The notes under the pieces: generated by a model
Seen by the model: only the letters and a program-made list of their open reading frames with translations
What the model was told of the DNA's origin: nothing
Databases searched by the model: none
NCBI GenBank assembly: GCA_965153455.1
Contig: OZ234493.1
Span: forward strand, 62,001-126,000
Direction: 5' to 3'
Source: Sphagnum compactum
Taxonomy: Eukaryota
Length of the DNA stretch: 64,000 nt
Translations under genes and position numbers: made by a program
Part shown: positions 1 through 64,000 of the stretch, in pieces
Numbering within the stretch: position 1 is the stretch's first letter
Layout of the letters: each line of letters opens with the position of its first letter

Positions 1-1906
1 TAGTAATAATAAATAATAAAAATAATGAAAAATTATCCCAAGAAATAATTTTTTAATATCTAATTAATTAATGAAATAAAAAATTAAATCACTTCTGTTT
101 TTAATATATCTGATTATTTGGCAATTACTTCTAAAATAATAAATTTCTACTCATCCAATTACTAAAATATAAATATTAATTTTACCTCTAAAAATAAACC
201 TTTTAAATTGTTAGTAGGTGTATTAGTTAAGATCTTCACCATTAATTAGTAGTAATAGTAAATGGCGACTTTCTTGGTGGATTATTAAATCTTTTTTGGA
301 ATCTTGCTTAGTTTTAGCAACCTACAAAAACACATTGTTTATATCTAGCGACTTCTGAGTTTTTTTGGTTAGATATGGCAAATTGCTTTTAAAAATCTCA
401 AAAATCCATTTGTTCGATTCATTAGCGTTTTTAGTGTGGCTAGGTTGCGAAAATTCACCAAAAAAAAGCACTACTAATGATCAACTAATTAAATAAAAGA
501 TAATTAGTTATTATCTAATGATCTAACAAAATAAATTATTAATTAATTTATAATTCTTGAATATTAACTGTAAACTATTAAATTTCTAGTTTATTAACTT
601 AATTAGTAGATATTAAATCAGTTTTCATAGAGCATTAATATTGATTGATTAATATTAATTAGCTATGAACCATAATTCTTGAATAATAAATATTAACTCT
701 CACATATTTTGATAAATATTAATGAAATAATAAATAAATTACTTCTTTATATTGTATAAATATTAACTAATTAAAAAGTTAAGTATTAGACAAAACTAAT
801 ATATTATGAATTTTATTTATTTATTAAGTAAAAATTAAATCATTTTTAATTCATCATTAAATAGTAAGTAGACAATTTAATTTGTGAAGAATTTATTTTC
901 TGTTATCCATTGCCTGGCTAAATATTTACTAATTAGTAATCATTAAATATTAACCATAACTCTTGATTAACTACCTAAATCAGATTATTGAGATATTTTA
1001 GAACTAATCATGTAATTCGAAATTAATTAATAAGGAATAATCAGATAATTATTATCTGAATAATTTTTTAGAATAACTATTTATTTCATAGTATTCAAAT
1101 ATTTAATAATTTTCATTAAATTATTCAGAAATCATGGATTAATAAATATTAAATATAAATTATGTATTTATAAACCTCTTGACTTGTTGATAGAAAGAAA
1201 GTAATTCTTTATTAACGAACTATTATTTCATATCTCTTAATTAATCAATTAATTAATATGAATAATTCATGACTAATGATTAATTATTGTATCAATTTAT
1301 AATTTAATATCTAATTAATCAAAAATTATTTCTTAAATAACTAATAAATAATAACTGATTATTTTGTTTTAAATGGTTGTTATTTTAAGTGTAATTGAAT
1401 GATGAAATAAAATTATTTAACTCATACTTTATATTAACCAATAAATTGTTTGAAAATAATAATTGTCAAATAATTAATGCTCATTTAATACAAATCTTAT
1501 ATCATATGAATGTAACCTTGCTATAATATTTAGTCATACCTTATAAAGATGGTTTATTTTAAATGAACCCCATACAAAATCAAAATGATTTTTTTCAATC
1601 CAATATGCCGATAATATGGTCAAATATATGTTTAATATATTTTGAACACATATTAAATATCTTCATATACCATGAATACAAGTCAAATATGCTTAATATA
1701 CCTTGAATAAAATTTATATAATGTACTTTTAATGTACTCCACAAAACTTTAATGTACATTAATAAATGTGTAAACACATAATAATAAGTAATTAAATTGC
1801 AACTAATTTTGTAACTAAATGAACATGGGATCCTATTCTTGGATGAAAAAATCATTAAGTTAATCAATATGGAAGAATGTGTAATTTAATAGTCTCACCA
1901 TAGGCG

Positions 1907-2109
1907 CAACTTGAAGGATTGTGCGGAGGAGTATGTGAAGACTTGTTTAACTTGTCAACAAAACCAGACCCTCAACAAGAAGCAAGCGGGTTTGTTACAA
2001 CCTTTGCCGATTCCCGAAGGGCCGTGCGAAAGTGTGTCAATGGACTTTATGATAAGTTTGCCCCCTTCAAAGGGGTTTGATGCCATCATGGTTGTGGTGG
2101 ATCGATTTT
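1907..2109 (+). pseudogene. Fragment of chromovirus pol (integrase zinc-finger end and start of core)
   Basis: Translates KDCAEEYVKTCLTCQQ...SVSMDFMISLPPSKGFDAIMVVVDRF. Near-identical to 18880-19081 of element A. Confidence 0.9.
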
Positions 2110-2686
2110 CATTTGTGGCGTTCACAAGGTCACGGAGTTTGCACCGAGAGATGTAGTCGGAATTCCTTGGAACAAATTTCGACTCGAGGCATTATTTGAA
2201 GAATTCCCAAGTATACCCATGGTTCTTCCCCTCCTCTTGTCTCACCGTCCCCCACCATGTGGTGGCATAGCCTTTCAAGTAGGACTAGGCAAGCTCCACG
2301 GCGGAATGCCGTCCAACCTTGGCGGCATGTATATAATCGTCCATCTCCGCAAGCCAAGCATCCACAACCTTCTGGTCTCAGGCACCATCGTAATTCCCGG
2401 GCTTGGCCGGTTGAAACCTTTCACCTTTGGAGGTCCCCGTTTTGAGGGCTGCCACCAACTCACCAAAGTCCGGCCTATTCATCTTGAGGAGGACTTCAAG
2501 TTGCTCCAGGGTGAATAGGACCGAGCTCCGTTGTTCCTCCTCACTTTCGGGTTCAACCTCGGGCTCATCTTGGTCCTCCCGGAAATTTGGTTCCTCCCCA
2601 ATTGATTCCGGCGGGGCTACTAGGTCTTCGACGGGCTCCTCGGACCTAAGCTCTGGAGCTAGCTTCCGATTCTTCTTGGGTGCCAT
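2110..2686 (-). pseudogene. gag: Truncated gag of copy C
   Basis: ORF 2378-2686 matches the gag N-terminus of element A. Stop at 2378, homology continues to ~2110. Confidence 0.88.
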
Positions 2687-2722
2687 CCCAAACTCCCAAG
2701 AAGTACTTGAGCTTCACCTTGA

Positions 2723-2734
2723 GCTCTGATACCA
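2723..2734 (-). promoter_or_regulatory. Primer-binding site (tRNA-iMet) of copy C
   Basis: TGGTATCAGAGC on the minus strand, 2 nt after the LTR end. Confidence 0.92.
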
Positions 2735-2736
2735 CA

Positions 2737-3555
2737 TGACGCGCTCCTAAGTCCCTTGTTGAACCCACTTGAGGGTTCAACTATGTAGAGTTGCGGAAAG
2801 TTGGGACTTGGGGCCGTTCCCGACTTCCAGCACTAGAAAGGGTAAAGGGGCATGCTAGAAGTCCCGTGATTAGACTGGGAAGAGGACAAGTGTTTCACCT
2901 ACTCAAATCTGCATAAAAAACCAACCCAAGTTGGTTAGAATCCATTCTGCACCCTTTTGGTGTTGGGACAAGCCACGGGCTAACTTGGACTCACTTGACT
3001 CACCACGGCCTGGACTCGGGGGAAGCCACCACCTTCCCCCTTATAGTATTCTTTGCGTCTCACCGCGGAGGCTACATCTGAATGGCTCTTTTTCCCGGGA
3101 CTCCCAAGTTGGAGTCCCGAAACTGTCCTGGGTTGAAGTCCCAAAACTTTGGGAGCTCGTAGCTCCCAGCTCCAAACTCTAATTGGAGTGATCCTTGAAC
3201 CAAAGTTGTAGCCCTTGTCGAGAGCTTTCCAACGCCATGTCGCACTTTTTCTGCAAACGTCCGCAAGAAGTCGATTCCCGACTTTTAGTGGTCGGGAGTC
3301 AAACTGCCAATTTGACTCCCGGCCCTTCTTTTGCCCGTAACTTGGGCTGCAGATGTCCAAATGACCAATGCGAGGGCATTTTAGACATCTACACTTCAAG
3401 ACCTTTCCATTGATATAAAAAACACCTCGAGGCGAGGTGTTTTGACCCCTATAATCTCTCCTGAGTTTTTGAGAGTCCCAGAGGACTCTAAGTCTCGCAC
3501 TTTTTGGAGTGTGAGGTGCACTCTCACCCTTTTGCCTCAAAGTGGGGTTGTCACA
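2737..3555 (-). repeat. 5' LTR of copy C (~819 bp)
   Basis: TG...CA ends. Homologous to LTRs at 14475-14974, 20881-21691 and 21692-22450. Confidence 0.9.
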
Positions 3556-5002
3556 CCCACGCATTCTCTTTCCCAAGCTTTTCCTAACATAAAGTGGATG
3601 GTTGGACCACTCACACAAGGCAATTCATGTGCCTTGACTCGTACAATCCCACTTTTAGATGGGATTCTAACTAACCTATTGTGCCCTTCTATGAACACAT
3701 TGTTTTGGGTGATGAACTCCATTCCCAAAACGCAATCCATTCCACCCAAGGTGGAAACTAACAAATCCACCTTTCCTTTCCAATTTCCCAATTGGAGAGG
3801 CACTCCCTTTGCTTGTAAAGTGGTTGGATGGGGAACCCCATCCGCGAAGTGCACCTCAATGGGTGCCTTGAGCTCCTCCAAGTGGAGCTCCATCCTTTCG
3901 GTGCTCTCCCGAGTTATGAAGTTATGAGAAGCCCCTGTGTCCAAAAGACATAAAATATCCCGCTTAGCGATCTTCCCTTTCAAGAAGATAAGTCAATTGC
4001 ATTCCGGTTGGGCTAGAGTGGCATTGAGAGCAAGTACCTTAGAGCTCCCACTCCCCGGTTTGGACTTGGGACAATCTTTGGAGTAATGCCCCACCTAGTT
4101 GCAATTGAAACATGCACCCTTGGGTTTTGCTCCAAATTCTCCCTTGGTTTGGTTCCCTTTGAAAGGAGCCCCCTTCTTCACAAAGCTCCCTTTGGGTTTG
4201 AACCCCAAGCCTTGGAATTGTTTGGGCTTTTCCTTGGTTGGGCTACCTTGCCCCAATTCCATTCCCCCTCATGCCTTGGTTTCTTGTGAAGGAACTTGTT
4301 GTCCTTATTGAACCCGGATTTGTCGCTCCGCCCTACATCCGAGAAGTTCTCCACTTTCGTGATGGCCTCGGATAGTGAGGTGGGCCAACTCTCCTCAAGC
4401 TTTCGCTTGGCCCAAGTTGGAAGCCCCATCACAAATTGGCACACACGATCCAACTCGTGCATGTGCCGGATCTCAAGCATGAGCTCGGAATAGGCCCTCA
4501 CATATTGCCTCAAATTTTCATTTGTGGCATTCACAAGGTCACGGAGTTTGCACCGAGAGATGTAGTCGGAATTCCTTGGAACAAATTCCGACTCGAGGCA
4601 TTCCTTGAAGAACTCCCAAATATACCCATGGTTCTTCCCCTCCTCTTGTCTCACCGTCCGCCACCATGTGGCGGAATAGCCTTTCAAGTAGGACTGGGCA
4701 AGCTCCACGGCGGAATGCCGTCCAACCTTGGCGGCATGTATATAATCGTCCATCTCCGCAAGCCAAGCATCCACAACCTTCTGGTCTCGGGCACCATCGC
4801 AATTCCCGGGCTTGGCCAGTTGAAACCTTTCACCTTTGGAGGTCCCCGTTTTGAGGGCCGCCACCAACTCACCAAAGTCTGGCCTATTCATCTTGAGGAA
4901 GACTTCAAGTTGCTTTGGGGTGAATAGGACCGAGCTCCGTTGTTCCTCCTCACTTTCGGGTTCAACCTCAGGCTCATCTTGGTCCTCCCGGAAATTTGGT
5001 TC
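3556..5002 (-). pseudogene. gag C-terminal part and aspartic protease of copy B (frameshifted)
   Basis: ORFs 4178-4891 (retrotransposon gag) and 3537-3983 (DTGA protease) are colinear with element A. Confidence 0.9.
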
Positions 5003-5246
5003 TGTCGTGACGTGTAGTGTCGTGACATATAGTGTCGTAAGGGTGTGAATCTGTAAGAAACTCTACTAAACAAACAGCCTAAAACCAATTAAAGGTAGAA
5101 ACTAATCAACTAAAAAGAGATGCATGCACACACATATATATACAATGCACAAGTGAGGCTGAGATGAAATTCTCATGTATCCCCCCCAGACCTGAGCCGG
5201 GAAAAGCGTGGCATGGTCTGAGTAGGAATCAAGGTGCTGTAGGAGA

Positions 5247-5381
5247 GCATGATGAACAGTACCAATTGCCGGCGGGAACTTGAGTGAGTTCCGGCTTGAG
5301 GCAGAAGAGATGGTATCCACCATTACAATTATCGCAAAGCAACATCTGATCAGCATCGTCTATCCTCTAACATACCTAACA
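5247..5381 (-). other. PHD finger (C4HC3) at the integrase C-terminus
   Basis: Manual in-frame translation C*VC*RIDDADQMLLCDNCNGGYHLFCLKPELTQVPAGNWYCSSC. The two TAG stops hide it from the ORF track. Confidence 0.9.
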
Positions 5382-8300
5382 TGGATAATCAAGTGGAGGA
5401 ATCCAAGTCGACGTGATGATGGTAGGATCTAAGTTTGGCAAGTGGCAAAGCGCACAATTTTTGGAATGATCTCGAATTGTGCGTCCATCAGCTCCTTGCA
5501 ACTCCAACACACCTGAAGGCCTGATCGCCTTAATCCTCAAGATAATGCGACCGGAAGAAGTGTCTAAAGTATCATTGGGTTGTCGCTGAAGATACACAAA
5601 ATCACAAACATCAAATTGTCTCACCTTAGGTTTCTAACTGCCACCTCGTGTGTGTGCATATCGTAAAGTGTCTCGATGTTGTGCAATGGACAGGTTCTCC
5701 ATGGCCATGGGCATAACCCTCTTGAATAGAGCGGCCCTTTCTGCAATGACCTTAGCCCAAATGTTTGGGGAGTCCAAGTCCACAACTTAGTCCATTTGAG
5801 CAGCAATGGAAGAGGGTGGAATGGGATGTCTCCCAAAAAGTAAAAAGTAAGGGGAGAAATGAAATAAAGAGGCGTGTTTGGACATCCTGTAACCCATGGC
5901 GATGTAAGGGAGGGCCAGGTCCTAATCCTCTTTGTTCTTAGTGAGGCAAATCTTCCGAAGTCCCTTCTTGCATGTTTGAACCATCCTTTCTGCAAGGCCA
6001 TCAGCTTGGGGATGATCTCTTGAAGTCCGACGATGGTCAATGAGAGCATGGTCAAGTAGGTCTTGGAATTCTCCCCTGAATTCTGATCCTTGATCAGTAA
6101 GGCACTCAACACAAGCCCCAAACCTACTTAGAACCTGTTGTAAGAAAGCCTGGCTAGTGCTGTGTGATGACTTGTCCGATAGCGCAACAAGTTCGACCCA
6201 CTTTGAAAAATGTTCAATCATAATCATGATGTAGACATTACCCCTGGAGGTTTGTGGTAATTCTCCAGCTAAATCACATGACCAACGATAGAACATGCCC
6301 TGAATAGGTAGTGGAGAAAGAGTGAGCTGTCGAGAGGAGAAGGAAGTTCTCACTCTATCACATTGTTCACACCTAGCAATGATGTCTCGGACTTGAGCAT
6401 ACATACCTCTCCAATGGTAATGAGGAGCGAGAAGGCTATAAGTACGCTTAACTCCAAAGTGTCCAAGCTCCGAGTGTACCTTCTGAATAAGACCAAGCCG
6501 TTCATGTGGTGGTGGAACCACTCTGTCGCCTTGTGGTAAGCATCGGACGAGGTGATTGTCCCTCCATGAGTAGCGTTTGGATCGCTGTTGTATGCGATCC
6601 CGCTGACTTGATGTAACTTGGGGAGGGTATTCCCCATGTTGAAGAAACCCCAGAGTGTCCAAGTCCTCCCATATATCCAGAATGGGATGCTCAACCAGGT
6701 TACATTGTAGTAATGCAAGATAACTAGATGCCTCAGATACATGTATTGCTGGGATTTGGTCAAAATCTTGCCTGGCTTCTGAAAAATCTTCAGAGGTAGT
6801 GAGGGGTCTTCGTGACATGGTATCCGCATTTTGATGTGTAATACCAAGTCGGTGAATAACCTTGAACTCATACTCTTGAAGTATAAGCGCCCAACGAGCT
6901 AACTTACCAGTAAGCTTATCGTTGGTCATCAACCATTTGATAAGCTGGTGGTCCGTATACAGAGTGAAATTGGTGCCATAAATAAAGGGCCTGAAATGTA
7001 TGACGGCCCATACAACAGCAAGGCACTCCCCCTCGTATGAAGAGTAGTTGCTCTCAGCCTTGTTGTTGCTTCGAGATGCATAGGCGATAACATATTCCTT
7101 GCCTTCCTCATCAAGTTCGCCCAGAATAGCTCCAATACCAAGAGCACTCCAGTCAGTGTGTAGAATGAAGACCTTGCTGAAATCAGGTCTTCTTAGAATG
7201 GGGAACTCTGAAAGCTTTTCCTTGAGTGTGTTGAAAGCTTCCTGAGCCTCTTCACTCCATGTCCAAGCAACATCCTTCTTTAACAATGCATAGAGAGGAT
7301 GAGCAATAGTATTGAAGTCTTGGACATAAATCCTGTAGTAATTACATAGTCCGATGAAGCTCCTCAAAGTGTGAACATCAGTAGGATCGGGCATCTCCAA
7401 AATGGCTACTACTTTGGCCCAATGAGCCATAATACCATTTGGCAAAATTCTGTGTCCAAGGTAGACTACTGAGGTGACAGCAAACTCACACTTTTTAGGA
7501 TGGATCTTCATATTGACTTCGTGGAGCCTCTTGAATAACTCCTCAAGATGAGCCAAGTGCTGCAGGAGTCCCTTGCTATGCACTAGGACATCATCTATGT
7601 AGCATTTCAGGAAATCTGCCCCTTCGAGAACCTGGTCCATGACTCGCTAAAAGAAGACAGGTGCATTCTTCAATCCAAAAGGCATCACAAGCCATTCCCA
7701 CAACTTGTTGCTTCCATGGAATGTCGTTTTCTTGCGATCCTTTGCAACGAGCACAATCTGGTTGAAGCCTTGCCTCAGATCCACAATTGTGAAGATGTTT
7801 GAGTCTCCAATGCTATCAAACAGTTCTTCAGGGATGGGCATGGGGTACCTGTCCTGAGGTGTAACCAGGTTCAAAGGCCTATAATCCCCGCACATCCTTT
7901 TCTCAATCCATAATCCAGCTGCATCCTTCTTTGCTGGCATTACTATAGCGGCTGCGAAATCAGAACTTGATGGCTGAATGAGACCGGCCTCATGGAGCTC
8001 TTTGCATCTTTCATCTACCAATTCCCATACATGTTTGCTCAACCTATGCCTCCTTCGATAGACCGGTGTCTCATCTGTAAGGTCTATAGAGAACTGCATG
8101 GTCTTACACCTACCTAAGTCTTTCATTGAGAATGCGAACACATTCTCATACTTAATTAGCAAGTCTGTGACCTGGTCTCTCTCCTTCTTGGTGAGCTGGT
8201 TCCCCATAACAAAAGGGTAGTTGGAAACACATGGAATGGAGTTGGAAAGTGTGTTTGAAGAACCTGGTGTATTGGGTTCTCCATTATCCAACTGCGTAGA

Positions 8301-8534
8301 TTCGTAGAAGGTTGTAATTGTTTCTCCAGAAGCTGATGTACCTCGAGGTGTATTGGACATAACTTGAGTCAAATTACATGGTACCTCCTCCCCCCCAACA
8401 CTGAGAGTGAAATGTAGAGTGTTGAAGATAGGCAAGTATACTTGGTCAGGGTGCCATGTGGTTGCATCGCCAGAACTGCAAGCTGATTGAGTCAATGTTG
8501 GTGTTGTGTACATTTGAAAGAGTATACAGGTTAC

Positions 8535-9473
8535 CAACAACCATGTAAGGGAGTTCAGGTCCATGCTTCTCCCCAGTAAAGCGTTATGCTCCAATCTAGT
8601 CACCTTGGTGTGACTAGTAGTGCTAGTTTGGAACCCCATAGCCCTTTCTCTTTCTTCTGGGCTTGGTTCATCCCAAGTGGCTGAAGCATGACGATACACC
8701 AAGCCTGGTCCATCTCCCTGAAAGGCGTGTGCTCCAGGGAAGGAGACAAAGGTGGGCCAAGCACCTCTTGGTTTTCCTATTGTATTCGCAAGAAACCAAG
8801 GAGGTTTCTCTTGCCTTGTAACTAGTCGGCAAGAGCTCTGATCATCCAATATGTGAGAAACCTGTAGGTTGTGGTCTCTGATGGTGTATCTCAGAGCCAA
8901 CTGCAGAATTGAAAGTGGTGCAAGGTTGGTCCACCAGTTGCGCAGCCGGTGCGCATAGGAACCGCATTGTGCCGCATCGAGTAGGAATGGCTCGCCAAGG
9001 TAATGTTTAACAAGTGTGTAGTGCTCCTGGACTTTCTCCCTCTGGTCAAGCTGAGAAGGGATGTTCTCAATTACATAACCAAGCGTAGGGGAAATGGATT
9101 GAGCCCAGGTGATCAATCGTACCATGTCCGTGAAGAGACCGGATCTTGTGTCACTCAAGCCTTCTCCAAATCCAGCTGCTGAAAATCCTTGACACTCCCA
9201 ACCTGAAATGATGAGGTCCACGGGGCCAAGTAATTCCATATGCTTATTCTGAATTAATTGTATGTCAGGGGGCAAGAAAGTGAAACTGGCCTTCCATGCG
9301 GTGGTTGTAAACTGTTGTGGAAATCTGGTTGTGAGCTCCATCATTCTCGATGCTGCCACTTGCCTTGCAATAGGATCAATGTCTACGTAGAAATACTTTC
9401 GAACCACCATCCCTGACTATAGTAGGGCTTCGAGACCTATACCAATACCACCAAAGAGCTCTAGTAATGTAAT
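8535..9473 (-). other. DNMT3-like DNA (cytosine-5) methyltransferase domain within Pol
   Basis: Ordered C5-MTase motifs: I LELFGGIG, II VDID, IV DLIISGWECQGFS (Cys at 9192-9194), VI YVIENI, VIII AHRLRNWWTNL, IX ERERAMGF, X LLGRSM. Confidence 0.92.
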
Positions 9474-10591
9474 CCCTTCCTTAGGTGGTGTCCAGGTGAT
9501 TAGCTGACGGAGTAATGGCTTAATCGGTTCGCCATGGCTCTCCATGCTTTCAAAACTAGACAAAGCTTTGACCAAGGGCTTATGGGCTACTTTGAACCTT
9601 TGTAAAACCTCTGGTCCATGTTGAATGTCAGTAGGAACCACCCTCAAGCTTTCAGTAGCTTGAGCGTAAGCTATCTCCTCTTCATCTCCCTCTATCCATT
9701 CGTGGCTAGGTTGTTGGATGTAGGAAATGGTGTGTGCTTCCTTGAGCATACAATGGTGAGCCATAGGACTATGGTTCCCATGTAAATCAAGGGGTATGTA
9801 TCCCAGGTGGTGGCCATCAGTCTCCCAATCCACTCGGTAGTACGCATGTTCGAACCAGTTGTCAATTGTGAAACCTGGTGGAAACAGGGCCTCTTGCCCA
9901 ATGAGCACATCATAACTAGTGGCATTGGTGACTAAACATCTGACCTGTAGGCAAAGCTCCTGATTTGTACCTTCATTGAAATTAAGTGCAATCAAATCCG
10001 AGCTCTCCCCAAGTACCTCCTCTACGCTCCCACTAGCGATGCGAATGTGCCACATAGATTTTCGTAGTTTGGAGTCAAGCATGCCCATCTTCTTGGCGAA
10101 TTGAACTCCAAGAATCACTGGTTGGGCACCTGTATCAAGAAGAACCACTCTGGGTGTATGTCCTCCCACCTGGATTGCTGACTTAGTATTGTCGACAATG
10201 GCAACTCCGGTGGCGATGGAAGTTCTCTCACTAGGCACCACCTTCGGAAATGAGTGAGAGACTTTGTGGAGAGAATGGCTATCCACAACGCCTTTGCTGA
10301 GTAACAAATCCACAAGTGAGGTGTTCTTAACTCCCTTTTGATATGTGAATGTAGAATCAGAGGTAGGAAAGCTCACTAGTTTAGCCATGCCAGAACTAGT
10401 GACCAGATTACAAACGCCATCTGCAACACGTGAACCAATCGAATGTCTCTCCAAGGTGTTGGATGGGACCTCTGTAGCATGTGGATTAGGGAGTGGTAGA
10501 GGACCTGATGTAGTGTTCAAGGTATCCTCTAAGATTGCAATTATGTCCCTGGTGCTTAGCTTCAAATCTTGAAAACTAAACAATGGTGTAC

Positions 10592-12634
10592 TCACAAGCT
10601 TTTGCGCCACTCATGCATTTGAAGTTGGCATTCCATAAGCTGATCAGTGAAAAATTGTGTGTTTTCCTCATGTACTTGTACTCTTGGGACATGAGAATTT
10701 GATGCCCTAACAGCTTGTGGTGTAGTAGTCTCCTCCCCCCTCGCCAACAAGGTGCGTTCTTCTTCCATGTTGAGATGACGAAAAGATTGTGGCATGACTG
10801 CTCGAGCTCCTCTAGCCCTAGTAATAGGACTTGAGCCAGATGTGAATCCATCAGTCTGAATTACCTGCCTAGTGGCAGAAACTCTAGGTGCCACACTAGC
10901 TTCTTGTGCCGCGACATAAGAAGGGCAAAAAGAAGTAGCCAATTCTGGTGTGAGACTAGAATTGTGTGGAGTGGAAAGAACATACTCCCCAACCATTGCA
11001 TCGTGTGGAAGGCCATAGAACGACCTAGGAGGTCCCTCGCGTGATCCCGAACCTTGTATAGGTTGGGCATGACTAGCTGGTTGGGAGGACTTGCCCTTTA
11101 GATTAGCAAGTTGGGCCCTCAATGATTCAAGTTCATTTTGTAAAGTCTGAACTTGAATTGCATGGGCTTGAAACACCTCCCTCTTATCAGCATTTTGCTC
11201 CTTCTTCTTAGCATTCTTGTTGGAATTATTCTTGGTGGGCAAAGCCTGAGTGGAAGGCTGAGGTGCCTTGGCTTTTGGTTGACGGACAGCGGAAGATGCT
11301 GGCAGATTTTGTCATTGTAATCGGAGTTGCTTCCGCTCTGGGAACTTGGCAAAACAGACAGATTCATGATGTCCCTCTTTCCCACAATAATCACAAAAGA
11401 GATCCTCGGAAGGAATGTTACACTCACTAGCTTTGTGGGCAGGATTGCCACAGTAGTTGCAAGAAGGTAGGATGGGTGTAGCCGAGTGCACCGCTTTAGT
11501 CCTTGAAGAAGAATGCGATGATCTAGTTGGCGTAGCTGGTGTAGGTTGAGGCCTTGAACGTGATGGAGGCCTCATAGTACTGGCCTCATAGTGTGCATGA
11601 GCCAGTTCTAGCTTTTCGGAAATGTTGTACACATCCAACAAAGTGTACGAGTCTCCAAATTCTACAAAGACACGTTGCAAAACCTGCGCGTGCAGTGTTG
11701 GAGTACCTTCCAACGAACGAAGATACCGATGGGCAGCTTCTAGGTCTGTGATGCTCTGGGTATCCTCTTTGAGTTTGAGAAGCCTCCTGTAAAGCATCTT
11801 GAGGGTTTCATCCTTTTGCCGCGAAAAAGTGGCGAGCTGTAGAATTTTTTCAGAACTTTTGACTGGAAATTCCAGCTCAAGAATTCGAAAGAATTCCCCC
11901 ACTGGATCAACAAAAGCTGGCACATCAATGGTGGGAGGAATGTTTGCAGTAGCAGCAATGAGTTGTTCAAGAGAAAGGTTTACTGAGGTAGGTACCGGGT
12001 CTGGATTATTCAGCACAGTCCCGTGATGTGCAATTGCAGCTTGCAATGCAGCTTGAGAGGCGGTGGCGATGGCTATGGCGTAAGCTGGATTAGGAGCTTG
12101 GGTGACACCCAAAATCCTTGCAGAATGTTGCTCGTAGACATCCAATGCCTCATAATGCACATAACGAGCCAATTGCTTAAATGCAAACGCTTTGGTGTAA
12201 TTAGCACCATACTTCAGCTCCAATTCACAGACCACTGTTGGGAAAGTTTCCTTGAACTCGCTCAACGAAATAGTACCTGGCCTTCCGCTGAACTTCTCTA
12301 TTCTCCCAGAGGAATTGCTGACCTCCATGGTGTATATAGGTGTTGAAGTCACAGCTCGCAACGGAGTATACGGTGATGGTGCGAAAGTAGGTGCAGCAAC
12401 AGGTGTACCCCACTGATTGACCCCTCCAAATGGACTTTGATGTACTGTTGATGTAATGTAACCTGAACCTAAATTCCTAATAGGAGTAGTACTAGATGAC
12501 GATGGTGCTATGGGTGCTTGATGGTACCAACGTGAAGATTGTGAACTCAAAGATATTGGTTCAAAAGGTTGTGGGTTACTTCGTAACTGCCTTGGTTCTC
12601 GATGAGTAGTAGTACTTTCATCATCCGAGGTCAT
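10592..12634 (-). pseudogene. gag: Gag of the methyltransferase element with two CCHC zinc knuckles (one internal stop)
   Basis: Probable start MTSDDES at 12634. Gag-like RQKDETLKMLYRRL. Knuckles CNYCGNPAHKASEC and CDYCGKEGHHESVC. The TGA at 11312 is in frame with ORF 10592-11242. Confidence 0.85.
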
Positions 12635-12779
12635 GGTGTTGTCCCATGCCCCAAAATTTTGTACTAATATAATCCCCCAATTACAAAATCCTAACACAAT
12701 GTATGGTTTGAATCTCCCTAATTGCAGGACGATAGTATGGTAAAATGCAGCAAGATAAACTTCAAGACACAAGACCACA

Positions 12780-13740
12780 CGATGCACGACCACAGTGCGC
12801 AGAACACAGGAAACAGGACTGCAGTACAATACTACGCAGGACGGTACTACACAGGATGGCAATACGCAGTACGGCGGTACGCAGCACGACATGACGCAAG
12901 ACGATAAATACGGTGATGTCAGCAGTGACGTAGGCAGGACGCAGGACGGTAGTACGGTGATGTCAGCAGTGATGTAGGCAGGACGCAGGATGGCAGCACG
13001 ATGACGTCAACAGTGACGTAGGACAATCCGACGAACGTCGGACGGAAGTTGAACGCACGGAACTTGAACGAATCGTCTGACGAGAGTCCGACGAAAGTCG
13101 GACGGACGTAAAACGGACCAAGGTCGCAGCGATGGCGCTGCAGCTCGCAACATTGCGACGCTACGTTGTTGCTGCTACAGTGCTCCTACGGCAGCGATGA
13201 CGTTGTTGCAACGTTGCTGTTGCGGCGTTGCTGTTGCGGCGCTGCTGCGCTGTTGCTGCGACGCTAGTGCTCCAGCGATGGCGCTGTGGCACTGTTGTTA
13301 CGGCCTTGAAGCTACGGCGCTACTGCTGCAGCTGCGACGCTACGGCACTATTGCTGCGGCGCTGCGGCGCTATTGTTGCGGCGCTATTACTACAGCGATG
13401 GCGTTGTGGCGCTGTTGCTGCAGCGATGGCGTTGCGGCGCTGTTGCTGCAGCGATGGCGCTGCGCCGCTGTTGCTGCAGCGATGGCGCTGCGCCGCTGTT
13501 GCTGCAGCGATGGCGTTGCGCCGCTGTTACTGCGGTGCTTCTGTTGCTGCGGTGCTGCTGTTGCAGCGATGGCGCTGCGGCGCTGTTGCTGCGGTGCTGC
13601 TGTTGCTGCGGTGCTGCTGTTGCAGCGATGGCGCTGCGGCACTGTTGCTGCGGCACTGCTGCTACAGCGATGGCGAGGGGCGCTAGAGCTCGCGGCAACG
13701 GCAGCGCTGGGATGCTGCGCAGTGATGGCAGGCGGCGGAC
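12780..13740. repeat. GC-rich tandem repeats in the 5' leader of the methyltransferase element
   Basis: ~27-bp unit GCAGCGATGGCGCTGCG(G/C)CGCTGTTGCT repeated over ~13130-13740. GCAGGACG / GTGATGTCAGCAGTGA repeats and TCCGACGAA.GTCGGA palindromes over 12780-13110. Confidence 0.85.
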
Positions 13741-14168
13741 GTCGCGATTTTTGTTTTTACTCGACAACTTCAAGGGAAAAAAAGAGAGAAAGGAGAGAAA
13801 TTCAAAACTTGTTTCCCGGCTCTATTGGTTGGCATAAGACAAGCTCGTTCTTGTAACAATGCCTACTCCCTTCGACAGTAGCAACCCCAACACCCTCCGG
13901 CAGCAGTACCACCAACAGTAGCAACAATAGCAACAACAACAATAACTCCAGAACTTACAAGCAAAAGAAATCTGTGGTTTACACATGAAGCACAGAAAGT
14001 GGAGTTTTTCTAGAATTGAAATGAATTGCAAAGAACTAATGAAGGTGTATGTAGACGGTGGCCGTGTAGTAACCACTGTGAGCATCTAGAAAATCCAAGT
14101 AAACTATGGAGGCAACTCTCATACAAAGGAATTCTAGAAAAACTAAAGGATAAGGGAAGGGCTTGGCC

Positions 14169-14176
14169 CTTTTATA
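14169..14176 (-). promoter_or_regulatory. Putative TATA box of the methyltransferase element
   Basis: TATAAAAG on the minus strand ~150 bp inside the 5' terminus, followed by a pyrimidine-rich stretch. Confidence 0.5.
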
Positions 14177-14460
14177 CAGCCACCAAAAGCTGAAACCCTG
14201 AACACCTAATAGCGTACAGTCACTTAAGAACGTACGTTAACCCTACAACCGTACATTAACCCTAAAAGGTATGACGGCATGCCCGTAACCGGGCATCATG
14301 TATGCGGCCATGCATACGGGCATGACAGTTCCTCCCCAATTGAATCTGGCGGGGCTACTAGGTCTTTGACGGGCTCCTCGGAACTAGGCTCTGGAGCTAG
14401 CTTCCGATTCTTCTTGGGTGCCATCCCAAACTCCCAAGAAGTACTTGAGCTTCACCTTGA

Positions 14461-14472
14461 GCTCTGATACCA
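14461..14472 (-). promoter_or_regulatory. PBS (tRNA-iMet) of copy B
   Basis: TGGTATCAGAGC on the minus strand next to the LTR end at 14475. Confidence 0.92.
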
Positions 14473-14474
14473 CG

Positions 14475-14974
14475 TGACACGCTCCTAAGTCCCTTGTTGA
14501 ACCCACTTGAGGGTTCAATTATATAGAGTTGCGGAAAATTGGGACTTGGGGCCGTTCCCGACTTCCAACACTAGAAAGGGTTAGAGGGGCGTGCTAGAAG
14601 TCCCAGGATTAGACTAGGAAGAGGACAAGCGTTTCACCTACTCAAATCTGCATCAGAACCAACCCTAAGTTGGTTAGAATCCATTCTGCACCTTTTTGGT
14701 GCTAGGACAAGCCACGGGCTAACTCGGACTCACTTGACTCACCACGGCCCGGACTCGGGGGAAGCCACCACCTTCCCCCATATAGTATTCTCTACAGCTC
14801 GCCCCCAAGGCTACATCCAAATGGCACATTTTGTTGGGACTCCCGAAATGGAGTCCCGAAACTGTCCCGGCTAGACTCCATGAACTTTGAACGGCCATAA
14901 CTCCCGACTGCAGAGTCCGATCACGACGAGGTCTGAACCAAAGTTGTAGCCCTCGTCGAGATCTTTCCAACGCC
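14475..14974 (-). repeat. 5' LTR of copy B, 5'-truncated
   Basis: Homologous to the other LTRs. Breaks off at TCCAACGCC where it abuts the oppositely oriented LTR of element A. Confidence 0.88.
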
Positions 14975-14975
14975 T

Positions 14976-15578
14976 TGGGCAAAAGAAGGGCTGGGAGTCA
15001 AACTGGCAGTTTGACTCCCGACCACTAAAAGTCGGGAATCGAACCTTTCCCGACGTCGCCTCAAAGACTGCAACATGGTGTTAGAAAGATCTCGACGAGG
15101 GCTACAACTTTGGTTTAGACCTCGTTGCGATCGGACTTTGCAGTCGGGAGTTATGGCTGTTCAAAGTTCCGAGAGTCCCGCCGGGACAGTTTCGGGACTC
15201 CATTTCGGGAGTCCCAACAAAATGTGCCATTTGGATGTAGCCTCAGCGGCGAGCTGCAGAGAATACTATATGGGGGAAGGTGGTGGCTTCCCCCGAGTCC
15301 GGGCCGTGGTGAGTCTTGTGTGTCCAAGTGCCCGTGGCTTGTCCCAACACCAAAGGGTGTCTCGAATGCTAAACTAACCTCTTGTGGTTGGTTTTTGGAT
15401 GCAGATTCACACAAGCTAAGCTAGTCCCTCTTCGTAGTCTAATCCCTGGGCTCCCAACTCGACCCTCTACCCCTCTTTAGAGTTGGAAGCCGGGAGCGTG
15501 CCTTTCGGTCCTAACTTTCCGCTACTTCACATTGGTGAACCCTCAAGTGGGTTCACCCCGGGACCAAGGAGCGCGTCA
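14976..15578 (+). repeat. 5' LTR of element A (first ~215 bp missing)
   Basis: Direct repeat of ~21097-21691, ends GCGCGTCA. Confidence 0.92.
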
Positions 15579-15580
15579 CG

Positions 15581-15592
15581 TGGTATCAGAGC
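15581..15592 (+). promoter_or_regulatory. PBS (tRNA-iMet) of element A
   Basis: TGGTATCAGAGC 2 nt after the LTR. Confidence 0.93.
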
Positions 15593-15620
15593 TCAAGGTG
15601 AAGCTCAACTACTTTTTGGG

Positions 15621-18600
15621 ATGGCACCCAAGAAGAACCGGAAGCTATCTCCAGAGCCTAGGTCCGAGGAGCCTGTCGAAGATCTAGTAGCCCCGCCGGA
15701 ATCAATTGGGGAGGAACCAAATTTCCGGGAGGACCAAGATGAGCCCGAGGTTGAACCCGAAAGTGAGGAGGAACAACGGAGCTCGGTCCTATTCACCCCG
15801 GAGCAACTTGAAGTCCTCCTCAAGATGAATAGGCCGGACTTTGGTGAGTTGGTGGCGGCCCTCAAAACGGAGACCTCTAAAGGTGAAAGGTTTCAACCGA
15901 CCAAGCCCGGAAATTTCAATGGTGCCCGAGACCGGAAGGTTGTGGATGCTTGGCTTGCGGAGATGGACGATTATATCCATGCCGCCAAGGTTGGACGGAA
16001 TTTCGCCGTGGAGCTTGCCCAATCCTACTTGAAAGGCTATGCCGCCACATGGTGGCGGACGGTGAGACAAGAGGAGGGGACGAACCATGGCTATACGTGG
16101 GAGTTTTTCAAGGATCGCATTGAGGCGGAGTTCATTCCGAGAAATTCTGACTACATCTCAAGGTGTAAACTCCGTGACCTTGTGAATGCCACAAATGAAA
16201 ATTTGAGGCAATATGTGAGGGCCTATTCTGAGCTCATGCTTGAGATTCGACACATGCACGAGTTGGATCATGTGTGCCAATTCCTGATGGGGCTTCCAAC
16301 TTGGGCCAAGCGGAAGCTTGAGGAGAGTTGGCCCGCCTCATTATCCGAAGCCATCACGAAAGTGGAGAACTTCTCGGATGTGAGGCGGAGTGACAAATCC
16401 GCGTTCAAGAAGGACAACAAGTTCCTTCACAAAAAGCCAAGGCATGAGGGGGAATGGAACCGGGGGCAAGGTAGCCCAACCAAGGAAAAGCCCAAACAAT
16501 TCCAAGGCTCGGTGTTCAAGCCAAAAGGTAGTTTTGTGAAAAAAGGGGCCCCTTTCAAAGGGAGCCAAACCAAGGGAAATTTTGGAAACAAACCCAAGGG
16601 TGCATGTTTCAATTGCAACCAGGTGGGGCATTACTCCAAAGATTGTCCCAAGTCCAAGACAAGGGTTGGGAGCTCTAAGGTACTTGCTCTCAATGCCACT
16701 TTAGCCCAACCGGAATGCAATCGACTTATATTCTTGAAGGGGAAGATTGCTAAGCGGGAAATTTTGTCTTTTGGACACAGGGGCCTCTCACAACTTCATA
16801 ACTGGGGAGAGCGCCGAGAGAATGGAGCTCCACTTGGAAGAGCTCACGGCACCCATTGAGGTGCACTTCGCGGATGGGGTTCCCCATCCAACTACGTTAC
16901 AAGCAAAGGGAGCACCTCTCCAATTGGGAAATTGGAGAGGAAAGGTGGACTTGTTGGTTTCCACCTTGGGTGGAATGGATTGCGTTCTAGGAATGGAGTT
17001 CATCACCCAAAACAATGTGCTCATAGAAGGGCACAATAGGTTGGTTAGAATCCCATCTAAAAGTGGGATTGTGCGAGTCAAGGCACATGAGTTGCCTTGT
17101 GTGGGTGGTCCAACCATCCACTTTATGTTAGGAAAAGCTTGGGAAAGAGAATGCGTGGGAGGTTTTGGCATGATGTGTGTCATGCGGGTGTTGGATGAAT
17201 ATGAGCCCAAGGAAGCCACCAAGTTGGTGACTTCCGCCAAGTGCATAAAGCAAGTCTTACAACAGTTCCCGGATGTGATGCCCGAAGAATTGCCCGAAGA
17301 CTTGCCCCCGAGAAGACGAGTTGATCATGCGATTGAAGTGATACTGGGAGTGGAACCACCCGCCAAGGCCCCATATAGAATGAGCCACGAGGAGTTAAAA
17401 GAACTCAAGGTTTAACTTGAGGAACTCCTCGCAAAAGGTTACATCAAACCAAGCAAGTCGCCATATGGGGCACCCGTCCTTTTTGTTCACAAGAAGGATG
17501 GGACTTTGAGGATGTGTGTTGATTATAGAGCACTCGACAAGGCAACGGTGAAAAATCGGTATCCTTTACCTCGCATTAATGATCTCTTTGATCATCTCTC
17601 GGGAACCAAGGTTTTTAGTAAAATTGATCTACGTTCAGGGTATTACCAAATAAGGATCGCGGAAGGGGATGAAGAAAAGACCGCTTGTCGCACAAGGTAT
17701 GGTTCATATGAATTCTTGGTGATGCCCTTTAGGCTCACCAATGCGCCCGCCACATTTTGCACTCTCATGAATGACATTTTCCGCGAATGGCTTGATGATT
17801 TTGTGGTCGTCTACATAGACGACATTTTGATTTATAGTAGCTCCATGGAGGAGCATGCGGAGCACCTTCGCAAGGTGTTCCAAAGGCTAAGGGAAATAAG
17901 TTGTATGCCAAGCTCGAGAAGTGCGAATTTGGGGTGACGAAAGTGGATTTCCTTGGGCATAGGATAACTCAAGAAGGTTTGATGATGGATGATCACAAGG
18001 TCAAGGCAATTTTGGATTACGAGCCGCCTAAGTCGATTCTCGCCTTGAGATCCTTTTTAGGATTGGCCTCCTATTATCGCAAGTTCATAAAGAACTTTGC
18101 GAGAATAGCAGCCCCTTTGACAAACCTCTTGAAGAAGTCCGCCGTCACCTACGATTGGGATGAAGCATGTAACGAAGCCTTTGAGACATTGAAAGGCATT
18201 TTGGTGAAGGCGCCGGTGTTAAAGTTGCCCGACTTTGACAAGGACTTTGAAATCCATTCCGACGCCTCCGACTTTGCAATTGGAGGTGTCATAGTGCAAG
18301 ATGGAAGACCGGTGGCCTTTGAAAGCAAGAAGTTGAGTGAAACGGAAAGAAGATGGCCAACACACGAGAAGAAAATGTGGGCGGTCATACATTGTCTCAA
18401 GACTTGGGGCCACTACATAGGCTCCAAAGATGTAGTGATGTGGACCGACAATGTGACCTTGAAATACTTCTCCACTCAACCCAAGTTGTCATCGAAGCAA
18501 GTAAGGTGGCAAGACACATTGGCTTTGTTCAATGTGGACATCCGGCACAAGCCGGGAAAGGAGAACATAGTCCCCGATGCCTTGAGCCGGAAACACCAAC

Positions 18601-20099
18601 TTAGAGTGGTGTATGTGGGAGAGTCGAAACTTCAAAAGGAAGTTAGACTAGCGAACCGCCGGGATGCTTTTGCCAAGGAGGTAAGACAAAGCATCCAAAA
18701 TGGAGCCAAGTCCCACTTCCATTTGAGAAATGGATTATTGTGGTACAAACAAAATCGACTCTATGTGCCGGAAGGGAAGATGCGAGACACACTTTTGAAG
18801 GAATGTCATGATGGGCTGCTTGCGGGCCATGGTGGTGCAAAGCGCACCACAACATTCTTAAAGAAGTCCTACTATTGGCCCAACTTGAAGGATGATGCGG
18901 AGGAGTACGTGAAGACTTGTTTAACTTGTCAACAAAACTGGACCCTCAACAAGAAGTAAGCGGGTTTGTTGCAACCTTTGCCAATTCCCGAAGGGCCGTG
19001 GGAAAGTGTGTCAATGGACTTTATGGTAAGTTTGCCCCCTTCAAAGGGGTTTGATGCCATCATGGTTGTGGTGGATCGATTTAGCAAAATGGCACACTTC
19101 ATTCCCACAAAGGATGAAGCCACGGCTCAAGAGACGGGGAGGTTGTTCTTCTCCCACATTTTCAAGCATCATGGCCTTCCAAAGGACATAGTGTCGGATC
19201 GAGACCCAAAGTTTACAAGTAAGTTTTGGCAGGCCTTGTGGAAGCGAATGGGGTCGGAACTCAAGATGAGCACTTCGTTCCGTCCCCAAACCGATGGACA
19301 AACCGAGAGGGTGAACTTGGTGATCCAACAATTCCTAAGGAATTATGTGGCAACAGATCAACAAGATTGGGTGGACCATTTGGAGTTAGCCGAGTTTTGT
19401 TACAACAACTCGGTACACTCCGCAACTGGGTCCACCCCATTCCAAATGGTGACGGGCAAGTCACCAATTGTGCCCATGACTTGGGCAGCACAAGGACAAC
19501 CTTCGATTGATGCAAATGAGGAAGTGCCAATAGTGACGCAACTTGATGAAGAGAGGAAGCGCTTGTGGGAGTTGGCCAAGGCCAACTTAGAAAAGGCGCA
19601 CAAAAGGTACAAGGATTTTGCGGACAAGTCCCGACGAGAGGTGAAGTTTCAAGAGGGAGACGAGGTGTGGTTGAACATCAAGAATTTTAGGTTGCCGGAA
19701 GGTTTAAGTCATAAGTTTTTGGGCCCATATGCGGGGCCATTCAAAGTGTTGGAAAAGAAACTTTCTGACACTTATAAGTTAGAACTTCCGGAAAACCTTA
19801 GAGTTCATCCCACATTTCATGTGTCTCTTTTGAAGCCGGTCGCCCGCGATGCCTCAAAGCCTAATCGAGAGCAAAATTCAAGGCCTCCACCGGACTTGGT
19901 TCACAATGAACCAGAGTTTGAGGTTGAGGCCGTGCTCAAATCAAGGCAACTTAGAGGGCGAGAACGGGAATACTTAGTTAAGTGGAAAGGCTACCATGCA
20001 ATAGAGGCATCTTGGGTGAATGAATCCGACATGGAACATGCCCAAGAAGCCATAGAAGAATTCCACACTAGACCGGCAAAGAAGAGACGTAGAGCGTGA
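15621..20099 (+). pseudogene. gag-pol of element A: Gag-CCHC-PR-RT-RH-INT-chromodomain
   Basis: CFNCNQVGHYSKDC, LDTGASHNF, YIDD, SDASD, SMDF..SDRD..ERVN, GPY/F, FEVEAVL..YLVKWKGY..SW. Frameshifts near 16765 and 17895, TAA stops at 17413 and 18957. Confidence 0.93.
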
Positions 20100-20868
20100 T
20101 GAGGACATCACCTTTATTTTAGTGGGGCGGAATCCCGTATAAAATGTACCACATCAAGTTGCAAGTGAAATAAAAAGGGCTTTAAAACTTCCAAGAGATT
20201 GTATCATGAAAAATTTGTTAAGGCAAATAGGGTTGTGGCATGGGACAAATGGAACTTTCTTGCGTAGGCCCAAATCAAAATCGGACTCCTACTTTGGGGT
20301 TGAGGAAACTTGGCCCCAAAAGAAGAGGCAAGCAAGGTGAGCTTGCGAAGACATGCACATGCCTTAAGTGCATCCCAAAAGGTTGGTTGGTAGTGTGGCC
20401 AACGCGGAAGTCATGACCCCGCTCGCATACTTTAAGTGTAGTTTGGGACTTGGGTTTGGCAAACCCAAATGTTGCTTCTCGTACCTTGATAAGCAAACCT
20501 TTTAGTTAAGGCTTGGTTGTTATGACCAAGGCGCGGGATAGGAAAAGGAGTCATGTCAAATAGCTTAGGTCAAGAGTAGACTTGACTTAAGTCCTCATGA
20601 GGGGAAGAAATGGAAAAAATTCCTCCCAAATGAGGGCTTCGTCAATTATGCTAGTTTAGTCTTTTGACGAAGCATGGGAAGAGGGTTTTCCACAAGACCC
20701 TCTTGGACTTGTCAAGAAAGTGTTGGAATCTTGGGGACGCCTAAGTTAGCTTGAGACAAGGTCCAAGCCGCAAAGAGTCGACAAATGGCCAAGGATCCGG
20801 AAGAAAGCAATTGCAATTGTATGAAGGAAAATTCTAAATGTCAATGAGGACATTGACCTCTTTCTTCT

Positions 20869-20880
20869 AGTGGGGGAGAG
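20869..20880 (+). promoter_or_regulatory. Polypurine tract of element A
   Basis: AGTGGGGGAGAG immediately before the TGTCGCAACC start of the 3' LTR. Confidence 0.85.
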
Positions 20881-21691
20881 TGTCGCAACCCCATTTTGGC
20901 CAAGTGTGGGGGTGAAGCCCAACACTTGGAAAAGTTAGAGGTTTGGAGCCCTCCGGGACTCCTGAATGTTCACAGCTCGACAGCAAGGCCCAAAACACCT
21001 CGCATTGAAGTGTTCTTGGTGTCATTGGAAAGTCTTGAAACTTAGATGTCGAAAATGGTCTTGCATTGGCCATTCGGACATCTGCAGCCCAAGTTATGGG
21101 CAAAAGAAGGGCCAAGAGTCAAACTGGCAGTTTGACTCCTGACCACTAAAAGTCAGTAATCGAACCTTTCCCAACGTCGCCTTAGAGATTGTGACATGGT
21201 GTTAGAAAGATCTCGACGAGGGCTACAATTTGGTTCAAACCTTGTTACGATCGGACTCTGCAGTCGGGAGTTATGGCTGTTCAAAGTTCCGAGAGTCCCG
21301 CCGGGACAATTTCGAGACTCCATTTCGGGAGTCCCAACAAAATGTGCCATTTGGATGTAGCCTCGGCGGCGAGCTGCAGAGAATACTATATGGGGGAAGG
21401 TGGTGGCTTCCCCCGAGTCCGGGCCGTGGTGAATCTTGTGTGTCCAAGTGCCCGTGGCTTGTCCCAACACCAAAGGGTGTCCCGAATGCTAAACTAACCT
21501 CTTGTGGTTGGTTTTTGGATGCAGATTCACACAAGCTAAGCTAGTCCCTCTTCGTAGTCTAATCCCTGGGCTCCCAACTCGACCCTCTACCCCTCTTTAG
21601 AGTTGGAAGCCGGAAGCGTGCCTTTCGGTCCTAACTTTCCGAAACTTCACATTGGTGAACCCTCAAGTGGGTTCACCCAAGGAGCGCGTCA
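20881..21691 (+). repeat. 3' LTR of element A (811 bp)
   Basis: TG...CA ends, follows the PPT. Confidence 0.93.
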
Positions 21692-22450
21692 CTTGGAGTT
21701 CTCCGGGACTCCCAAAAACTCAGAAGCAATTACAGGGGGTCAAAACACCTCGCCTTGAGGTGTTTTTTATATCAATAGAAAGTTCTTGAAGTGTAGATGT
21801 CTAAAATGGCCTTGCATTAGCCATTTGGACATTTGCAGCCCAAGTTATGGGCAAAAGAAGAGCCGAGAGTCAAAACTGGCAATTTGACTCCCAATCACTA
21901 AAAGTCAAGAATCGACCTCTTCTCAATGTCTGCAGAAAGAGTGCGACATGGCGTTGAAAAGCTCTCGAAGAGAGCTACAACTTTGGTTCAAAGATCACTC
22001 CAATCAGAGGTTGGAGCTGGGAGATACGAGCTCCCAAAGTTTCGGAACTCCAACCCGGGACAATTTCGGGACTCCAACTTGGGAGTCCCGGGAAAAAGAG
22101 CCATTCGGATGTAGCCTCCGCGGTGAGACGCAGAGAATAATATATGAGGGAGGTGGTGGCTTCCCCCGAGTCCGGGCCGTGGTGAGTCAAATGAGTCCAA
22201 CTTAGCCCGTGGCTTGTCCAAACACCAAAAAGGTGCAGAATGAGTTCTAACCAACTTGGGGTTGGTTTTGATGCAGATTTGAGTAGGTGAAACGCTTGTC
22301 CTCTTCCTAGTCTAATCCCGGGACTTCTAGCACGCCTCTCTACCCCTTTCTAGTGTTGGAAGTCGGGAGCGGCCCCCAAGTCCCAACTTTCCGCGACTCT
22401 ACATAGTTGAACCCTCAAGTGGGTTCAACGAGGGACTTAGGAGCGCGTCA
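21692..22450 (+). repeat. LTR D (solo or 3' LTR, C-type subfamily) into which element A inserted
   Basis: Matches LTR C from ~60 bp in through GCGCGTCA at 22450. No PBS follows. Confidence 0.87.
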
Positions 22451-22825
22451 TCATGAGAGCCACTTATTCAAGGAGCGAGGATTTTTGGATTCCTCTCAGC
22501 TCTTAAAAATAGAGCGGAATGGCAGTTTGCCAATGGATGACACTGCTAAGACTCATGTATCGCTGAGTGTTACCATATCATGGATTTATGTACAATGCCA
22601 AGAAGCCATCTTGATGATCATGGCTGCTAGTTCTGTGAGTTCTTTTTACCTTGCTGACTGGACCATTGTGATACTAATTTATTTCCAAGAGTTTTGGTTC
22701 AAATAGCCCATTCTATTACATTCGTAAACCAATTGGTGGCATCTCCTCTCAGTAAGTCTCCAATACTTTCTGGTGCTATGATCTGGACTTTGGTTACTGT
22801 GTAATATTTTGAATGTGGAATTTTG

Positions 22826-23775
22826 ATGGCAGAGTCATTGGCCGGTACATCAGCTATGGCCACCTCGTGAGGACAAGCGAAGTATTGAAATGGATGTGGT
22901 CTTGTTCCGTGGGCTCCAATTAACTGCAAATGACAATGGTGATGCCTGGAAGGGCAGAGGGACACAACGAGGTCATGATGATGTATGTTGGCCTGAAGAA
23001 TGGCTGCCAATTGATTTGGGGGAAGCTGTGCACATTTTCTCAATTTCATACAATGCACATGTACTAGAAAGCTCCCCTCCTGGTCATGTATCACATATTG
23101 TGAATAATGTATACCAAATTCTCATCAATCCTAGGTATAAGTCACCTTTCTTTGATTGTCAAAATGTCATGTTTGGGCAAATATAGTGGTTTCACTCACA
23201 AATATATCAAGCAACTAAAATTTTCAAATTTAGGATTTGTTACTCAATCGTTGTGTCATCTCTCAATCGTATAGAAAATCTGTACATTTATCAATGATAG
23301 TATATTGGCCAACTATAGATGGTGTTTCAACACTTCCTGAAAACTGAACATATCACAGTAATGTATAGTGCAGGGTGAATGGAATCATCCTTATTTGCTG
23401 AAATATGCTATGTTTTTAGAAATTGGTGTTAAAAAGCTTAGTTTTGAAAGTGGAAAGGGCCTTGACTTTCTAAAATCTGAAAATGCCACGAAGACAGTTG
23501 CAGTGCAGGAATGTGCAACGATTCTTTTGAGCGATGTCAGAGGTGTGCACTCGATGATATATTTCAGTCACACATAAATATAGACTTAACTAATATGAAA
23601 TGTGGAAATCAATTAAATATTTCCTCGAAGTTCAGTGTAGCAAATGAATATGTTTTGTGCAAGTATAAATGGCATCATCCTATTGTGTTAATAGGCCATA
23701 GTTTTGGAGGGTTGGTGTCGAAGAGCTTGGTTGTAAAATTGAAGAGGAAATCAACCATTAGAAATCGTATTAATT
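22826..23775 (+). pseudogene. alpha/beta-hydrolase domain pseudogene resembling the N-terminus of bryophyte hydrolase-NB-ARC-LRR (HNL) receptors
   Basis: Exon 1 MDVVLFRGLQL..VCWPEEWLP.DLGEAV.IFSISYNA, donor GT at 23135. Exon 2 YKWHHPIVLIGHSFGGLVSKSL carries the GxSxG nucleophile elbow. The in-phase acceptor reads CAA instead of CAG, the start is frameshifted and the 3' part is truncated. Confidence 0.78.
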
Positions 23776-26700
23776 CCAAGCTTGCATGTACTTGTTCACT
23801 ATTATTCGTTCAATGCCTCTTACAAAACCAAGGAAAGAATAGAAGAATAAAAGAAAATACATTAGCACAAATTGAAAAAAATAGGGAAAAAAAAGATAAA
23901 TGATAAAAAAAAGAAACAAAGCAAAGAAGAGGTAAAATTGGGAAATATGGCCAAAAAAAAAATCCAGTAAGAAAAGGAAAAGAAGAATATAAAAAAGGAG
24001 AAAAAAAGGAAAACAAAAAATGAAGACTAGGGAAAAAGAGGGCAGGACAGAAATAAGGGGGAAAAATCTTTTTTTTTTTAAATTTAAAAGGGAAAGACAA
24101 ACAAGACAAACAAGAAGAAAGAAAAAATGGAAAGTGGGGTAGCTTATAATCGCCTGATAACCAAAAGAAAAATATTTTCCTTTGGAAGATTTATAAAATA
24201 AAATAAAAAAGATTTGTAAATTAAAAAGTCCCCTTGAAGAAAAATGTATATATATCGTTGACCTTTCACAATCTATGGAAATATATATATTATTTCAACA
24301 CCTCCACCTTTACATTTTCCTAAAATAACCTTCACCTCTTGTGCACCTCCTTTGAAGACCCCAAAAAAAAATCTTTGCATACCTTCACTCCCTTCTAGTT
24401 AAATAGCCCAAACATTAGAAAATTTCCTCATCGAAATTAAATCTTGCTTAAGGGGCCAATAGGATGGAGAGAGAAAAATAAAAAATAAATTACAACCTAA
24501 CCTTAAACCCACTTTGAACAAGAAATTTAATTTTTTTTTATAAAATCCCCCCCCCCCTTTTTATTTTAGGTTAGTTTAACCAAGTTTAAATGAACTTAGT
24601 CGGGTTGAATTTAATTAAATAAATTTAACTAGGTTTAGTTTATTTTAGTTCAGATAAAATGAATTAAACCAACCCTAAAAAAAACTCAAGGCGCACCCCC
24701 TCCCCCTGAACAATGAATAAATATAATACAACAATTCCCTTGGCCCCTCTCAATAGTAAAAAGTAATTTATGAAAGTTACAAGCAGTAAAAAAAGTAACA
24801 AAAAGTAACAAACAGTGAACCTTCAATAATAAAAAATAATTTACAGAAGTTACAAGCAGTAAAAAAATAACAAAAAGTAACAAAAAGTGAAAAAGGTCAA
24901 CAAAAATAGCCCCGCACTACAGGAAAACAGTCCCGCACTACGGTCTGTTTTTGGTGGTCAAACAGCCCCCAGCCCCGCACACTGCGAGCGTAGTGCGCAG
25001 ATCATATGTATAGGCCTAATTCTAAATTAAGTTATGGATAAGAAGATCAAAAACAAAATATGATGTGTGCACGATGTGAATGTAAATGAACTTTATTATT
25101 AAAACATGACAATAACACAACAAAATTATGACAAATATATGTATTCAAAACTATTGTTCAATAAAATGAAAGTAATGAGAAATTTTACTTCTATTTATAC
25201 CCCTTGGGCATTTCATTCAAAGAATTTTTTCCAGAAATTTGCGACCTGCATCTAGCCCATGTGTGCCCATATGCAGCCCCTGTGTGCCCATGTCCACCCC
25301 TGTGTGAATTATGAATGAACTAAGATTCTATTAGGAGTGAATTGAAATTCCACTAAAAGCAAATTGAAAATTAACTAAAAATTAACTTAAAGTCCATTAA
25401 ATTAATTAAAAATGAACTAAGAGGTAATTACAAGTGAATTGGAAATGAATTAAAGTTTAATTCGTAGCTTAATAAAAATGAACTAAAATTAAATTAGAAG
25501 TTAGGTACAAGTTTATTACGAATGTTCATATGAATGAACTCCATAGCATTGGCATTTGTGACAAGTAAATCCTTTCGAATAATCTTATTTTATTTTGGGT
25601 TTAACCTTTAGGGCCAATTTTTTATTATTATTTTATTTTAAGTGTCACATTTTTCTTAAATAATCCTAATGCATTTAATTACATATTTTACAAACTTGAA
25701 AGGTAGTACAACCAATATGAGATAAAAAAAAAGAAAGTTGCATCCTAGTTGCAATTCATTTGTAACTACTACGAGACCAATTCATGGGCAAACACTTAAA
25801 CTTTCAAATAGCTTTAAATTTTAATACATTATCTTTTTGCCTTTCCAATGCAAAAGGTTTTTTCTAATCCTTGATTTTGGCACACCCATGTTTGTTTAAA
25901 TTGCTTTAAAAACTAAAAAATGAAAAAGACGTGGTTGTCAAAAGTAAATGGGGTTAATGTTTGGTCATTAACCTAATTCACATTTTAAGATTCATCGCAT
26001 TCATCTTCTTCGTGGTTACTTTTTATTGTTCCTTTATCTCTAGAGCTTAAATGATTCCTGTAGATATTAACTTGATGCATCCGTTCCATTTTTGATCACT
26101 GAAAATGAACAAAAAACAAGGAAAATATCATATTTAGAAATAAAAGGTCATATTAAAAAAAAACATGTTTTGTGCTTCTTCTATGTTGTTCCTTTGCCTC
26201 TAGGGTTGAAACATGTAATGTAAAGTTCTCTTCGATGTTTAGAATAAAATATTTTAAGGTTTACAAAATAATATTTGTGGACATTCCAATGGAATTGATA
26301 ATACAATGTATACATTATTTGAATCCCTTTAGGATTACGCTTTCACTTTCAATAAATTATACAATTTGTAGGTGGTATCATAGTGTGTTGGTTGCAACGT
26401 AGTTAATGCTCAATCATATTGACGTTGAACGAAAGTCCCAAATTGGTGGATTGGTAGTATTTACATAGTGAAAACCTAATAGTAGTAGTTGTATTAATGG
26501 TAAGTTTAGTTGAAAATTAATTGTATAAAAGTTAAAAGTGCCATTTCGAATGGATGCTGAAAATGTGGACATGTGGCTTGACAATACGTGCCATTTTGTA
26601 CAGTTAACTCAAATGTAATCACACACAAAGTTGCACATGAAATCGCACATATAGGCCGCTCGTACAATAGTTGTACAATGTAATTATTGTGCAACTTGCT

Positions 26701-28956
26701 CACAAAGTCGAATATATTTGACCCTGACCATATAGACGATGTGTACATACATTTGTATAAGATCCCTTTTGCAATTGATGTGTAATTATAATAGAATTCA
26801 AATAACATGAATGTTTAAAACAAAAATAATTATATTTTTAGAAGGTAGTTGTAAGTTAATTGTATGGTAGTTTCCTATGAGTCCTTAGTTGTAAAGTAGT
26901 TAGCTTTCCATGGATATGATTTCTTATAGTGAACTTGCCCATATTTTTCGTTAACTACTTTCACCTTTTGTTTGTGATGAGATAGGGTACAAACATGTTC
27001 ATTATTGATGTGTTTTATCGTGCGTATGAATTCATGAAAAGGATTGTAAAAAAAATAGTTTTTTTTGTTTGTGTTTGGTTATTGCTAGAAGTTGCTTGAC
27101 ATGGTGCGCAATATGCATTTCATGTGTGAGTAGTTTGAATTTTAACCGTTGGGTCATTGAGTAGGAAAAATGCCAAAACGATTGAGTTGCAACAATGAGG
27201 AACCCAAAATAGTTTATTGTTTTACAACTTTTCCAATTGCGCGTTCTGAGTGATTTTTTGTTCAACGAGCTTTTCATTGACATTCTCTATTACGTGGCTC
27301 ATCCATGGTGCGGTAGTTGGTGCATTTGGTCTTCGCCACAATGTCAATAATTTCATCTATTTCCCCTTCCTTAGCAAGATCTTTCAAATCAGAATTTGAG
27401 AATGCATTAAAACCTATCACAAAATTCACAAGGTTGGAAACCCTAACCCCCGCCCTAAACCCCTGTGAACTCTAAAGATTCCTAAGAATGGAAATTTCAA
27501 TTGATCCACATGATTGCAATGATCATCGTGGCATCGAGAAAAATCCAAAATAATGAAACCAAATCACTAAATAACAACCGCAATGACTATACTATAACTT
27601 CGCATGCTTTTTGCAAATCCTAGTAAAATAACATATGACATGCCAAATTGAAAAAATGCACCAAAAATTTGCCATTTACAAGGTTAAGGATTCAAGGTTT
27701 ACAAGTTTTGAAATATTGTTATAATAGTTGTAACACATCTCATCGTTGAGTTGAAATAAAAAGTTAGCTCGCAGAAAACAAACATAAATACAGTTGTTGC
27801 CAAGGGATTGGTGCGCTTGGGTTCCGTGACGAAGGACCGAGGGCATGACAACATGAAATGGTACAAAGAGCATGGCAACCCATTCCTCTATTCCAAAAGG
27901 AAAAAAAAGGCTCTTCTGTGGCAACTTTAGAATTTTGTCCCTGCATCTCGTTAGCATGCAAACTCACCTGTGCTCTAACATTTGTTGGAGTTGGGTTTTC
28001 CAAACAGGCACCGTCCTGTTTGCTTTGTGAAGAATAGTCCCAAGTCCATGGATGCTGCAAAACTGGCAGGATTCGCTGACCTGAAAGTGAGTGGATTCTT
28101 CTCCTTACCAATCTTTTGTTGTTGTCTGTTTTCAATTGTTGTATGAATTCTGTGCAAAAGCCAGCAAAAGAATCACTAATGTAGCAGAGAAAATTCGCAC
28201 AATTAGCGGTTACCATGAATGCTGTAATGGAGCTTCTTCAGGTCTAAGAATGCTTGGGGAATGGGTTTCCGGAACTCTTGGGCAACAAATTAAGCAAATG
28301 ATGAGCTTTCTGTTCTTTCAACAGGAAGATGCAAAGTGCTTGATCAAGCTTTTCTTCAACTTTCCTTAGTTGTAAAGCATGCATTGCTTCCAATTGTGTA
28401 TGATTATGAATCTAGGGCATGCAGTTTTGTGTCCCATATCTATTTGGCTGCCCCATAAATGCATTGCTTGCACACTTTTTGGATGTTTGTTGCGAGACTC
28501 CAGATTGACCACAGCAATGGTTTTTTGACCCAATGCAGGACTTTGATCATGATGTTTTAGGAGCACTTACAGTATGCACAACTGATGTAGAACCTTCTGA
28601 CAAGCATGATGATAAACGGATAAGGATTGATGTTGCATCTGCTTCTTCTGAGAAGGAGCGAAAGGGCCGGGTTCGCATGCCTGGCTTATCTTTGGATTCG
28701 CTCATTCTGCATTTTTTTTCAGCATTGACATCTAAAACTTCTTCCCAGATTTACTCTATAGAGTGTCATTCTCTCAGAATATAGTCATGCTATCAGCTGC
28801 CAGTGTTCAGGATTTCTACCGCACCTTATTTGGAATGACAATGCTAGTCACAAAGATGACAACAATAGTCTGGGGGCTAACTAGGTCAGGTCTGTTGCTG
28901 CTGCAGGTGATGTTGTACAATGCAAAGTTGTGGGAGAAGACTCTTCAGAGCTTTGA

Positions 28957-28980
28957 CCTTAAACCCTAAACCCTAAACCC
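28957..28980 (+). repeat. Short interstitial plant telomere repeat (CCCTAAA)x3
   Basis: ccttaaa ccctaaa ccctaaa ccc. Confidence 0.7.
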
Positions 28981-31900
28981 CTCAGACTGTGCATGGAGAT
29001 TTGCGATAATGATATATTGAACGAGTTTTAACTTGAATGTCCATCCATGTAGAACCCGCTTTCGGTATAAAGGTATTTTCCATGTTGGCCCGTCCGAATT
29101 AATTTATGCAACAAACAACACCTAAGCCAAAACCAGTTCAACATGCACATTTGACAGAACAACAAAGGCAACTTCTGCCAAAAAATACAAATTTTGGAAA
29201 TGCTGAAAATTTCAAATTTTACTTTTCTCAAAAAAAAATTGTGAAGGAAATTGAAGAATATTTTTATTTTTGAAATGCAATTTTCAATTTTACTTAATTA
29301 TTCAGCAGACATGTGTTGAAGCCACCCCTGTACTACAGTCTTATGCAATGTTCATTGGTGGGGTAGGGAGAATTAGCTAGCTACTCTAAGAATTGACCTG
29401 AGAATTGGGACATCCAGTGGAGGAACGAAAACACCCCAACAAAAAAAATAGTCCCACCTATGTGACTCCATGTTTCTTTTAGTAAATTTTTAATGCAGCC
29501 AAAACAAGATCATCCATAAGAAGGTGCAGAAAAAGTGGCCATCATCATGGGGAGGATTTAGCCAAATATGATTATAACCCAAATATGAAATGAAAAGATT
29601 TAGTCATCCTTCTATATTTTTGGTTGTACGTATAGAAATACAATATTGGTATCTAACAATTTGTACTATTTGTTCCTTCACTTCTAGCCATTTTTTTCAT
29701 TTCCAAGCTTTTTATTTTAAATTTTGGTGAGTTTAAAAAAAGGCTGATGTCAATAAAGATACCTGCAATTATTACTCTCCACTGGCCATAGGGAACTTGC
29801 CTCCTTTGGCATGAGGATTTTTGGTCCTAAAGATAACCTTCTCCAAATTTCAACTGCCACCAATTCCAACAATTCGATTCAACATGGTTCACAAAGGAAT
29901 CCATGATCACAAACAAGTAGCCATAAACCCATGCCATGACCAAGATGGCTGGATGCTTGTTTGCAATTGCTCATAATAAAGCATAAGACAAAGGAAGTAA
30001 TCGACCATGTTACTAAAGTGAAAACTTTTGGCAAGGAGCAGAGGTGTCAACAAATTCTTGCCATCGCATCGGCATGAAATTGATCAGAAACACAACATTA
30101 GCGCATTTCAAGTCCAAAGTATGGCATTTTGATTGACTGGCTTCAATGAGGCTATTTGGGGAACATGGGTCTTCTTCGCAACATGATGCCACCATATATG
30201 CTTATATGGCTTACGTGGAGTACTGACCAGTTGCTACTTATGAAGACAATAATTCTTCATTCATTGTGCAACCTTATTCTACAAGGTTTCTACAACATCT
30301 TTCCTTTTCTTTTTTTTCTTTTTCTTTTTTCCCCATTTTCCAACTTCAAACTTTCTATCCATTATGTGACTTTCTTTTTCAAAATTTCCTCCACCATGCA
30401 ATATTTCTTAGCATGTGGAAAAGTTTATCAAATGGATGAAAATTTGTAAAAACGTTGCATTATGGGTGAGAATTTGCTGACTGAAGATGAGAAGTTGAGG
30501 GCATATTCATCCATTATTTGCAACCTTCAAAATATTCATCATGCAATGTTCCCACCTTCCTTTGGGGAAAAGAACGAGAAGTTGAGTAGCAATATCTCAT
30601 TTGGAAGGAGGGGGGGGGGGGGGGGGGCGTCCAAAGAAAAAAGAAAACCCCTGACACAATAGCAACTCCCAAGGATAAAACCCCTTGACAAGCCAAAAAG
30701 AAAATACATGCTCAAGAAAACTTCAAAGAAAAAAAATTGCCCCCAAAAAACAAGGAAAAACACATTTAACAAGCAAAAGAAAAATAGAGGGGGACAACTT
30801 CCCCGGGGAAGGTTGTACAATGTTGCCCCTAAAACCTTCTCATGGCATCACAACCATTGCTCCCCAACACTTTCGTCAGGGAAGGTGCTGTGTAATGTTG
30901 CTTAGAAAACATTGCCTTCCTTAGGGAACATTACCTTTTTAAGGCAACACAACCATTGCTCCTCAACTGTTTCTTTGCCCAAGTTGTTTGGGGAGCACAC
31001 CATCTTTCTCCTTTCTTAGATGAAATCCGTTTGAGAAAAAGATGTGTCCATAAAAAGATTTGAAGCTTGGACCTCAAACATAATAAAAAATCTCAATCAT
31101 TATGCCATAATATTTTCTTCAAAAACTAAATTATGTGATCATAGTTAAAACAATTATCATAATTTATGTACCTTGAAAAATTTGGGAAACAAGCATAAAT
31201 CCCTCCCTTTCTATCTTGTTTTTATTTCCATATGGTTCTCAATAATTCATCATTATTTATGTAAAATCTTAAAATTGTGCCTTTTCATGTCCATGTAGAT
31301 GTCCATGTCCATGGGAAAGAGGTCAAGTAGATATATAGGTTTGAAAGAAGTAATATATTGAATTATTTTAATACAGATAAAATGGACATGGCATGGCACA
31401 TGTTCAATTGGCTTTTCATATCTATGGAGGTGGTTAAGTTTGCAAGAGGTAGGTTTGGACAACACAAATAGATATATATATCATTATTTAATGAGACAAA
31501 TGATTTCATCTTGGGTGTTTGTGGCATGCATGCATGCATAGTTTTTGCGTTAGAGTTTAGAGTTGCACTTAGTTCATTGGTGTTGTTTAGTGCTTGCCCT
31601 AGCAAACTATCCAAATTGCGTAAATTTGACAAAAACTACCCCACATAAAAATCTCAATTGAAATGTGGCAAAAAGATTTCACCAAAAAAATTTCTCAAAA
31701 ATTTGAGAATTTTTTTTTTCCCTAATACACAGGGAATTTGCAATAGGATATTTTTTGATTCACTTGGTTTTGTTGCCAGGATGTAAACAGTCACCATAAG
31801 AACACAAATACTACTCTCACCTTCTTGAGAATAATCAACATCAAACATTAGTGATGGGTATGGTACAACACATAAATTTATACCTTGGGTTCCCCACCAA

Positions 31901-34900
31901 ATTTTTTTATTGTCAATTCTTTCAAATAATTATTCCAAGTAATTTTTATTTTGGGGGGTTATGTTGATATGTATTTGAACAAACACAAAAAAATGGTTCT
32001 TCTAAACCTTCCAGTTGTTATAATTTTGTCTTGTGAAGACCTTTACAGACCCTTTCATTTCCAAGCTCCATCAGTATTTGCTAGGAAGTAATGGAACTTT
32101 GAGACACACAAAAGACATTATGTTTTGAACCAAAGGGTACCTTGATTGGCAATTGAAACAAATAGGGAACCAAATACCTAGGTGCAAGATTGATTAGTTA
32201 GTCTTTGGGAAACTTCGGCATAAGATCTGATACCCAAGTATAAGGTACATGGTACCCAAGTAAACTTTGATGCCCACCCAATACATGTAGGTAGTTCATA
32301 TCCAAGGCTTGGCCACCTAAGTAGCTCACATAGGTCCACATTGTTTGAAGTTAGCAAGAAACCTTTTCCCCTTGTTGTCCTTTCATATCTTTGGCTTCTA
32401 TACAAGTGCAATTGTTGTTGAGGGAGAAGCCCATGTGTAGGATGTAGATCCAACTGCCCGAGGTTGAAAAGGCAAGCCCAGCATGGGGTGCACCTTCACT
32501 AAACCATAACTAGTGTATAAAATCCAAAACCAGATTGGATTTTGTGTATGTTTTGGGGGGTGTGAATTGTGTGCTTGCAAGCATCTGATTGCCCAAACAT
32601 AGCTAGAAAGAATTGGATTGATCATGTTGAAATCAACAAAATTATGAAGTTTTATCTGCTTTGCAACCAAAGAAGAAAGAAAGAACAACCCAAGTTCAAT
32701 TGTGAGAAATCCTTGTCTTTCTTCTCCTACTTGCCCAAAGAGTTCAATTCACAAAGAAGAATAACCCAGGCTTGTTTCAACTTTCAAATTTGTAGGTTAC
32801 CAAATTCTTAAATCTTAGCCCATGCAAATATTTCACATATCACATATACCATGCATGAATTTGCATCAAAGTCATTGCTCGTTCTTTGAAAATTTTGTGC
32901 AACCCAAATGTGATAGTTGATTTCATGTTGGATGCTTCACACCATGATAGGAATGAAGACTTTTTGTTTCAATCACAAATTTCTGGATTTTATCTGAAAT
33001 GTTAAATAATATGGGTTTGTGCAGGTGAAATTGACATGCACATATCAAAAGTTTTGAAATAGGTATATGTTGAAACAGGACTAATAGCTGCTGGAATTTG
33101 GGATTATCTTCTTCAAGAGAGAACATTTAGCCAAAATGAACAACAATCTATTGACAGAAAGAGCCCTGCATGGCGTCTTCAATACCACAAGCTACATTAC
33201 ATTTGGCACTACAGATGACCCTCTCCCATACCCTCACAAGGATGGTAATTTATTACATGGATTTCAATTTCAAAAGCCCACTAATATAACATTTTGTGGG
33301 TAGGTAGGCTTGGAAAGAATGTGTCATGTTTTGAACTTGCATTGCACCCAGATTAATTAGTCGGTCAAGTGAGTGAATTAAGATGATAAAGGAAAATCTC
33401 CATGAAATTAGATTAGTCATGTGCAAGCAACTTTGTTGCTACTTTTGATAATAATGTACATTCTTAACTTCAACAGATAACAATAGTTATGCAAGACCTT
33501 GGTGTTTTTTTCCAAGTCAAATTTGTGATGTCTTATAAGATTTAACACAATTTGGCTATCTGTTGGAACCTATTGTAGAAATATGGTCATTTGTATTAGT
33601 TTTTTTTGAAATTAGGTGGATTTCTGCCATTTTTAGATTTTAAATCCTTTGTATGGGTCAAAAAATGGTGAAATTTCTCCACAAGAAAAAATCCACTGCA
33701 GTTTACTTACAGCAGATGAGTGATAGATATATGCTTGTTGTTCTTTATGTTTTCCTTATTTTTTTGCTTTATCAGAAGGTTTAAGGTTTTCAAAATTAGC
33801 AAGGTGAAGTTTTTCATAAAGAGTTGAAAGAGCAAAATATTCCACTTGAGGTTACCAGAACACAATGATGATATCAAAATCTAGTGATTTTTATTTATTC
33901 AAATTCTAGTGATTGAAACTCATACAAGTCATTCTATTTTATTTTTATAAATAATTTAATTTCTCCATGTAAAAATAAGCCATTGTGGAAGTTGTTGATG
34001 TTATTAAACACATGATGAATGATGGGTTGATGTGCAGTGCCGCGCAGCAATTTCTCTGGCAAACAGATGCAATCCCACACCCCAAAATTGGGCTTCCAAA
34101 CAAATGATGTCTTCTTCCAAAAAGAACATCCATGGGTGTCTGATGTACATATTCTCCACTCATTTCAATTTTAGTGCTTCCTCTTTCCTTTAACAAAGTT
34201 GTAGATGGAAAACTTTCATTACAAGATCATTTTCCAAGGATAGGCCAATTTCAGAAGACCATTCTCGCACTCTCCATTCACAACCCTTTGCTAGATTACA
34301 TACAAGATTGTTTGGTTTAGTGGTTTGCAACATGTAAGTTAAAGCCTTAAAGATGGGACCATTCCCAAAATAAGGGGCCTAGGACAAGGTGCAGAAGATG
34401 AGACATCCAACCCCACATTTTGTGGGCCTTACCCACCAAGAGCATGCAAGGTGAAATTTATCAAAAGCTTAAACATAAGTAGATCATGAGATGGTATGGG
34501 AGGGATCTTCCACTTACATGGTAGGTGTAAACTACCACCTCCTCATAAATTGTATGCATAAGCCTCCTTTTTTCTAGGCAAGATGAGATTCATGGATATA
34601 AGCTGCACTCCTAATATGTTACAAAAATTCTTCAATTGCTTTACAAGATTGACATCTTACATTTTGCCATCACATTCTAACCATCCAATATACCCCGGGA
34701 TGGGTGAACTTGAACTTCACACTTGATTCCTGCCTTCATAGGTCCCTCATTTTGGTGACATACCCACCCAAGGGCCTTTCCCTACACTTATGAAAAGAGT
34801 AGTAAAATATTATTAAGATAAAATTCAACATTCCTTCACCCTCAAGTTAATGCCCTCCTTAAATGACAACCACAGTAGAGGAGGGCATTGTGTTACTGTC

Positions 34901-37900
34901 CCATTTTTTTTAGTCCCCAAATAAACTAAATTTGTTTTAGATTGATTGGTGAAAGGATTTTCATCCCCAATGGGGGACACCCAAAATTGAATTTACTAGA
35001 AAGAAAAAAGAAAAGGGCGAAAGGGTAAAACTTCATTTAGTAATTTGTGACTATGTGCCTTTAAAATAGCATGGCCAATAAATTTTCATTAGTATTTTTT
35101 TTAATCAATTGATGATCCATCAAACCTATTTGTAATTTCAAAATGCACACGTTAACAACCAATACGATTCATACATCTAATTTGGAGGTATATTGAATTA
35201 ACTTTGAATTTGGAATGAAACTTGTTAGGCATTGAGCTTATTTGTGACTTCAAATTTCCTTGTAATGAATTAGCTAAGGTCTTCTTAAAGACTTGTGCAT
35301 TATCAACAAAGAAATTTATGTGTTTGTAACAATGATTTTAAACATTAGAATTATGAATTTAAAGTCCTTGATCACTTTGAATAACTAATAATAGTAAAAG
35401 CACATACATTGTCTATGAATTGTTGATCGTAGGCTTAAAGACCTCTCTTGTTTTTTCTATTTCAAGCAAGAGTGAATGTTTGGGATGACATTTTGGAAGG
35501 TCCTTTTGCAAGTATAAGCATGCTACATTTTATTCTTTTTGAAAATGACCCAATTCATGATGCAGCTCAAGAAGAATTTGCTCATGATAAAAACTCACAA
35601 AATGGAAACCAATGTATTGGACAGGGCGATCTTTACATTGACAAGAACATGTATTTGACATCACAACCTGAGCGCTTCAAAGGCTTCCTTAGTTCTGATT
35701 TTTCCAAGACTGATGAATTTAGCAATGTGTGCCGCACAGAACAATATCGCACCCAATTAAAGGCAAGTGCACAATATCATTTCGCTAAGTGATAAAAATT
35801 TATTGTATGTCTATGAAAATATAGATTTTTAAAACATCATGAGGTTTCTTTGAAGAAAAAAAAGAAAAAAACTTTAAACAAACATTATTTGTCCCTCCCA
35901 AAGCTTGTGCCAATTGGTGGGTATTCCTTGACCCAACATCTTACTTGATTGAGATTCTAAAACAATTCGCCATGTCACATTATTTTCCACCCCCCCAAGG
36001 GGGGGTGTTTGGTGTAATGTGTATTTGTGATTGATTTAGCAAAAGTCTGCCCATAAAAGAGTTCATTTTTCAAGAATATAAATTTTGAAATTTGGATCAC
36101 ACATAATAAAAAATTGGAGGTACATGATCATGGCAATCACAAGGTATTTGTCATCTTTTATGTGTGATGTAACATTCAAGTTTCCCTTTTTTTTTTTTAA
36201 ATGACTTACAACAACATGTATTTCTTTTTGTATCACTTTATTTCTCTTGGAGCGATCATATTAAATCCATGTAACAAATTAAGGATTTCAATTTTTTTTA
36301 AAAGTGAAATTTGTTTGAAATTTGTCCATTTTTTACCTTTTTATATACAAGCAATTAAAGCTAGGATTTCATTAATCAATTCAACTCATGATATATTCAA
36401 TATGGTGATTAAGCCTTGATTATTTTTTAATATATAGAAATTACCATAATTGAATGAATTGATGCAAATTTTCACTTGTATTATATTGATGGCTTGATTT
36501 TTGTGGATGGAAAATAAGAATTTACACATTGAATGGATTTTTTTCTTTTCTTCTACTAGACATATGCATTATTTTCATCATTCTAAGTGTTGTGCACACT
36601 ACAACTCACTCATGAGATGATGTTGGATGATGAATAAATTGATGAACCAAATGAGAATAATGAATTTACATGGTAATACAATCATAATAGTTGGATTACA
36701 TATCATAGAGGTTAAAGGTTGCCAAGCATAATGTTCCAACTGAAGAGATGAGATATGTGAAATGGGGAGGTAAAAATGCTAGATGAAAGGTGAATTAGAC
36801 ATTCAACTATGGGATTTGGATGGAGATATGAATTGCAATTGTTCAAATGTTAAATTTTTTTCATGCATATGAATGAAGAGAGGTCAAACATATTGACCCA
36901 AACTTGCTGAACACACAATCCACATTGTCCTTGTCAATTATAAAAACCACATATAAACATTATAAGTAATTTGATATTGTTTTAGGATGATGAAATTATT
37001 GTAAACATCCCTTAAGCAATAGTTTTAAATGAATGTTATTTGAGTCAAATGGAGGTTAGCTTGATGAGCAAAATTCTTACAAGTTCGTTTCACAAAAGTC
37101 GATAGATTGTCATTTAGAGCACCACCCATATTATGAAACTAAAAAATGTAGTTCCTTTATTTTAAAGGAGAGAGAGGAAAGGGTATTTCATTTGTTATAA
37201 AAAAAAAATCAGCTTGAATATTTTCCTCCAATCTTGAACAATTTTTTTTTTTCAGTTTTCTAAAGTAGGTGGGAGTAGGTGCCACGCATACATAGCTAAA
37301 TTTAGCATTTATCGGATAGGTTTGAGAATTTGTAAAAAGTTTTTTTTTTCCCAAACAATAGCAAAGTGATGACAAACTTTTCAAGGTAGTCAAAAAGTGC
37401 CGACCATTTTTCAAAAACCAAAATTTCCTTTGTTTTCTTGTAGAAACCCAGGCATTTCAAACAATATATTTCAAAAAAAATTGTTTTGTTTATTCATCAT
37501 TACAATATGAATATTCACCCACAAAGAAACATGATCTAAAAGTTTTGATAAATGGTGAAATTGTTTGTCATGAACTTGATGTGATGATTTGAAGCCAAGA
37601 AAAACGACTGACAATTTTGTTTGGTTTTGCATTAACAGATGGACAATAAATTTGCAAAGAAATCTCTTTCAATGATGGCCAAGAAAATGATAGAAATGGC
37701 GAAAAAATATCCAGAGATTGGAAAACGAATCCCAACAAAAGTAATCTCTTCCTTTTGTATTTATAAGCTAAGTGCCTTTGTCCCTACTCAACAATCCAAT
37801 TTTTATTTTGCTTTAGTTTTACAATAATAACTCTCTTCACTATGTTGAGGTGATCCCCTCGCGTATGGTTGGGACTCGAGACCCAACATGTGAATGGCCC

Positions 37901-40900
37901 CTAGTACTCAAATTTTTTTGTGTCAGATTTTGCTTAAATGCCCAAATTTTTAGTGGGTTGCTACCAAAACAAAGGCTTTCTTGGAATTTTTTGAAGGATT
38001 TGTTTAAAAAACAGGGTTTTGGGACTTGGTTCACTAGATTTAAAATGCTTGCTCCTCTAGGTCCCCTGCAAGCAATAACATGGTTACAAATTTTTTTTAC
38101 TATCCTACTTGTCATGTACCCAAACTTGCCTAGATCCTCCTATGGATGGTTGCCACTATGGCTACACCACAAAAATAAAAAAAGAAAACCATGGCCCTTA
38201 GATAGGGTGGGAAGGAACTTCTTTTGGCCCAAATAAGGGTCTCCTGCCCCCTAATATGGCACCATGTAGATCCTTTGAACCACAATTGGAATATGTAATG
38301 GGCCATGTTGTCTACCAAAATTATGTAAGCGGTAATTAAAGGTTTTAAACCTTGGGTACACACCTTGCACACAACTTTCATGTTCATGTGATTTGTCAAA
38401 TGAAAATGATCTAATGCAAACATTAAATTACATTAAAACATGATTTCAACTATGAAAACCAAAATTAGCTATGTAAGACACCATGAGCTACATATAACAA
38501 TATCTTTGGTGACCATTTGAGACCATATGCCTTTTAAATATAAAATCGGATAATATTGCCCAACAAATACATTTCTTGAACCATTCTTGACTTATGTATT
38601 TAGGGGTTAAACGGTTATCGGACAAATATTACCAAGAAGGTTCAAGTTTTATTCAAGCAAGTTAGTTTATCCTATCCCTATGGAGGTTTTGAAGTCCAGA
38701 AGGATGGTATAATTTGGAATTACAACAATTTTGCTAATAGGAAAGAAAAAGGGCCATGGGTAATAAGGGAACCCATCCTATTCTAACTATAGTTAGAAGG
38801 TTTATACTTTATATAATTATACCATTAAATTGTAAAGACTATATGCACAAAATTTTATTTGATTTTCAAGTAGGCATACCATCATTTTATAAAATCATAT
38901 CTAAGGTATATCCAAATTGTTAGACACAAAATATCCACCTAGAATTCTCCATTAATACTATATTGGGTGTATGAAAACTTCTTGTAAATCGTTCAATATA
39001 ACACAATGGTTCATATTAGTTTGATTAAAACCTCTTTTTGACAAAAATGGCATTCCTTCAACTTTTATTATGTTATGTCCAAAAATTGAGCTGGAAAACC
39101 TAGTCACCATATGCATAAAATCCTTTTGAAAAAGGTTAAATGCTTTCCAATTGTTCTATTACATACTTATGTGTCAAATAAAAATCAAAGGATTTAGTGT
39201 AACACACTATTAAACAAGAGGTTATAAGCTTCTATGTAATAAAGATTAGCTGACTTTTGAAAGATTTCCAATTATGTATGTACTATGTACACCCATATAA
39301 ATAAATCCATAACACCTAGTTCTAACCTACAATATGCTTAATGGAGACAAGATTATTGTTATAATATTCCTTGAACCTTTATAATGTCTTGTCAAAATGA
39401 TCCCAAAATTTTCCACCAATAAAGGATGACCATTTAAAAACTCAATGCTTAAAATAATATATTGTTTGTTGGCCCCTTCATGTTTATGGGATATAAACAA
39501 GACACAAACCTAAGTTGAACATATTTTCAATAATTGTGCTGAAGTACTACACATGACGTATAATAATTTGACACCCTTTTTAAAGATGAATTGATAATTT
39601 GGATCATGTTTATAGTCCAAAATATATTTGGGGATTTGAGTTGTCCATGTCATTGGAAAAATATTCATGCATGAGTGTTTTGGTGATATGAAAACTAAAT
39701 AATTAAAATATCAAAAGGTTCAAGTTGTCAACATAGTAAAACTTCAAAATGAAATTCCCCCAAATTTATTATTATTATTTCCCCCAAAGATTCTTATGTC
39801 ATAAGCATGATTTTTAATGGAAATTGTCATAGTTTAATGAAGCCCATTCTTACTATATAGAAAGATGTCGTGGACTTCAATGTGAGGTATTTGGTAATAG
39901 GGTAAGGACTTGAAATTATTATAGTGCAAATAGCCTCACCTTTGAACTCACCTTCTAGATAGACCCATCTTTGTTTTTAGATATTACATTTATTTTATTT
40001 TGCTTTCCCTTTTTCCAAATTAATATAAAATTTGGCTTCAACTCTCCACTAAACTAGTTCGATTCTCTTTTGTTGTTGTCACATTTGCTCAATCTTGTTT
40101 TTTGTTTTATTAGTTGATTTGAAGCCTTCTAGGCTTGTGGCAATGGGGACAAAACACCATATGACCTTGGGGCATGGGTTTCCTAATATGTGTTTATACC
40201 GTATGTGACTTTAATATAATCCCGTATGTTAAGGAAAAAAATCAAACATCAAGATACATAATATGTGTCTCAAAATCATATGACACATCTTTTGGCCCTT
40301 GAAATATCCCATAAGCAACCTTGATTTTGTTTCAAACCTTTATCCTATAATTCCCTTCTATTTCTTGTAGTGTTTTCTTTAATCGAAATTGTGATGTAGC
40401 CAAAGTGGTGAGCATCCCAAAACAAATTTTGCGTTAAGTGCCGACTCGTTTACAAAGAACCATCAAAATAGAAAATAATAGCCAATAGACATAGATGAGG
40501 TGAAATTCTCCTTTTTGCCCCCTTTAAAATTCCTATTTTTTTGTAATTTTAAAAATTATAAATAAGGAATCTATGACAACATATTCCCACAATGTGAAAA
40601 TTCTCCACCCAAAAAAACATTGAGTGCTTTGTTTCAATAAAACTCCAATTTCCAATGTTGATTTATATCATGAATGATAAACATGAGGTGGATTGAATAA
40701 ACATGCTCACATGATGAGATTGTGAAGCAATGATGAGATTTTCCCAAGTATATGTTTTCCTTTAATTTGGATAAATTTGATGATTGTAGAACCATTGATG
40801 ATGTAGTGACACAATATTATAAGCCTTAAATGAGCTGTTTAGGTGGTCCAGAGGTGATGCCAATGTCAATTGTAAGAAATGGAAATTTTATGAATTGTCA

Positions 40901-41216
40901 TCATATTTGGTATATCAGCCATGTTTGATTCATTCACGTTTGTATGGAAATTAGATCAAAACCAAACTTTGAAGTTAACACTATGTTGTTCGAAAATTGA
41001 TACTCAAGATATTCTAAACCTTTCATATTTAAGTCAATATTTTTGTTTGTTTGTACTTTAATTCTTGGAATATATGATTAAACAAAAACTCAAACTTTAG
41101 GCATTTAAACATGGTATGGATTAAATTGAATAGCTCTTTGAATGATGAAAGAATCATTGATGTGATCATGGGTCGATAAATATGATTTGCCATGTCAAAC
41201 CATTTCACCTTTTTAA

Positions 41217-41454
41217 ATATATGATCATGAAATGGGAAGATATAGATGTCAAGGCACATTTGAAATTTGTTTTTCAGGTAATGACATGAGGGGATAATAA
41301 AGATGATGAACCTATATCTAATCCCTGCATTTAAAAAAATATATATGATCATGAAGTGGGATGATAGACATGTCAAGGCACATTCAAAATGTGTTTTTCC
41401 AATAATGACATGAGGGGATTGTAAAGATGATGAACCTATATCTAATCCTTGCAT
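41217..41454. repeat. Tandem duplication with ~124-bp period (2 copies)
   Basis: atatatgatcatgaa...gatgatgaacctatatctaatcc.tgcat occurs at 41217 and 41341. Confidence 0.85.
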
Positions 41455-43148
41455 ATTGGGGTGAAAATATATTTTGTGATGAAACTTTTATACAATTCAA
41501 AATTTGAATTGTCTTGTATAATATCCAATGGTAAATTAATGAAGATATTTAAGTACAATAGGAATATATAGCGAATTGAATAATAACTATGATGATGGCT
41601 TTATGAGCATCTAGAATTAGTTAGAATAATGTTCCAGTTGTATGTTTGTAATTATGACAATTATATATCTTATACCTTGCAACAAATCAAAAATACAAAT
41701 TTCTAAAAGCTGCATTCAAGATAATTTCTAATATTTGTTAAACATTTGACAAATCCTCAAAGGTGTTTACAATGTCACATGAAAATAGCCTTTCCTATAT
41801 TTGTTGCTATTATTATTATTTTAAAAATGACTACTTATGACATGTCTATTTTTTCTTAGGTCTAGATTCAACTTATAGTGGTTTACCATATGATTGTAAC
41901 AAACTACACTTGCAAGTCCAAATTGAGACACAAATACAAACAATGTATAGTCCAAAAGTTAAAATTTTGAAATTTGAGAAATGTTTCATCCTTATACATA
42001 TAAAAAATTTACTGCAAAAAATAGGTATTGACTCCCAATACTTGAATTGAACGTGGAATACTATTGTCTTATATGAAATTTGTAAAAGACCATTTCTCTT
42101 ATAATGTGAACAGTCTTGCAATTTGTTTCCAGAAATATCCAAAAGTGTGAATAGTGTCATTCAGGAGACCTTTGATGAGGACCCCTCTTCACTATCCAAG
42201 TGTAAAATATGAAAAGGTAAGTAATCACCAATGTTAGGCATTTAAGTCTTTTACCTTTGATATACCCATGGGTATCTTACATCATAAATACACAACCCCA
42301 CCCAAACTAGTAAAAACAATTCTACCCTTTTAGTTACCCTGCTTGGTTGGTAAATATTTTAAACTTGGCACATCTTTACTCTACTTGACTAGTATATATT
42401 TTACATTCAGGGAAGGTAGTTTCTTTTAAGTTGGTAAAAAGATGGTACACCCCAAAATCATTATGTAGCATAAACTTATGCATTTTTATATTTTGCATTG
42501 CAATTGGTATTATGGATTTGTTCAAATTGTGAGGACTAACTAGTAATTTACCCTTTAATTTTTTTTAAGTTAAAACTAGAAAAATTCAAGAAATTTGCCC
42601 CATAAAATTTCACAATTTCGCAATAGTGTTGAAATTTTCCCACAAGAAAAGAGTTATTGCATATGAGCATGGTGAAATGAGTAGATGATGAAATATATAC
42701 CATTACCCATACCCTATGAACAAGGTAAATGTTATTCACTTCCCTTTACCCATATTCAAAATGATGAATATGCAAATCCTAAATACCCAAGTAAACCCTG
42801 ACCTAATATGGATCTTTTAAATCCTATATACACCTATGTGGCTTATATATATAAACATTTGTATTTATCTTGATCCAAAATTTGAAGTAGATATACATGT
42901 CCTACACTCATAATTGCATGGGGTCAAAGAAATAGCAAGGCAAGATGCATATGGATATTAAGGTTGTCTACCAAGTGGAAAATTGGTAACTAAGGCTATT
43001 GTTTAAATAAGTTAATTAATAATGGGCAAGTCTTTTTTAAATCTCAAAATTTAAATATTTGATCCCCTATGTGGGACTCATAAAATAATTTGACAAAGGA
43101 TCCCTTGACCCCTTGGTTATGAAAATAAATAAAGAAATGACCAACATT

Positions 43149-44057
43149 TGTCATGACCCTAACCTCGGGCTCCCAACCAAAGTTGGGACAAGAGAATGAA
43201 AAAATGTCGAGAATAAAACCAATACATGGCCCAGTTCAAACCTAGAACAAAGGTGAGTTCAAAATGTTTGGTTATGAATGGTAGGAACCCACAAAACTCT
43301 CAAGTGCATTCCTACTAAATGTGGAAAAATGTGCTATAGAAATGGGGCTCCTGTGAAGTCTAGATTTTTTGGGCAAGGTTTTGGGGATCAAATCTTGTCC
43401 AATTTCATCACTTCATTGCAATGCAAGCTACAATTTGATGGGTTCACATTGCCAAGACAAATTAAGGTTAATTGTGATGATAGTAGGAAATTTTATTCCC
43501 ACTCATTTAATGTGTGACAAGTGAACATGATATGGGGACCAAATGATGTTCAATTGAAGATCTTGATAAAATGTTGAAGGGCTATAATTTAAAACTTTAG
43601 AATGTTCCAAATAATGTATTTTATTGAAATTATGCATTCCCAAGTTTCAAGAGTTTGAACTTGGGAATTTCCAAACTTTCATTTTTTGTGAGCTTTGAGA
43701 AGTGCCACTTTGTTCTAAGTTGCATGGGAATTACAAAACATACTCTATGGAAGGTATTGTTTCCCCAAATGGTCCAAGCTATGATGAATCCAATGTGAGT
43801 CCACAATTATTTGATGTTCCAATTCTAATTCCAACTACAAGAAACACGTTCTTGCATCTAGTTTGTGTAATTGACGTGATCAAAATTGGGTTAATGAGAA
43901 TTGCCTTGTCCTATTTTTATTTTGGAGCTCCCACATGACTTGTCATTTTGATTTGACAAGCTAAGGAGTGTGCTCGAGGCTCAAGCATGTTATTTGTAGC
44001 ACACGATATCACGAAGTTGCCTTCAATGCCATTTGGTAAGCTTATGCAGGTGTGTCA
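43149..44057 (+). repeat. Ancient degraded LTR-like sequence, followed by another in the opposite orientation to ~44550
   Basis: Starts TGTCATGACCCTAACC and ends GTGTGTCA. Faint colinearity with the young LTRs (gggctataattt; catactctatggaaggtattgtttcccc). No TSD recognisable. Confidence 0.45.
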
Positions 44058-47000
44058 AATACACAAACCAGAGCAAGAAAGTGATTCCTATTGTCAAAGT
44101 TAGAATTGAAACACAAAACAATCACAAATTCACATTGAACTTATCATGACCTAGGTTCAGAGGATCCACTACCGTCTTTATAATAAATTTTGCAACTCCA
44201 TATGGTACTTATATCAAAGCATCATTCTCCCCACCTTCCCAAAGGGAACAATGACAAAATGCATGTTAAGTGAGGCAAAAATCGAATTTATCATCCCCAT
44301 TTTGATTCTTGAAATGCCCATAACTTCTGGCCATGAATTTTGTTATCGCACAATGAACCACTACATTATAGTTATAATTGAAACCTTGCCAGTGATCCAA
44401 AGATCATGCCATTTGGATTTAAATATTCCCAAAATGGTTTTACATGAACATTTGGGATTCCCATGTAGTCTCAATTCTTAAAAAGAAGTTCCCATGGGAG
44501 TTTGTGTGAAAATGTGTTTCACTTCAACAAATTCAAGTTGTCCCAATCTTGCTCTAAGAATGGAAGCCTTTGATTTGTTTTCATCCAAGGACAAACATTT
44601 ATTTATCAACCCTAAAAGTTCATTACACACCAAAATTAAGGCCACCAACAGAAAAAAAACCTTTAATATGGATAATTCACGTGGATTTGCTATGTTTTGT
44701 CTTCATGTTATTATCATATATTCATTCATCTTTTGTCAAGGAGGTTAACATGGTCACAAGTCATTGGATAACAAGGGGGCAAATCTATTGGATGGCAGGG
44801 TGATAATTCTAACACCATAGTACCTAGATGGTTAAGCACAAATTCATTATATTTGGAATTGCTGAATTTTTTGAAAAATACTTGTTTCCTTGCTGAAAAT
44901 ATGAAACTCCAAATGGTAAAACTTTTTTTTTATTGTAATAAATAAATGATTCCCAAAACAAAATATATTAGGCACCTTGGCAAGGTAGTAAATTGTGGCT
45001 GGTATCTCTATGGGGTGATGTCACTATTATTATATGATGAAATCTATACATAATTAAATGAGGCTAATAGCACTTTGGGTATTTAAAAACACTGATGTAA
45101 TATGGCCCAATTGATAATTGCATGGGATCAAAGCAATGGCGAGGCCTACTACCTATTTGTACTATATTATGTGATTTTTAAAGCAAAAATCTACAACTTT
45201 TTTAGAAGTTTTTAATGTAAGTTTTTAATTTCTAGTTACATGCCCATTTTCAATTGGTTTTTCAACAATAATATTCACAAAATCTCCAATCCAAAGATGT
45301 TTGTAACTATGTGGAGCCCAACCTCTAGTTGAATTTTCTTTTTGGGAAAGTTTGGAACCTTAGGAATTGGAAATGTGAAAAAATCTCAACCTCGTGTGAG
45401 GTTACGTCAGATCAAAAATATTTATTTCAAAGTGGAAACCAAATGTTCCATAAAATTGCCTAAAACTAGGACTAGAACCTAGAATTGTATGACACATGTA
45501 TGAGCACCTTTTAAGCACAACACACGAATTTGGCAAAGGAACATGGGAATTTTTTTTTAATTGTAAATGGAAATGTTTCATTTGGGGGCCAATTTCTAGT
45601 TACCATTTTTCTTCCAATTCACTTTGATTAAGTTTCATCCTCCTTTTACGGTCATCCATTTGCTCCTATTTGCTTTGACCTTGAAAAACTATAGACTAAA
45701 TCAAAGGAATGGGCTAAAATCTTTTGTTCAAGATTCACGTGCACAAGAAAAGTGCAAACAAGTTGATGTTCACCTCCATATGATTTGTTGTAAGTTGACA
45801 TGATTGATTACAATCAACATTTGACAATGGTAATACCCAAAAGTGGTTATCAAATTATTCATGAGAATGTGAAAAGGTCATAAAAGAATTCATCTTCAAA
45901 TCCTTAAAATGAAAAAATATTTACAAAAACTTTGGGCTACATGGTTTTACACTTGAGTGCAAAGTTAATATTTTTTAGTGTTCCAAATTTGTATGTCAAA
46001 ATGGTTTGTAGGGGCTTTTTTACTAATATTACATAGCTTTGAAAGCAATGCCATAACATCAATTTGAAGTTGTGGGGGAAAAAAAAAACTTATCCAAGTG
46101 GGTGTGGTAGTTATATTATAAATAAATACTTATGAAATATGATTTTCTAGTAAGTTGTGGACCCCAAAAACCAAGGAATTTTTCAAGTAAATAGTGTTTG
46201 ACATGTCACAAGTTGAATGCAAATGCATTAAAGGGTTTGCATAGTGCACAAGATAAAAATTTGAAACAACTTTTGTCCATATCCTACAACCCACCCAAAT
46301 TGTTATGGTGTTCATTAGAGTTGGGTTTAATTTCATATAACCAATATAACCAATTTGTTAGTTCTTGCAACATGAGTAGCTATATAGGTATTGTTATTGT
46401 CAAGATAGATAAAATGTGATCACTTTTTAATCACTATGATAGGCAATAAAATCACCTCACACGTACCCACATGGTTTTCGGTGGTCAATTCATTGATGAC
46501 CATGCTTAACAATCTATCAATCTATTAGTTAATGGGAATGTTATTGGAGCTATTGAAATTTGATATTTATGGTGAAGTGAATCTAAATTATTTGCAAGTT
46601 GAACATTCAACCACTTGGGTTAATGACTCCATGTCTTCTATTACTGTGGCAAAATATTTGTCAAAAGGGGTGGAAATCCATTGCTTTTCTATATAAAATT
46701 TATTAAATATACCATTATTTTGGACATGATAATGTGTCATGGATGAACATTCACAAGATATTATTTCAAATATAAATTGTCATTTCATTTTCCAATTTGA
46801 GAATCCATTGCTAACAATCCACATAATTAGCCCTTTGTCACAAGTTAATAAAATCCCTAACTTGTTGCAATCACATGTCAAAGTGCAATTATTTGGTAAT
46901 CTATGCAAATTATTTTTCTCATTTAACATGATCAAAATAGATGAATGACAAATAAAATTACACTTGAAGAGAGGCATCTGTGGATAAACTTGAAATAAAC

Positions 47001-48635
47001 ATCAATTATCAAGTCATGATCATCTTTGATTTGGATTCCAACATCTACATTTGAAATAATGATAGTTGGAGAATGTTCATGTATGTGAAGCAACATACTA
47101 ATTATGAACTACAAATTCATTGGGTGCATGCTAGGGGTGAAGGGGCATTGATCGCAGTTAGAGACCATATATGTGTCCAAAAATGTCAACATTAATGGGC
47201 ATGGATACTTAGGCCAAACTAGGTTATATGGACCCTTGTCCACATTGTCCCAATCTCATTTAAAGATGCATGATGTTTCCATGTATGAAAATTGTAATGA
47301 CCTTTTACCAAGACAAGAATGGGTGGTTGCAACTTCCAACCAATTAGTCATATAGCCAAATCATGGCTTTATGAAACTAAGTTTAGAGTGTTGAGATCAT
47401 AATTGATCAACCTAATGATCACTTCCTTTTGCCACACATTGGCCCAACAACTTTAATCACCCAAATATCAATCACATTTGTTGGGATGTCCTTACAAATG
47501 CATGAAAGGACAAGTATACAAAATAATCCTACCCATTACTATGGTTAAGTTCAATACAACTCAATTTAAGCCCAAACTTTGAATAGACAAAAACTCCTCA
47601 AGGCTAGTTAAACCATGTAATTTGTATACAAACATGAATATACAAGCTCACAAGTAGGTGCATGAGAGGATACTGATAATGCAAATTCAAGATGATCACT
47701 TTGATGGAGATTTAAGGCCTTAGGGAGGTCAAGATGTCAATTGACAACATATGATTAAGGTTCCATCTAAGCCTTGGAATAACATTTTAAATAATAAGAT
47801 ATTATACATTGAGAAATAGGGGTCTAAACATCTAAACCACAAGTGATTTACAAAATTATGTGAAATATGTTTTGAGGGGAAGGGGGGTCAAAAAAATAGA
47901 TGGACCCACGGGTCATTCGTGCATTGGATCCAAAAAATAGCAACTCGTGAAAGAATCTATGTTAAATCCTACCTTATTCAATTTTTGTTGATGGTATGTG
48001 ATTGGAAGTAATTTCAAGGTATTGACTAGAACAAATAAGGTTTTTTACTTATCTTAAGTATTTGAAAAAAAATTGAATAGTATGGGAGAAAAATAATGCA
48101 CATATTCCCCAAGCCTAAATCATAACCATGTCCATTTGAATTAGCCCACGTGGGTCAAAGGATGAATCCAACAATGTTGGGATTGGTCCAAATTATGGCT
48201 AAAGGTTTTACCATCAGTCTAAAACAATATTTAAAATGACACAATGATTAATACAAGCCCCTTGGAAGGGGGAAATACATAGATGTGTAGTTAAAAGGAA
48301 AATTTGGGCAATGATCATACCATATTATTCTAGGTGATCAGAATAGGTAGATCATTAGTGAGGTAAGTAAATATAGAGGTTTAGTGATTTTTTTTGTTTT
48401 TTTCACTTCTAGTAATTGAAACCCTCCCAAATCAATTATTTATCATATTATTTTTTCTCAAATTTTAGGCAAACTTTTGCCTATAAAATAAAGGTTGTTC
48501 TTGATTGCCCTAAACTCTAAATCATTTATTTCTCCAAATCATGATATTTAATTACATGGAATGCACCTCAATTGTATCAATAGGACATAATCTACTATTA
48601 TTGCTACTTTTAAACTAGGTTATTGTAAAATTTTG

Positions 48636-50649
48636 ATGCAGTTTGATGGGCCAAAATTTGTATATGATGTTGGCAAAGCTGGACTTGCTACAACAGCTCA
48701 TTGTTCCAAATGTCACAAACAGACATATTATTGTCAACATCAAATTGCATATTGCAACAACAACCCTACATTTGTAAAGGTGATATGTCATCAACTCATG
48801 AACAAAATTGTATATATATGTATCGCATTTGGAATTTCTTTTTAAATAAAAAATTTATTTATTAAATAAAATTTTGTTTAGAGTTTGCAAGGGGTAGTTT
48901 TATGCCGAAGGAATTCAAACTACCTAGAAAACTCAAAGTTTTGTAAACAAGGGATCAGACATCTCTCCACCCAAAACCCCCCGAGCACCAAAAGACCTTA
49001 GATGTATTTCCACAAATTTGCATGAATTGTGTCGAATGACTTGAATACAATCGGGAATGGGTAGTCTAACATGACATCAGTTCAACCTACAACCACATGG
49101 CAAGGTTTTATGAGTTATAGACCATTGTTTTGTGCTTGTTTAATTTTTGGTGAACCATAGATATTTCCAAAGCTTTATGGTTTACTGCCATACTTCATGT
49201 CCATATTCCAAAAATTTCTTTGAACAAATCTCCAAACAATTGAATACCTAATTTGCGATAAGTATTCAATCATTTGAAATTGTTGGAATTCATGATCATT
49301 GTGCAAATGGTTGTGGGTTGAAATCACAAAGCCAACAACTCAAGAATTGGAGTTTGATGTCTACCAAATAATTTAAAATTGGTTGGGTTCAATTCACCTT
49401 GATCCCATTTAAAATAATGTTATCTATCATAGTTAAACCTCACTATAATTTGGGTCTCTAGATCAACAAAAATCATGTAAAACTTACATGGGGCTCAAGC
49501 CTCTAGTGTGAACATGTTGCCTCCATAATGGCAATAGGAAAAATCTCCTTTTCAAATTGAATTTGTAGCCCAACCAAAATTTTAAAACACCCAAGTTTAC
49601 TTTCTTTGGCAAACAAAATATTTCCCTTTTTATTTTTTCATTCATTATCATAATGTAACTTAACCATGTTTGCTCTTATATTTAGAAAATCATCATCTTC
49701 AAAGGCAGTAAGTTTATAAGGTTTAATAACTTTGTTGTCACATTCACTCACAAAATTATTCCAATATTATAAAACCTTTTACATTGATCAATGCTAACAT
49801 AAAAATTTTATCCTATTTATATGTGTTAGTACATTGTAGAGGTGGGCTCTTTCGTCCTTGCAACATTCAATGTGTCCACTCTAATCTAAAACACATTCAA
49901 TATTGTAAGACTTTAACAATGTGATCAATCGTATTCATTCAAAAACTTTGCCTCTTATTGGTGAATTGTAGATTTTAAAAGGGTTGTTTCAAGCTAAAAC
50001 CTTCAACCTTAATGTAAATCAGTATTCAATTTCACCTATTATACAGAATTTCAATTTTTTTTCCTAGGATTTGTTTTTTCTGTTGTTATCATTTGTCAAT
50101 ATGGGTATCAACTTTTTAAATTATGTAATTAAAATTTTCAATATTGAAATCATGGTTTTTATTTAAGGTTCACAATGACATTCTTATGTCACCACAAGTG
50201 TATCATCCATAGTAAAAACCTTATCAGTAATAAAAAGTATATTTAAAACATGTATGTGATCATTGGTACACCATATGTTGGAAGGGAAAAAAAAGATATT
50301 AAATCCCCACAAGTCTAAACCTTACACTTGATTCATTGTACCGAATTAATCTTCACAAACACCCAAAAAGTTTCATATTGAATTAAAATTTCCGTATACC
50401 CCAAAACAATATATGAAAATGCATACAATATTGGAATTTGAATTGAAAGTCATGGATTGACATGGATCATTTAACTAATTTCAGGAAAGTGGTGGGTATC
50501 AAACAACTTCCAATGTGTATGGAAGTACAAGTGCAACAGCAAATTATGCTAAGCCTATTCATGCTCGAAAGCCAATTGTAAAAGATACATTTTATCGGAG
50601 AACCAACATTTTTTTCCCCAAGAAACAACCCACTGGCTTTTTAGGATGA
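48636..50649 (+). CDS. Small two-coding-exon gene (48636-48779 + 50485-50649), 102 aa, function unknown
   Basis: MQFDGPKFVYDVGKAGLATTAHCSKCHKQTYYCQHQIAYCNNNPTFVK|ESGGYQTTSNVYGSTSATANYAKPIHARKPIVKDTFYRRTNIFFPKKQPTGFLG*. Phase-0 GT..AG intron with CTAAT just before the acceptor. No stops. Confidence 0.65.
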
Positions 50650-53600
50650 TAACAACAACCTTTGGAAATTCCCATGTTTGGGCATTAACATTTGTTGTAA
50701 CTCTCTTGATATTACTATCTATATATACTATGTAAAAAAAATATCATTTTCATTTAGCTTTGTATGCTATCAATAATTTGCTTGAATTTATCGAAAACAA
50801 AAAATGTGCAAGTGACTACAACAAATAAATATTAATTTCCTACTATTTGGAAAGGTAAAGTGATCCATTTAACATTACATATTAGACTTTCAACCTAAAT
50901 GTCTTAGACCATGTTGTTGGACTCTAAATTCAAATTTATGCACATGTTACATGAACTTTGGAATTTACATAAATTAAACTAAGAAATAATAAAATAATGT
51001 TATTGATCAAGAAATGATTCAATATAGTGTTAGGTTCTAATTCAACTAATTTTTTTTCAAATTTATTTATTATATGGGTTTGGATACATTCATCATGTGC
51101 ACAATAACCATCCCCAAGGGTCTAAGCATGTTGTATCTACAAATTACCATGAAAGGTATGGAAAATATAACATACTAATACCACAATAAAGAAGGTCACA
51201 TAAGATAAATATATTAGAAAAAAAATCATTACACTCCAAATTAATCATTAAGATTTACATTGTCACCTTTTAAAATAGACTTTTATTTATAAATTTTGTT
51301 AAAGTGAGCACCAACTGATGGCCATCACAAGTAAAGGACTTAACAATTAGTTTTTTGGTTTTTAAAATCAAGAACACAAAATAAGAATAATAACTATGAA
51401 GATTGTCACACTTCAAATTTCAATTTTTCCTATGTGAGTCAATTTAGTAATACTAAATTATTTTACAAACATCTAACATTCCAAACCCTATAACCCATTA
51501 ACCTTAAATTGCACAAGTTTCTAATTAACCAAATATGACTTAGTAATTTAATATTATAATACATGCCATGCAACTTCAACAAATGTATGTCAAATAAATA
51601 TTGTGTTTATGATTGATAGTCATCTCAAAAGAATTTGCAAAAGGTTTAATTGGAATTTTTTTTAAAATATTTATCAATTGTTGAAATTGAATGGTATCCT
51701 AAACCCCCTTTATAATCACATCCATTTTAGTCACATTCTCGTTTGTGTCACAATTTTTTTGATAACCATTTGTTTTACTAAGGAACACCATTTTTTAAAA
51801 TTACTATCACACTCGTTAGTAGCACAAAATATTTGCAAAGCTTTCTTTGTAAATCTTACTATAATGGGGGAAATCTAGGGCAAATATTAGGGTTTTGTAA
51901 ATTATAATTCTCTTTGGCAATGTTAGTGTTGATTTGTGTTCAAATTGTGCAAACTAACAACAATGAATCCAATTGAAGAGAAAAGAAAACACAACTTTCT
52001 AGTGCAGACAAGCAAAAGATATGTGAACTTGTCAAGAAAACAAAAATCATAATTAAAAAAATCTAGTTGACAAGATACATAAGCTAATAGTTAAGGAGCT
52101 CAAACCCAATGTAAATTGTCACATTAAAACATGCCAAAATCATAACCTTCTTCAAGTCTAGTAATGCATAGTAGAACTTAGAATAACCCATGTAAGAAAA
52201 TTAAACATTTGACACCTTTATTCTAACATAAAGGGCTATTTTGTGAGGTTTGTTTTGCCTATAATCACAATCTTACATAAGGGTTTATATAGAATGTGAT
52301 TATATACATTTAAATCACAATTTGTTAGTGTCACAAAAAAAATGGTCACCACGGGCGTGATTATAAAGGGGGTATATGGTATAAATACACATTACAAGGT
52401 GTATTTTTCATAACTATTCCTCAACTATTGAAAATTTTGAAAAATTAAGTATGAATGCTCCAGGACTAAATGTAAATTTTTTTAATATTCAAAAATTTGA
52501 TAATGATTTCCTTAAAAAAAAATCTTTTTGAAAACAATATTTTATGAAAATTTCAACATTTCTACAAATAATATAATTAATGTCCAAGTTGCCAAGATAC
52601 TACAACAACATTTAATACTTTTATATTAAGAATTAATTTGGTATGAGGTTTTTATGATGATAACAATCCAAAACATCATCATCATTTGTCACACACTTGT
52701 CAAAATGTAGACATCATTGTAGATTTTGTTAAAATAGTGGGAAAAATGAAATTACAAAATGTAGTAGGTGATATCAAACTTGATTCAAAGATTTAAAGTT
52801 GAATGGTGAGCTCATATATCATTATAAGGTCGAGGAAAAAAATTGAAAATACATGCATTGTTTGCCATCTTAAACCAAGTAAATTGTAATTGCATATTGT
52901 TTTCAACCACATTGCAAGCACATATTTTTTCCCAAAATTCCACATGGACTGGTTGGAATGACCAAATCAATTGAAATCTTTATTGAATTGGTACATGTTT
53001 ATCAAATTGACCATATTAATTAAGGGTTTAAATGTTGGAACATAGTTAATATTTGGAATTATAAGTTTAAGCTACAATTGACATATCAACTACCTATACC
53101 TTCACATCATTGTCTGATGGGGCATTGCATGTGATCTATGCATTAAATGGTTTTAATTATGTGGCATAACCTTTGGTGACATTAATATGTTTTTTCAAAT
53201 GTGGTTTCATAAATGGATGGATGTAGTGAATGATTTGTTGATAACTTTTTCTAAGTATATTGGTCCAATACACTTCCATTATTATGTTGATCACTTCCCA
53301 ATTTTAATTCATTATTTTGCAAATTTTGTTTTAACTACTATGTAATTCATTCAAAGTGATGTACAAGTGTAAGTTAAACATACAATGAATTTGTGGAAAT
53401 CATTGAGGGATGATATTCCAAACTATTTAACATGTTCATCACATAGGGTATATGCCTTGAAATTGGACCACTAATTCTACTTTGTAGAATTTACTCCCAT
53501 GTTTCCTACATCTTTAAGTTGCCACAATTCATTTAGTTTTACTAACCCCAACACAATTTGTGACTATTGGTGCATATGGTGTTGTGTTTTGTGCGTTCAA

Positions 53601-53769
53601 ATTTGGTGCATATTCATTTGTGTCGATGTACTTACTGTCTAGGTTATGTGTCAAAAACACATGCCTACTTTGAAGTTCTTATGTAATGTAATCTTCCACC
53701 ATGGGTTATATTTGTCATGTTGGTTCAGAGAAAACTTGTTAAAAACTTGTGAAAGAAAATAAAAATGGA

Positions 53770-55950
53770 TTGTTGCCATGAAGCAAAGCATACATTCTCG
53801 CAATGGATGCAAAAGCATCTTGAACAACATTATGAGATGCAACCCTCTCTCCACCATGGGTGTAGGAGAAGAGGTGAATCCCCATGGGGTTTAGTGGCTA
53901 GCCATAGATGTAATGTGTCAAAGCAAGAGTTAATCGATGGGGGAGGCTTAATTTAGCCTACAATGCCAAATAGAAAACATTTGAAGGCAGATGAAAGCAT
54001 GGGATGACTAGGTGAGCAAATAATCAAGTTCCCATGTTCGACCTTGCATAGGACCTCAAGTGTGCTTAATGCGAGTCAGAAGACATGTCAGAGATGATGT
54101 TGGAAAAGGAATGGTCGTGTAGTCTCTCTGAAATAGTCTCTTGAAGTCAATTTACTCCCATCTCTTCAAGCTATTCAAATAGGGGAAAACATGTTACTGC
54201 AATTGGGGAAAGAAGTTCCCAAAACAACTTCAAGTGTGCCTTGAAAGGGAATAGACCCAAACTATTTGCCCCAATAACCTCCAATAAGAATGGATGTGAA
54301 ACCAACAAGATTTTAAAGGTAATGCTAGGTGTTATTAATGCCCAATTCCCTAAAACAATTGTCGACGATATGGTCTTTGTAGAGATGAGACCTACACCTC
54401 CATTAAAAATGGGGAACAAAACCTGCCAATGCACCAAATTGGCCTTTGGACACTCAAAAGAACTTGGGGTTAAAAATCTCTCAAAAACTTGTAGAAGGGC
54501 CGAGTCAAATGAAGCAAGTTGGCGCTGAAAGCTTGAGAAGGGCGGGAAAACATGAAGCAAATAAGGTCTTTGTGCAAAACATTAAAATAAAATTTCAAAA
54601 ACCACTTGGACATCCCCCAACTTTCGAAACACATCTACATGGCGAACGTCTTCATCCAAAATGACTTATAAAAATGAAAAAGATAATGACACAAAACCAA
54701 AGGCTAAAACCTTAATGTCGTTGAGAAGGCATCAAAAACCATGAGGAGGGATAAAACCAGTAGGTAAGCTGGAAGGGGACCATGCAATGCATTTATGAGG
54801 CTAAACAACCAAACCCACTAAGGCCAGCTGGGAAGCAAACTGATAAAAAATGAAGGGAATGAAGGAAGCAAGGTCAACGATGTGAGTGGCATCTACTAAT
54901 GAAGGGAAGATACACAAAGGAAAAATAATTGAAGAGGTTCACAAGACATGAGAATGGGAAAGAACAAAAAGAGGCCCAATGAATGGGTCACCATGACATG
55001 TGCCCATAGACAAAAAAATAATAGACAATTCTCCCCTGATGGCATGATGACTAAAAAACAAAGGCAATTGCTAGGCATAAAAAGAGCGGACAAAAAAGAA
55101 GAACAGAAACAACTTAAACCTCCTATCACATGAAGATCTTGGAAGATGGCCTTATGTGAAATGGAGTTAAATGCATTCGTCACATCCATTTGTAGCACCA
55201 CCTAGTCAAGATGGACATCCAAAGAAGGTGGATTATCATGCACCATCGCTTCACACCTACCCCTAATTACCACACCAAACTAATGAGGCAACAAATAAAA
55301 GAAAAGGCATTTCGAAACTGAAAACATAAGGCTATGCTAACCGCCACGAATAGAGGACTTCACCCAGTGCAATCAATTTGATGACACCTAAAGGTTTGAC
55401 CAAAGCCAAAAGCCTAACGACACCAAGGACGTGAAGGATGGACCCTAGGAAATGACCCATGCCAACATGGGAATTCAACTGGTGAAGTTGAATGAAGCCG
55501 TTGGCAAAATCCTCAAGGTAAAATGCATCTTGAAGATGTTCAAATACCATGCGAGAAGGTTCCCTTGTGGAAAGATGGACATGCACATGAAAGTTGACCT
55601 AAGAAAATCCAACAATAATTTTAAGTTTTCGTCCAACTCAAAATACATCAAAGAATCAAGGTGAGGGGAAGGCAAAATCAATGGATGGAGAACTTGCAAA
55701 GTTGAAACAATTTATAAGGAAGTGGAAGTTGGGGCCAAGGGGCAAGGGCCTTCGCCACATGTGCATACTCTTCAGCACACCCTAGCGCCAAATTTCGCCC
55801 AGGTCGCCATAGGTGGGGCAAGGCAGAAGAAGAATTTGAAGGGCATCAATGTTGAGGAACCTTGGTCCAAAGATAAAATAGCCACAAATGCTTGCGCCCG
55901 AAGGAAATGTTCTACATAAAATTCCTCTCAATCTCCAAATAAAAACTACT
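53770..55950 (-). mobile_element. Decayed non-LTR retrotransposon RT region, CRE-like (restriction-like endonuclease class)
   Basis: Ordered relics: IKLIALGEVLY (RPIAVGE), LQMDVTNAFNSIS, HGDPF.GPLF (QGDPL), VDATHIV (YxDD region), GGVGL, then HLFSYTHGGERVASHN. Confidence 0.75.
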
Positions 55951-57712
55951 TGAAATGGGCCCTAGTATCTTGGTGCTCGATCATGCCACCCCAAGCGGGG
56001 AGGACAAGACACCACTAAGAGAGAAATAGAAATAAATGTTAGGCAGTAATGTTGAACGAGTCTCAAGCAAGGCAATCCAAAGGTAGATGAAATATAATCT
56101 GCACTTCCCATCACAAAATGAAAGGATCCACAAATACAAATGGGGCTGAAGGAAACCCAAATGGAAGGAGTCAAAGGCATCCACCTCCAACGCTCAAGCC
56201 CAAGCCATAGGATGGGGAGAGGGGACAAGAAGGGAAGCCGAAAGGCAAGAAGAACCACTTGAAGAAAAAGCCTAAAAGGCCTAACAATGTTGCTGATGAC
56301 GAAACATGCCACACCAAAAAAAAGAGGCACCACACTTGGAACATGGAACATCACGTTGGGCCCCACTCTTGCTAACAAGCAGTTTTTTTTTTCCAATTTT
56401 GTGATGCGAATCTTTTGGCAATTTCGCCCCCAAAAATTAGAAGTTTTATTCAAAATTACACTGCAAAAATCAAAATTTCCAAAAATTTCCAAAATTTCAA
56501 GTTGAGAAAAAGGCGAATTTTCGCTAAAGAAAACACTGTAACCAATGGAAAAACTGGGCTCACTGGGCCCAGCCTCACAATTGAACATATCAGCCACATC
56601 GGAAATGGGGGGACAAGAAACAAAGGCCAAAGCCCACACCAGGGGAGGGGAGAAGGAAGGGACTGATACAACAGAAATAGGGGGCGAAGTACCCATAAAT
56701 TTTTTAACTAAAAATTATTTAAAATATACAATTTTAACTTTTTTAAAAAAGGAACAGGGAAACCGGGAGGCAGAAAGCACCCCCCTCCTCCCAAAAAAAA
56801 CCATGGAAATTGGGGGGCAGAAGAAACCCGCCCCCACCCCAAAACAAAAAAAGAAAAAACGCAAGGACTCACAAATTCAAACCAAGAACCTAGAATCTCT
56901 AAGAGCGCTGCCCCTGCTTGCCTTTCGCTACTTCTGGTGTTGCAGTGAGGACAGTGGCGATGGCGGTCCCGACCTTTTTTTTCCTCCTCCTCCACACCGT
57001 CATCACTTTTCTGGACCCGCTTTCGTCATTTGTTCGTTGCCCATTGCCGTCTTTTGCTTCTGCTTCATATCAATGTCTCCTTTTCTCCCGTATTTTTCTC
57101 CTGCATCACATGCGCATTCTTCTTGCTCCAACAGCTGCATTTTCGTCAGCATCACCTACGCATTCTTCTCGCTCCAATAGCTATAGTACCAATACCATCC
57201 AAAAAGAGTTGTTTGATTTCTGACCCAGCTCTTCAACATATTCCGAATCCAAATGTCAGAAACTGCGCTCTTGGATTTTCATATTCACATGTAAAAGGAT
57301 TGCTATCGACTCAAAGCTTCAATCTCGCTTCGTCTTCTTCTCCCATCGTGTGGCTCCTGACTATTGTGCACTCCATCACCCAAAACTCAGAAGCCACAGC
57401 TGCTTCTCCTAAAAAATAAATTAAAAAATGAATAAATAAAACATAAAACATAATCTGAGCCACAACTGCTTCTCCCAAATATATATATATGAATAAATAG
57501 AACATAAAACTGGTCTTAAATAATCAGAACATTGCAATGTTTGTTGGCAGAATAAAAAAACATGTAGAACCATGCTGGGCCAAAGAACATGTGCAAAAAG
57601 ACAAAGAAAAATAAGCTCCGGACAGAGCTCGATAGATAGCGTCTTGCATTTCCTTCCTGCTACTGGCGCCCTCTAGGCAGGCCCTGTTAACATGTGTACT
57701 TTTGTAGGCTCC

Positions 57713-57838
57713 AAGTAGTTTCACAGTGTTTTTCGGCAAACCTTCATTCTAGAAGTAGTTTCATAGCATTTTTGTGCAAATCTTCATTCTAGAAGTAGTT
57801 TCATAGCATTTTTGTGCAAATCTTCACTCAAAAAGTAG
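57713..57838. repeat. 40-bp tandem repeat (~3 copies)
   Basis: cttcattctagaagtagtttcatagcatttttgtgcaaat twice exactly, plus partial or degenerate flanking copies. Confidence 0.9.
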
Positions 57839-58109
57839 TAGTGTACACGGGCAATTTATTGCTGCAGTTGGGCATGCTTCTAAGAGCAGACTTCTATATT
57901 CCATTATGCCAGCCAGAAAATACCAAAATACTTTATGACATTTCACCCAATAGGTATCTCATGTATTAAAGGATCTCATGTATCCTTAGTTTGTCAGACA
58001 AGATTTATTGATAATTTGTTGTTATTCAAGATAAGTTAGCCAACTTTATTGGTCCACTTATAGCTTTTAGCTGATACCTTGGCAGGTTTGGCAAAAAAAT
58101 ATTAATTAA

Positions 58110-61100
58110 AAAAATGCTAAAATTTTCAATTTTTTACTTTTTTCTAAGCAAATTTGTGAAGGAAATTGAAGAATATTTTAATTCTCCCTATGGAACTTTC
58201 AATTTTAATTAATTATTCAGCAGACATGTGTTGAACCCTAGTGTAATGTTTAGTGGTGGGGTGAGGACAATGAACACTGGATTTAGAAATAGGTTCATTT
58301 TTGTCCCTGCTGCTGGGGCTACTCTAAGAATTGACTTGAGAATTGAGACATCCGGTAGAGGAATTAAAGCACCCCAACCAAAAAAAAAAGTCCCACCTAT
58401 GTGACTCAATGTTTCTTTTAGTAAATTTTTAATGCAGCCAAAGCTGGATCATCTATAAGCAGTTGTAGAAAAAGTGGCTATCATCATAGCAAAATATGAT
58501 TATAACCCAAATATGAAACACAAAGATTTAGTCATCCTTCTATATTTTTGGCTACACACAGAAATACAAATATGGGTATCTGGCAATTTGCACTATTTGT
58601 TCCTTCACTTCTGGCCATTTTTTTTCATTTCCAAGCTTTTTCTTTTAAATTTTGATAAGTTTAAAAAAGGCTGATGTCAATAAAGATGCCTGCAAATATT
58701 ACTCTCCACTGGCCACAAGGATCCTGCCTCCTTGGGCATGATGAGGATTTCTGGTTCTAAAGATAACTTTCTCCAAATTTCAAGTGTGACCAATTCCAAC
58801 GATTTGATTCAACAGGATTCTCAAAGGAATCCATGATCACAAACAAGTAGCCATAAACCCATGCCATAGGAGGATCACTGGATGCTTGTCGTGCAATTGG
58901 TCATAATAAAGCATAAGACACAGGAAGTAATTGACTGTGTTACTAAAGTGAACCCTTTTGGCAAGGAGCAGAGGTGGTGCGATAAATTTTTGCAATTGCA
59001 TAGGCATGAGATTCATCAGAAACACAACATTAGCACATTTCAAGTCCAAAGAATGGCGTTCCGACTGACAGGCCTCAATGAGGCTATTTGGGGGATATGG
59101 GTCTTCCTTCGCAATGTGATGCCATTATACATGGCTTATGCTGAGTACTGAGCAGTTGATACTTATGAAGATAATAATTCTTCATTCATTTTGCAACCTT
59201 ATTCTGCAAGGTTTCACCCATTTGGTAACGTCTTTCCTTTCCTTAAATTGTTTTTCCTCTTTTCCATTTTCCAATTTCAAACTTTTATCCATTGTGTGAC
59301 TTTCTTTTCAAAATTTTCTCCACCATGCAATATTGCTCAGGATGTGGAAAAAGTATATCAAATGGATGAACATTTGCAGAAATGTTGCATAATGGGTGAA
59401 AAATTGTGGACTAAGGATGACAAGTTGAGGGCATATTCATCCGTTATGTGCAACCTTCGAAATATTCTACTGCATTGCAACTTTCTTCAATGGTATAGTG
59501 AAAAGTGTAGCCAAGCTTTTTAGGAAAATGTGGCACTAATATTCTTTCTCCTTGGAGAACTTGCTCGAATTATTTTTCTCTTGGGCAACCTAGCCAGCAA
59601 AGTGGGACCAAGTTGCATAAGAATGGATGTTTTCCTTGGAGAAGTTGATCAAATGGTTGAAAATTTTCATGGCAGCTAAACCCTGAGACCTTGACCCGAG
59701 TAGAGGGTCAAACCTTACCTGGTTCTCAGTTTTTTTTAAAAATAACTGGTTCTCACATCTAATTCTCACACAAGTGAAAATTGGTAGTTCGGTTTTCAAT
59801 CAAGGTATCACTCATGGTGACACCTTGAGGGGATCAGACCGGGATGCCCCCGATGATGCCCAAGGGTATCTATGATACCCACCCAACATTGATAAAAACT
59901 CGCCCTAAAAACACAAATACTACTCTCACCCCTTTGAGAATATTCAACATCAAACATTATTGATGGGTATGGTACAACACATAAAATTTACCTTGGTTTA
60001 CCACCACCAAATTTTTTATGGTAAATTTTTTCAAGTAATTATTCCTTAATTTGTATTTTTGGGGGTTATGTTGATATGTACTTCAACAAACACAAGAAAA
60101 TGGTTTTTCTGAACCTTCCAGTTGTTGTTGTTTTTTCTTGTGAAGACCTTTACACACCCTTTAGTTTTCAAACTCAATCTGCACTTGTTAAGAAGTAATG
60201 GAAACTTTGGGACACACAAAAGACACAATGTTTTGAACCAAAGGGTACCTTGCTTGGCAATTTAAACATATAGGAAATCAAATACCTATGTGCAAGGTTG
60301 ATTAGCTAATCTTTGGGAAACTTCAGCATAAGATCTGGTACCCAAGGTACATGGTACCCAAGTAAAACTTTGATGCCCACCCAATACATGTAGGTAGTTC
60401 ATATCCAAGGCCGAGCCACCTAAGGAGCTCACATAGGTCCACACCCTTTGAAGTTAGCAAGAAACCTTTTCCCCCTGGTGTTCTTTCATATCTTTAGCTT
60501 GTATACAAGTGCAATTGTTCTTGAGGGAGAAGCTAATGTGTGGGATGTAAATCCAACTGCCCAAGGTTGAAAAGGCAAGCCCTGCATGGGGTGCCCCTTC
60601 ACCAAACCATAAGTAGTGTATAAAATCCAAGACCAGATTGGATTTTATGTATGTTTTAAGGGGGGTTAATTGCATGCTTACAAGCATCTGGTTGCCCAAA
60701 CATAGCTAGAAAGAATTGGATCCATCATCTTGAAATCAACAAATTTATGAACTTTTATCTCCTTTGAAACCAAAGAAGGGAAAAACAACCCAAGTTTTCA
60801 ATTGTGAGAAATCCTTGTTTATTTTTTTCTTCGACTTGCCCAAGAGTTGAATTCACAAAGAAGAGTAACCTAGACTTGCATTAAAATTGTTGCTCATTCT
60901 TTTGAAACTTTTGTGCAACCCAAATGTGAGAGTTGATTTTGTGTTGGATGCTTCACACCATGATAGGACAGAAGACTTTTGTTTTGTTTTTTGTTTCAAT
61001 CATAAGTTTCAGGATTTTACCTGAAATATAAAATAATATGGGTTTGTGTAGGTGAAATTGACATGCACATATCAAAAAAATCCAAATAGGTATATGTTGA

Positions 61101-63993
61101 AGTAGGACTAATAGTTGTTGGAATTTGGGATTGTCTTTTTCAAGAAAATAAATTTAGCCAAAATGAACAACAATCTATTGAGAAAGAGAGCCCTTATGGC
61201 GTCTTCAATACCACAAGCTACATTACATTTGGCACTACATATGACCCTTTCCCACACCCTCACAAGGATGGTATGACCATATTTCTTTCATTTTTTAAAT
61301 TAAAAATCCTTTGTATGGGTCAAAAAACGTTGAAATTTCTTCACAAGAAAAACCCCATTGCAGCTTACTTGAGTAGATGAGTGACAGATATATGCTTATT
61401 GCTCTCTATGTTTTCATTATTTGTCTACTTTGTTTGAAGGTTTAAGGTTTTTAAAGTTAGCAAGGTGAAGTTTTTCATAAATAGTTGAAAGAGCAAAATA
61501 TTCCACATGAGGTTACTGGAACACAATGATGATATTAAAATCTGGTGATTTTTATTTATTAAAATTTTAGTGATTGAAACTCACACAAATCACATATTAA
61601 CATTTTTAGCATTTGAAACAAAATGTTTCAAATTTTTTTTTGTTTCGTTTATTCATCGCTACAATATGGATATTCATCCATAAAAAAACCTTGATCTAGA
61701 TGTTTTGATAAATGGTGAAATTGTTTGGACCATGAACTTAATGTGATTATTTGAAGCTGAAAAAAATGACTGGAAATTTTTTTTGGTTTTGCATTCACAA
61801 ATGAACAATAACTTTGCAAAGAAGTCTCTTTCAATGATGGCCAAAAAAATGATAGAATTTGGTGAAAAATTATCTAGAGATTGGAAAATGAGTCCTAACA
61901 AAAGTAATCTCTTCCTTTTGTATTTATAAGCCAAGTGTCTTTGTCCCTACTCAACAATCCAATTTCTATCTTGCTCTAATTTTACAACAGTAACCCTTTT
62001 CACTATGTTGAGATGATCCACTCACATATGGCTAAGACTTAGGACCCAACATGTGAATGAGCCCTAGGAGTCAATTTTTTTTTGTGTGAAATTTTGCTAA
62101 AGTGACCAATTTTTTTGGGGGCTATGACCAAAATCAAGGTTTATATATATATATATATTGGTAAAAATAATAGGGTTTTGGGACTCAATCTGCCATCTTT
62201 AGATCATGTACTCTTGCAAGTTGCCAAACAAGAGCATTATTACAAATTGTTTTACAATCCTACTTATCATGAAGCCAAACTTGCTTAGATCCTCATGTGG
62301 ATGGTTGCTAGTGTGGCTACACCACAAAAAATGGAAAAAGGAAACCTCGACCCCTAGCTAGGATGGGAAGCAACTTCTTTTGGCTCAAATAAGGATCGCA
62401 TGCCCCTTAATATGACACCATGTAGGTCCTTTGAACCACAATTAGAAGGGCTATAATTAATTTAGAACTTTAGAATGTTCCAAACAATGTGTTTAATGAA
62501 ATTATGAAGTCCCAAGTGTCAAGAATTTGAACTTGGGAATTGCCAAACTTTCATTTTTTGTGAGCTTTGAGAAGTACCATTTTGTTTTAAGTTTCGTGGG
62601 AATTACAAAACATATTATATGGAAGGTATTGTTTCCCAAAGTGGTCCAAGTTAGGACGAATATAATGTGAATCCACAGTTGTCCTATGTTTCATTTCTAA
62701 TTCCAACTACAAGAAACGCGTTCTTGCATCTAGTTTGTGTAATTGACGGATCAAAACCGGGTGGATGCAAATTGTCTTGTCCTAGTTTTATCTTGGAGCT
62801 CCCAAATGACTTGTCATTTTGATTTATCAAACTATGGAATGTGCTCAAGGCTCAAACATGTTATTTGTAGCACACCACATCAAAGAGTTACTTCAATACC
62901 ATTTGGTAAGCCTATGGAGGTGTGTCAAATTACACAAACCAGAGCAAGAAAGTGATTCCTATTGTCAAAGTTAGAATTGAAACACAAAACAATCACAAAT
63001 TCACATTGAAGTCATCGTGACCTAAGTTTAGAGGATCCACCACCATCCTTGTAATATACTTTGCAACTCCATGTGGTACCAATATCAAATCATCATTCTC
63101 CCCACCCTCCCAAAAGGAGCAATGACAAAATGCATGTTAAATGGGGCAAGAATCTAAATTTTCATCCCCATTTTGATTCTTCAAATGCCCGTAACTTCTA
63201 GCCATGAATTTTATTATGGCATTATGAACCACTAAATTATACCTCTAATTGAGACCTTGCCAATGATCCAAAGATCATACCATTTGGATGTAATTGTTCC
63301 TCAAATGGTCCAATGAACATTTGGGACTCCCATGTAGTCTCAATTCTTGGAAAGGTATTCAGGCATGGGAGTTTGTGTGAAATGTTGTTTCACTTCATCA
63401 AGTTCATGCTATCGCAATCTTGCTCTAAGAATGGAAGCCTTTGATTTGTTTCCATCTTAGGAATAACATTTACTTACGAACATTCATTACCTTGAAAGTT
63501 CATTACACACCAAAGTTAAAGCCACAAACAAAAAAAAACCTTTAATATGGATAATGCATATGGATTTGCTAATTTTTGTCTTCATGCTATTGTCCTATTC
63601 ATTAATCTTTCATGAAAGAGGTTAACATAGTCACAAGTTTTTGGATAACAAGGGGGTGAATCTATTGGGTGGCAAGGTGATAACTCTACCTAAATGGTTA
63701 TGCACAAATTCCTTGTATTTGGAATCACTAATTTTTTTGAAAAATATCGATTTCCTTACCAAAAATTTGAAAGAAACTATCAAGCACAATAGCTCCATTA
63801 TTTAATATAATGCCAAATTGAAATATATATATATATATTTATTGTAAATAGTAAATGACTCCCAAAACACAATGTATTAGGCACCTTGGTAAGGTAGTAC
63901 ATTGTGGCCTATATTTCTATTTGGGTGATGTTACTATTACAACATGATGACATCTATACATAACTAAATGAGGTCACTACCACTTTGGGTATT
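58110..63993 (+). repeat. Segmental duplication, copy 2 (internally deleted, runs to the window end)
   Basis: Same blocks in the same order, joined at ~61270, ~61590-61645 and ~62444. Confidence 0.88.
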
Positions 63994-64000
63994 CTAAAAC

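What the first reader, a model, noticed from the sequence alone, without database searches (positions are those of the whole stretch)
5003..14327. The element has integrase-type ends and a perfect TSD but no LTRs and no PBS
Seen: both ends are precisely fixed by the interrupted host gag (GTTC duplicated), with 7-bp imperfect inverted termini TGTCGTG/CATGACA. I can find no direct repeat shared by the two ends and no tRNA-iMet PBS. Only ~225 bp follow the pol stop, including a G7 tract at ~5180-5186. Known: canonical Ty3 replication regenerates both ends as LTRs, and plant Ty3 TSDs are usually 5 bp. TGT ends with 4-bp TSDs recall Ginger-type integrase DNA transposons. Inference: this may be an LTR-less Gag/RT/IN element with a non-canonical replication route, since loss of both LTR duplicates would need two independent deletions.
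Basis: partly seen in the sequence, partly recalled or inferred. Interest (0 to 1): 0.88.

Follow-up and report, generated by a model that had tools for sequence, protein, structure and literature searches.

The report
Deleted copy of split-repeat DNMT retrotransposon
The "LTR-less" insert is a dead, shortened copy of a moss retrotransposon family that carries its own DNA methyltransferase and whose complete copies end in split direct repeats instead of ordinary LTRs, an odd architecture noted once before in an alga.

Summary
Window 5003-14327 (minus strand) is a precise 9,325-bp insertion with a 4-bp GTTC duplication, TG..CA ends, an empty paralogous site at 2590-2593, no terminal direct repeat and no tRNA-iMet PBS. 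It encodes Gag-PR-DNMT3-like methyltransferase-RT-RH-IN-PHD and is dead (8 internal stops, one frameshift). It is not a repeat-less lineage. Of 30 distinct 3' ends of the family (29 in metagenome loci plus the window), 17 read A1-internal-B1-NN-A2-B2 and 13, including the window, read A-internal-B. Four-bp duplications flank both forms. One site holds the long form in one locus and the short form in another. The window copy therefore most likely lost NN-A2-B2 in a single B1xB2 recombination, not two deletions. This DIRS-like repeat layout on a Gypsy-type element is noted in a figure legend for Klebsormidium KnitGypsy-Dnmt3 (de Mendoza 2018). New inference: a G-run (PPT) abuts B1, a self-priming PBS abuts A1, and the integrated ends meet at an internal palindrome (GACA-GC-TGTC). 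The replicative LTR would then be B-NN-A, permuted relative to the inserted termini. A distant relative shows the same layout.

The parts
4999..5002 (.). Target-site duplication GTTC, copy at the element's 3' side
14328..14331 (.). Target-site duplication GTTC, copy at the element's 5' side
2590..2593 (.). Single GTTC in an uninterrupted paralogue of the host element (empty site)
   Evidence: (2105-2593 matches 4514-5002 at 96%; 2590-3239 matches 14328-14977 at 88%)
14015..14327 (-). Repeat A (313 bp), the 5' terminus, starting TGTCATG. Complete family copies carry a second copy (A2) near the 3' end.
14169..14176 (-). TATAAAAG box inside A; TATAAAA is invariant in 41 of 41 aligned 5' ends
14130..14144 (-). 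Putative first bases of the RNA (AGTTTTTCTAGAATT), about 25 nt after the TATA box and perfectly complementary to the PBS; candidate self-primer
   Evidence: (I16)
14003..14017 (-). Putative self-priming PBS (AATTCTAGAAAAACT). The A/internal boundary falls inside it, at 14014/14015.
13120..13680 (-). 14-nt-unit tandem array in the 5' untranslated region, variable between copies
   Evidence: depth drop
10592..12328 (-). gag (Met at 12328) with two CCHC knuckles near 11340-11440; one in-frame stop, and out of frame with pol compared with the intact relative P0002
5229..10610 (-). pol frame, 1794 codons with 7 internal stops: PR about 9885-10175, DNMT about 8511-9473, RT about 7446-7898, RNase H about 6870-7259, IN about 6009-6515, PHD 5232-5366
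5181..5187 (-). G7 run directly upstream of B; candidate polypurine tract (plus-strand primer)
   Evidence: a G-rich run, 6-9 G, abuts B1 in 12 of 12 long copies; G7 in L081
5003..5180 (-). Repeat B (178 bp), the 3' terminus, ending CACGACA. Complete copies continue NN-A2-B2, which this copy lacks.

Best explanation
The insert is a dead, shortened copy of a multi-copy Ty3/gypsy-like, DDE-integrase retrotransposon family of a moss. The family carries a DNMT3-type cytosine methyltransferase between protease and RT. Its full-length form is A1-internal-B1-NN-A2-B2 (A about 300 bp, B about 176 bp, NN ancestrally GC), flanked by a 4-bp target duplication. The window copy is the A-internal-B form. 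It most likely arose after insertion, by one unequal recombination between B1 and B2 that removed NN-A2-B2 and kept the TSD, as in solo-LTR formation.

How the family most likely works (inferred): transcription starts about 25 nt after the TATA box in A1. The first 12-15 nt of the RNA fold back onto the PBS that abuts A1, giving Tf1-type self-priming. Plus-strand synthesis starts at the G-run that abuts B1. The repeat made by reverse transcription is then B-NN-A. The ends used for integration (TGTC...GACA) lie at a palindrome inside that repeat, which the integrase cuts. The natural cDNA ends (A end, B start) become joined as the A2|B2 junction.
For: The family exists and its termini are conserved. 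Element-versus-locus BLAST reaches both query ends (from position 1 or 3 to position 9325) in 23 of 80 metagenome loci.

Architecture: A1/A2 and B1/B2 repeats are present in 12 of 12 complete long copies. Of 30 distinct 3' ends, 17 are B-NN-A-B and 13 are single-B. No B or A-B unit lies upstream of A1 at any 5' end listed.

TSDs are perfect (4 of 4) in 9 of 12 long copies and 6 of 9 short copies.

A1 and A2 of one copy are closer to each other than to other copies (0.894 against 0.843; the own partner is nearest in 17 of 24).

Conversion from long to short is seen directly. L006 (long) and L048 (short) share the insertion site and the TSD CCAA; their flanks are 96% identical and the elements 89%.

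The same junctions occur in DNA runs that hold the window sequence: an A|B joint 5180->14015 in X1 and X4, and B-AT-A (14327->5003) in X1.

PPT: a G-rich run abuts B1 in 12 of 12 long copies and a G7 abuts B in the window.

Self-primer: the window has a 15-nt perfect inverted repeat at exactly the A/internal boundary. 94% of cells pair across 41 copies, against 42-60% when the structure is slid.

The B1-NN-A2 spacer is exactly 2 nt in 17 of 17 copies, while 7 of 17 A2|B2 junctions carry 1-2-nt differences (6 of them indels) at or within about 6 nt of the junction.

A distant relative, L081 (28% amino-acid identity), shows the same order with different sequences: G7, about 100 nt, CACGACA-GC-TGTCACG, then a TATA-like site and a 19-nt inverted repeat that is 89% complementary.

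Prior art: the Fig. 4c legend of PMC5890265, read in section 9.
Against: No RNA ends, cDNA forms or integrase activity were observed. All runs were contigs, which cannot show starts or ends.

Covariation in the primer/PBS helix is weak: 16 double-change cells against 10.3 in shuffles, reached by 20 of 500 shuffles. The structure was also derived from one of the aligned sequences.

A symmetric cut of a two-repeat circle predicts the mirror form A-B-NN-A-internal-B, which is never seen among the loci. This asymmetry is unexplained.

B1/B2 show little within-copy signal (own partner nearest in 8 of 24).

For the window copy itself, direct integration of a short form cannot be excluded.

All 21 complete copies examined are degenerate, so nothing here shows current activity.

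The loci are metagenome assemblies, not a finished genome.
Confidence: 0.75

Rival explanations
1. The short form A-internal-B is a primary integration product: integrase cut the internal palindrome in both copies of the B-NN-A repeat of a linear cDNA, or the single palindrome of a one-repeat circle. The window copy then never had NN-A2-B2.
For: Short forms are common (13 of 30 distinct 3' ends). They carry perfect TSDs in 6 of 9. The permuted-repeat model predicts this product.
Against: The L006/L048 pair shows that at least one short form shares its insertion event with a long form. A short form lacks the 3' copy of the transcribed part of A, so under the model it could not template a new copy. 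Nothing distinguishes primary from derived short forms in the data.
Confidence: 0.15
2. A genuinely repeat-less Gag/RT/IN lineage that replicates without any terminal redundancy.
For: This copy has no terminal direct repeat.
Against: Seventeen distinct relatives carry A2 and B2 repeats inside their TSDs. DNA runs that hold the window sequence contain both the A|B and the B-NN-A junctions.
Confidence: 0.03
3. An ordinary LTR retrotransposon that lost both LTRs through two deletions, or whose LTRs have diverged beyond recognition.
For: The coding capacity is that of a Ty3/gypsy element.
Against: The TSD abuts the present ends. The same ends recur in the 23 loci that reach both query ends. No copy has an A-B unit at its 5' end or a B upstream of A1. 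Local alignment of the two ends is at shuffle level.
Confidence: 0.02
4. A Ginger-like cut-and-paste DNA transposon that uses a gypsy-type integrase.
For: TGT termini and a 4-bp TSD.
Against: The element encodes Gag, protease, RT and RNase H. Its inverted termini are only 7 nt. The repeats of one copy co-vary like replication-made repeats.
Confidence: 0.01

Closest known systems
KnitGypsy-Dnmt3 of Klebsormidium nitens (de Mendoza et al. 2018, PMC5890265; passages and section 9 read)
   Same: Both are Gypsy-type polyproteins with an unrearranged DNMT3-type domain in Pol. The Fig. 4c legend states that the repeat structure is that of a DIRS element while the domain composition is that of Gypsy. 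That is the A-coding-B-A-B layout found here.
   Different: The host here is a moss, judging by run labels. No K. nitens sequence was at hand, so direct relatedness is untested; the named relatives found were from Closterium and Monoraphidium. In the passages and section I read, the paper gives no TSD, PBS/PPT or integration model. Its supplements were closed and may hold more.
DIRS-order elements with split direct repeats (PAT-like, Ngaro; described in PMC8969392 and PMC7192593, passages read)
   Same: The layout A1-internal-B1-A2-B2 is the same. In both, an internal B-A junction holds the two termini side by side and can restore ends missing from the transcript.
   Different: Those elements use a tyrosine recombinase and make no TSD. 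This family has an rve-type DDE integrase with an H2C2 zinc finger, TG..CA ends and 4-bp TSDs, and no recombinase domain appeared in the Pfam scan.
Self-priming Ty3/gypsy elements: Tf1/sushi, and the plant Tcn1 clade of mosses and club-mosses (Neumann et al. 2019, PMC6317226, passages read)
   Same: Neither has a tRNA PBS. In both, the start of the predicted RNA is complementary to a site abutting the end of the repeat.
   Different: Those elements are chromoviruses with ordinary LTRs. This family has a PHD finger instead of a chromodomain and split repeats. Priming has not been shown experimentally here.
Integrase cleavage of the palindromic LTR-LTR circle junction in retroviruses (foamy virus, HIV-1; recalled, not from any call)
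   Same: Both have a CA-spacer-TG palindrome at which integrase could free two processed ends from an internal site.
   Different: In retroviruses the palindrome forms only when the two LTR ends are ligated. Here it is built into the repeat, copied by reverse transcription, and has a 2-bp spacer.
Solo-LTR formation by unequal recombination between LTRs
   Same: One recombination between direct repeats of a single element removes the sequence between them and leaves the TSD intact.
   Different: Here the recombining repeats are B1 and B2, so the coding body is kept and only NN-A2-B is lost.
Ginger1/Ginger2 DNA transposons (recalled)
   Same: A gypsy-like integrase, TGT termini and a 4-bp TSD.
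   Different: Ginger elements have long TIRs and no Gag or RT. This element has Gag, PR, RT and RNase H, and only 7-nt inverted ends.

Membership tests
Ty3/gypsy (Metaviridae) LTR retrotransposon | Gag with zinc knuckles and Pol in the order PR-RT-RH-IN | tested here: met
   two CCHC knuckles; PF13975, PF00078, PF17917/PF17919, PF17921 and PF00665 in that order, with PF00145 inserted between PR and RT.
Ty3/gypsy (Metaviridae) LTR retrotransposon | Two identical long terminal repeats, with the PBS after the 5' LTR and the PPT before the 3' LTR | tested here: not met
   The window copy has no terminal repeat. Family copies are A1-int-B1-NN-A2-B2, never AB-int-AB.
Ty3/gypsy (Metaviridae) LTR retrotransposon | TG..CA termini and a short target-site duplication | tested here: met
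   the 4-bp TSD is perfect in 15 of 21 copies that have both ends.
Ty3/gypsy (Metaviridae) LTR retrotransposon | A PBS complementary to the 3' end of a tRNA | tested here: not met
   no iMet PBS in the element. Other tRNAs were not screened. A self-primer candidate is present instead.
Gypsy-DNMT3 elements (KnitGypsy-Dnmt3 type) | A DNMT3-type C5 methyltransferase domain inside Pol | tested here: met
   PF00145, 1.9e-08; the family profile hits DNMT3A/3B/3C best (1.6e-20), ahead of DRM-type plant methyltransferases (2.4e-10 and 2.3e-06) and M.HhaI (1.5e-08). By eye, motifs I, IV, VI, VIII and X are in canonical order.
Gypsy-DNMT3 elements (KnitGypsy-Dnmt3 type) | DIRS-like repeat structure (A-coding-B-A-B) | tested here: met
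   Met for the family (17 distinct long copies). This copy has only A and B.
Gypsy-DNMT3 elements (KnitGypsy-Dnmt3 type) | Sequence relatedness to the K. nitens elements | not tested
   No K. nitens sequence was available. One search found 72 DNMT-bearing polyproteins, including ones from Closterium and Monoraphidium.
DIRS order (tyrosine-recombinase retrotransposons) | Encodes a tyrosine recombinase | tested here: not met
   a DDE integrase is present and no PF00589 hit appears in any ORF of 100 aa or more.
DIRS order (tyrosine-recombinase retrotransposons) | No target-site duplication | tested here: not met
   4-bp TSDs.
DIRS order (tyrosine-recombinase retrotransposons) | Split direct repeats or ITR plus ICR | tested here: met
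   (family level).
Ginger DNA transposons | Long terminal inverted repeats and no reverse transcriptase or Gag | tested here: not met
   Only 7-nt inverted termini; RT and Gag are present. The defining features themselves are recalled.
Self-priming (Tf1/sushi-type) elements | The first 11 or so nt of the RNA are complementary to a PBS abutting U5 | tested here: inconclusive
   The complementarity and its position are met, and L081 has an analogue. The transcription start was not observed.

The most novel reading that the evidence does not exclude
A clade of DDE-integrase, Ty3-like retrotransposons, conserved from green algae to mosses, replicates with a repeat (B-NN-A, bounded by a G-run PPT and a self-priming PBS) that is circularly permuted relative to the inserted termini. 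Integrase would cut a built-in CA-GC-TG palindrome inside that repeat, and the natural cDNA ends would be joined by the host as the A2|B2 junction. That would be an integrase-based counterpart of the DIRS strategy and a third way, beside LTRs and tyrosine-recombinase circles, of restoring ends lost in transcription.
Probability: 0.45. Interest if true: 0.8.

Novelty: new member of a known kind. Interest (0 to 1): 0.6.

Why it matters
Standard LTR finders need paired LTRs, and DIRS finders expect a tyrosine recombinase and no TSD. Elements of this kind therefore fall between the two and will be missed or misfiled in plant and algal genomes. The family is highly repeated in the DNA runs laid, judging by summed contig depth.

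The layout gives a concrete, testable model of how an integrase element can regenerate its ends from an internal junction. It links three things otherwise treated separately: self-priming, cleavage of circle junctions by integrase, and split direct repeats. The captured DNMT3 domain adds a second reason for interest, since a transposon that can methylate DNA sits in a genome where its own copies show a strong excess of C>T and G>A changes.

Tried and rejected
- No whole genome is held for this window, so no genome-wide census of copies was possible.
- Earlier-findings look-ups by place, sequence and words gave nothing that bears on this element.
- The viral-contig scan returned 80 loci with weak matches (23-54% identity in the best segment) confined to the methyltransferase part of the query; I did not inspect them and no retroelement was identified among them.
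- The genome-contig scan gave one useful locus, L081, and five short matches (35-49% identity in the best segment) in Streptomyces, Clostridia and Deferribacteraceae records.
- The REM1 paper (PMC1291216) is not held, so I could not check whether the PHD-bearing Chlamydomonas element has the same repeats.
- My first Pfam try on the pol C-terminus used the wrong frame and found nothing. The correct frame gave a PHD hit.
- Covariation in the primer/PBS helix and the hairpin after it is too weak to count as proof.
- RNA-library contigs (X15, X16) lie on 30 and 28 of 30 bins. One X16 contig crosses the A|B junction. These are contigs, and DNA carry-over is possible, so I draw no conclusion on expression, transcript start or transcript end.
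- A simple model in which a two-repeat circle is cut at either palindrome predicts a mirror form that is absent. I keep the permuted-repeat inference but not that specific route.
- Literature searches: 'split direct repeats' + retrotransposon (17 papers, all listed ones on tyrosine-recombinase elements or general texts), 'KnitGypsy' and 'Gypsy-DNMT3'. None turned up an integration model for such elements.
Full report
**1. The observation**

On the + strand the element starts TGTCGTG at 5003 and ends CATGACA at 14327, with GTTC on both sides. Removing the insert and one GTTC restores an unbroken gag reading frame of the host retrotransposon. The window also holds an uninterrupted paralogue of that host element. 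Region 2105-2593 matches 4514-5002 at 96%, and 2590-3239 matches 14328-14977 at 88%, and the two matches overlap by exactly the four bases GTTC. The restored site matches 2560-2625 at 61 of 63 aligned bases. The insertion borders are therefore exact.

No direct repeat links the two ends. The repeat finder and BLAST at word size 11 report only an internal 14-nt tandem array. The best local alignment of the first 1500 nt against the last 1000 nt scores 22, against a mean of 22.8 and a maximum of 30 in 30 shuffles. The canonical iMet PBS is absent from the element. It is present, exact, in three copies of the host element, one of them 130 bp from the insertion.

**2. What it encodes**

The element reads on the minus strand. 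Its parts are:
- Gag with two CCHC knuckles.
- An aspartic protease.
- A C5 DNA methyltransferase (PF00145) between protease and RT.
- RT, RNase H, and an H2C2 plus rve integrase.
- A C-terminal PHD finger.

A profile of the family's Gag-PR-DNMT part hits DNMT3A/3B/3C best among solved structures (1.6e-20). DRM-type plant methyltransferases score 2.4e-10 and 2.3e-06, and M.HhaI scores 1.5e-08.

The copy is dead. The pol frame (10610 to 5229) has 7 internal stops, and gag has one. Gag and pol are out of frame here, whereas the 80%-identical relative P0002 reads through.

**3. Relatives**

A search with the DNMT part found 72 polyproteins, most of them unnamed. The few named ones include proteins from Closterium and Monoraphidium. 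A scan of metagenome contigs with an alignment of 17 Gag-PR-DNMT proteins returned 80 loci, with 51-95% amino-acid identity in the best segment to P0002. Aligning the window element to them reaches both of its ends (query position 1 or 3, through to 9325) in 23 of 80 loci. The termini are therefore those of a family, not an accident of this copy.

**4. The family architecture**

Where a locus holds a complete copy, a unit of about 470-490 bp often follows the window-like body after exactly two bases. That unit begins like the element's 5' end and ends like its 3' end.

Self-comparison of 12 complete copies gives the same picture in 12 of 12. A1 (280-335 bp) at the 5' end is repeated as A2. B1 (about 165-180 bp) at the end of the body is repeated as B2. 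A2 abuts B2. Nothing B-like follows A1.

After merging loci that share a flank (L017 and the + copy of L056 with L043; L012 with L011; L052 with L051), there are 29 distinct 3' ends in the loci. Seventeen are B-NN-A-B and 12 are single-B, and the window makes a thirteenth single-B end. No 5' end listed has a B, or an A-B unit, upstream of A1.

Four-bp duplications flank the whole structure in both forms:
- Long copies: 9 of 12 perfect, 2 with 3 of 4 bases, and 1 with no match (L055).
- Short copies: 6 of 9 perfect (including the window and L062), and 3 with 3 of 4 bases.

The L011/L012 copy has a truncated B and was left out of these counts.

A1 and A2 of one copy are more alike (mean 0.894) than A repeats of different copies (0.843), and the own partner is the nearest neighbour in 17 of 24. 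For the shorter and more conserved B repeat, the own partner is nearest in only 8 of 24. That comparison used the 12 long copies that have both ends. The other 5 long 3' ends lack a 5' end in their locus.

The DNA runs that hold the window sequence contain the same junctions. An A|B joint (5180->14015) occurs in X1 and X4, and a B-AT-A joint (14327->5003) occurs in X1. Run labels are coded. Several holders are labelled moss metagenome.

**5. What the window copy is**

It is the single-B form. L006 (long) and L048 (short) sit at the same site, with the same flanks and the same TSD, CCAA. Their flanks are 96% identical and the elements 89%. One insertion event has therefore given both forms, and recombination between B1 and B2 explains this. 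The same single event explains the window copy. I put this at about 0.75. Direct integration of a short form remains possible, at about 0.15.

**6. How the family probably works**

These features are shown by the data:
- B1 is directly preceded by a G-rich run (6-9 G) in 12 of 12 long copies, and B in the window by a G7.
- A1 ends inside a 15-nt sequence, AATTCTAGAAAAACT. In the window this is perfectly complementary to AGTTTTTCTAGAATT, which lies about 25 nt downstream of a TATAAAA box that is invariant in 41 of 41 aligned 5' ends.
- Across those 41 copies, 94% of cells in this helix pair, against 42-60% when the structure is slid by 1-3 columns. Double changes are few (16 cells against 10.3 expected; reached by 20 of 500 shuffles). 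The structure was also taken from one of the sequences, so the covariation test is weak.
- The alignment used the window and 40 loci. Near-duplicate loci (L009, L012, L049, L063, L065) and loci without a 5' end were left out.
- B1 and A2 are separated by exactly 2 nt in 17 of 17 copies. The pairs are GC 8, AC 4, GT 3, AT 1 and TA 1. That fits an ancestral GACA-GC-TGTC palindrome worn by transitions.
- Seven of 17 A2|B2 junctions carry 1-2-nt differences (6 of them indels) at or within about 6 nt of the junction.
- By contrast, the A1|PBS boundary shows no indel in 12 of 12 copies, and the G-run|B1 boundary deviates in at most 2 of 12.

From these features I infer the following. The repeat made by reverse transcription runs from the plus-strand primer site (the G-run) to the minus-strand primer site (the self-PBS). 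It is therefore B-NN-A, with the promoter in A. The ends that integrase joins to the target lie at the palindrome inside that repeat. The A2|B2 junction is where the natural cDNA ends are joined afresh at each insertion. A two-repeat molecule opened at one palindrome gives exactly A1-internal-B1-NN-A2-B2. Only this form carries the 3' copy of the transcribed part of A that strand transfer needs.

I give the permuted-repeat reading about 0.5. The particular route (a circle, or integration followed by end joining) is less likely than that, because a symmetric cut also predicts A-B-NN-A-internal-B, which is never seen. One possible explanation is that the left repeat is finished first during reverse transcription, but that is speculation.

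**7. A distant relative**

L081 is a 9,285-bp contig filed under a cyanobacterial MAG. It has a 127-nt terminal overlap, so it assembled as a circle. It encodes a relative with 28% amino-acid identity. Behind its pol stop lie, in this order:
- a G7 run;
- about 100 nt later, CACGACA-GC-TGTCACG;
- a TATA-like site;
- a 19-nt inverted repeat, 89% complementary, with arms 157 nt apart.

The order of these features is the same as in the moss family, but the primer and PBS sequences are different. This is the best evidence that the arrangement is functional and old.

**8. Comparison with what is known**

De Mendoza et al. 2018 (PMC5890265; passages and section 9 read) describe KnitGypsy-Dnmt3 of Klebsormidium nitens. 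Its Fig. [quoted passage not shown] A 2026 preprint refers to it as streptophyte Gypsy-DNMT3. The kind is therefore in print.

My searches were:
- 'split direct repeats' + retrotransposon: 17 papers, 15 listed, all on tyrosine-recombinase elements or general texts.
- 'KnitGypsy': 1 paper.
- 'Gypsy-DNMT3': 2 papers.

None gave TSDs, a PBS/PPT placement or an integration model for such elements. Supplements were closed and may hold more. Self-priming is known in Tf1/sushi elements and in the moss and club-moss Tcn1 clade (PMC6317226, passages read). Cleavage of circle junctions by retroviral integrases is recalled, not taken from any call.

The element fails the defining test of a canonical LTR retrotransposon (paired LTRs). 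It fails two tests of the DIRS order (a tyrosine recombinase, and absence of a TSD). It fails the Ginger test (it has RT and Gag). It fits the Gypsy-DNMT3 kind.

**9. Verdict**

It is a new member of a known, barely described kind. The added value is the set of features that make its replication model testable.

Noticed in passing
window 8511-9473 (minus strand): A complete DNMT3-type C5 methyltransferase domain sits between protease and RT. Motif IV reads ECQ here and in several relatives, where other relatives have PCQ.
   Followed up: partly
window 5232-5366 (minus strand): A PHD finger (PF00628, 4.8e-12) lies at the C-terminus of the integrase, where chromoviruses carry a chromodomain. Many relatives have it too.
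   Followed up: partly
window 13120-13680: A tandem array of 14-nt units lies in the element's 5' untranslated region. Contig depth falls sharply across 12925-13899 in all four runs, so this part is hypervariable between copies.
   Followed up: no
window 2105-5002, 14328-17159, 20880-22451: The host of the insertion is another Ty3-type element with a canonical iMet PBS (2723-2734, 14461-14472, 15581-15592). It is present in several direct and inverted partial copies (for example 3556-5002 against 17159-15714, inverted, 92%), which suggests a rearranged nest.
   Followed up: no
window 4800-14530, as laid: Differences between the window copy and other copies are dominated by C>T and G>A (193-554 places per run, against about 14-51 for each transversion). 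This is the pattern of deamination of methylated cytosines, seen here in an element that encodes a methyltransferase.
   Followed up: no
L081 (whole locus); protein P0043: Eukaryotic-type Gag-PR-DNMT-RT-IN retroelement sequences are filed under bacterial MAG names (a Synechococcales MAG contig; a 'Minisyncoccia bacterium' protein). These are probably binning errors.
   Followed up: partly
window 29177-33931 against 58091-61592; 43576-45090 against 62445-64000: Further repeated blocks at 80-88% identity lie elsewhere in the window. They are unrelated to this element.
   Followed up: no
window 13965-13995 (minus strand); alignment A2 columns 274-297: A short hairpin lies just after the putative PBS. 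Some copies carry compensatory changes (TGTTGCTT/AAGCAACA against TGTCACTT/AAGTGACA). 87% of cells pair.
   Followed up: partly

Follow-up and report, generated by a model that had tools for sequence, protein, structure and literature searches.

The window, the whole stretch of DNA analysed here, comprises 64,000 nucleotides of Sphagnum compactum (GCA_965153455.1 OZ234493.1:62001-126000). One copy of a Ty3/gypsy-type retrotransposon lies near its beginning, on the minus strand, and the pol frame of this copy ends in a PHD zinc finger (Table 1). The copy interrupts the gag region of another Ty3/gypsy element, several copies of which occur in the window. Comparison with the empty site (...TTTGGTTCCTCCCC) in an uninterrupted copy of this host element at 2492-3239 placed the insertion junctions at 5002/5003 and 14327/14328. 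The GTTC duplication and the TG..CA ends, set against the empty site, indicate entry by an integrase-type reaction. No second copy of the element was found in the 64-kb window.

Table 1. Features of the PHD-bearing element and its insertion site (positions counted from the first letter of the window).
Feature	Position	Strand	Evidence
Target-site duplication GTTC, 3' side of element	4999..5002		Empty-site comparison
Whole retrotransposon copy, 9325 bp, TG..CA termini	5003..14327	minus	Comparison with empty site
Terminal repeat B (3' end)	5003..5180	minus	blastn against sister loci; contig joint 5180 to 14015
PHD finger (C4HC3) and pol stop codon	5229..5381	minus	PF00628; stops from translation
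Integrase C-terminal SH3-like beta-barrel (predicted) and linker to PHD	5382..5633	minus	AlphaFold model of sister copy L002; homology to sister integrase C-termini
Integrase zinc-binding domain (6345-6515) and catalytic core (6009-6290)	6009..6515	minus	PF17921, 57.9 bits; PF00665, 48.9 bits
RNase H domain	6870..7184	minus	PF17917, 124.3 bits
Reverse transcriptase, in-frame TAG at 7647-7649	7446..7898	minus	PF00078 in two adjoining pieces
DNMT3-like C5 cytosine methyltransferase, in-frame TAG at 9417-9419	8595..9497	minus	PF00145, 34.5 bits (cut-off 22)
Aspartic protease	9885..10175	minus	PF13975, 26.1 bits, under the cut-off of 28.2, E 1.3e-5; aligns with sister protein P0050
gag with zinc knuckle, in-frame TGA at 11312-11314	10622..12328	minus	tblastn of P0050
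Tandem-repeat stretch in the long 5' untranslated region	13224..13654		Repeat finding; poorly conserved between copies
Terminal repeat A (5' end), TATA-like box near 14165-14176	14016..14327	minus	blastn against sister loci; joints in sequencing-run contigs
Target-site duplication GTTC, 5' side of element	14328..14331		Empty-site comparison

The Ty3/gypsy pol order of protease, reverse transcriptase (RT), RNase H and integrase (DDE) was recognized by Pfam, with a DNA methyltransferase (DNMT) inserted behind the protease. The order of the entire polyprotein is gag-protease-DNMT3-like methyltransferase-RT-RNase H-integrase-PHD, and a pol frame of 1793 codons, from 10610 down to 5232, holds everything from the protease through the PHD finger. 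The sister protein P0050 aligned by tblastn in two pieces and in different frames, marking a change of frame from gag to pol between 10622 and 10610; many sister contigs have one extra base at 10610 when compared to the window copy. Straight translation and tblastn with an intact sister protein both put the integrase C-terminus in a single frame broken by in-frame stops only, and SH3_Tf2-1 gave no Pfam match in this part (5382-5633). Seven in-frame stops were counted in pol and one in gag, in addition to one frameshift between gag and pol. With these eight stops and the frameshift the window copy is dead.

The 5' untranslated region (12329-14015) is unusually long, approximately 1.7 kb, and its tandem repeat is GC-rich and unlike between copies. 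Sister loci could be aligned only outside element positions ~550-1616. In two metatranscriptome runs, contigs of 90% or higher similarity spanned every coding bin, the finger included; since DNA may occur in RNA libraries and the contigs are strandless, such cover is no proof of transcription. Between 12775 and 13755 cover was near zero in the RNA runs and in one of two DNA runs.

Read directly on the minus strand, positions 5232-5381 encode C-x2-C-x11-C-x2-C-x4-H-x2-C-x14-C-x2-C, which is the canonical C4HC3 spacing. The finger ends in W-Y-C-S-S-C and is followed immediately by the pol stop codon TGA (5229-5231). The last 134 residues of the pol frame, with X at the two in-frame TAG codons, were scanned with PF00628, and the match extended over profile positions 1-47 of 47 (45.6 bits, cut-off 24, E 6.9e-12). 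This E value over the whole profile excludes a chance motif. A sequence-only reading of the window had called a full C4HC3 PHD finger with W-x-C-x2-C at 5229-5381 and had proposed the PF00628 scan; the ligand pattern and the whole-profile match, obtained with the stops read as X, agree with that call. The two TAG stops inside the finger (5376-5378 and 5367-5369) both fall on non-ligand codons and all ligands are present, so that the finger is ligand-complete while its reading frame is interrupted here. The last 50 codons of the pol of this dead Ty3/gypsy-type retrotransposon form a genuine PHD zinc finger in a broken state. An AlphaFold model of sister copy L002 (mean pLDDT 80.9) predicted five strands within residues 12-62, forming an SH3-like barrel of the integrase C-terminus, and the finger starts 22 residues behind this predicted barrel. 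Ten-residue block means over the finger were 84-90, and the modelled finger superposed on solved PHD fingers with an rmsd of 0.5-1.7, which predicts a cross-braced zinc-finger fold.

The neighbouring family of elements is a chromovirus. Its domain order is rve, SH3_Tf2-1 (residues 233-294) and then Chromo (residues 320-371, 50.2 bits), and an example element is found at 15438-20099. The PHD finger behind its SH3-like barrel and the Chromo domain behind SH3_Tf2-1 are therefore in equivalent positions, which can be seen directly within one window. The proposal that the finger is located where chromoviruses carry a chromodomain is borne out by this neighbour. The Pfam scan gave no match to PF00385 (chromodomain) in the PHD element, where the PHD finger takes its place. 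From RT through RNase H and integrase the PHD element and the window chromovirus are only 28% identical. Positions 1-5002 and 14328-22500 are a nest made up of one chromovirus family, in copies as well as fragments (gag, protease, RT, integrase, chromodomain), and contain a partial internal duplication (2105-2404 vs. 4514-4813, 96% alike).

Related proteins were searched for with two different queries. The 134-residue tail retrieved 48 related proteins, 29 of them with PF00628 and ten of those also with an integrase core; the named matches were from Sphagnum magellanicum and the liverwort Calypogeia fissa. The other query was the DNMT part alone, and that search is for this reason not biased towards the finger. 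It retrieved eight long relatives. PF00628 was present in all seven that reach past the integrase, and the eighth, P0050 (80% identical), encodes gag-protease-DNMT in one open reading frame (ORF) and ends within the DNMT. A stop-free sister ORF of 1471 aa contains DNMT, RT, RNase H, integrase and PHD. It had been claimed from the sequence that the PHD finger and the DNA methyltransferase share one polyprotein; the two are in the same pol frame here, and the stop-free sister ORF makes the claim true for intact copies. Absence of the finger from sister copies had been named as an observation that would count against the proposal; sister copies and distant relatives alike were found to carry the finger.

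A scan of metagenome contigs yielded at least 589 related stretches among 600 candidates, and the best 80 of these were used as sister loci (L001-L080); the query included the finger, and its presence in these loci is therefore biased. Codon counts are given for the 66 of 80 loci that aligned ungapped over the last 405 bases of pol. The pol stop directly behind the finger was kept in 66/66 copies. The two codons that are TAG in the window's finger were sense codons in 58/66 and 52/66, and at position 5369, the first base of the second TAG, nearly all contigs from four sequencing runs had a letter other than that of the window. Most of the copies have decayed: all eight ligands were kept in only 22 of the 66, and the finger was also stop-free in only seven of these 22. 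Ligand codons were struck repeatedly, with the same codons hit in different sister copies. Over the last 405 bases the sister copies showed 6.6 transitions per transversion, mainly C/T and G/A. This excess fits decay of methylated cytosines after insertion, and the differences between copies look like the product of such decay.

Within the family, pN/pS was 0.35 for the PHD finger (0.23-0.57, bootstrap over codons) and 0.39 for the integrase C-terminus. Since the transition bias itself lowers pN/pS, controls were run on the same sequences read off-frame (0.55-0.69) and on the 3' non-coding part (0.60-0.69). The upper bootstrap bound of the finger (0.57) touches the neutral controls, which begin at 0.55; the signal of selection on the finger within the family is real but modest. 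Two integrase-PHD proteins named from Calypogeia fissa (P0008 and P0009, on contigs of 4.6 and 24 Mb) were 77-80% identical to Sphagnum-family copies, an identity as high as that among the family copies themselves. Such closeness of moss and liverwort sequences suggests horizontal transfer or mixed DNA in the assembly.

The finger extends far beyond this family. An exhaustive search through 1.84 billion cluster representatives (50% identity) returned 1096 proteins at E up to 1e-10, and 112 of the best 150 matched from the integrase C-terminus through the PHD in one stretch, at approximately 40-50% identity. These 112 representatives were aligned together with one sister copy (n = 113). The eight zinc ligands were kept in 109-113 of the 113 sequences and the Trp before Cys7 in 112; Met97, the Leu-Leu-Cys-Asp strand, Gly106, Pro120 and Gly122 were each kept in 92-113. 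Named hosts were volvocine green algae (Volvox, Pleodorina, Tetrabaena), Chromochloris and Marchantia, and the protein atlas assigned the clade to Chlorophyta and Streptophyta. Judged from these alignments, we regard the deep conservation as stronger evidence than the within-family pN/pS. These data demonstrate that the PHD finger is a conserved C-terminal integrase module in a large and old clade of green-lineage elements.

Two further observations were made in the wider clade. The green-algal relatives P0052 (residues ~1670-2025), P0054 and P0057 continue for approximately 350 residues beyond the PHD finger, with motifs resembling those of SAM-dependent methyltransferases (DPFxGxG ... SPPF). 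Pfam gave no match on this tail in the two that were scanned (P0052 and P0054), and the tail may be a second methyltransferase. P0239, an annotated gene model of Marchantia polymorpha (Mp_7g09570, 612 aa), was 45% identical to the profile of integrase C-terminus plus PHD, with PHD as its sole listed Pfam domain; it could be what is left of a transposon or else a domesticated gene.

The ends of the element are unlike each other. Repeat finding, blastn at word size 9 and local alignment revealed no LTR pair in the window copy, and the two ends share no repeat. Repeat A covers element positions 1 to ~310 and repeat B the last 178 bases, with a polypurine-tract-like G-run (5181-5187) just ahead of B. 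Two bases behind the first B, 38 of the 80 sister loci had an additional A, after which B usually came again; in L020:11296-11776 and L024:11294-11767, for example, B is followed by two variable bases, A and B. The window copy and 29 loci had the short form A-coding-B, which ends at the first B. The layout A-coding-B-A-B also occurred in contigs of a DNA run. Duplications of 4 bp flanked both short and long forms, and among 16 sister copies with both ends, nine had perfect 4-bp duplications and six had duplications matching at 3 of 4 bases. An origin of A-coding-B-A-B from circular DNA opened at the internal CA-NN-TG predicts a mirror form, A-B-A-coding. This form was found in 0 of the 47 loci listed, and the circle-opening model was therefore dropped.

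Elements of a similar kind have been described. KnitGypsy-Dnmt3 of Klebsormidium nitens has a Gypsy pol with an intron-less Dnmt3-like domain, and its repeats are given as 'A-coding-B-A-B', as in DIRS elements, in the accessible text of de Mendoza et al. 2018 (PMC5890265). It shares with the present family the Dnmt3-like domain within a Gypsy pol and the A-coding-B-A-B layout seen here in sister copies; it differs from it in that the present host is a land plant (a moss, with near copies named from a liverwort) and in that the DNMT here lies between protease and RT. The word PHD is absent from the running text of PMC5890265, and no Klebsormidium sequences were among the matches of our tail, DNMT and wider-clade protein searches. 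The phrase 'streptophytes (Gypsy-DNMT3)' is mentioned in accessible text of a 2026 preprint (10.64898/2026.05.21.726589). The present family is large and is a land-plant member of an already published kind of element.

PHD fingers and other chromatin readers are likewise known from transposons. According to passages of PMC8557442, PHD is 'a common accessory domain' in Chlamydomonas transposable elements (TEs), and PHD fingers also occur in CR1 elements and other retrotransposons (passages of PMC6673714, PMC8557442). A broad survey, as far as its accessible text goes, lists PHD and Chromo as the readers most often fused to TE domains (10.1101/2021.11.30.470311). REM1 / Gypsy-7a_cRei of Chlamydomonas is, like the present element, a green-lineage LTR retrotransposon with a PHD in pol. 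Its domains are listed as GAG, PROT, RT, RH, PHD, INT in the legend to Fig. 6 of PMC9940879, which would place the PHD before the integrase, and this legend lists no DNMT. The EpiLTRs of Cymbomonas and Euglena are LTR elements that join DNA methyltransferase domains and a histone reader, as here; in the accessible parts of their description (10.64898/2026.05.21.726589) they combine an adenine methyltransferase, a DNMT4-related DNMT and a chromodomain, vs. a DNMT3-like enzyme and a PHD in the present element. The combination of PHD and DNMT is thus not new in kind. Our full-text literature search found no paper on this bryophyte family or on an integrase-PHD tail together with a DNMT. Chromoviruses carry a histone-reader domain directly behind the SH3-like domain of the integrase, as does the present element; their reader is a chromodomain, whereas here it is a PHD finger in an element without an identical LTR pair. 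This chromodomain is credited with directing integration into heterochromatin (Gao et al. 2008, cited in PMC6673714 and in 10.1101/2021.11.30.470311).

The methyltransferase is of DNMT3 type. Its best PDB matches were the catalytic domains of DNMT3A, 3C and 3B (E about 4e-6), motifs I, IV and VI and the RxR motif align with DNMT3s, and FGGIG, GWECQGFS and IENI are visible. Motif IV (window 9120-9210) has E-C in place of the usual P-C, both in the window copy and in the sister P0050; five green-algal relatives have D-C, P-C or E-C at this site. The moss family has the DNMT between protease and RT, approximately 990 residues ahead of the integrase-PHD tail, with RT, RNase H and integrase separating it from the finger. 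Seventeen representatives with an integrase-PHD tail were at least 1400 aa long, and 16 of them had a homologue of this DNMT approximately 470 residues ahead of the tail, between RNase H and integrase. The green-algal order is thus RT-RH-DNMT-INT-PHD vs. PR-DNMT-RT-RH-INT-PHD in the moss family. The DNMT at window 8595-9497 and that of P0052, P0054 and P0055 are homologous domains at different places in pol. From these layouts it would appear that the DNMT either moved within pol or was captured twice. The finger follows the integrase C-terminus in both layouts. Its fixed place behind the integrase, while the place of the DNMT varies, is the best available argument that the finger serves the integrase, and it speaks against the methyltransferase being steered directly by the finger. 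As DNMT and PHD travel together, a joint strategy is possible, and steering of methylation by the finger seems the less likely role.

What the finger binds may be approached through its nearest solved relatives. Among the 60 PDB matches listed, out of 100, these were the fingers of WSTF, KMT2D/C, CHD4, EHD3, ATXR5 and KDM5 PHD1, and further those of KAT6A/B, BAZ2A/B, DPF2/3, ORC1B, UHRF1, AIRE and PHF21A. No ADD chains of DNMT3 or ATRX were among the same 60 of 100 matches, and by this comparison the finger is not an ADD domain. The ADD of animal DNMT3A/3B/3L resembles it by analogy only, as a zinc finger for unmethylated H3K4 beside a DNMT3-type enzyme; it consists of a GATA-like finger and an atypical PHD fused straight to the enzyme, whereas here the PHD is of the plain type, belongs to the integrase and is distant from the DNMT. 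The fingers of ATXR5, BAZ2A/B, KDM5 PHD1, DPF3 and KAT6A matched with E 1e-11 to 1e-14, and the modelled finger superposed on them with an rmsd of 0.5-1.7 at 33-45% identity; these are host chromatin proteins, unlike the transposon-borne finger. The model superposed on the ATXR5 PHD with histone H3 at an rmsd of 0.9 over 49 columns (45% identity), on the BAZ2A PHD 'in complex with unmodified H3K4 histone peptide' at an rmsd of 1.0, and also on a DPF3b complex. The two-domain model of barrel and PHD resembled the Tudor-PHD units of PHF1, MTF2 and UHRF1.

Most fingers among these nearest solved ones read the H3 tail with unmethylated K4. Readers of this kind lack an aromatic cage and have an acidic patch ahead of the first strand; a cage Trp two residues before the His is carried by readers of trimethylated K4. 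The present finger has an acidic stretch, DDAD, ahead of its first strand, with D/E at position 92 in 79 of the 113 aligned sequences (the acidic-patch criterion itself being general background), and a Gly two residues before the His in 105 of 113. We treat the resemblance to readers of unmodified H3, seen in sequence and model, as a lead only. Close relatives among the PDB matches recognize different marks, for instance acylated H3K14 jointly with a partner finger (DPF3 and KAT6A entries), and the EHD3 finger reads H3K4me1 according to accessible text of PMC13022364.

The best-supported reading, which we would put at roughly even strength on this evidence, is that the finger reads unmethylated H3K4 and guides integration. 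Three other explanations were weighed against it. One holds that the finger has no role and is a chance motif, or a piece of a host gene picked up by the window copy only; it could appeal to the two stops that break the window's finger and to the death of the whole copy. It is refuted by the finger's occurrence in sister copies and in 40-50% identical relatives with almost invariant ligands, and the Pfam E value of 6.9e-12 and the pol stop behind the finger, kept in every ungapped sister copy, also stand against it; its probability is close to nil. A more serious alternative would keep the finger functional and change its ligand from the unmethylated H3 tail to another histone state, DNA or a host chromatin protein, with a role in a different kind of tethering, in nuclear import or in intasome assembly. 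The matched PDB entries do vary in what they bind (H3K14 acyl marks with a partner finger, the Stella peptide in UHRF1, small fragments), and the barrel-PHD model is like Tudor-PHD modules (PHF1, MTF2, UHRF1) that work as units. The best single-domain superpositions were nevertheless on H3-tail complexes, and by the general rules given above tail binding would be in keeping with the conserved acidic stretch and with the M-L-L-C-D strand. We rate a different ligand as possible but clearly the less probable choice.

A further alternative concerns the methyltransferase. The finger could partner the element's DNMT3-like enzyme in the manner of an ADD domain, sensing unmethylated H3K4 and directing or activating the methylation of cytosines in the newly inserted copy or around it. 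The frequent company of the two domains (16 of 17 long representatives with the integrase-PHD tail), the neighbouring positions of DNMT, integrase and PHD in green-algal relatives, and the pairing of a DNMT3-like enzyme with a finger like readers of unmodified H3K4 would all suit such a partnership. It is opposed by the approximately 990 residues of RT, RNase H and integrase between DNMT and PHD here, in a polyprotein that has a protease, by the constancy of the finger behind the integrase while the DNMT was relocated, and by the lack of ADD chains among the 60 of 100 PDB matches listed. The Klebsormidium DNMT gave no methylation in yeast, a result that the authors call inconclusive in the accessible text of PMC5890265. 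On balance we consider this partnership improbable, less probable than a different ligand.

Targeting of integration by the finger is plausible, and under the best-supported reading it could work as follows. After processing by the protease the finger would stay on the integrase, which domains stay together being an assumption. It would tie the integration complex to nucleosomes via the H3 N-terminal tail with unmethylated lysine 4, and new copies would land away from H3K4-methylated promoters and tend into silent, repeat-rich chromatin. The finger would thereby do the job that the chromodomain does in chromoviruses. The methyltransferase would be a separate module of the polyprotein, presumably acting on the element's own DNA and not steered by the finger. 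The suggestion that the copy had landed inside a TE nest proved correct, as it is inserted in another retrotransposon with a GTTC duplication; this single landing site is an anecdote. Of 70 flanks of sister copies, 33 were repetitive, a raw share with no genomic baseline. Among 48 flank ORFs of at least 100 aa, Pfam identified six TE families, each in one or two ORFs, which is too thin for an insertion preference, and no host gene families.

A bolder interpretation may be put forward, although we think it rather unlikely, if a little less so than the ADD-like partnership. Green algae and bryophytes could harbor a clade of retroelements with its own kit for de novo methylation, consisting of a DNMT3-like writer and an unmethylated-H3K4 reader in the integrase. 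Such elements would pick silent chromatin and methylate themselves on arrival, as a transposon counterpart of the DNMT3-ADD logic of animals and a deliberate form of 'stealth', and would replicate in an unusual cycle with split repeats, A-coding-B-A-B, with a DDE integrase.

A family known from one charophyte is now shown to be abundant in a moss, and its integrase-PHD tail to be conserved across a much wider green-lineage clade. Naturally intact copies have been identified that are usable for binding assays, among them the copy at L020:10664-11065. If the finger guides integration, these DNMT-carrying elements would have solved, independently and for a second time, the problem for which chromoviruses use the chromodomain. 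If this is true, bryophytes and green algae would provide a natural system for transposon reading and writing of host chromatin.

What the first reader, a model, noticed from the sequence alone, without database searches (positions are those of the whole stretch)
8535..9473. Ty3/Gypsy-like retroelement carries a DNMT3-like cytosine methyltransferase inside Pol, between protease and RT
Seen: C5-MTase motifs I, II, IV, VI, VIII, IX and X occur in order and in frame between the DTG protease and the RT. Motifs VIII-X (AHRLRNWWTNL, ERERAMGF, LLGRS) resemble DNMT3 de novo enzymes (AHRARYFWGNL, ERVFGF, LLGRSW). Known, from memory: DNMT-bearing retrotransposons were reported in dinoflagellates and the charophyte Klebsormidium (de Mendoza et al. 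2018). I am not aware of a characterised land-plant example. Inference: the enzyme would be packaged in the particle and could methylate the cDNA or the insertion site.
Basis: partly seen in the sequence, partly recalled or inferred. Interest (0 to 1): 0.95.

Follow-up and report, generated by a model that had tools for sequence, protein, structure and literature searches.

The report
Moss retrotransposon carrying DNMT3-like methyltransferase
This is a decayed copy of a very abundant peat-moss jumping gene whose replication polyprotein includes its own DNA-methylating enzyme, a kind of element described so far only in a green alga.

Summary
On the minus strand, window 9473-8535 encodes a C5 cytosine methyltransferase domain, in frame between the DTG protease and the RT of a Ty3/gypsy-type Pol. 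Pfam PF00145 scores E 6e-9. The best solved relatives are DNMT3A/3B/3C by sequence profile (7.6e-25) and by predicted fold (TM 0.80-0.84).

It is not a one-off capture. At least 571 related stretches were confirmed in metagenome contigs, and named relatives occur in three Sphagnum species, the liverwort Calypogeia fissa, Closterium and Monoraphidium.

Lineage-level, non-deamination substitutions show constraint on the DNMT core. N/S is 0.56 against 1.84 for singletons (p 1e-5), at least as strong as for RT-RNase H.

This copy is dead. It has Gln-to-TAG stops, frameshifts, and has lost part of its terminal repeats. None of 73 sister DNMT regions is stop-free, although intact ORFs of 1214-1315 aa exist elsewhere.

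Sister copies carry DIRS-like split direct repeats with 4-bp target duplications, the structure reported for Klebsormidium KnitGypsy-Dnmt3. The integrase ends in a PHD finger.

Verdict: a land-plant member of a known kind. Catalysis and role are not shown.

The parts
5003..14327 (-). Whole element copy, 9,325 bp, with 5' TGTCATG... and ...CGTCACGACA 3' ends. It is inserted in the gag of another gypsy element. This is the 'type 2' form, which has lost the distal B and A repeats.
   Evidence: The flanking halves of element B are contiguous in the intact B copy at about 15714-15717. The end sequences were read.
14328..14331 (-). Target-site duplication GAAC, 5' side.
   Evidence: Read directly. 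It matches the 3' side read.
4999..5002 (-). Target-site duplication GAAC, 3' side.
14013..14327 (-). Repeat 'B' (about 315 nt), with a TATAAAA box. In full sister copies it recurs near the 3' end.
13123..13675 (-). Array of 14-nt (and 28-nt) tandem repeats in the 5' leader. This region varies between copies.
   Evidence: Very low depth in other copies (bins 12850-13803).
10592..13006 (-). Gag region with two CCHC-like knuckles. It is broken by one in-frame stop (11312-11314) and by a frameshift near 10592-10610, before the protease.
   Evidence: ORFs. Relatives P0004 and P0215 read gag-PR-DNMT as one ORF. About half of the depth in other copies has one extra base after 10610 (table 4).
9885..10175 (-). 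Aspartic protease (VLLDTGAQ).
   Evidence: PF13975 E 1.3e-5 and PF13650 E 8e-4, both below their curated cut-offs. The motif was read.
8535..9473 (-). DNMT3-like C5 cytosine methyltransferase domain, motifs I to X in canonical order. Motif IV reads GWECQGFS.
9417..9419 (-). In-frame TAG just after motif I. The codon is Gln in relatives.
   Evidence: P0004 and P0215 read LEALLQSGMVV. The position-9419 variant that gives CAG accounts for 87%, 50%, 52% and 100% of depth in runs X1, X2, X5 and X15.
7446..7898 (-). Reverse transcriptase, interrupted by a TAG at 7647-7649 (Gln in relative P0011).
   Evidence: PF00078 lies on both sides of the stop. P0011 sequence.
6870..7259 (-). RNase H.
   Evidence: PF17917 E 2.8e-36 and PF17919 E 1.8e-33.
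6009..6515 (-). Integrase zinc-binding domain and DDE core.
   Evidence: PF17921 E 1.1e-15 and PF00665 E 8.6e-13.
5247..5381 (-). PHD finger at the C-terminal end of the integrase. It is reached only through frameshifts and is broken by two TAG stops (5376-5378 and 5367-5369); both codons are Gln in a Sphagnum relative.
   Evidence: PF00628 E 7e-12. P0427 reads PCQVCQ. Best solved relatives are the PHD fingers of WSTF, CHD4, KDM5, KMT2D and ATXR5.
5181..5192 (-). G-run (GGTCTGGGGGGG) directly upstream of repeat A. It looks like a polypurine tract and is conserved in 10 of 10 sister copies inspected.
5003..5180 (-). Repeat 'A' (178 nt), the 3' terminus of this copy. Full sister copies have A, then 2 nt, then B, then A here.

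Best explanation
Window 14327-5003 (minus strand) is one dead copy of a high-copy retrotransposon family of a Sphagnum-type moss. The family is a land-plant member of the 'Gypsy-DNMT3' kind first described in the charophyte Klebsormidium nitens.

Shown: the element encodes a single gag-PR-DNMT-RT-RNaseH-IN-PHD polyprotein. The DNMT module is a non-permuted, DNMT3-like C5-MTase with every family-invariant catalytic residue. The module is shared by hundreds of copies and by distant green-lineage relatives, and was under purifying selection while the family diversified. Full copies are bounded by split direct repeats (B-internal-A-2nt-B-A) with TG...CA ends and 4-bp target duplications, so a linear cDNA is inserted by the DDE integrase. 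The window copy has lost B2 and one A repeat by A/A recombination. It also carries Gln-to-TAG stops and frameshifts, consistent with deamination of methylated cytosines.

Inferred, not shown: the polyprotein is cut by PR, so that the methyltransferase travels with RT and IN. It methylates the new cDNA or the DNA around the insertion. The C-terminal PHD finger tethers the integration complex to histone H3 tails, as the chromodomain does in chromoviruses.
For: Domain identity: PF00145 at E 6e-9. The family profile hits DNMT3A at 7.6e-25, then 3C, 3B, DRM (5e-15), HhaI (5e-10) and DNMT2 (2e-4). The AlphaFold2 model has pLDDT 87.9, and its top Foldseek hits are all DNMT3A/B/C.

Architecture: for the window. 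P0011 shows PR-DNMT-RT-RH-IN-PHD in one 2358-aa protein. P0215 is an uninterrupted 1315-aa gag-PR-DNMT-RT(N) ORF about 80% identical to the window.

Contig pieces laid from four runs numbered 7,117, 86,922, 67,715 and 1,536.

Host: named relatives are Sphagnum compactum 80%, S. magellanicum 94% and S. balticum 87%, and Calypogeia fissa 65-67% and 41%. Some runs carry the label 'moss metagenome'. The neighbouring element B is a land-plant-type chromovirus.

Selection: DNMT core N/S is 0.56 for shared variants against 1.84 for singletons, p 1e-5. RT-RH gives 0.91 against 3.36, and IN gives 1.00 against 2.80. Eleven invariant columns are kept in the window copy.

Repeats and integration: 17 loci show A-B-A after the internal region, 3 are partial, and 11 end in A alone. 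Exact 4-bp duplications flank 8 of 10 type-1 copies and 6 of 7 type-2 copies checked. L007 (type 1) and L029 (type 2) occupy the same locus, with 96% identical flanks. Within one element, B1/B2 are 85-92% identical, against mostly 70-78% (up to 89% in a few copies) between the window's B and the B of other copies. [quoted passage not shown] 4c legend).

Decay: C>T per copy-site is 0.203 (CG), 0.242 (CHG) and 0.074 (CHH), against 0.018-0.019 for A>G and T>C.
Against: No catalytic activity is shown for any Gypsy-DNMT3. The Klebsormidium domain gave no methylation in yeast, which the authors called inconclusive.

The residue before the catalytic Cys is Glu (GWECQ) rather than the near-universal Pro. 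Among 175 family domains, a motif pattern found Glu in 86, Pro in 61 and other residues in 4, with no match in 24. The effect on catalysis is unknown.

None of 73 full-length sister DNMT regions is free of stops, so nothing here shows present activity in the source genome.

I had no Klebsormidium sequence and no cellular DNMT3 sequence to put in a tree. Common descent with KnitGypsy-Dnmt3 therefore rests on shared architecture and repeat structure, not on phylogeny.

The RNA evidence is only contigs from metatranscriptome libraries, which may contain DNA.

The host genus is inferred from named relatives at 80-94% identity, not from the window's own record.
Confidence: 0.8

Rival explanations
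1. The DNMT module is conserved but is not a DNA cytosine methyltransferase in vivo. It might instead serve as a DNA- or chromatin-binding or targeting module, methylate RNA, or pair with the host's DNMT3 and modulate or poison de novo methylation of new insertions.
For: Glu replaces the motif IV Pro in 86 of the 151 family domains where the motif pattern matched. The Klebsormidium domain gave no methylation in yeast. Solved DNMT3 catalytic domains are listed as oligomers with DNMT3L or DNMT3B3 (titles), so pairing with a host subunit is conceivable.
Against: The catalytic Cys, the motif VI Glu-Asn, the motif VIII Arg and the motif I glycines are invariant or nearly so across a family only 30-45% identical overall. 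That is hard to explain without SAM-dependent catalysis. Sixty-one family members keep Pro. The yeast result was called inconclusive because human DNMT3B also failed.
Confidence: 0.15
2. The bryophyte elements acquired DNMT3 independently of the Klebsormidium elements, or reached mosses and liverworts by horizontal transfer from algae, rather than descending vertically from a streptophyte ancestor.
For: The family is patchy among named hits: Sphagnum, Calypogeia, Closterium and Monoraphidium only. The DNMT position differs between subclades: RT-DNMT-IN in 76 proteins and (PR-)DNMT-RT in 14. The module has therefore moved at least once.
Against: In a FastTree of 175 domains, the window, the moss ORFs, both Calypogeia sequences and both Closterium sequences share one supported subclade (43 rows, local support 97). 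On the drawn, midpoint-rooted tree, the clade of 34 rows that spans the window, P0350 and P0050 holds only the DNMT-before-RT order (8 of 8 scorable). The unusual split-repeat structure is shared with KnitGypsy-Dnmt3.
Confidence: 0.15
3. The domain is a one-off capture, an assembly chimera, or a host DNMT3 gene disrupted by a transposon.
For: None was found. The idea arises only because the window copy has no LTRs and has stops.
Against: At least 571 copies hold the domain at the same place. Of 80 loci, 73 cover the whole domain collinearly. Target duplications flank whole elements. Intact polyproteins up to 2358 aa carry it.
Confidence: 0.01

Closest known systems
KnitGypsy-Dnmt3 of Klebsormidium nitens (de Mendoza et al. 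2018, PMC5890265; passages read; figures and supplements not seen)
   Same: Gypsy-type Pol domains with a non-rearranged DNMT3-type methyltransferase inside the intronless Pol ORF. DIRS-like A/B split repeats combined with Gypsy domains. Purifying selection on the DNMT. Copies methylated or decayed in plant contexts.
   Different: The host is a land plant (a Sphagnum-type moss, with close relatives in a liverwort). Copy number is very high, whereas the paper stresses few copies in K. nitens. A PHD finger follows the integrase; 'PHD' does not occur in the paper's main text. Sequence-level kinship was not tested because no K. nitens sequence was on hand. The domain order in KnitGypsy is shown only in a figure I could not see.
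SymbioDIRS-Dnmt3 of Symbiodinium (same paper)
   Same: A DNMT3-type domain in Pol and A-coding-B-A-B repeats. For this family, CG methylation was demonstrated in yeast.
   Different: It uses a tyrosine recombinase and belongs to the DIRS order. The present element has a DDE integrase (PF00665) and 4-bp target duplications, and no PF00589 hit was found.
Cellular DNMT3A/3B/3C catalytic domain
   Same: Best sequence and fold match. Canonical motif order. Similar motif VIII-X signatures.
   Different: About 21% identity. There is no PWWP or ADD domain in the same chain; a PHD finger sits about 1,100 residues downstream, behind the integrase. Motif IV reads E-C instead of P-C. It is embedded in a retrotransposon polyprotein.
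Chromoviruses (Ty3/gypsy with an integrase C-terminal chromodomain), such as element B in this window
   Same: A chromatin-reader module is fused to the C-terminus of a gypsy integrase.
   Different: Of the 44 relatives with an integrase core, 38 carry PF00628. The repeats are split rather than plain LTRs.
PAT-like DIRS and Ngaro elements with split direct repeats (recalled from general knowledge; only the phrase 'A-coding region-B-A-B' was read)
   Same: The repeat layout is the same, with an internal copy of the joined termini (A-2nt-B).
   Different: Those elements integrate with a tyrosine recombinase and make no target duplication (recalled). Here integration leaves 4-bp duplications and TG...CA ends.

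Membership tests
Gypsy-DNMT3 retrotransposons (KnitGypsy-Dnmt3 type) | Gypsy-type Pol: aspartic protease, RT, RNase H and DDE integrase in that order. | tested here: met
   (PF00078, PF17917/PF17919, PF17921 and PF00665 above cut-off; the protease families are below cut-off, but the DTG motif was read).
Gypsy-DNMT3 retrotransposons (KnitGypsy-Dnmt3 type) | A non-rearranged DNMT3-type C5-MTase inside the Pol ORF. | tested here: met
   P0215 shows it in one uninterrupted ORF.
Gypsy-DNMT3 retrotransposons (KnitGypsy-Dnmt3 type) | DIRS-like split direct repeats instead of plain LTRs. | tested here: met
   Met in 17 sister loci. The window copy itself keeps only B...A, and the same-locus pair L007/L029 shows how that form arises.
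Gypsy-DNMT3 retrotransposons (KnitGypsy-Dnmt3 type) | [quoted passage not shown] | tested here: met
   Shared non-deamination variants give N/S 0.56 against 1.84 for singletons, p 1e-5. A classical pairwise Ka/Ks was not computed because every copy carries stops and heavy C>T decay.
Gypsy-DNMT3 retrotransposons (KnitGypsy-Dnmt3 type) | Phylogenetic kinship of DNMT and RT with the K. nitens copies. | not testable with these tools
   No K. nitens sequence was returned under a name. The paper's supplements are closed.
DNMT3 family of eukaryotic de novo methyltransferases | A catalytic domain closest to DNMT3 rather than DNMT1, DNMT2, DRM or bacterial enzymes. | tested here: met
   ranking. This is similarity ranking only; no tree with cellular DNMT3 was built.
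DNMT3 family of eukaryotic de novo methyltransferases | The motif IV Pro-Cys dipeptide. | tested here: not met
   The window and its close relatives read Glu-Cys. In the family, Glu occurs in 86 domains and Pro in 61. The Cys itself is invariant.
DNMT3 family of eukaryotic de novo methyltransferases | De novo DNA methylation activity. | not testable with these tools
   Needs an assay. The only published attempt on this kind was inconclusive.
Chromoviruses | A chromodomain at the integrase C-terminus. | tested here: not met
   The window has PF00628 (PHD) instead. No PF00385 appears on any of the 70 relatives.
DIRS order | A tyrosine recombinase and no target-site duplication. | tested here: not met
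   A DDE integrase was found and no PF00589. Four-base duplications flank the window copy and 14 of 17 sister copies checked.
Phygy clade of REXdb (Physcomitrella non-chromovirus gypsy) | Insertion preference for NCGN (PMC6317226, passage read). | tested here: not met
   None of the duplications read fits NCGN: GAAC, GGTC, CCAA, TGAC, TCTA, AACC, ATAA, TTTT, CCAC, ATGG, ACTT, AATT. No sequence comparison with Phygy was possible.

The most novel reading that the evidence does not exclude
Bryophytes, and much of the green lineage, host a large and essentially undescribed clade of DDE-integrase retroelements. These elements replicate through DIRS-like split repeats and carry their own epigenetic tool-kit: a DNMT3-type writer plus a PHD-finger histone reader. 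In species with intact copies, the element-encoded enzyme would methylate new cDNA or insertion sites and so contribute to the host methylome. The element would then enter the genome already marked, or direct itself to chromatin carrying unmodified H3K4.
Probability: 0.2. Interest if true: 0.85.

Novelty: new member of a known kind. Interest (0 to 1): 0.6.

Why it matters
Retrotransposons that encode the enzyme class their hosts use to silence them are known from dinoflagellates and one charophyte alga. What the enzyme does for the element is an open question.

This work shows that the same kind of element is very abundant in a peat-moss-type genome and has close relatives in a liverwort. It usually also carries a PHD finger behind the integrase. 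The family comes in two domain orders across green algae and bryophytes.

That brings the question into land plants. Methylomes, CMT/DRM/DNMT3 mutants and histone-reader assays exist there. The heavy CG/CHG/CHH deamination footprint gives a direct read-out of how copies were treated after insertion.

There is also a practical point for annotation. Decayed copies are being called as 'hypothetical proteins' and as cytosine methylases in public moss gene sets and metagenome bins.

Tried and rejected
1. Own-genome search: no genome is held for this window. All copy analysis therefore used metagenome contigs and sequencing runs.

2. Plain LTRs: three repeat searches found none inside 5003-14327. 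I first suspected a truncated element; sister copies showed split repeats instead.

3. Standard LTR replication models (LTR = B+A, or LTR = A+2nt+B): neither reproduces B-int-A-2nt-B-A with duplications at the outer ends. I leave the replication path open.

4. PBS: no tRNA-type TGG... primer site was seen by eye after B. No formal search was made.

5. Earlier findings of this scan: nothing for this sequence.

6. Rfam and tRNA scans of the window: no hits.

7. Cluster look-up for organism names: none were returned.

8. ESM Atlas: the top cluster scored 0.90 and was labelled 'Streptophyta'. The score is too weak to use as evidence.

9. Link to the REXdb 'Phygy' clade: rejected on target-site pattern only.

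10. RNA evidence: metatranscriptome contigs cover all 30 bins of the element, but they hold only 0.14-0.21 of the sampled words and may include DNA. This is not used as proof of expression.

11. Empty-site joints 5002-14330 in runs X2 and X5 most likely come from other copies of element B, not from an insertion polymorphism.

12. A classical Ka/Ks calculation was not attempted, because 73 of 73 copies carry stops and C>T decay dominates shared variants (353 of 451).

13. One search, the search with element B's RT-RNase H, only showed that B is a land-plant-type chromovirus.
Full report
**What is in the window**

The feature lies on the minus strand. Reading 10610 down to 5922 in one frame gives these domains in order:
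- An aspartic protease (VLLDTGAQ).
- A 320-residue stretch with the ten C5-methyltransferase motifs in canonical order.
- A linker of about 130 residues.
- RT, RNase H and a DDE integrase.

The finding's coordinates are exact. Motif I (ITLLELFGGIGIGLEALL) begins at 9473, and the motif X region ends just before 8535. Motif numbering is from general knowledge of C5-MTases.

Evidence for the methyltransferase domain:
- Pfam PF00145 matches above its curated cut-off, at E 1.9e-8 on the stop-free ORF and 6.1e-9 on the read-through with X.
- The best solved relatives of the single sequence are DNMT3A chains at E 2e-7, ahead of DRM and HhaI.

**Is it DNMT3-like?**

I aligned the window domain with 30 relatives, which are 30-43% identical to it. 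A profile of that alignment hits, in order:
- DNMT3A at 7.6e-25
- DNMT3C at 6.8e-21
- DNMT3B at about 1e-20
- tobacco DRM at 5e-15
- Arabidopsis DRM2 at 5e-11
- HhaI at 5e-10
- DNMT2 at 2e-4

No DNMT1 chain appears at E<=1e-3.

An AlphaFold2 model built on the alignment is confident (mean pLDDT 87.9, pTM 0.86). Its best Foldseek matches in the PDB are all DNMT3A, 3B or 3C catalytic domains, with E about 1e-17, target-normalised TM 0.80-0.84 and about 21% identity.

Eleven columns are invariant across the alignment, among them the catalytic Cys, the motif VI Glu and the motif VIII Arg, Trp and Asn. The window copy keeps all eleven.

One departure stands out. The residue before the catalytic Cys is Glu (GWECQ), not Pro. 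Among 175 family domains, a motif pattern found Glu in 86, Pro in 61, other residues in 4, and no match in 24.

**Not a one-off**

Three searches show a large family:
- A word-indexed search with the DNMT part of the read-through Pol returned 70 polyproteins of 872-2527 aa. Thirty-nine of the 70 also carry a PHD finger (PF00628), as do 38 of the 44 that have an integrase core.
- An exhaustive HMMER search found 2,527 representatives at E<=1e-3 and 258 at E<=1e-30.
Of these, 571 were confirmed, and the 80 kept are 79-91% identical in protein to the window domain.

Contigs of four sequencing runs were laid on the element at 85% likeness or more. They gave 7,117, 86,922, 67,715 and 1,536 pieces and covered all 30 bins. 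The family is therefore highly repeated in those samples.

**Host**

No genome is held for the window and organism names of the runs are coded. The readable labels are 'moss metagenome' and 'plant metagenome'.

A profile search restricted to 178-975 aa returned named public proteins:
- Sphagnum compactum at 80% identity.
- S. magellanicum at 94% over part of the query.
- S. balticum at 87%.
- The leafy liverwort Calypogeia fissa at 65%, 67% and 41%.
- Closterium species.

Monoraphidium and Closterium also appear. The neighbouring element B is a chromovirus whose nearest named relatives are land plants: Adiantum 47%, Riccia about 50%, and angiosperms about 50%.

I therefore read the window as coming from a Sphagnum-type moss. 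This is an inference from relatives, not from the record itself.

**Selection**

All copies are decayed, so I did not compute pairwise Ka/Ks. Instead I compared two classes of variant within the alignment of the window and up to 78 sister copies:
- Variants seen in one copy only, which mostly arose after insertion or are errors.
- Variants shared by three or more copies.

These have N/S near 2, as expected for recurrent neutral deamination. Among all other changes, shared variants are depleted in non-synonymous changes (all):

| Region | N:S shared (ratio) | N:S singleton (ratio) | Fisher p |
|---|---|---|---|
| DNMT core | 27:48 (0.56) | 177:96 (1.84) | 1e-5 |
| RT-RNase H | 30:33 (0.91) | 121:36 (3.36) | 4.5e-5 |
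| Integrase | 16:16 (1.00) | 56:20 (2.80) | 0.025 |
| Protease | 19:15 (1.27) | 70:16 (4.38) | 0.0057 |
| PR-DNMT linker | 13:8 (1.62) | 38:19 (2.00) | 0.79 |
| DNMT-RT linker | 18:12 (1.50) | 59:16 (3.69) | 0.085 |

The methyltransferase was thus at least as constrained as the replication enzymes while the family diversified. Its conservation at 30-45% identity across green algae and bryophytes points the same way.

**State of this copy and of its sisters**

The window copy has these lesions:
- A stop in gag (11312-11314).
- A frameshift before the protease. About 45% of the depth in other copies has one more base after 10610 (table 4).
- A TAG after motif I (9417-9419).
- A TAG in RT (7647-7649).
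- Frameshifts in the integrase C-terminal part.
- Two TAGs in the PHD finger.

All four TAG codons stand where relatives have Gln (P0215, P0011 and P0427). The base that restores CAG at 9419 makes up 87%, 50%, 52% and 100% of the laid depth in the four runs.

Of the 73 sister loci that cover the whole DNMT region, none is free of stops; each has 1-10. Only 6 of the 73 have a frameshift.

Across 7,400 coding columns, the C>T rates per copy and site are 0.203 at CG, 0.242 at CHG and 0.074 at CHH. A>G is 0.018 and T>C is 0.019. This is the footprint of 5-methylcytosine deamination in all three plant contexts.

Intact reading frames do exist elsewhere. P0004 and P0216 (1214 aa) and P0215 (1315 aa; gag, PR, the complete DNMT and the start of RT without a stop) are about 80% identical to the window.

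**Ends of the element**

The copy is inserted in the gag of a minus-strand copy of element B. The two halves of B abut in the intact B copy at about 15714-15717, and GAAC is duplicated at both sides. The ends read TGTCATG... and ...CGTCACGACA.

No LTRs exist inside the copy. Sister loci explain why:
- 17 loci have the order B (about 315 nt), internal region, A (178 nt), 2 nt (mostly AC), B, A.
- 3 loci are partial.
- 11 loci end in A alone, like the window.

Further observations on these repeats:
- Exact 4-bp duplications flank the outer ends in 8 of 10 full copies checked and in 6 of 7 A-only copies.
- Within one element, B1/B2 are 85-92% and A1/A2 are 87-95% identical. Between the window and other copies, B is mostly 70-78% identical, with a few at 81-89%. 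The repeats are therefore regenerated at each insertion, as LTRs are.
- L007 (full form) and L029 (A-only form) sit at the same locus, with the same CCAA duplication and flanks 96% identical. The A-only form is thus a deletion between the two A repeats.
- Read joints that link 5180 to about 14015-14046 are consistent with the corresponding B/B recombinants.
- A conserved G-run lies directly before A in 10 of 10 copies inspected.

This layout matches the Fig. [quoted passage not shown]' Here the TG...CA ends and the 4-bp duplications add that a DDE integrase inserts a linear DNA. I could not derive the replication path. Neither of the two standard LTR readings reproduces the observed order.

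**PHD finger**

After the integrase core and its C-terminal beta-rich part comes a C4HC3 PHD finger (PF00628, E 7e-12). Its best solved relatives are the PHD fingers of WSTF, CHD4, KDM5/Lid, KMT2D, ATXR5, KAT6A, BAZ2A/B, AIRE, UHRF1 and PHF21A.

From memory, many of these read the unmodified H3 tail. That is a lead, not a result. The word PHD does not occur in the main text of the 2018 paper.

**Family structure**

A FastTree of 175 DNMT domains was built with no outgroup, so it is unrooted in effect. It puts the window with the moss ORFs and Calypogeia P0359. One supported set of 43 rows (local support 97) holds all five bryophyte rows and both Closterium rows. Monoraphidium lies elsewhere.

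Domain order differs between the groups. RT-DNMT(-IN) occurs in 76 proteins and (PR-)DNMT-RT(-IN) in 14. On the drawn, midpoint-rooted tree, the clade of 34 rows spanning the window, P0350 and P0050 holds only DNMT-before-RT proteins (8 of 8 scorable).

**Literature**

Six searches and passages of five papers gave the following:
- PMC5890265 is the only description of DNMT-bearing Gypsy elements, and it concerns K. nitens.
- A 2025 paper (PMC12344493) and a 2026 preprint (10.64898/2026.05.21.726589) cite it for 'streptophytes' without naming a land plant.
- REXdb (PMC6317226) describes a Physcomitrella clade, Phygy, with an NCGN target preference. None of the duplications read here fits that pattern.
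- PMC9033089 adds nothing on this point.

The library holds open-access papers and bioRxiv only, and supplements were closed. Supplementary Figs 13-14 of the 2018 paper may show residues, Ka/Ks and RT placement that bear on membership.

**How it most likely works**

Shown: one polyprotein; a conserved and selected DNMT3-type domain; a DDE integrase that inserts a linear DNA with a 4-bp duplication; and copies that were afterwards heavily methylated in the host.

Inferred: after cleavage by the protease, the methyltransferase stays in the particle or pre-integration complex. It methylates the cDNA or the DNA at the new site. The PHD finger tethers the integrase to H3 tails.

The only published assay of this kind of enzyme gave no methylation and was called inconclusive. 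A non-catalytic or RNA-directed role therefore cannot be excluded.

**Verdict**

The observation and its reading are right. The element is a land-plant member of a known but barely studied kind. This copy itself is a fossil.

Noticed in passing
L007 and L029 (whole loci); also L001, L055, L066 and others: Full sister copies have split direct repeats (B-internal-A-2nt-B-A) with 4-bp target duplications. L007 (full form) and L029 (A-only form) are the same locus. The A-only form of the window copy therefore arises by recombination between the two A repeats.
   Followed up: yes
window 2105-5002, 14328-14977 (minus) and 14976-21696 (plus), plus 21741-22450: Several copies and fragments of a second gypsy element ('B') with LTRs of about 608 bp that are 94% identical. 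It is a chromovirus by its relatives' Pfam domains. The DNMT element is nested in the gag of one B copy, and two B copies lie head to head around 14977.
   Followed up: partly
window 13123-13675: A G+C-rich array of 14- and 28-nt tandem repeats in the 5' leader of the DNMT element. Other copies have different sequence here, and depth is very low in all four runs.
   Followed up: no
proteins (for example P0063 against P0011): The same DNMT clade sits at two different places in Pol: RT-RH-DNMT-IN in 76 proteins (including Monoraphidium, which also has a Tudor-like domain after the PHD finger), and PR-DNMT-RT in 14 (bryophytes, Closterium).
   Followed up: partly
window 9185-9208 (motif IV) and the family alignment A1: The residue before the catalytic Cys alternates between Glu (86) and Pro (61) in the family. 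A Glu-Cys motif IV is unusual for C5-MTases (the latter point is from memory).
   Followed up: partly
element coding part, window 5227-12627, against 80 loci: C>T decay is 0.20 at CG, 0.24 at CHG and 0.07 at CHH per copy-site, against 0.02 for the reverse transitions. Stops are common, but frameshifts in the DNMT region are rare (6 of 73).
   Followed up: yes
P0427 (public Sphagnum magellanicum gene model), P0404, P0454: Public moss gene models appear to be stitched from decayed copies of this element. Pieces of PR, DNMT, IN and PHD are joined and the parts between are skipped. Several metagenome annotations call fragments 'site-specific DNA-cytosine methylase'.
   Followed up: no
P0049: A 1974-aa RT-DNMT-IN-PHD polyprotein of this eukaryotic family is filed under a bacterial MAG name (Minisyncoccia). 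This is probably eukaryotic contamination of the bin.
   Followed up: no
window 1-2000: G+C content is only 20.7%, against 30-52% elsewhere in the window. It was not examined.
   Followed up: no
window 22827-23903 (plus): Two open stretches look like exons of an alpha/beta-hydrolase gene (a GHSFGG motif). This was judged by eye only, and no search was run.
   Followed up: no
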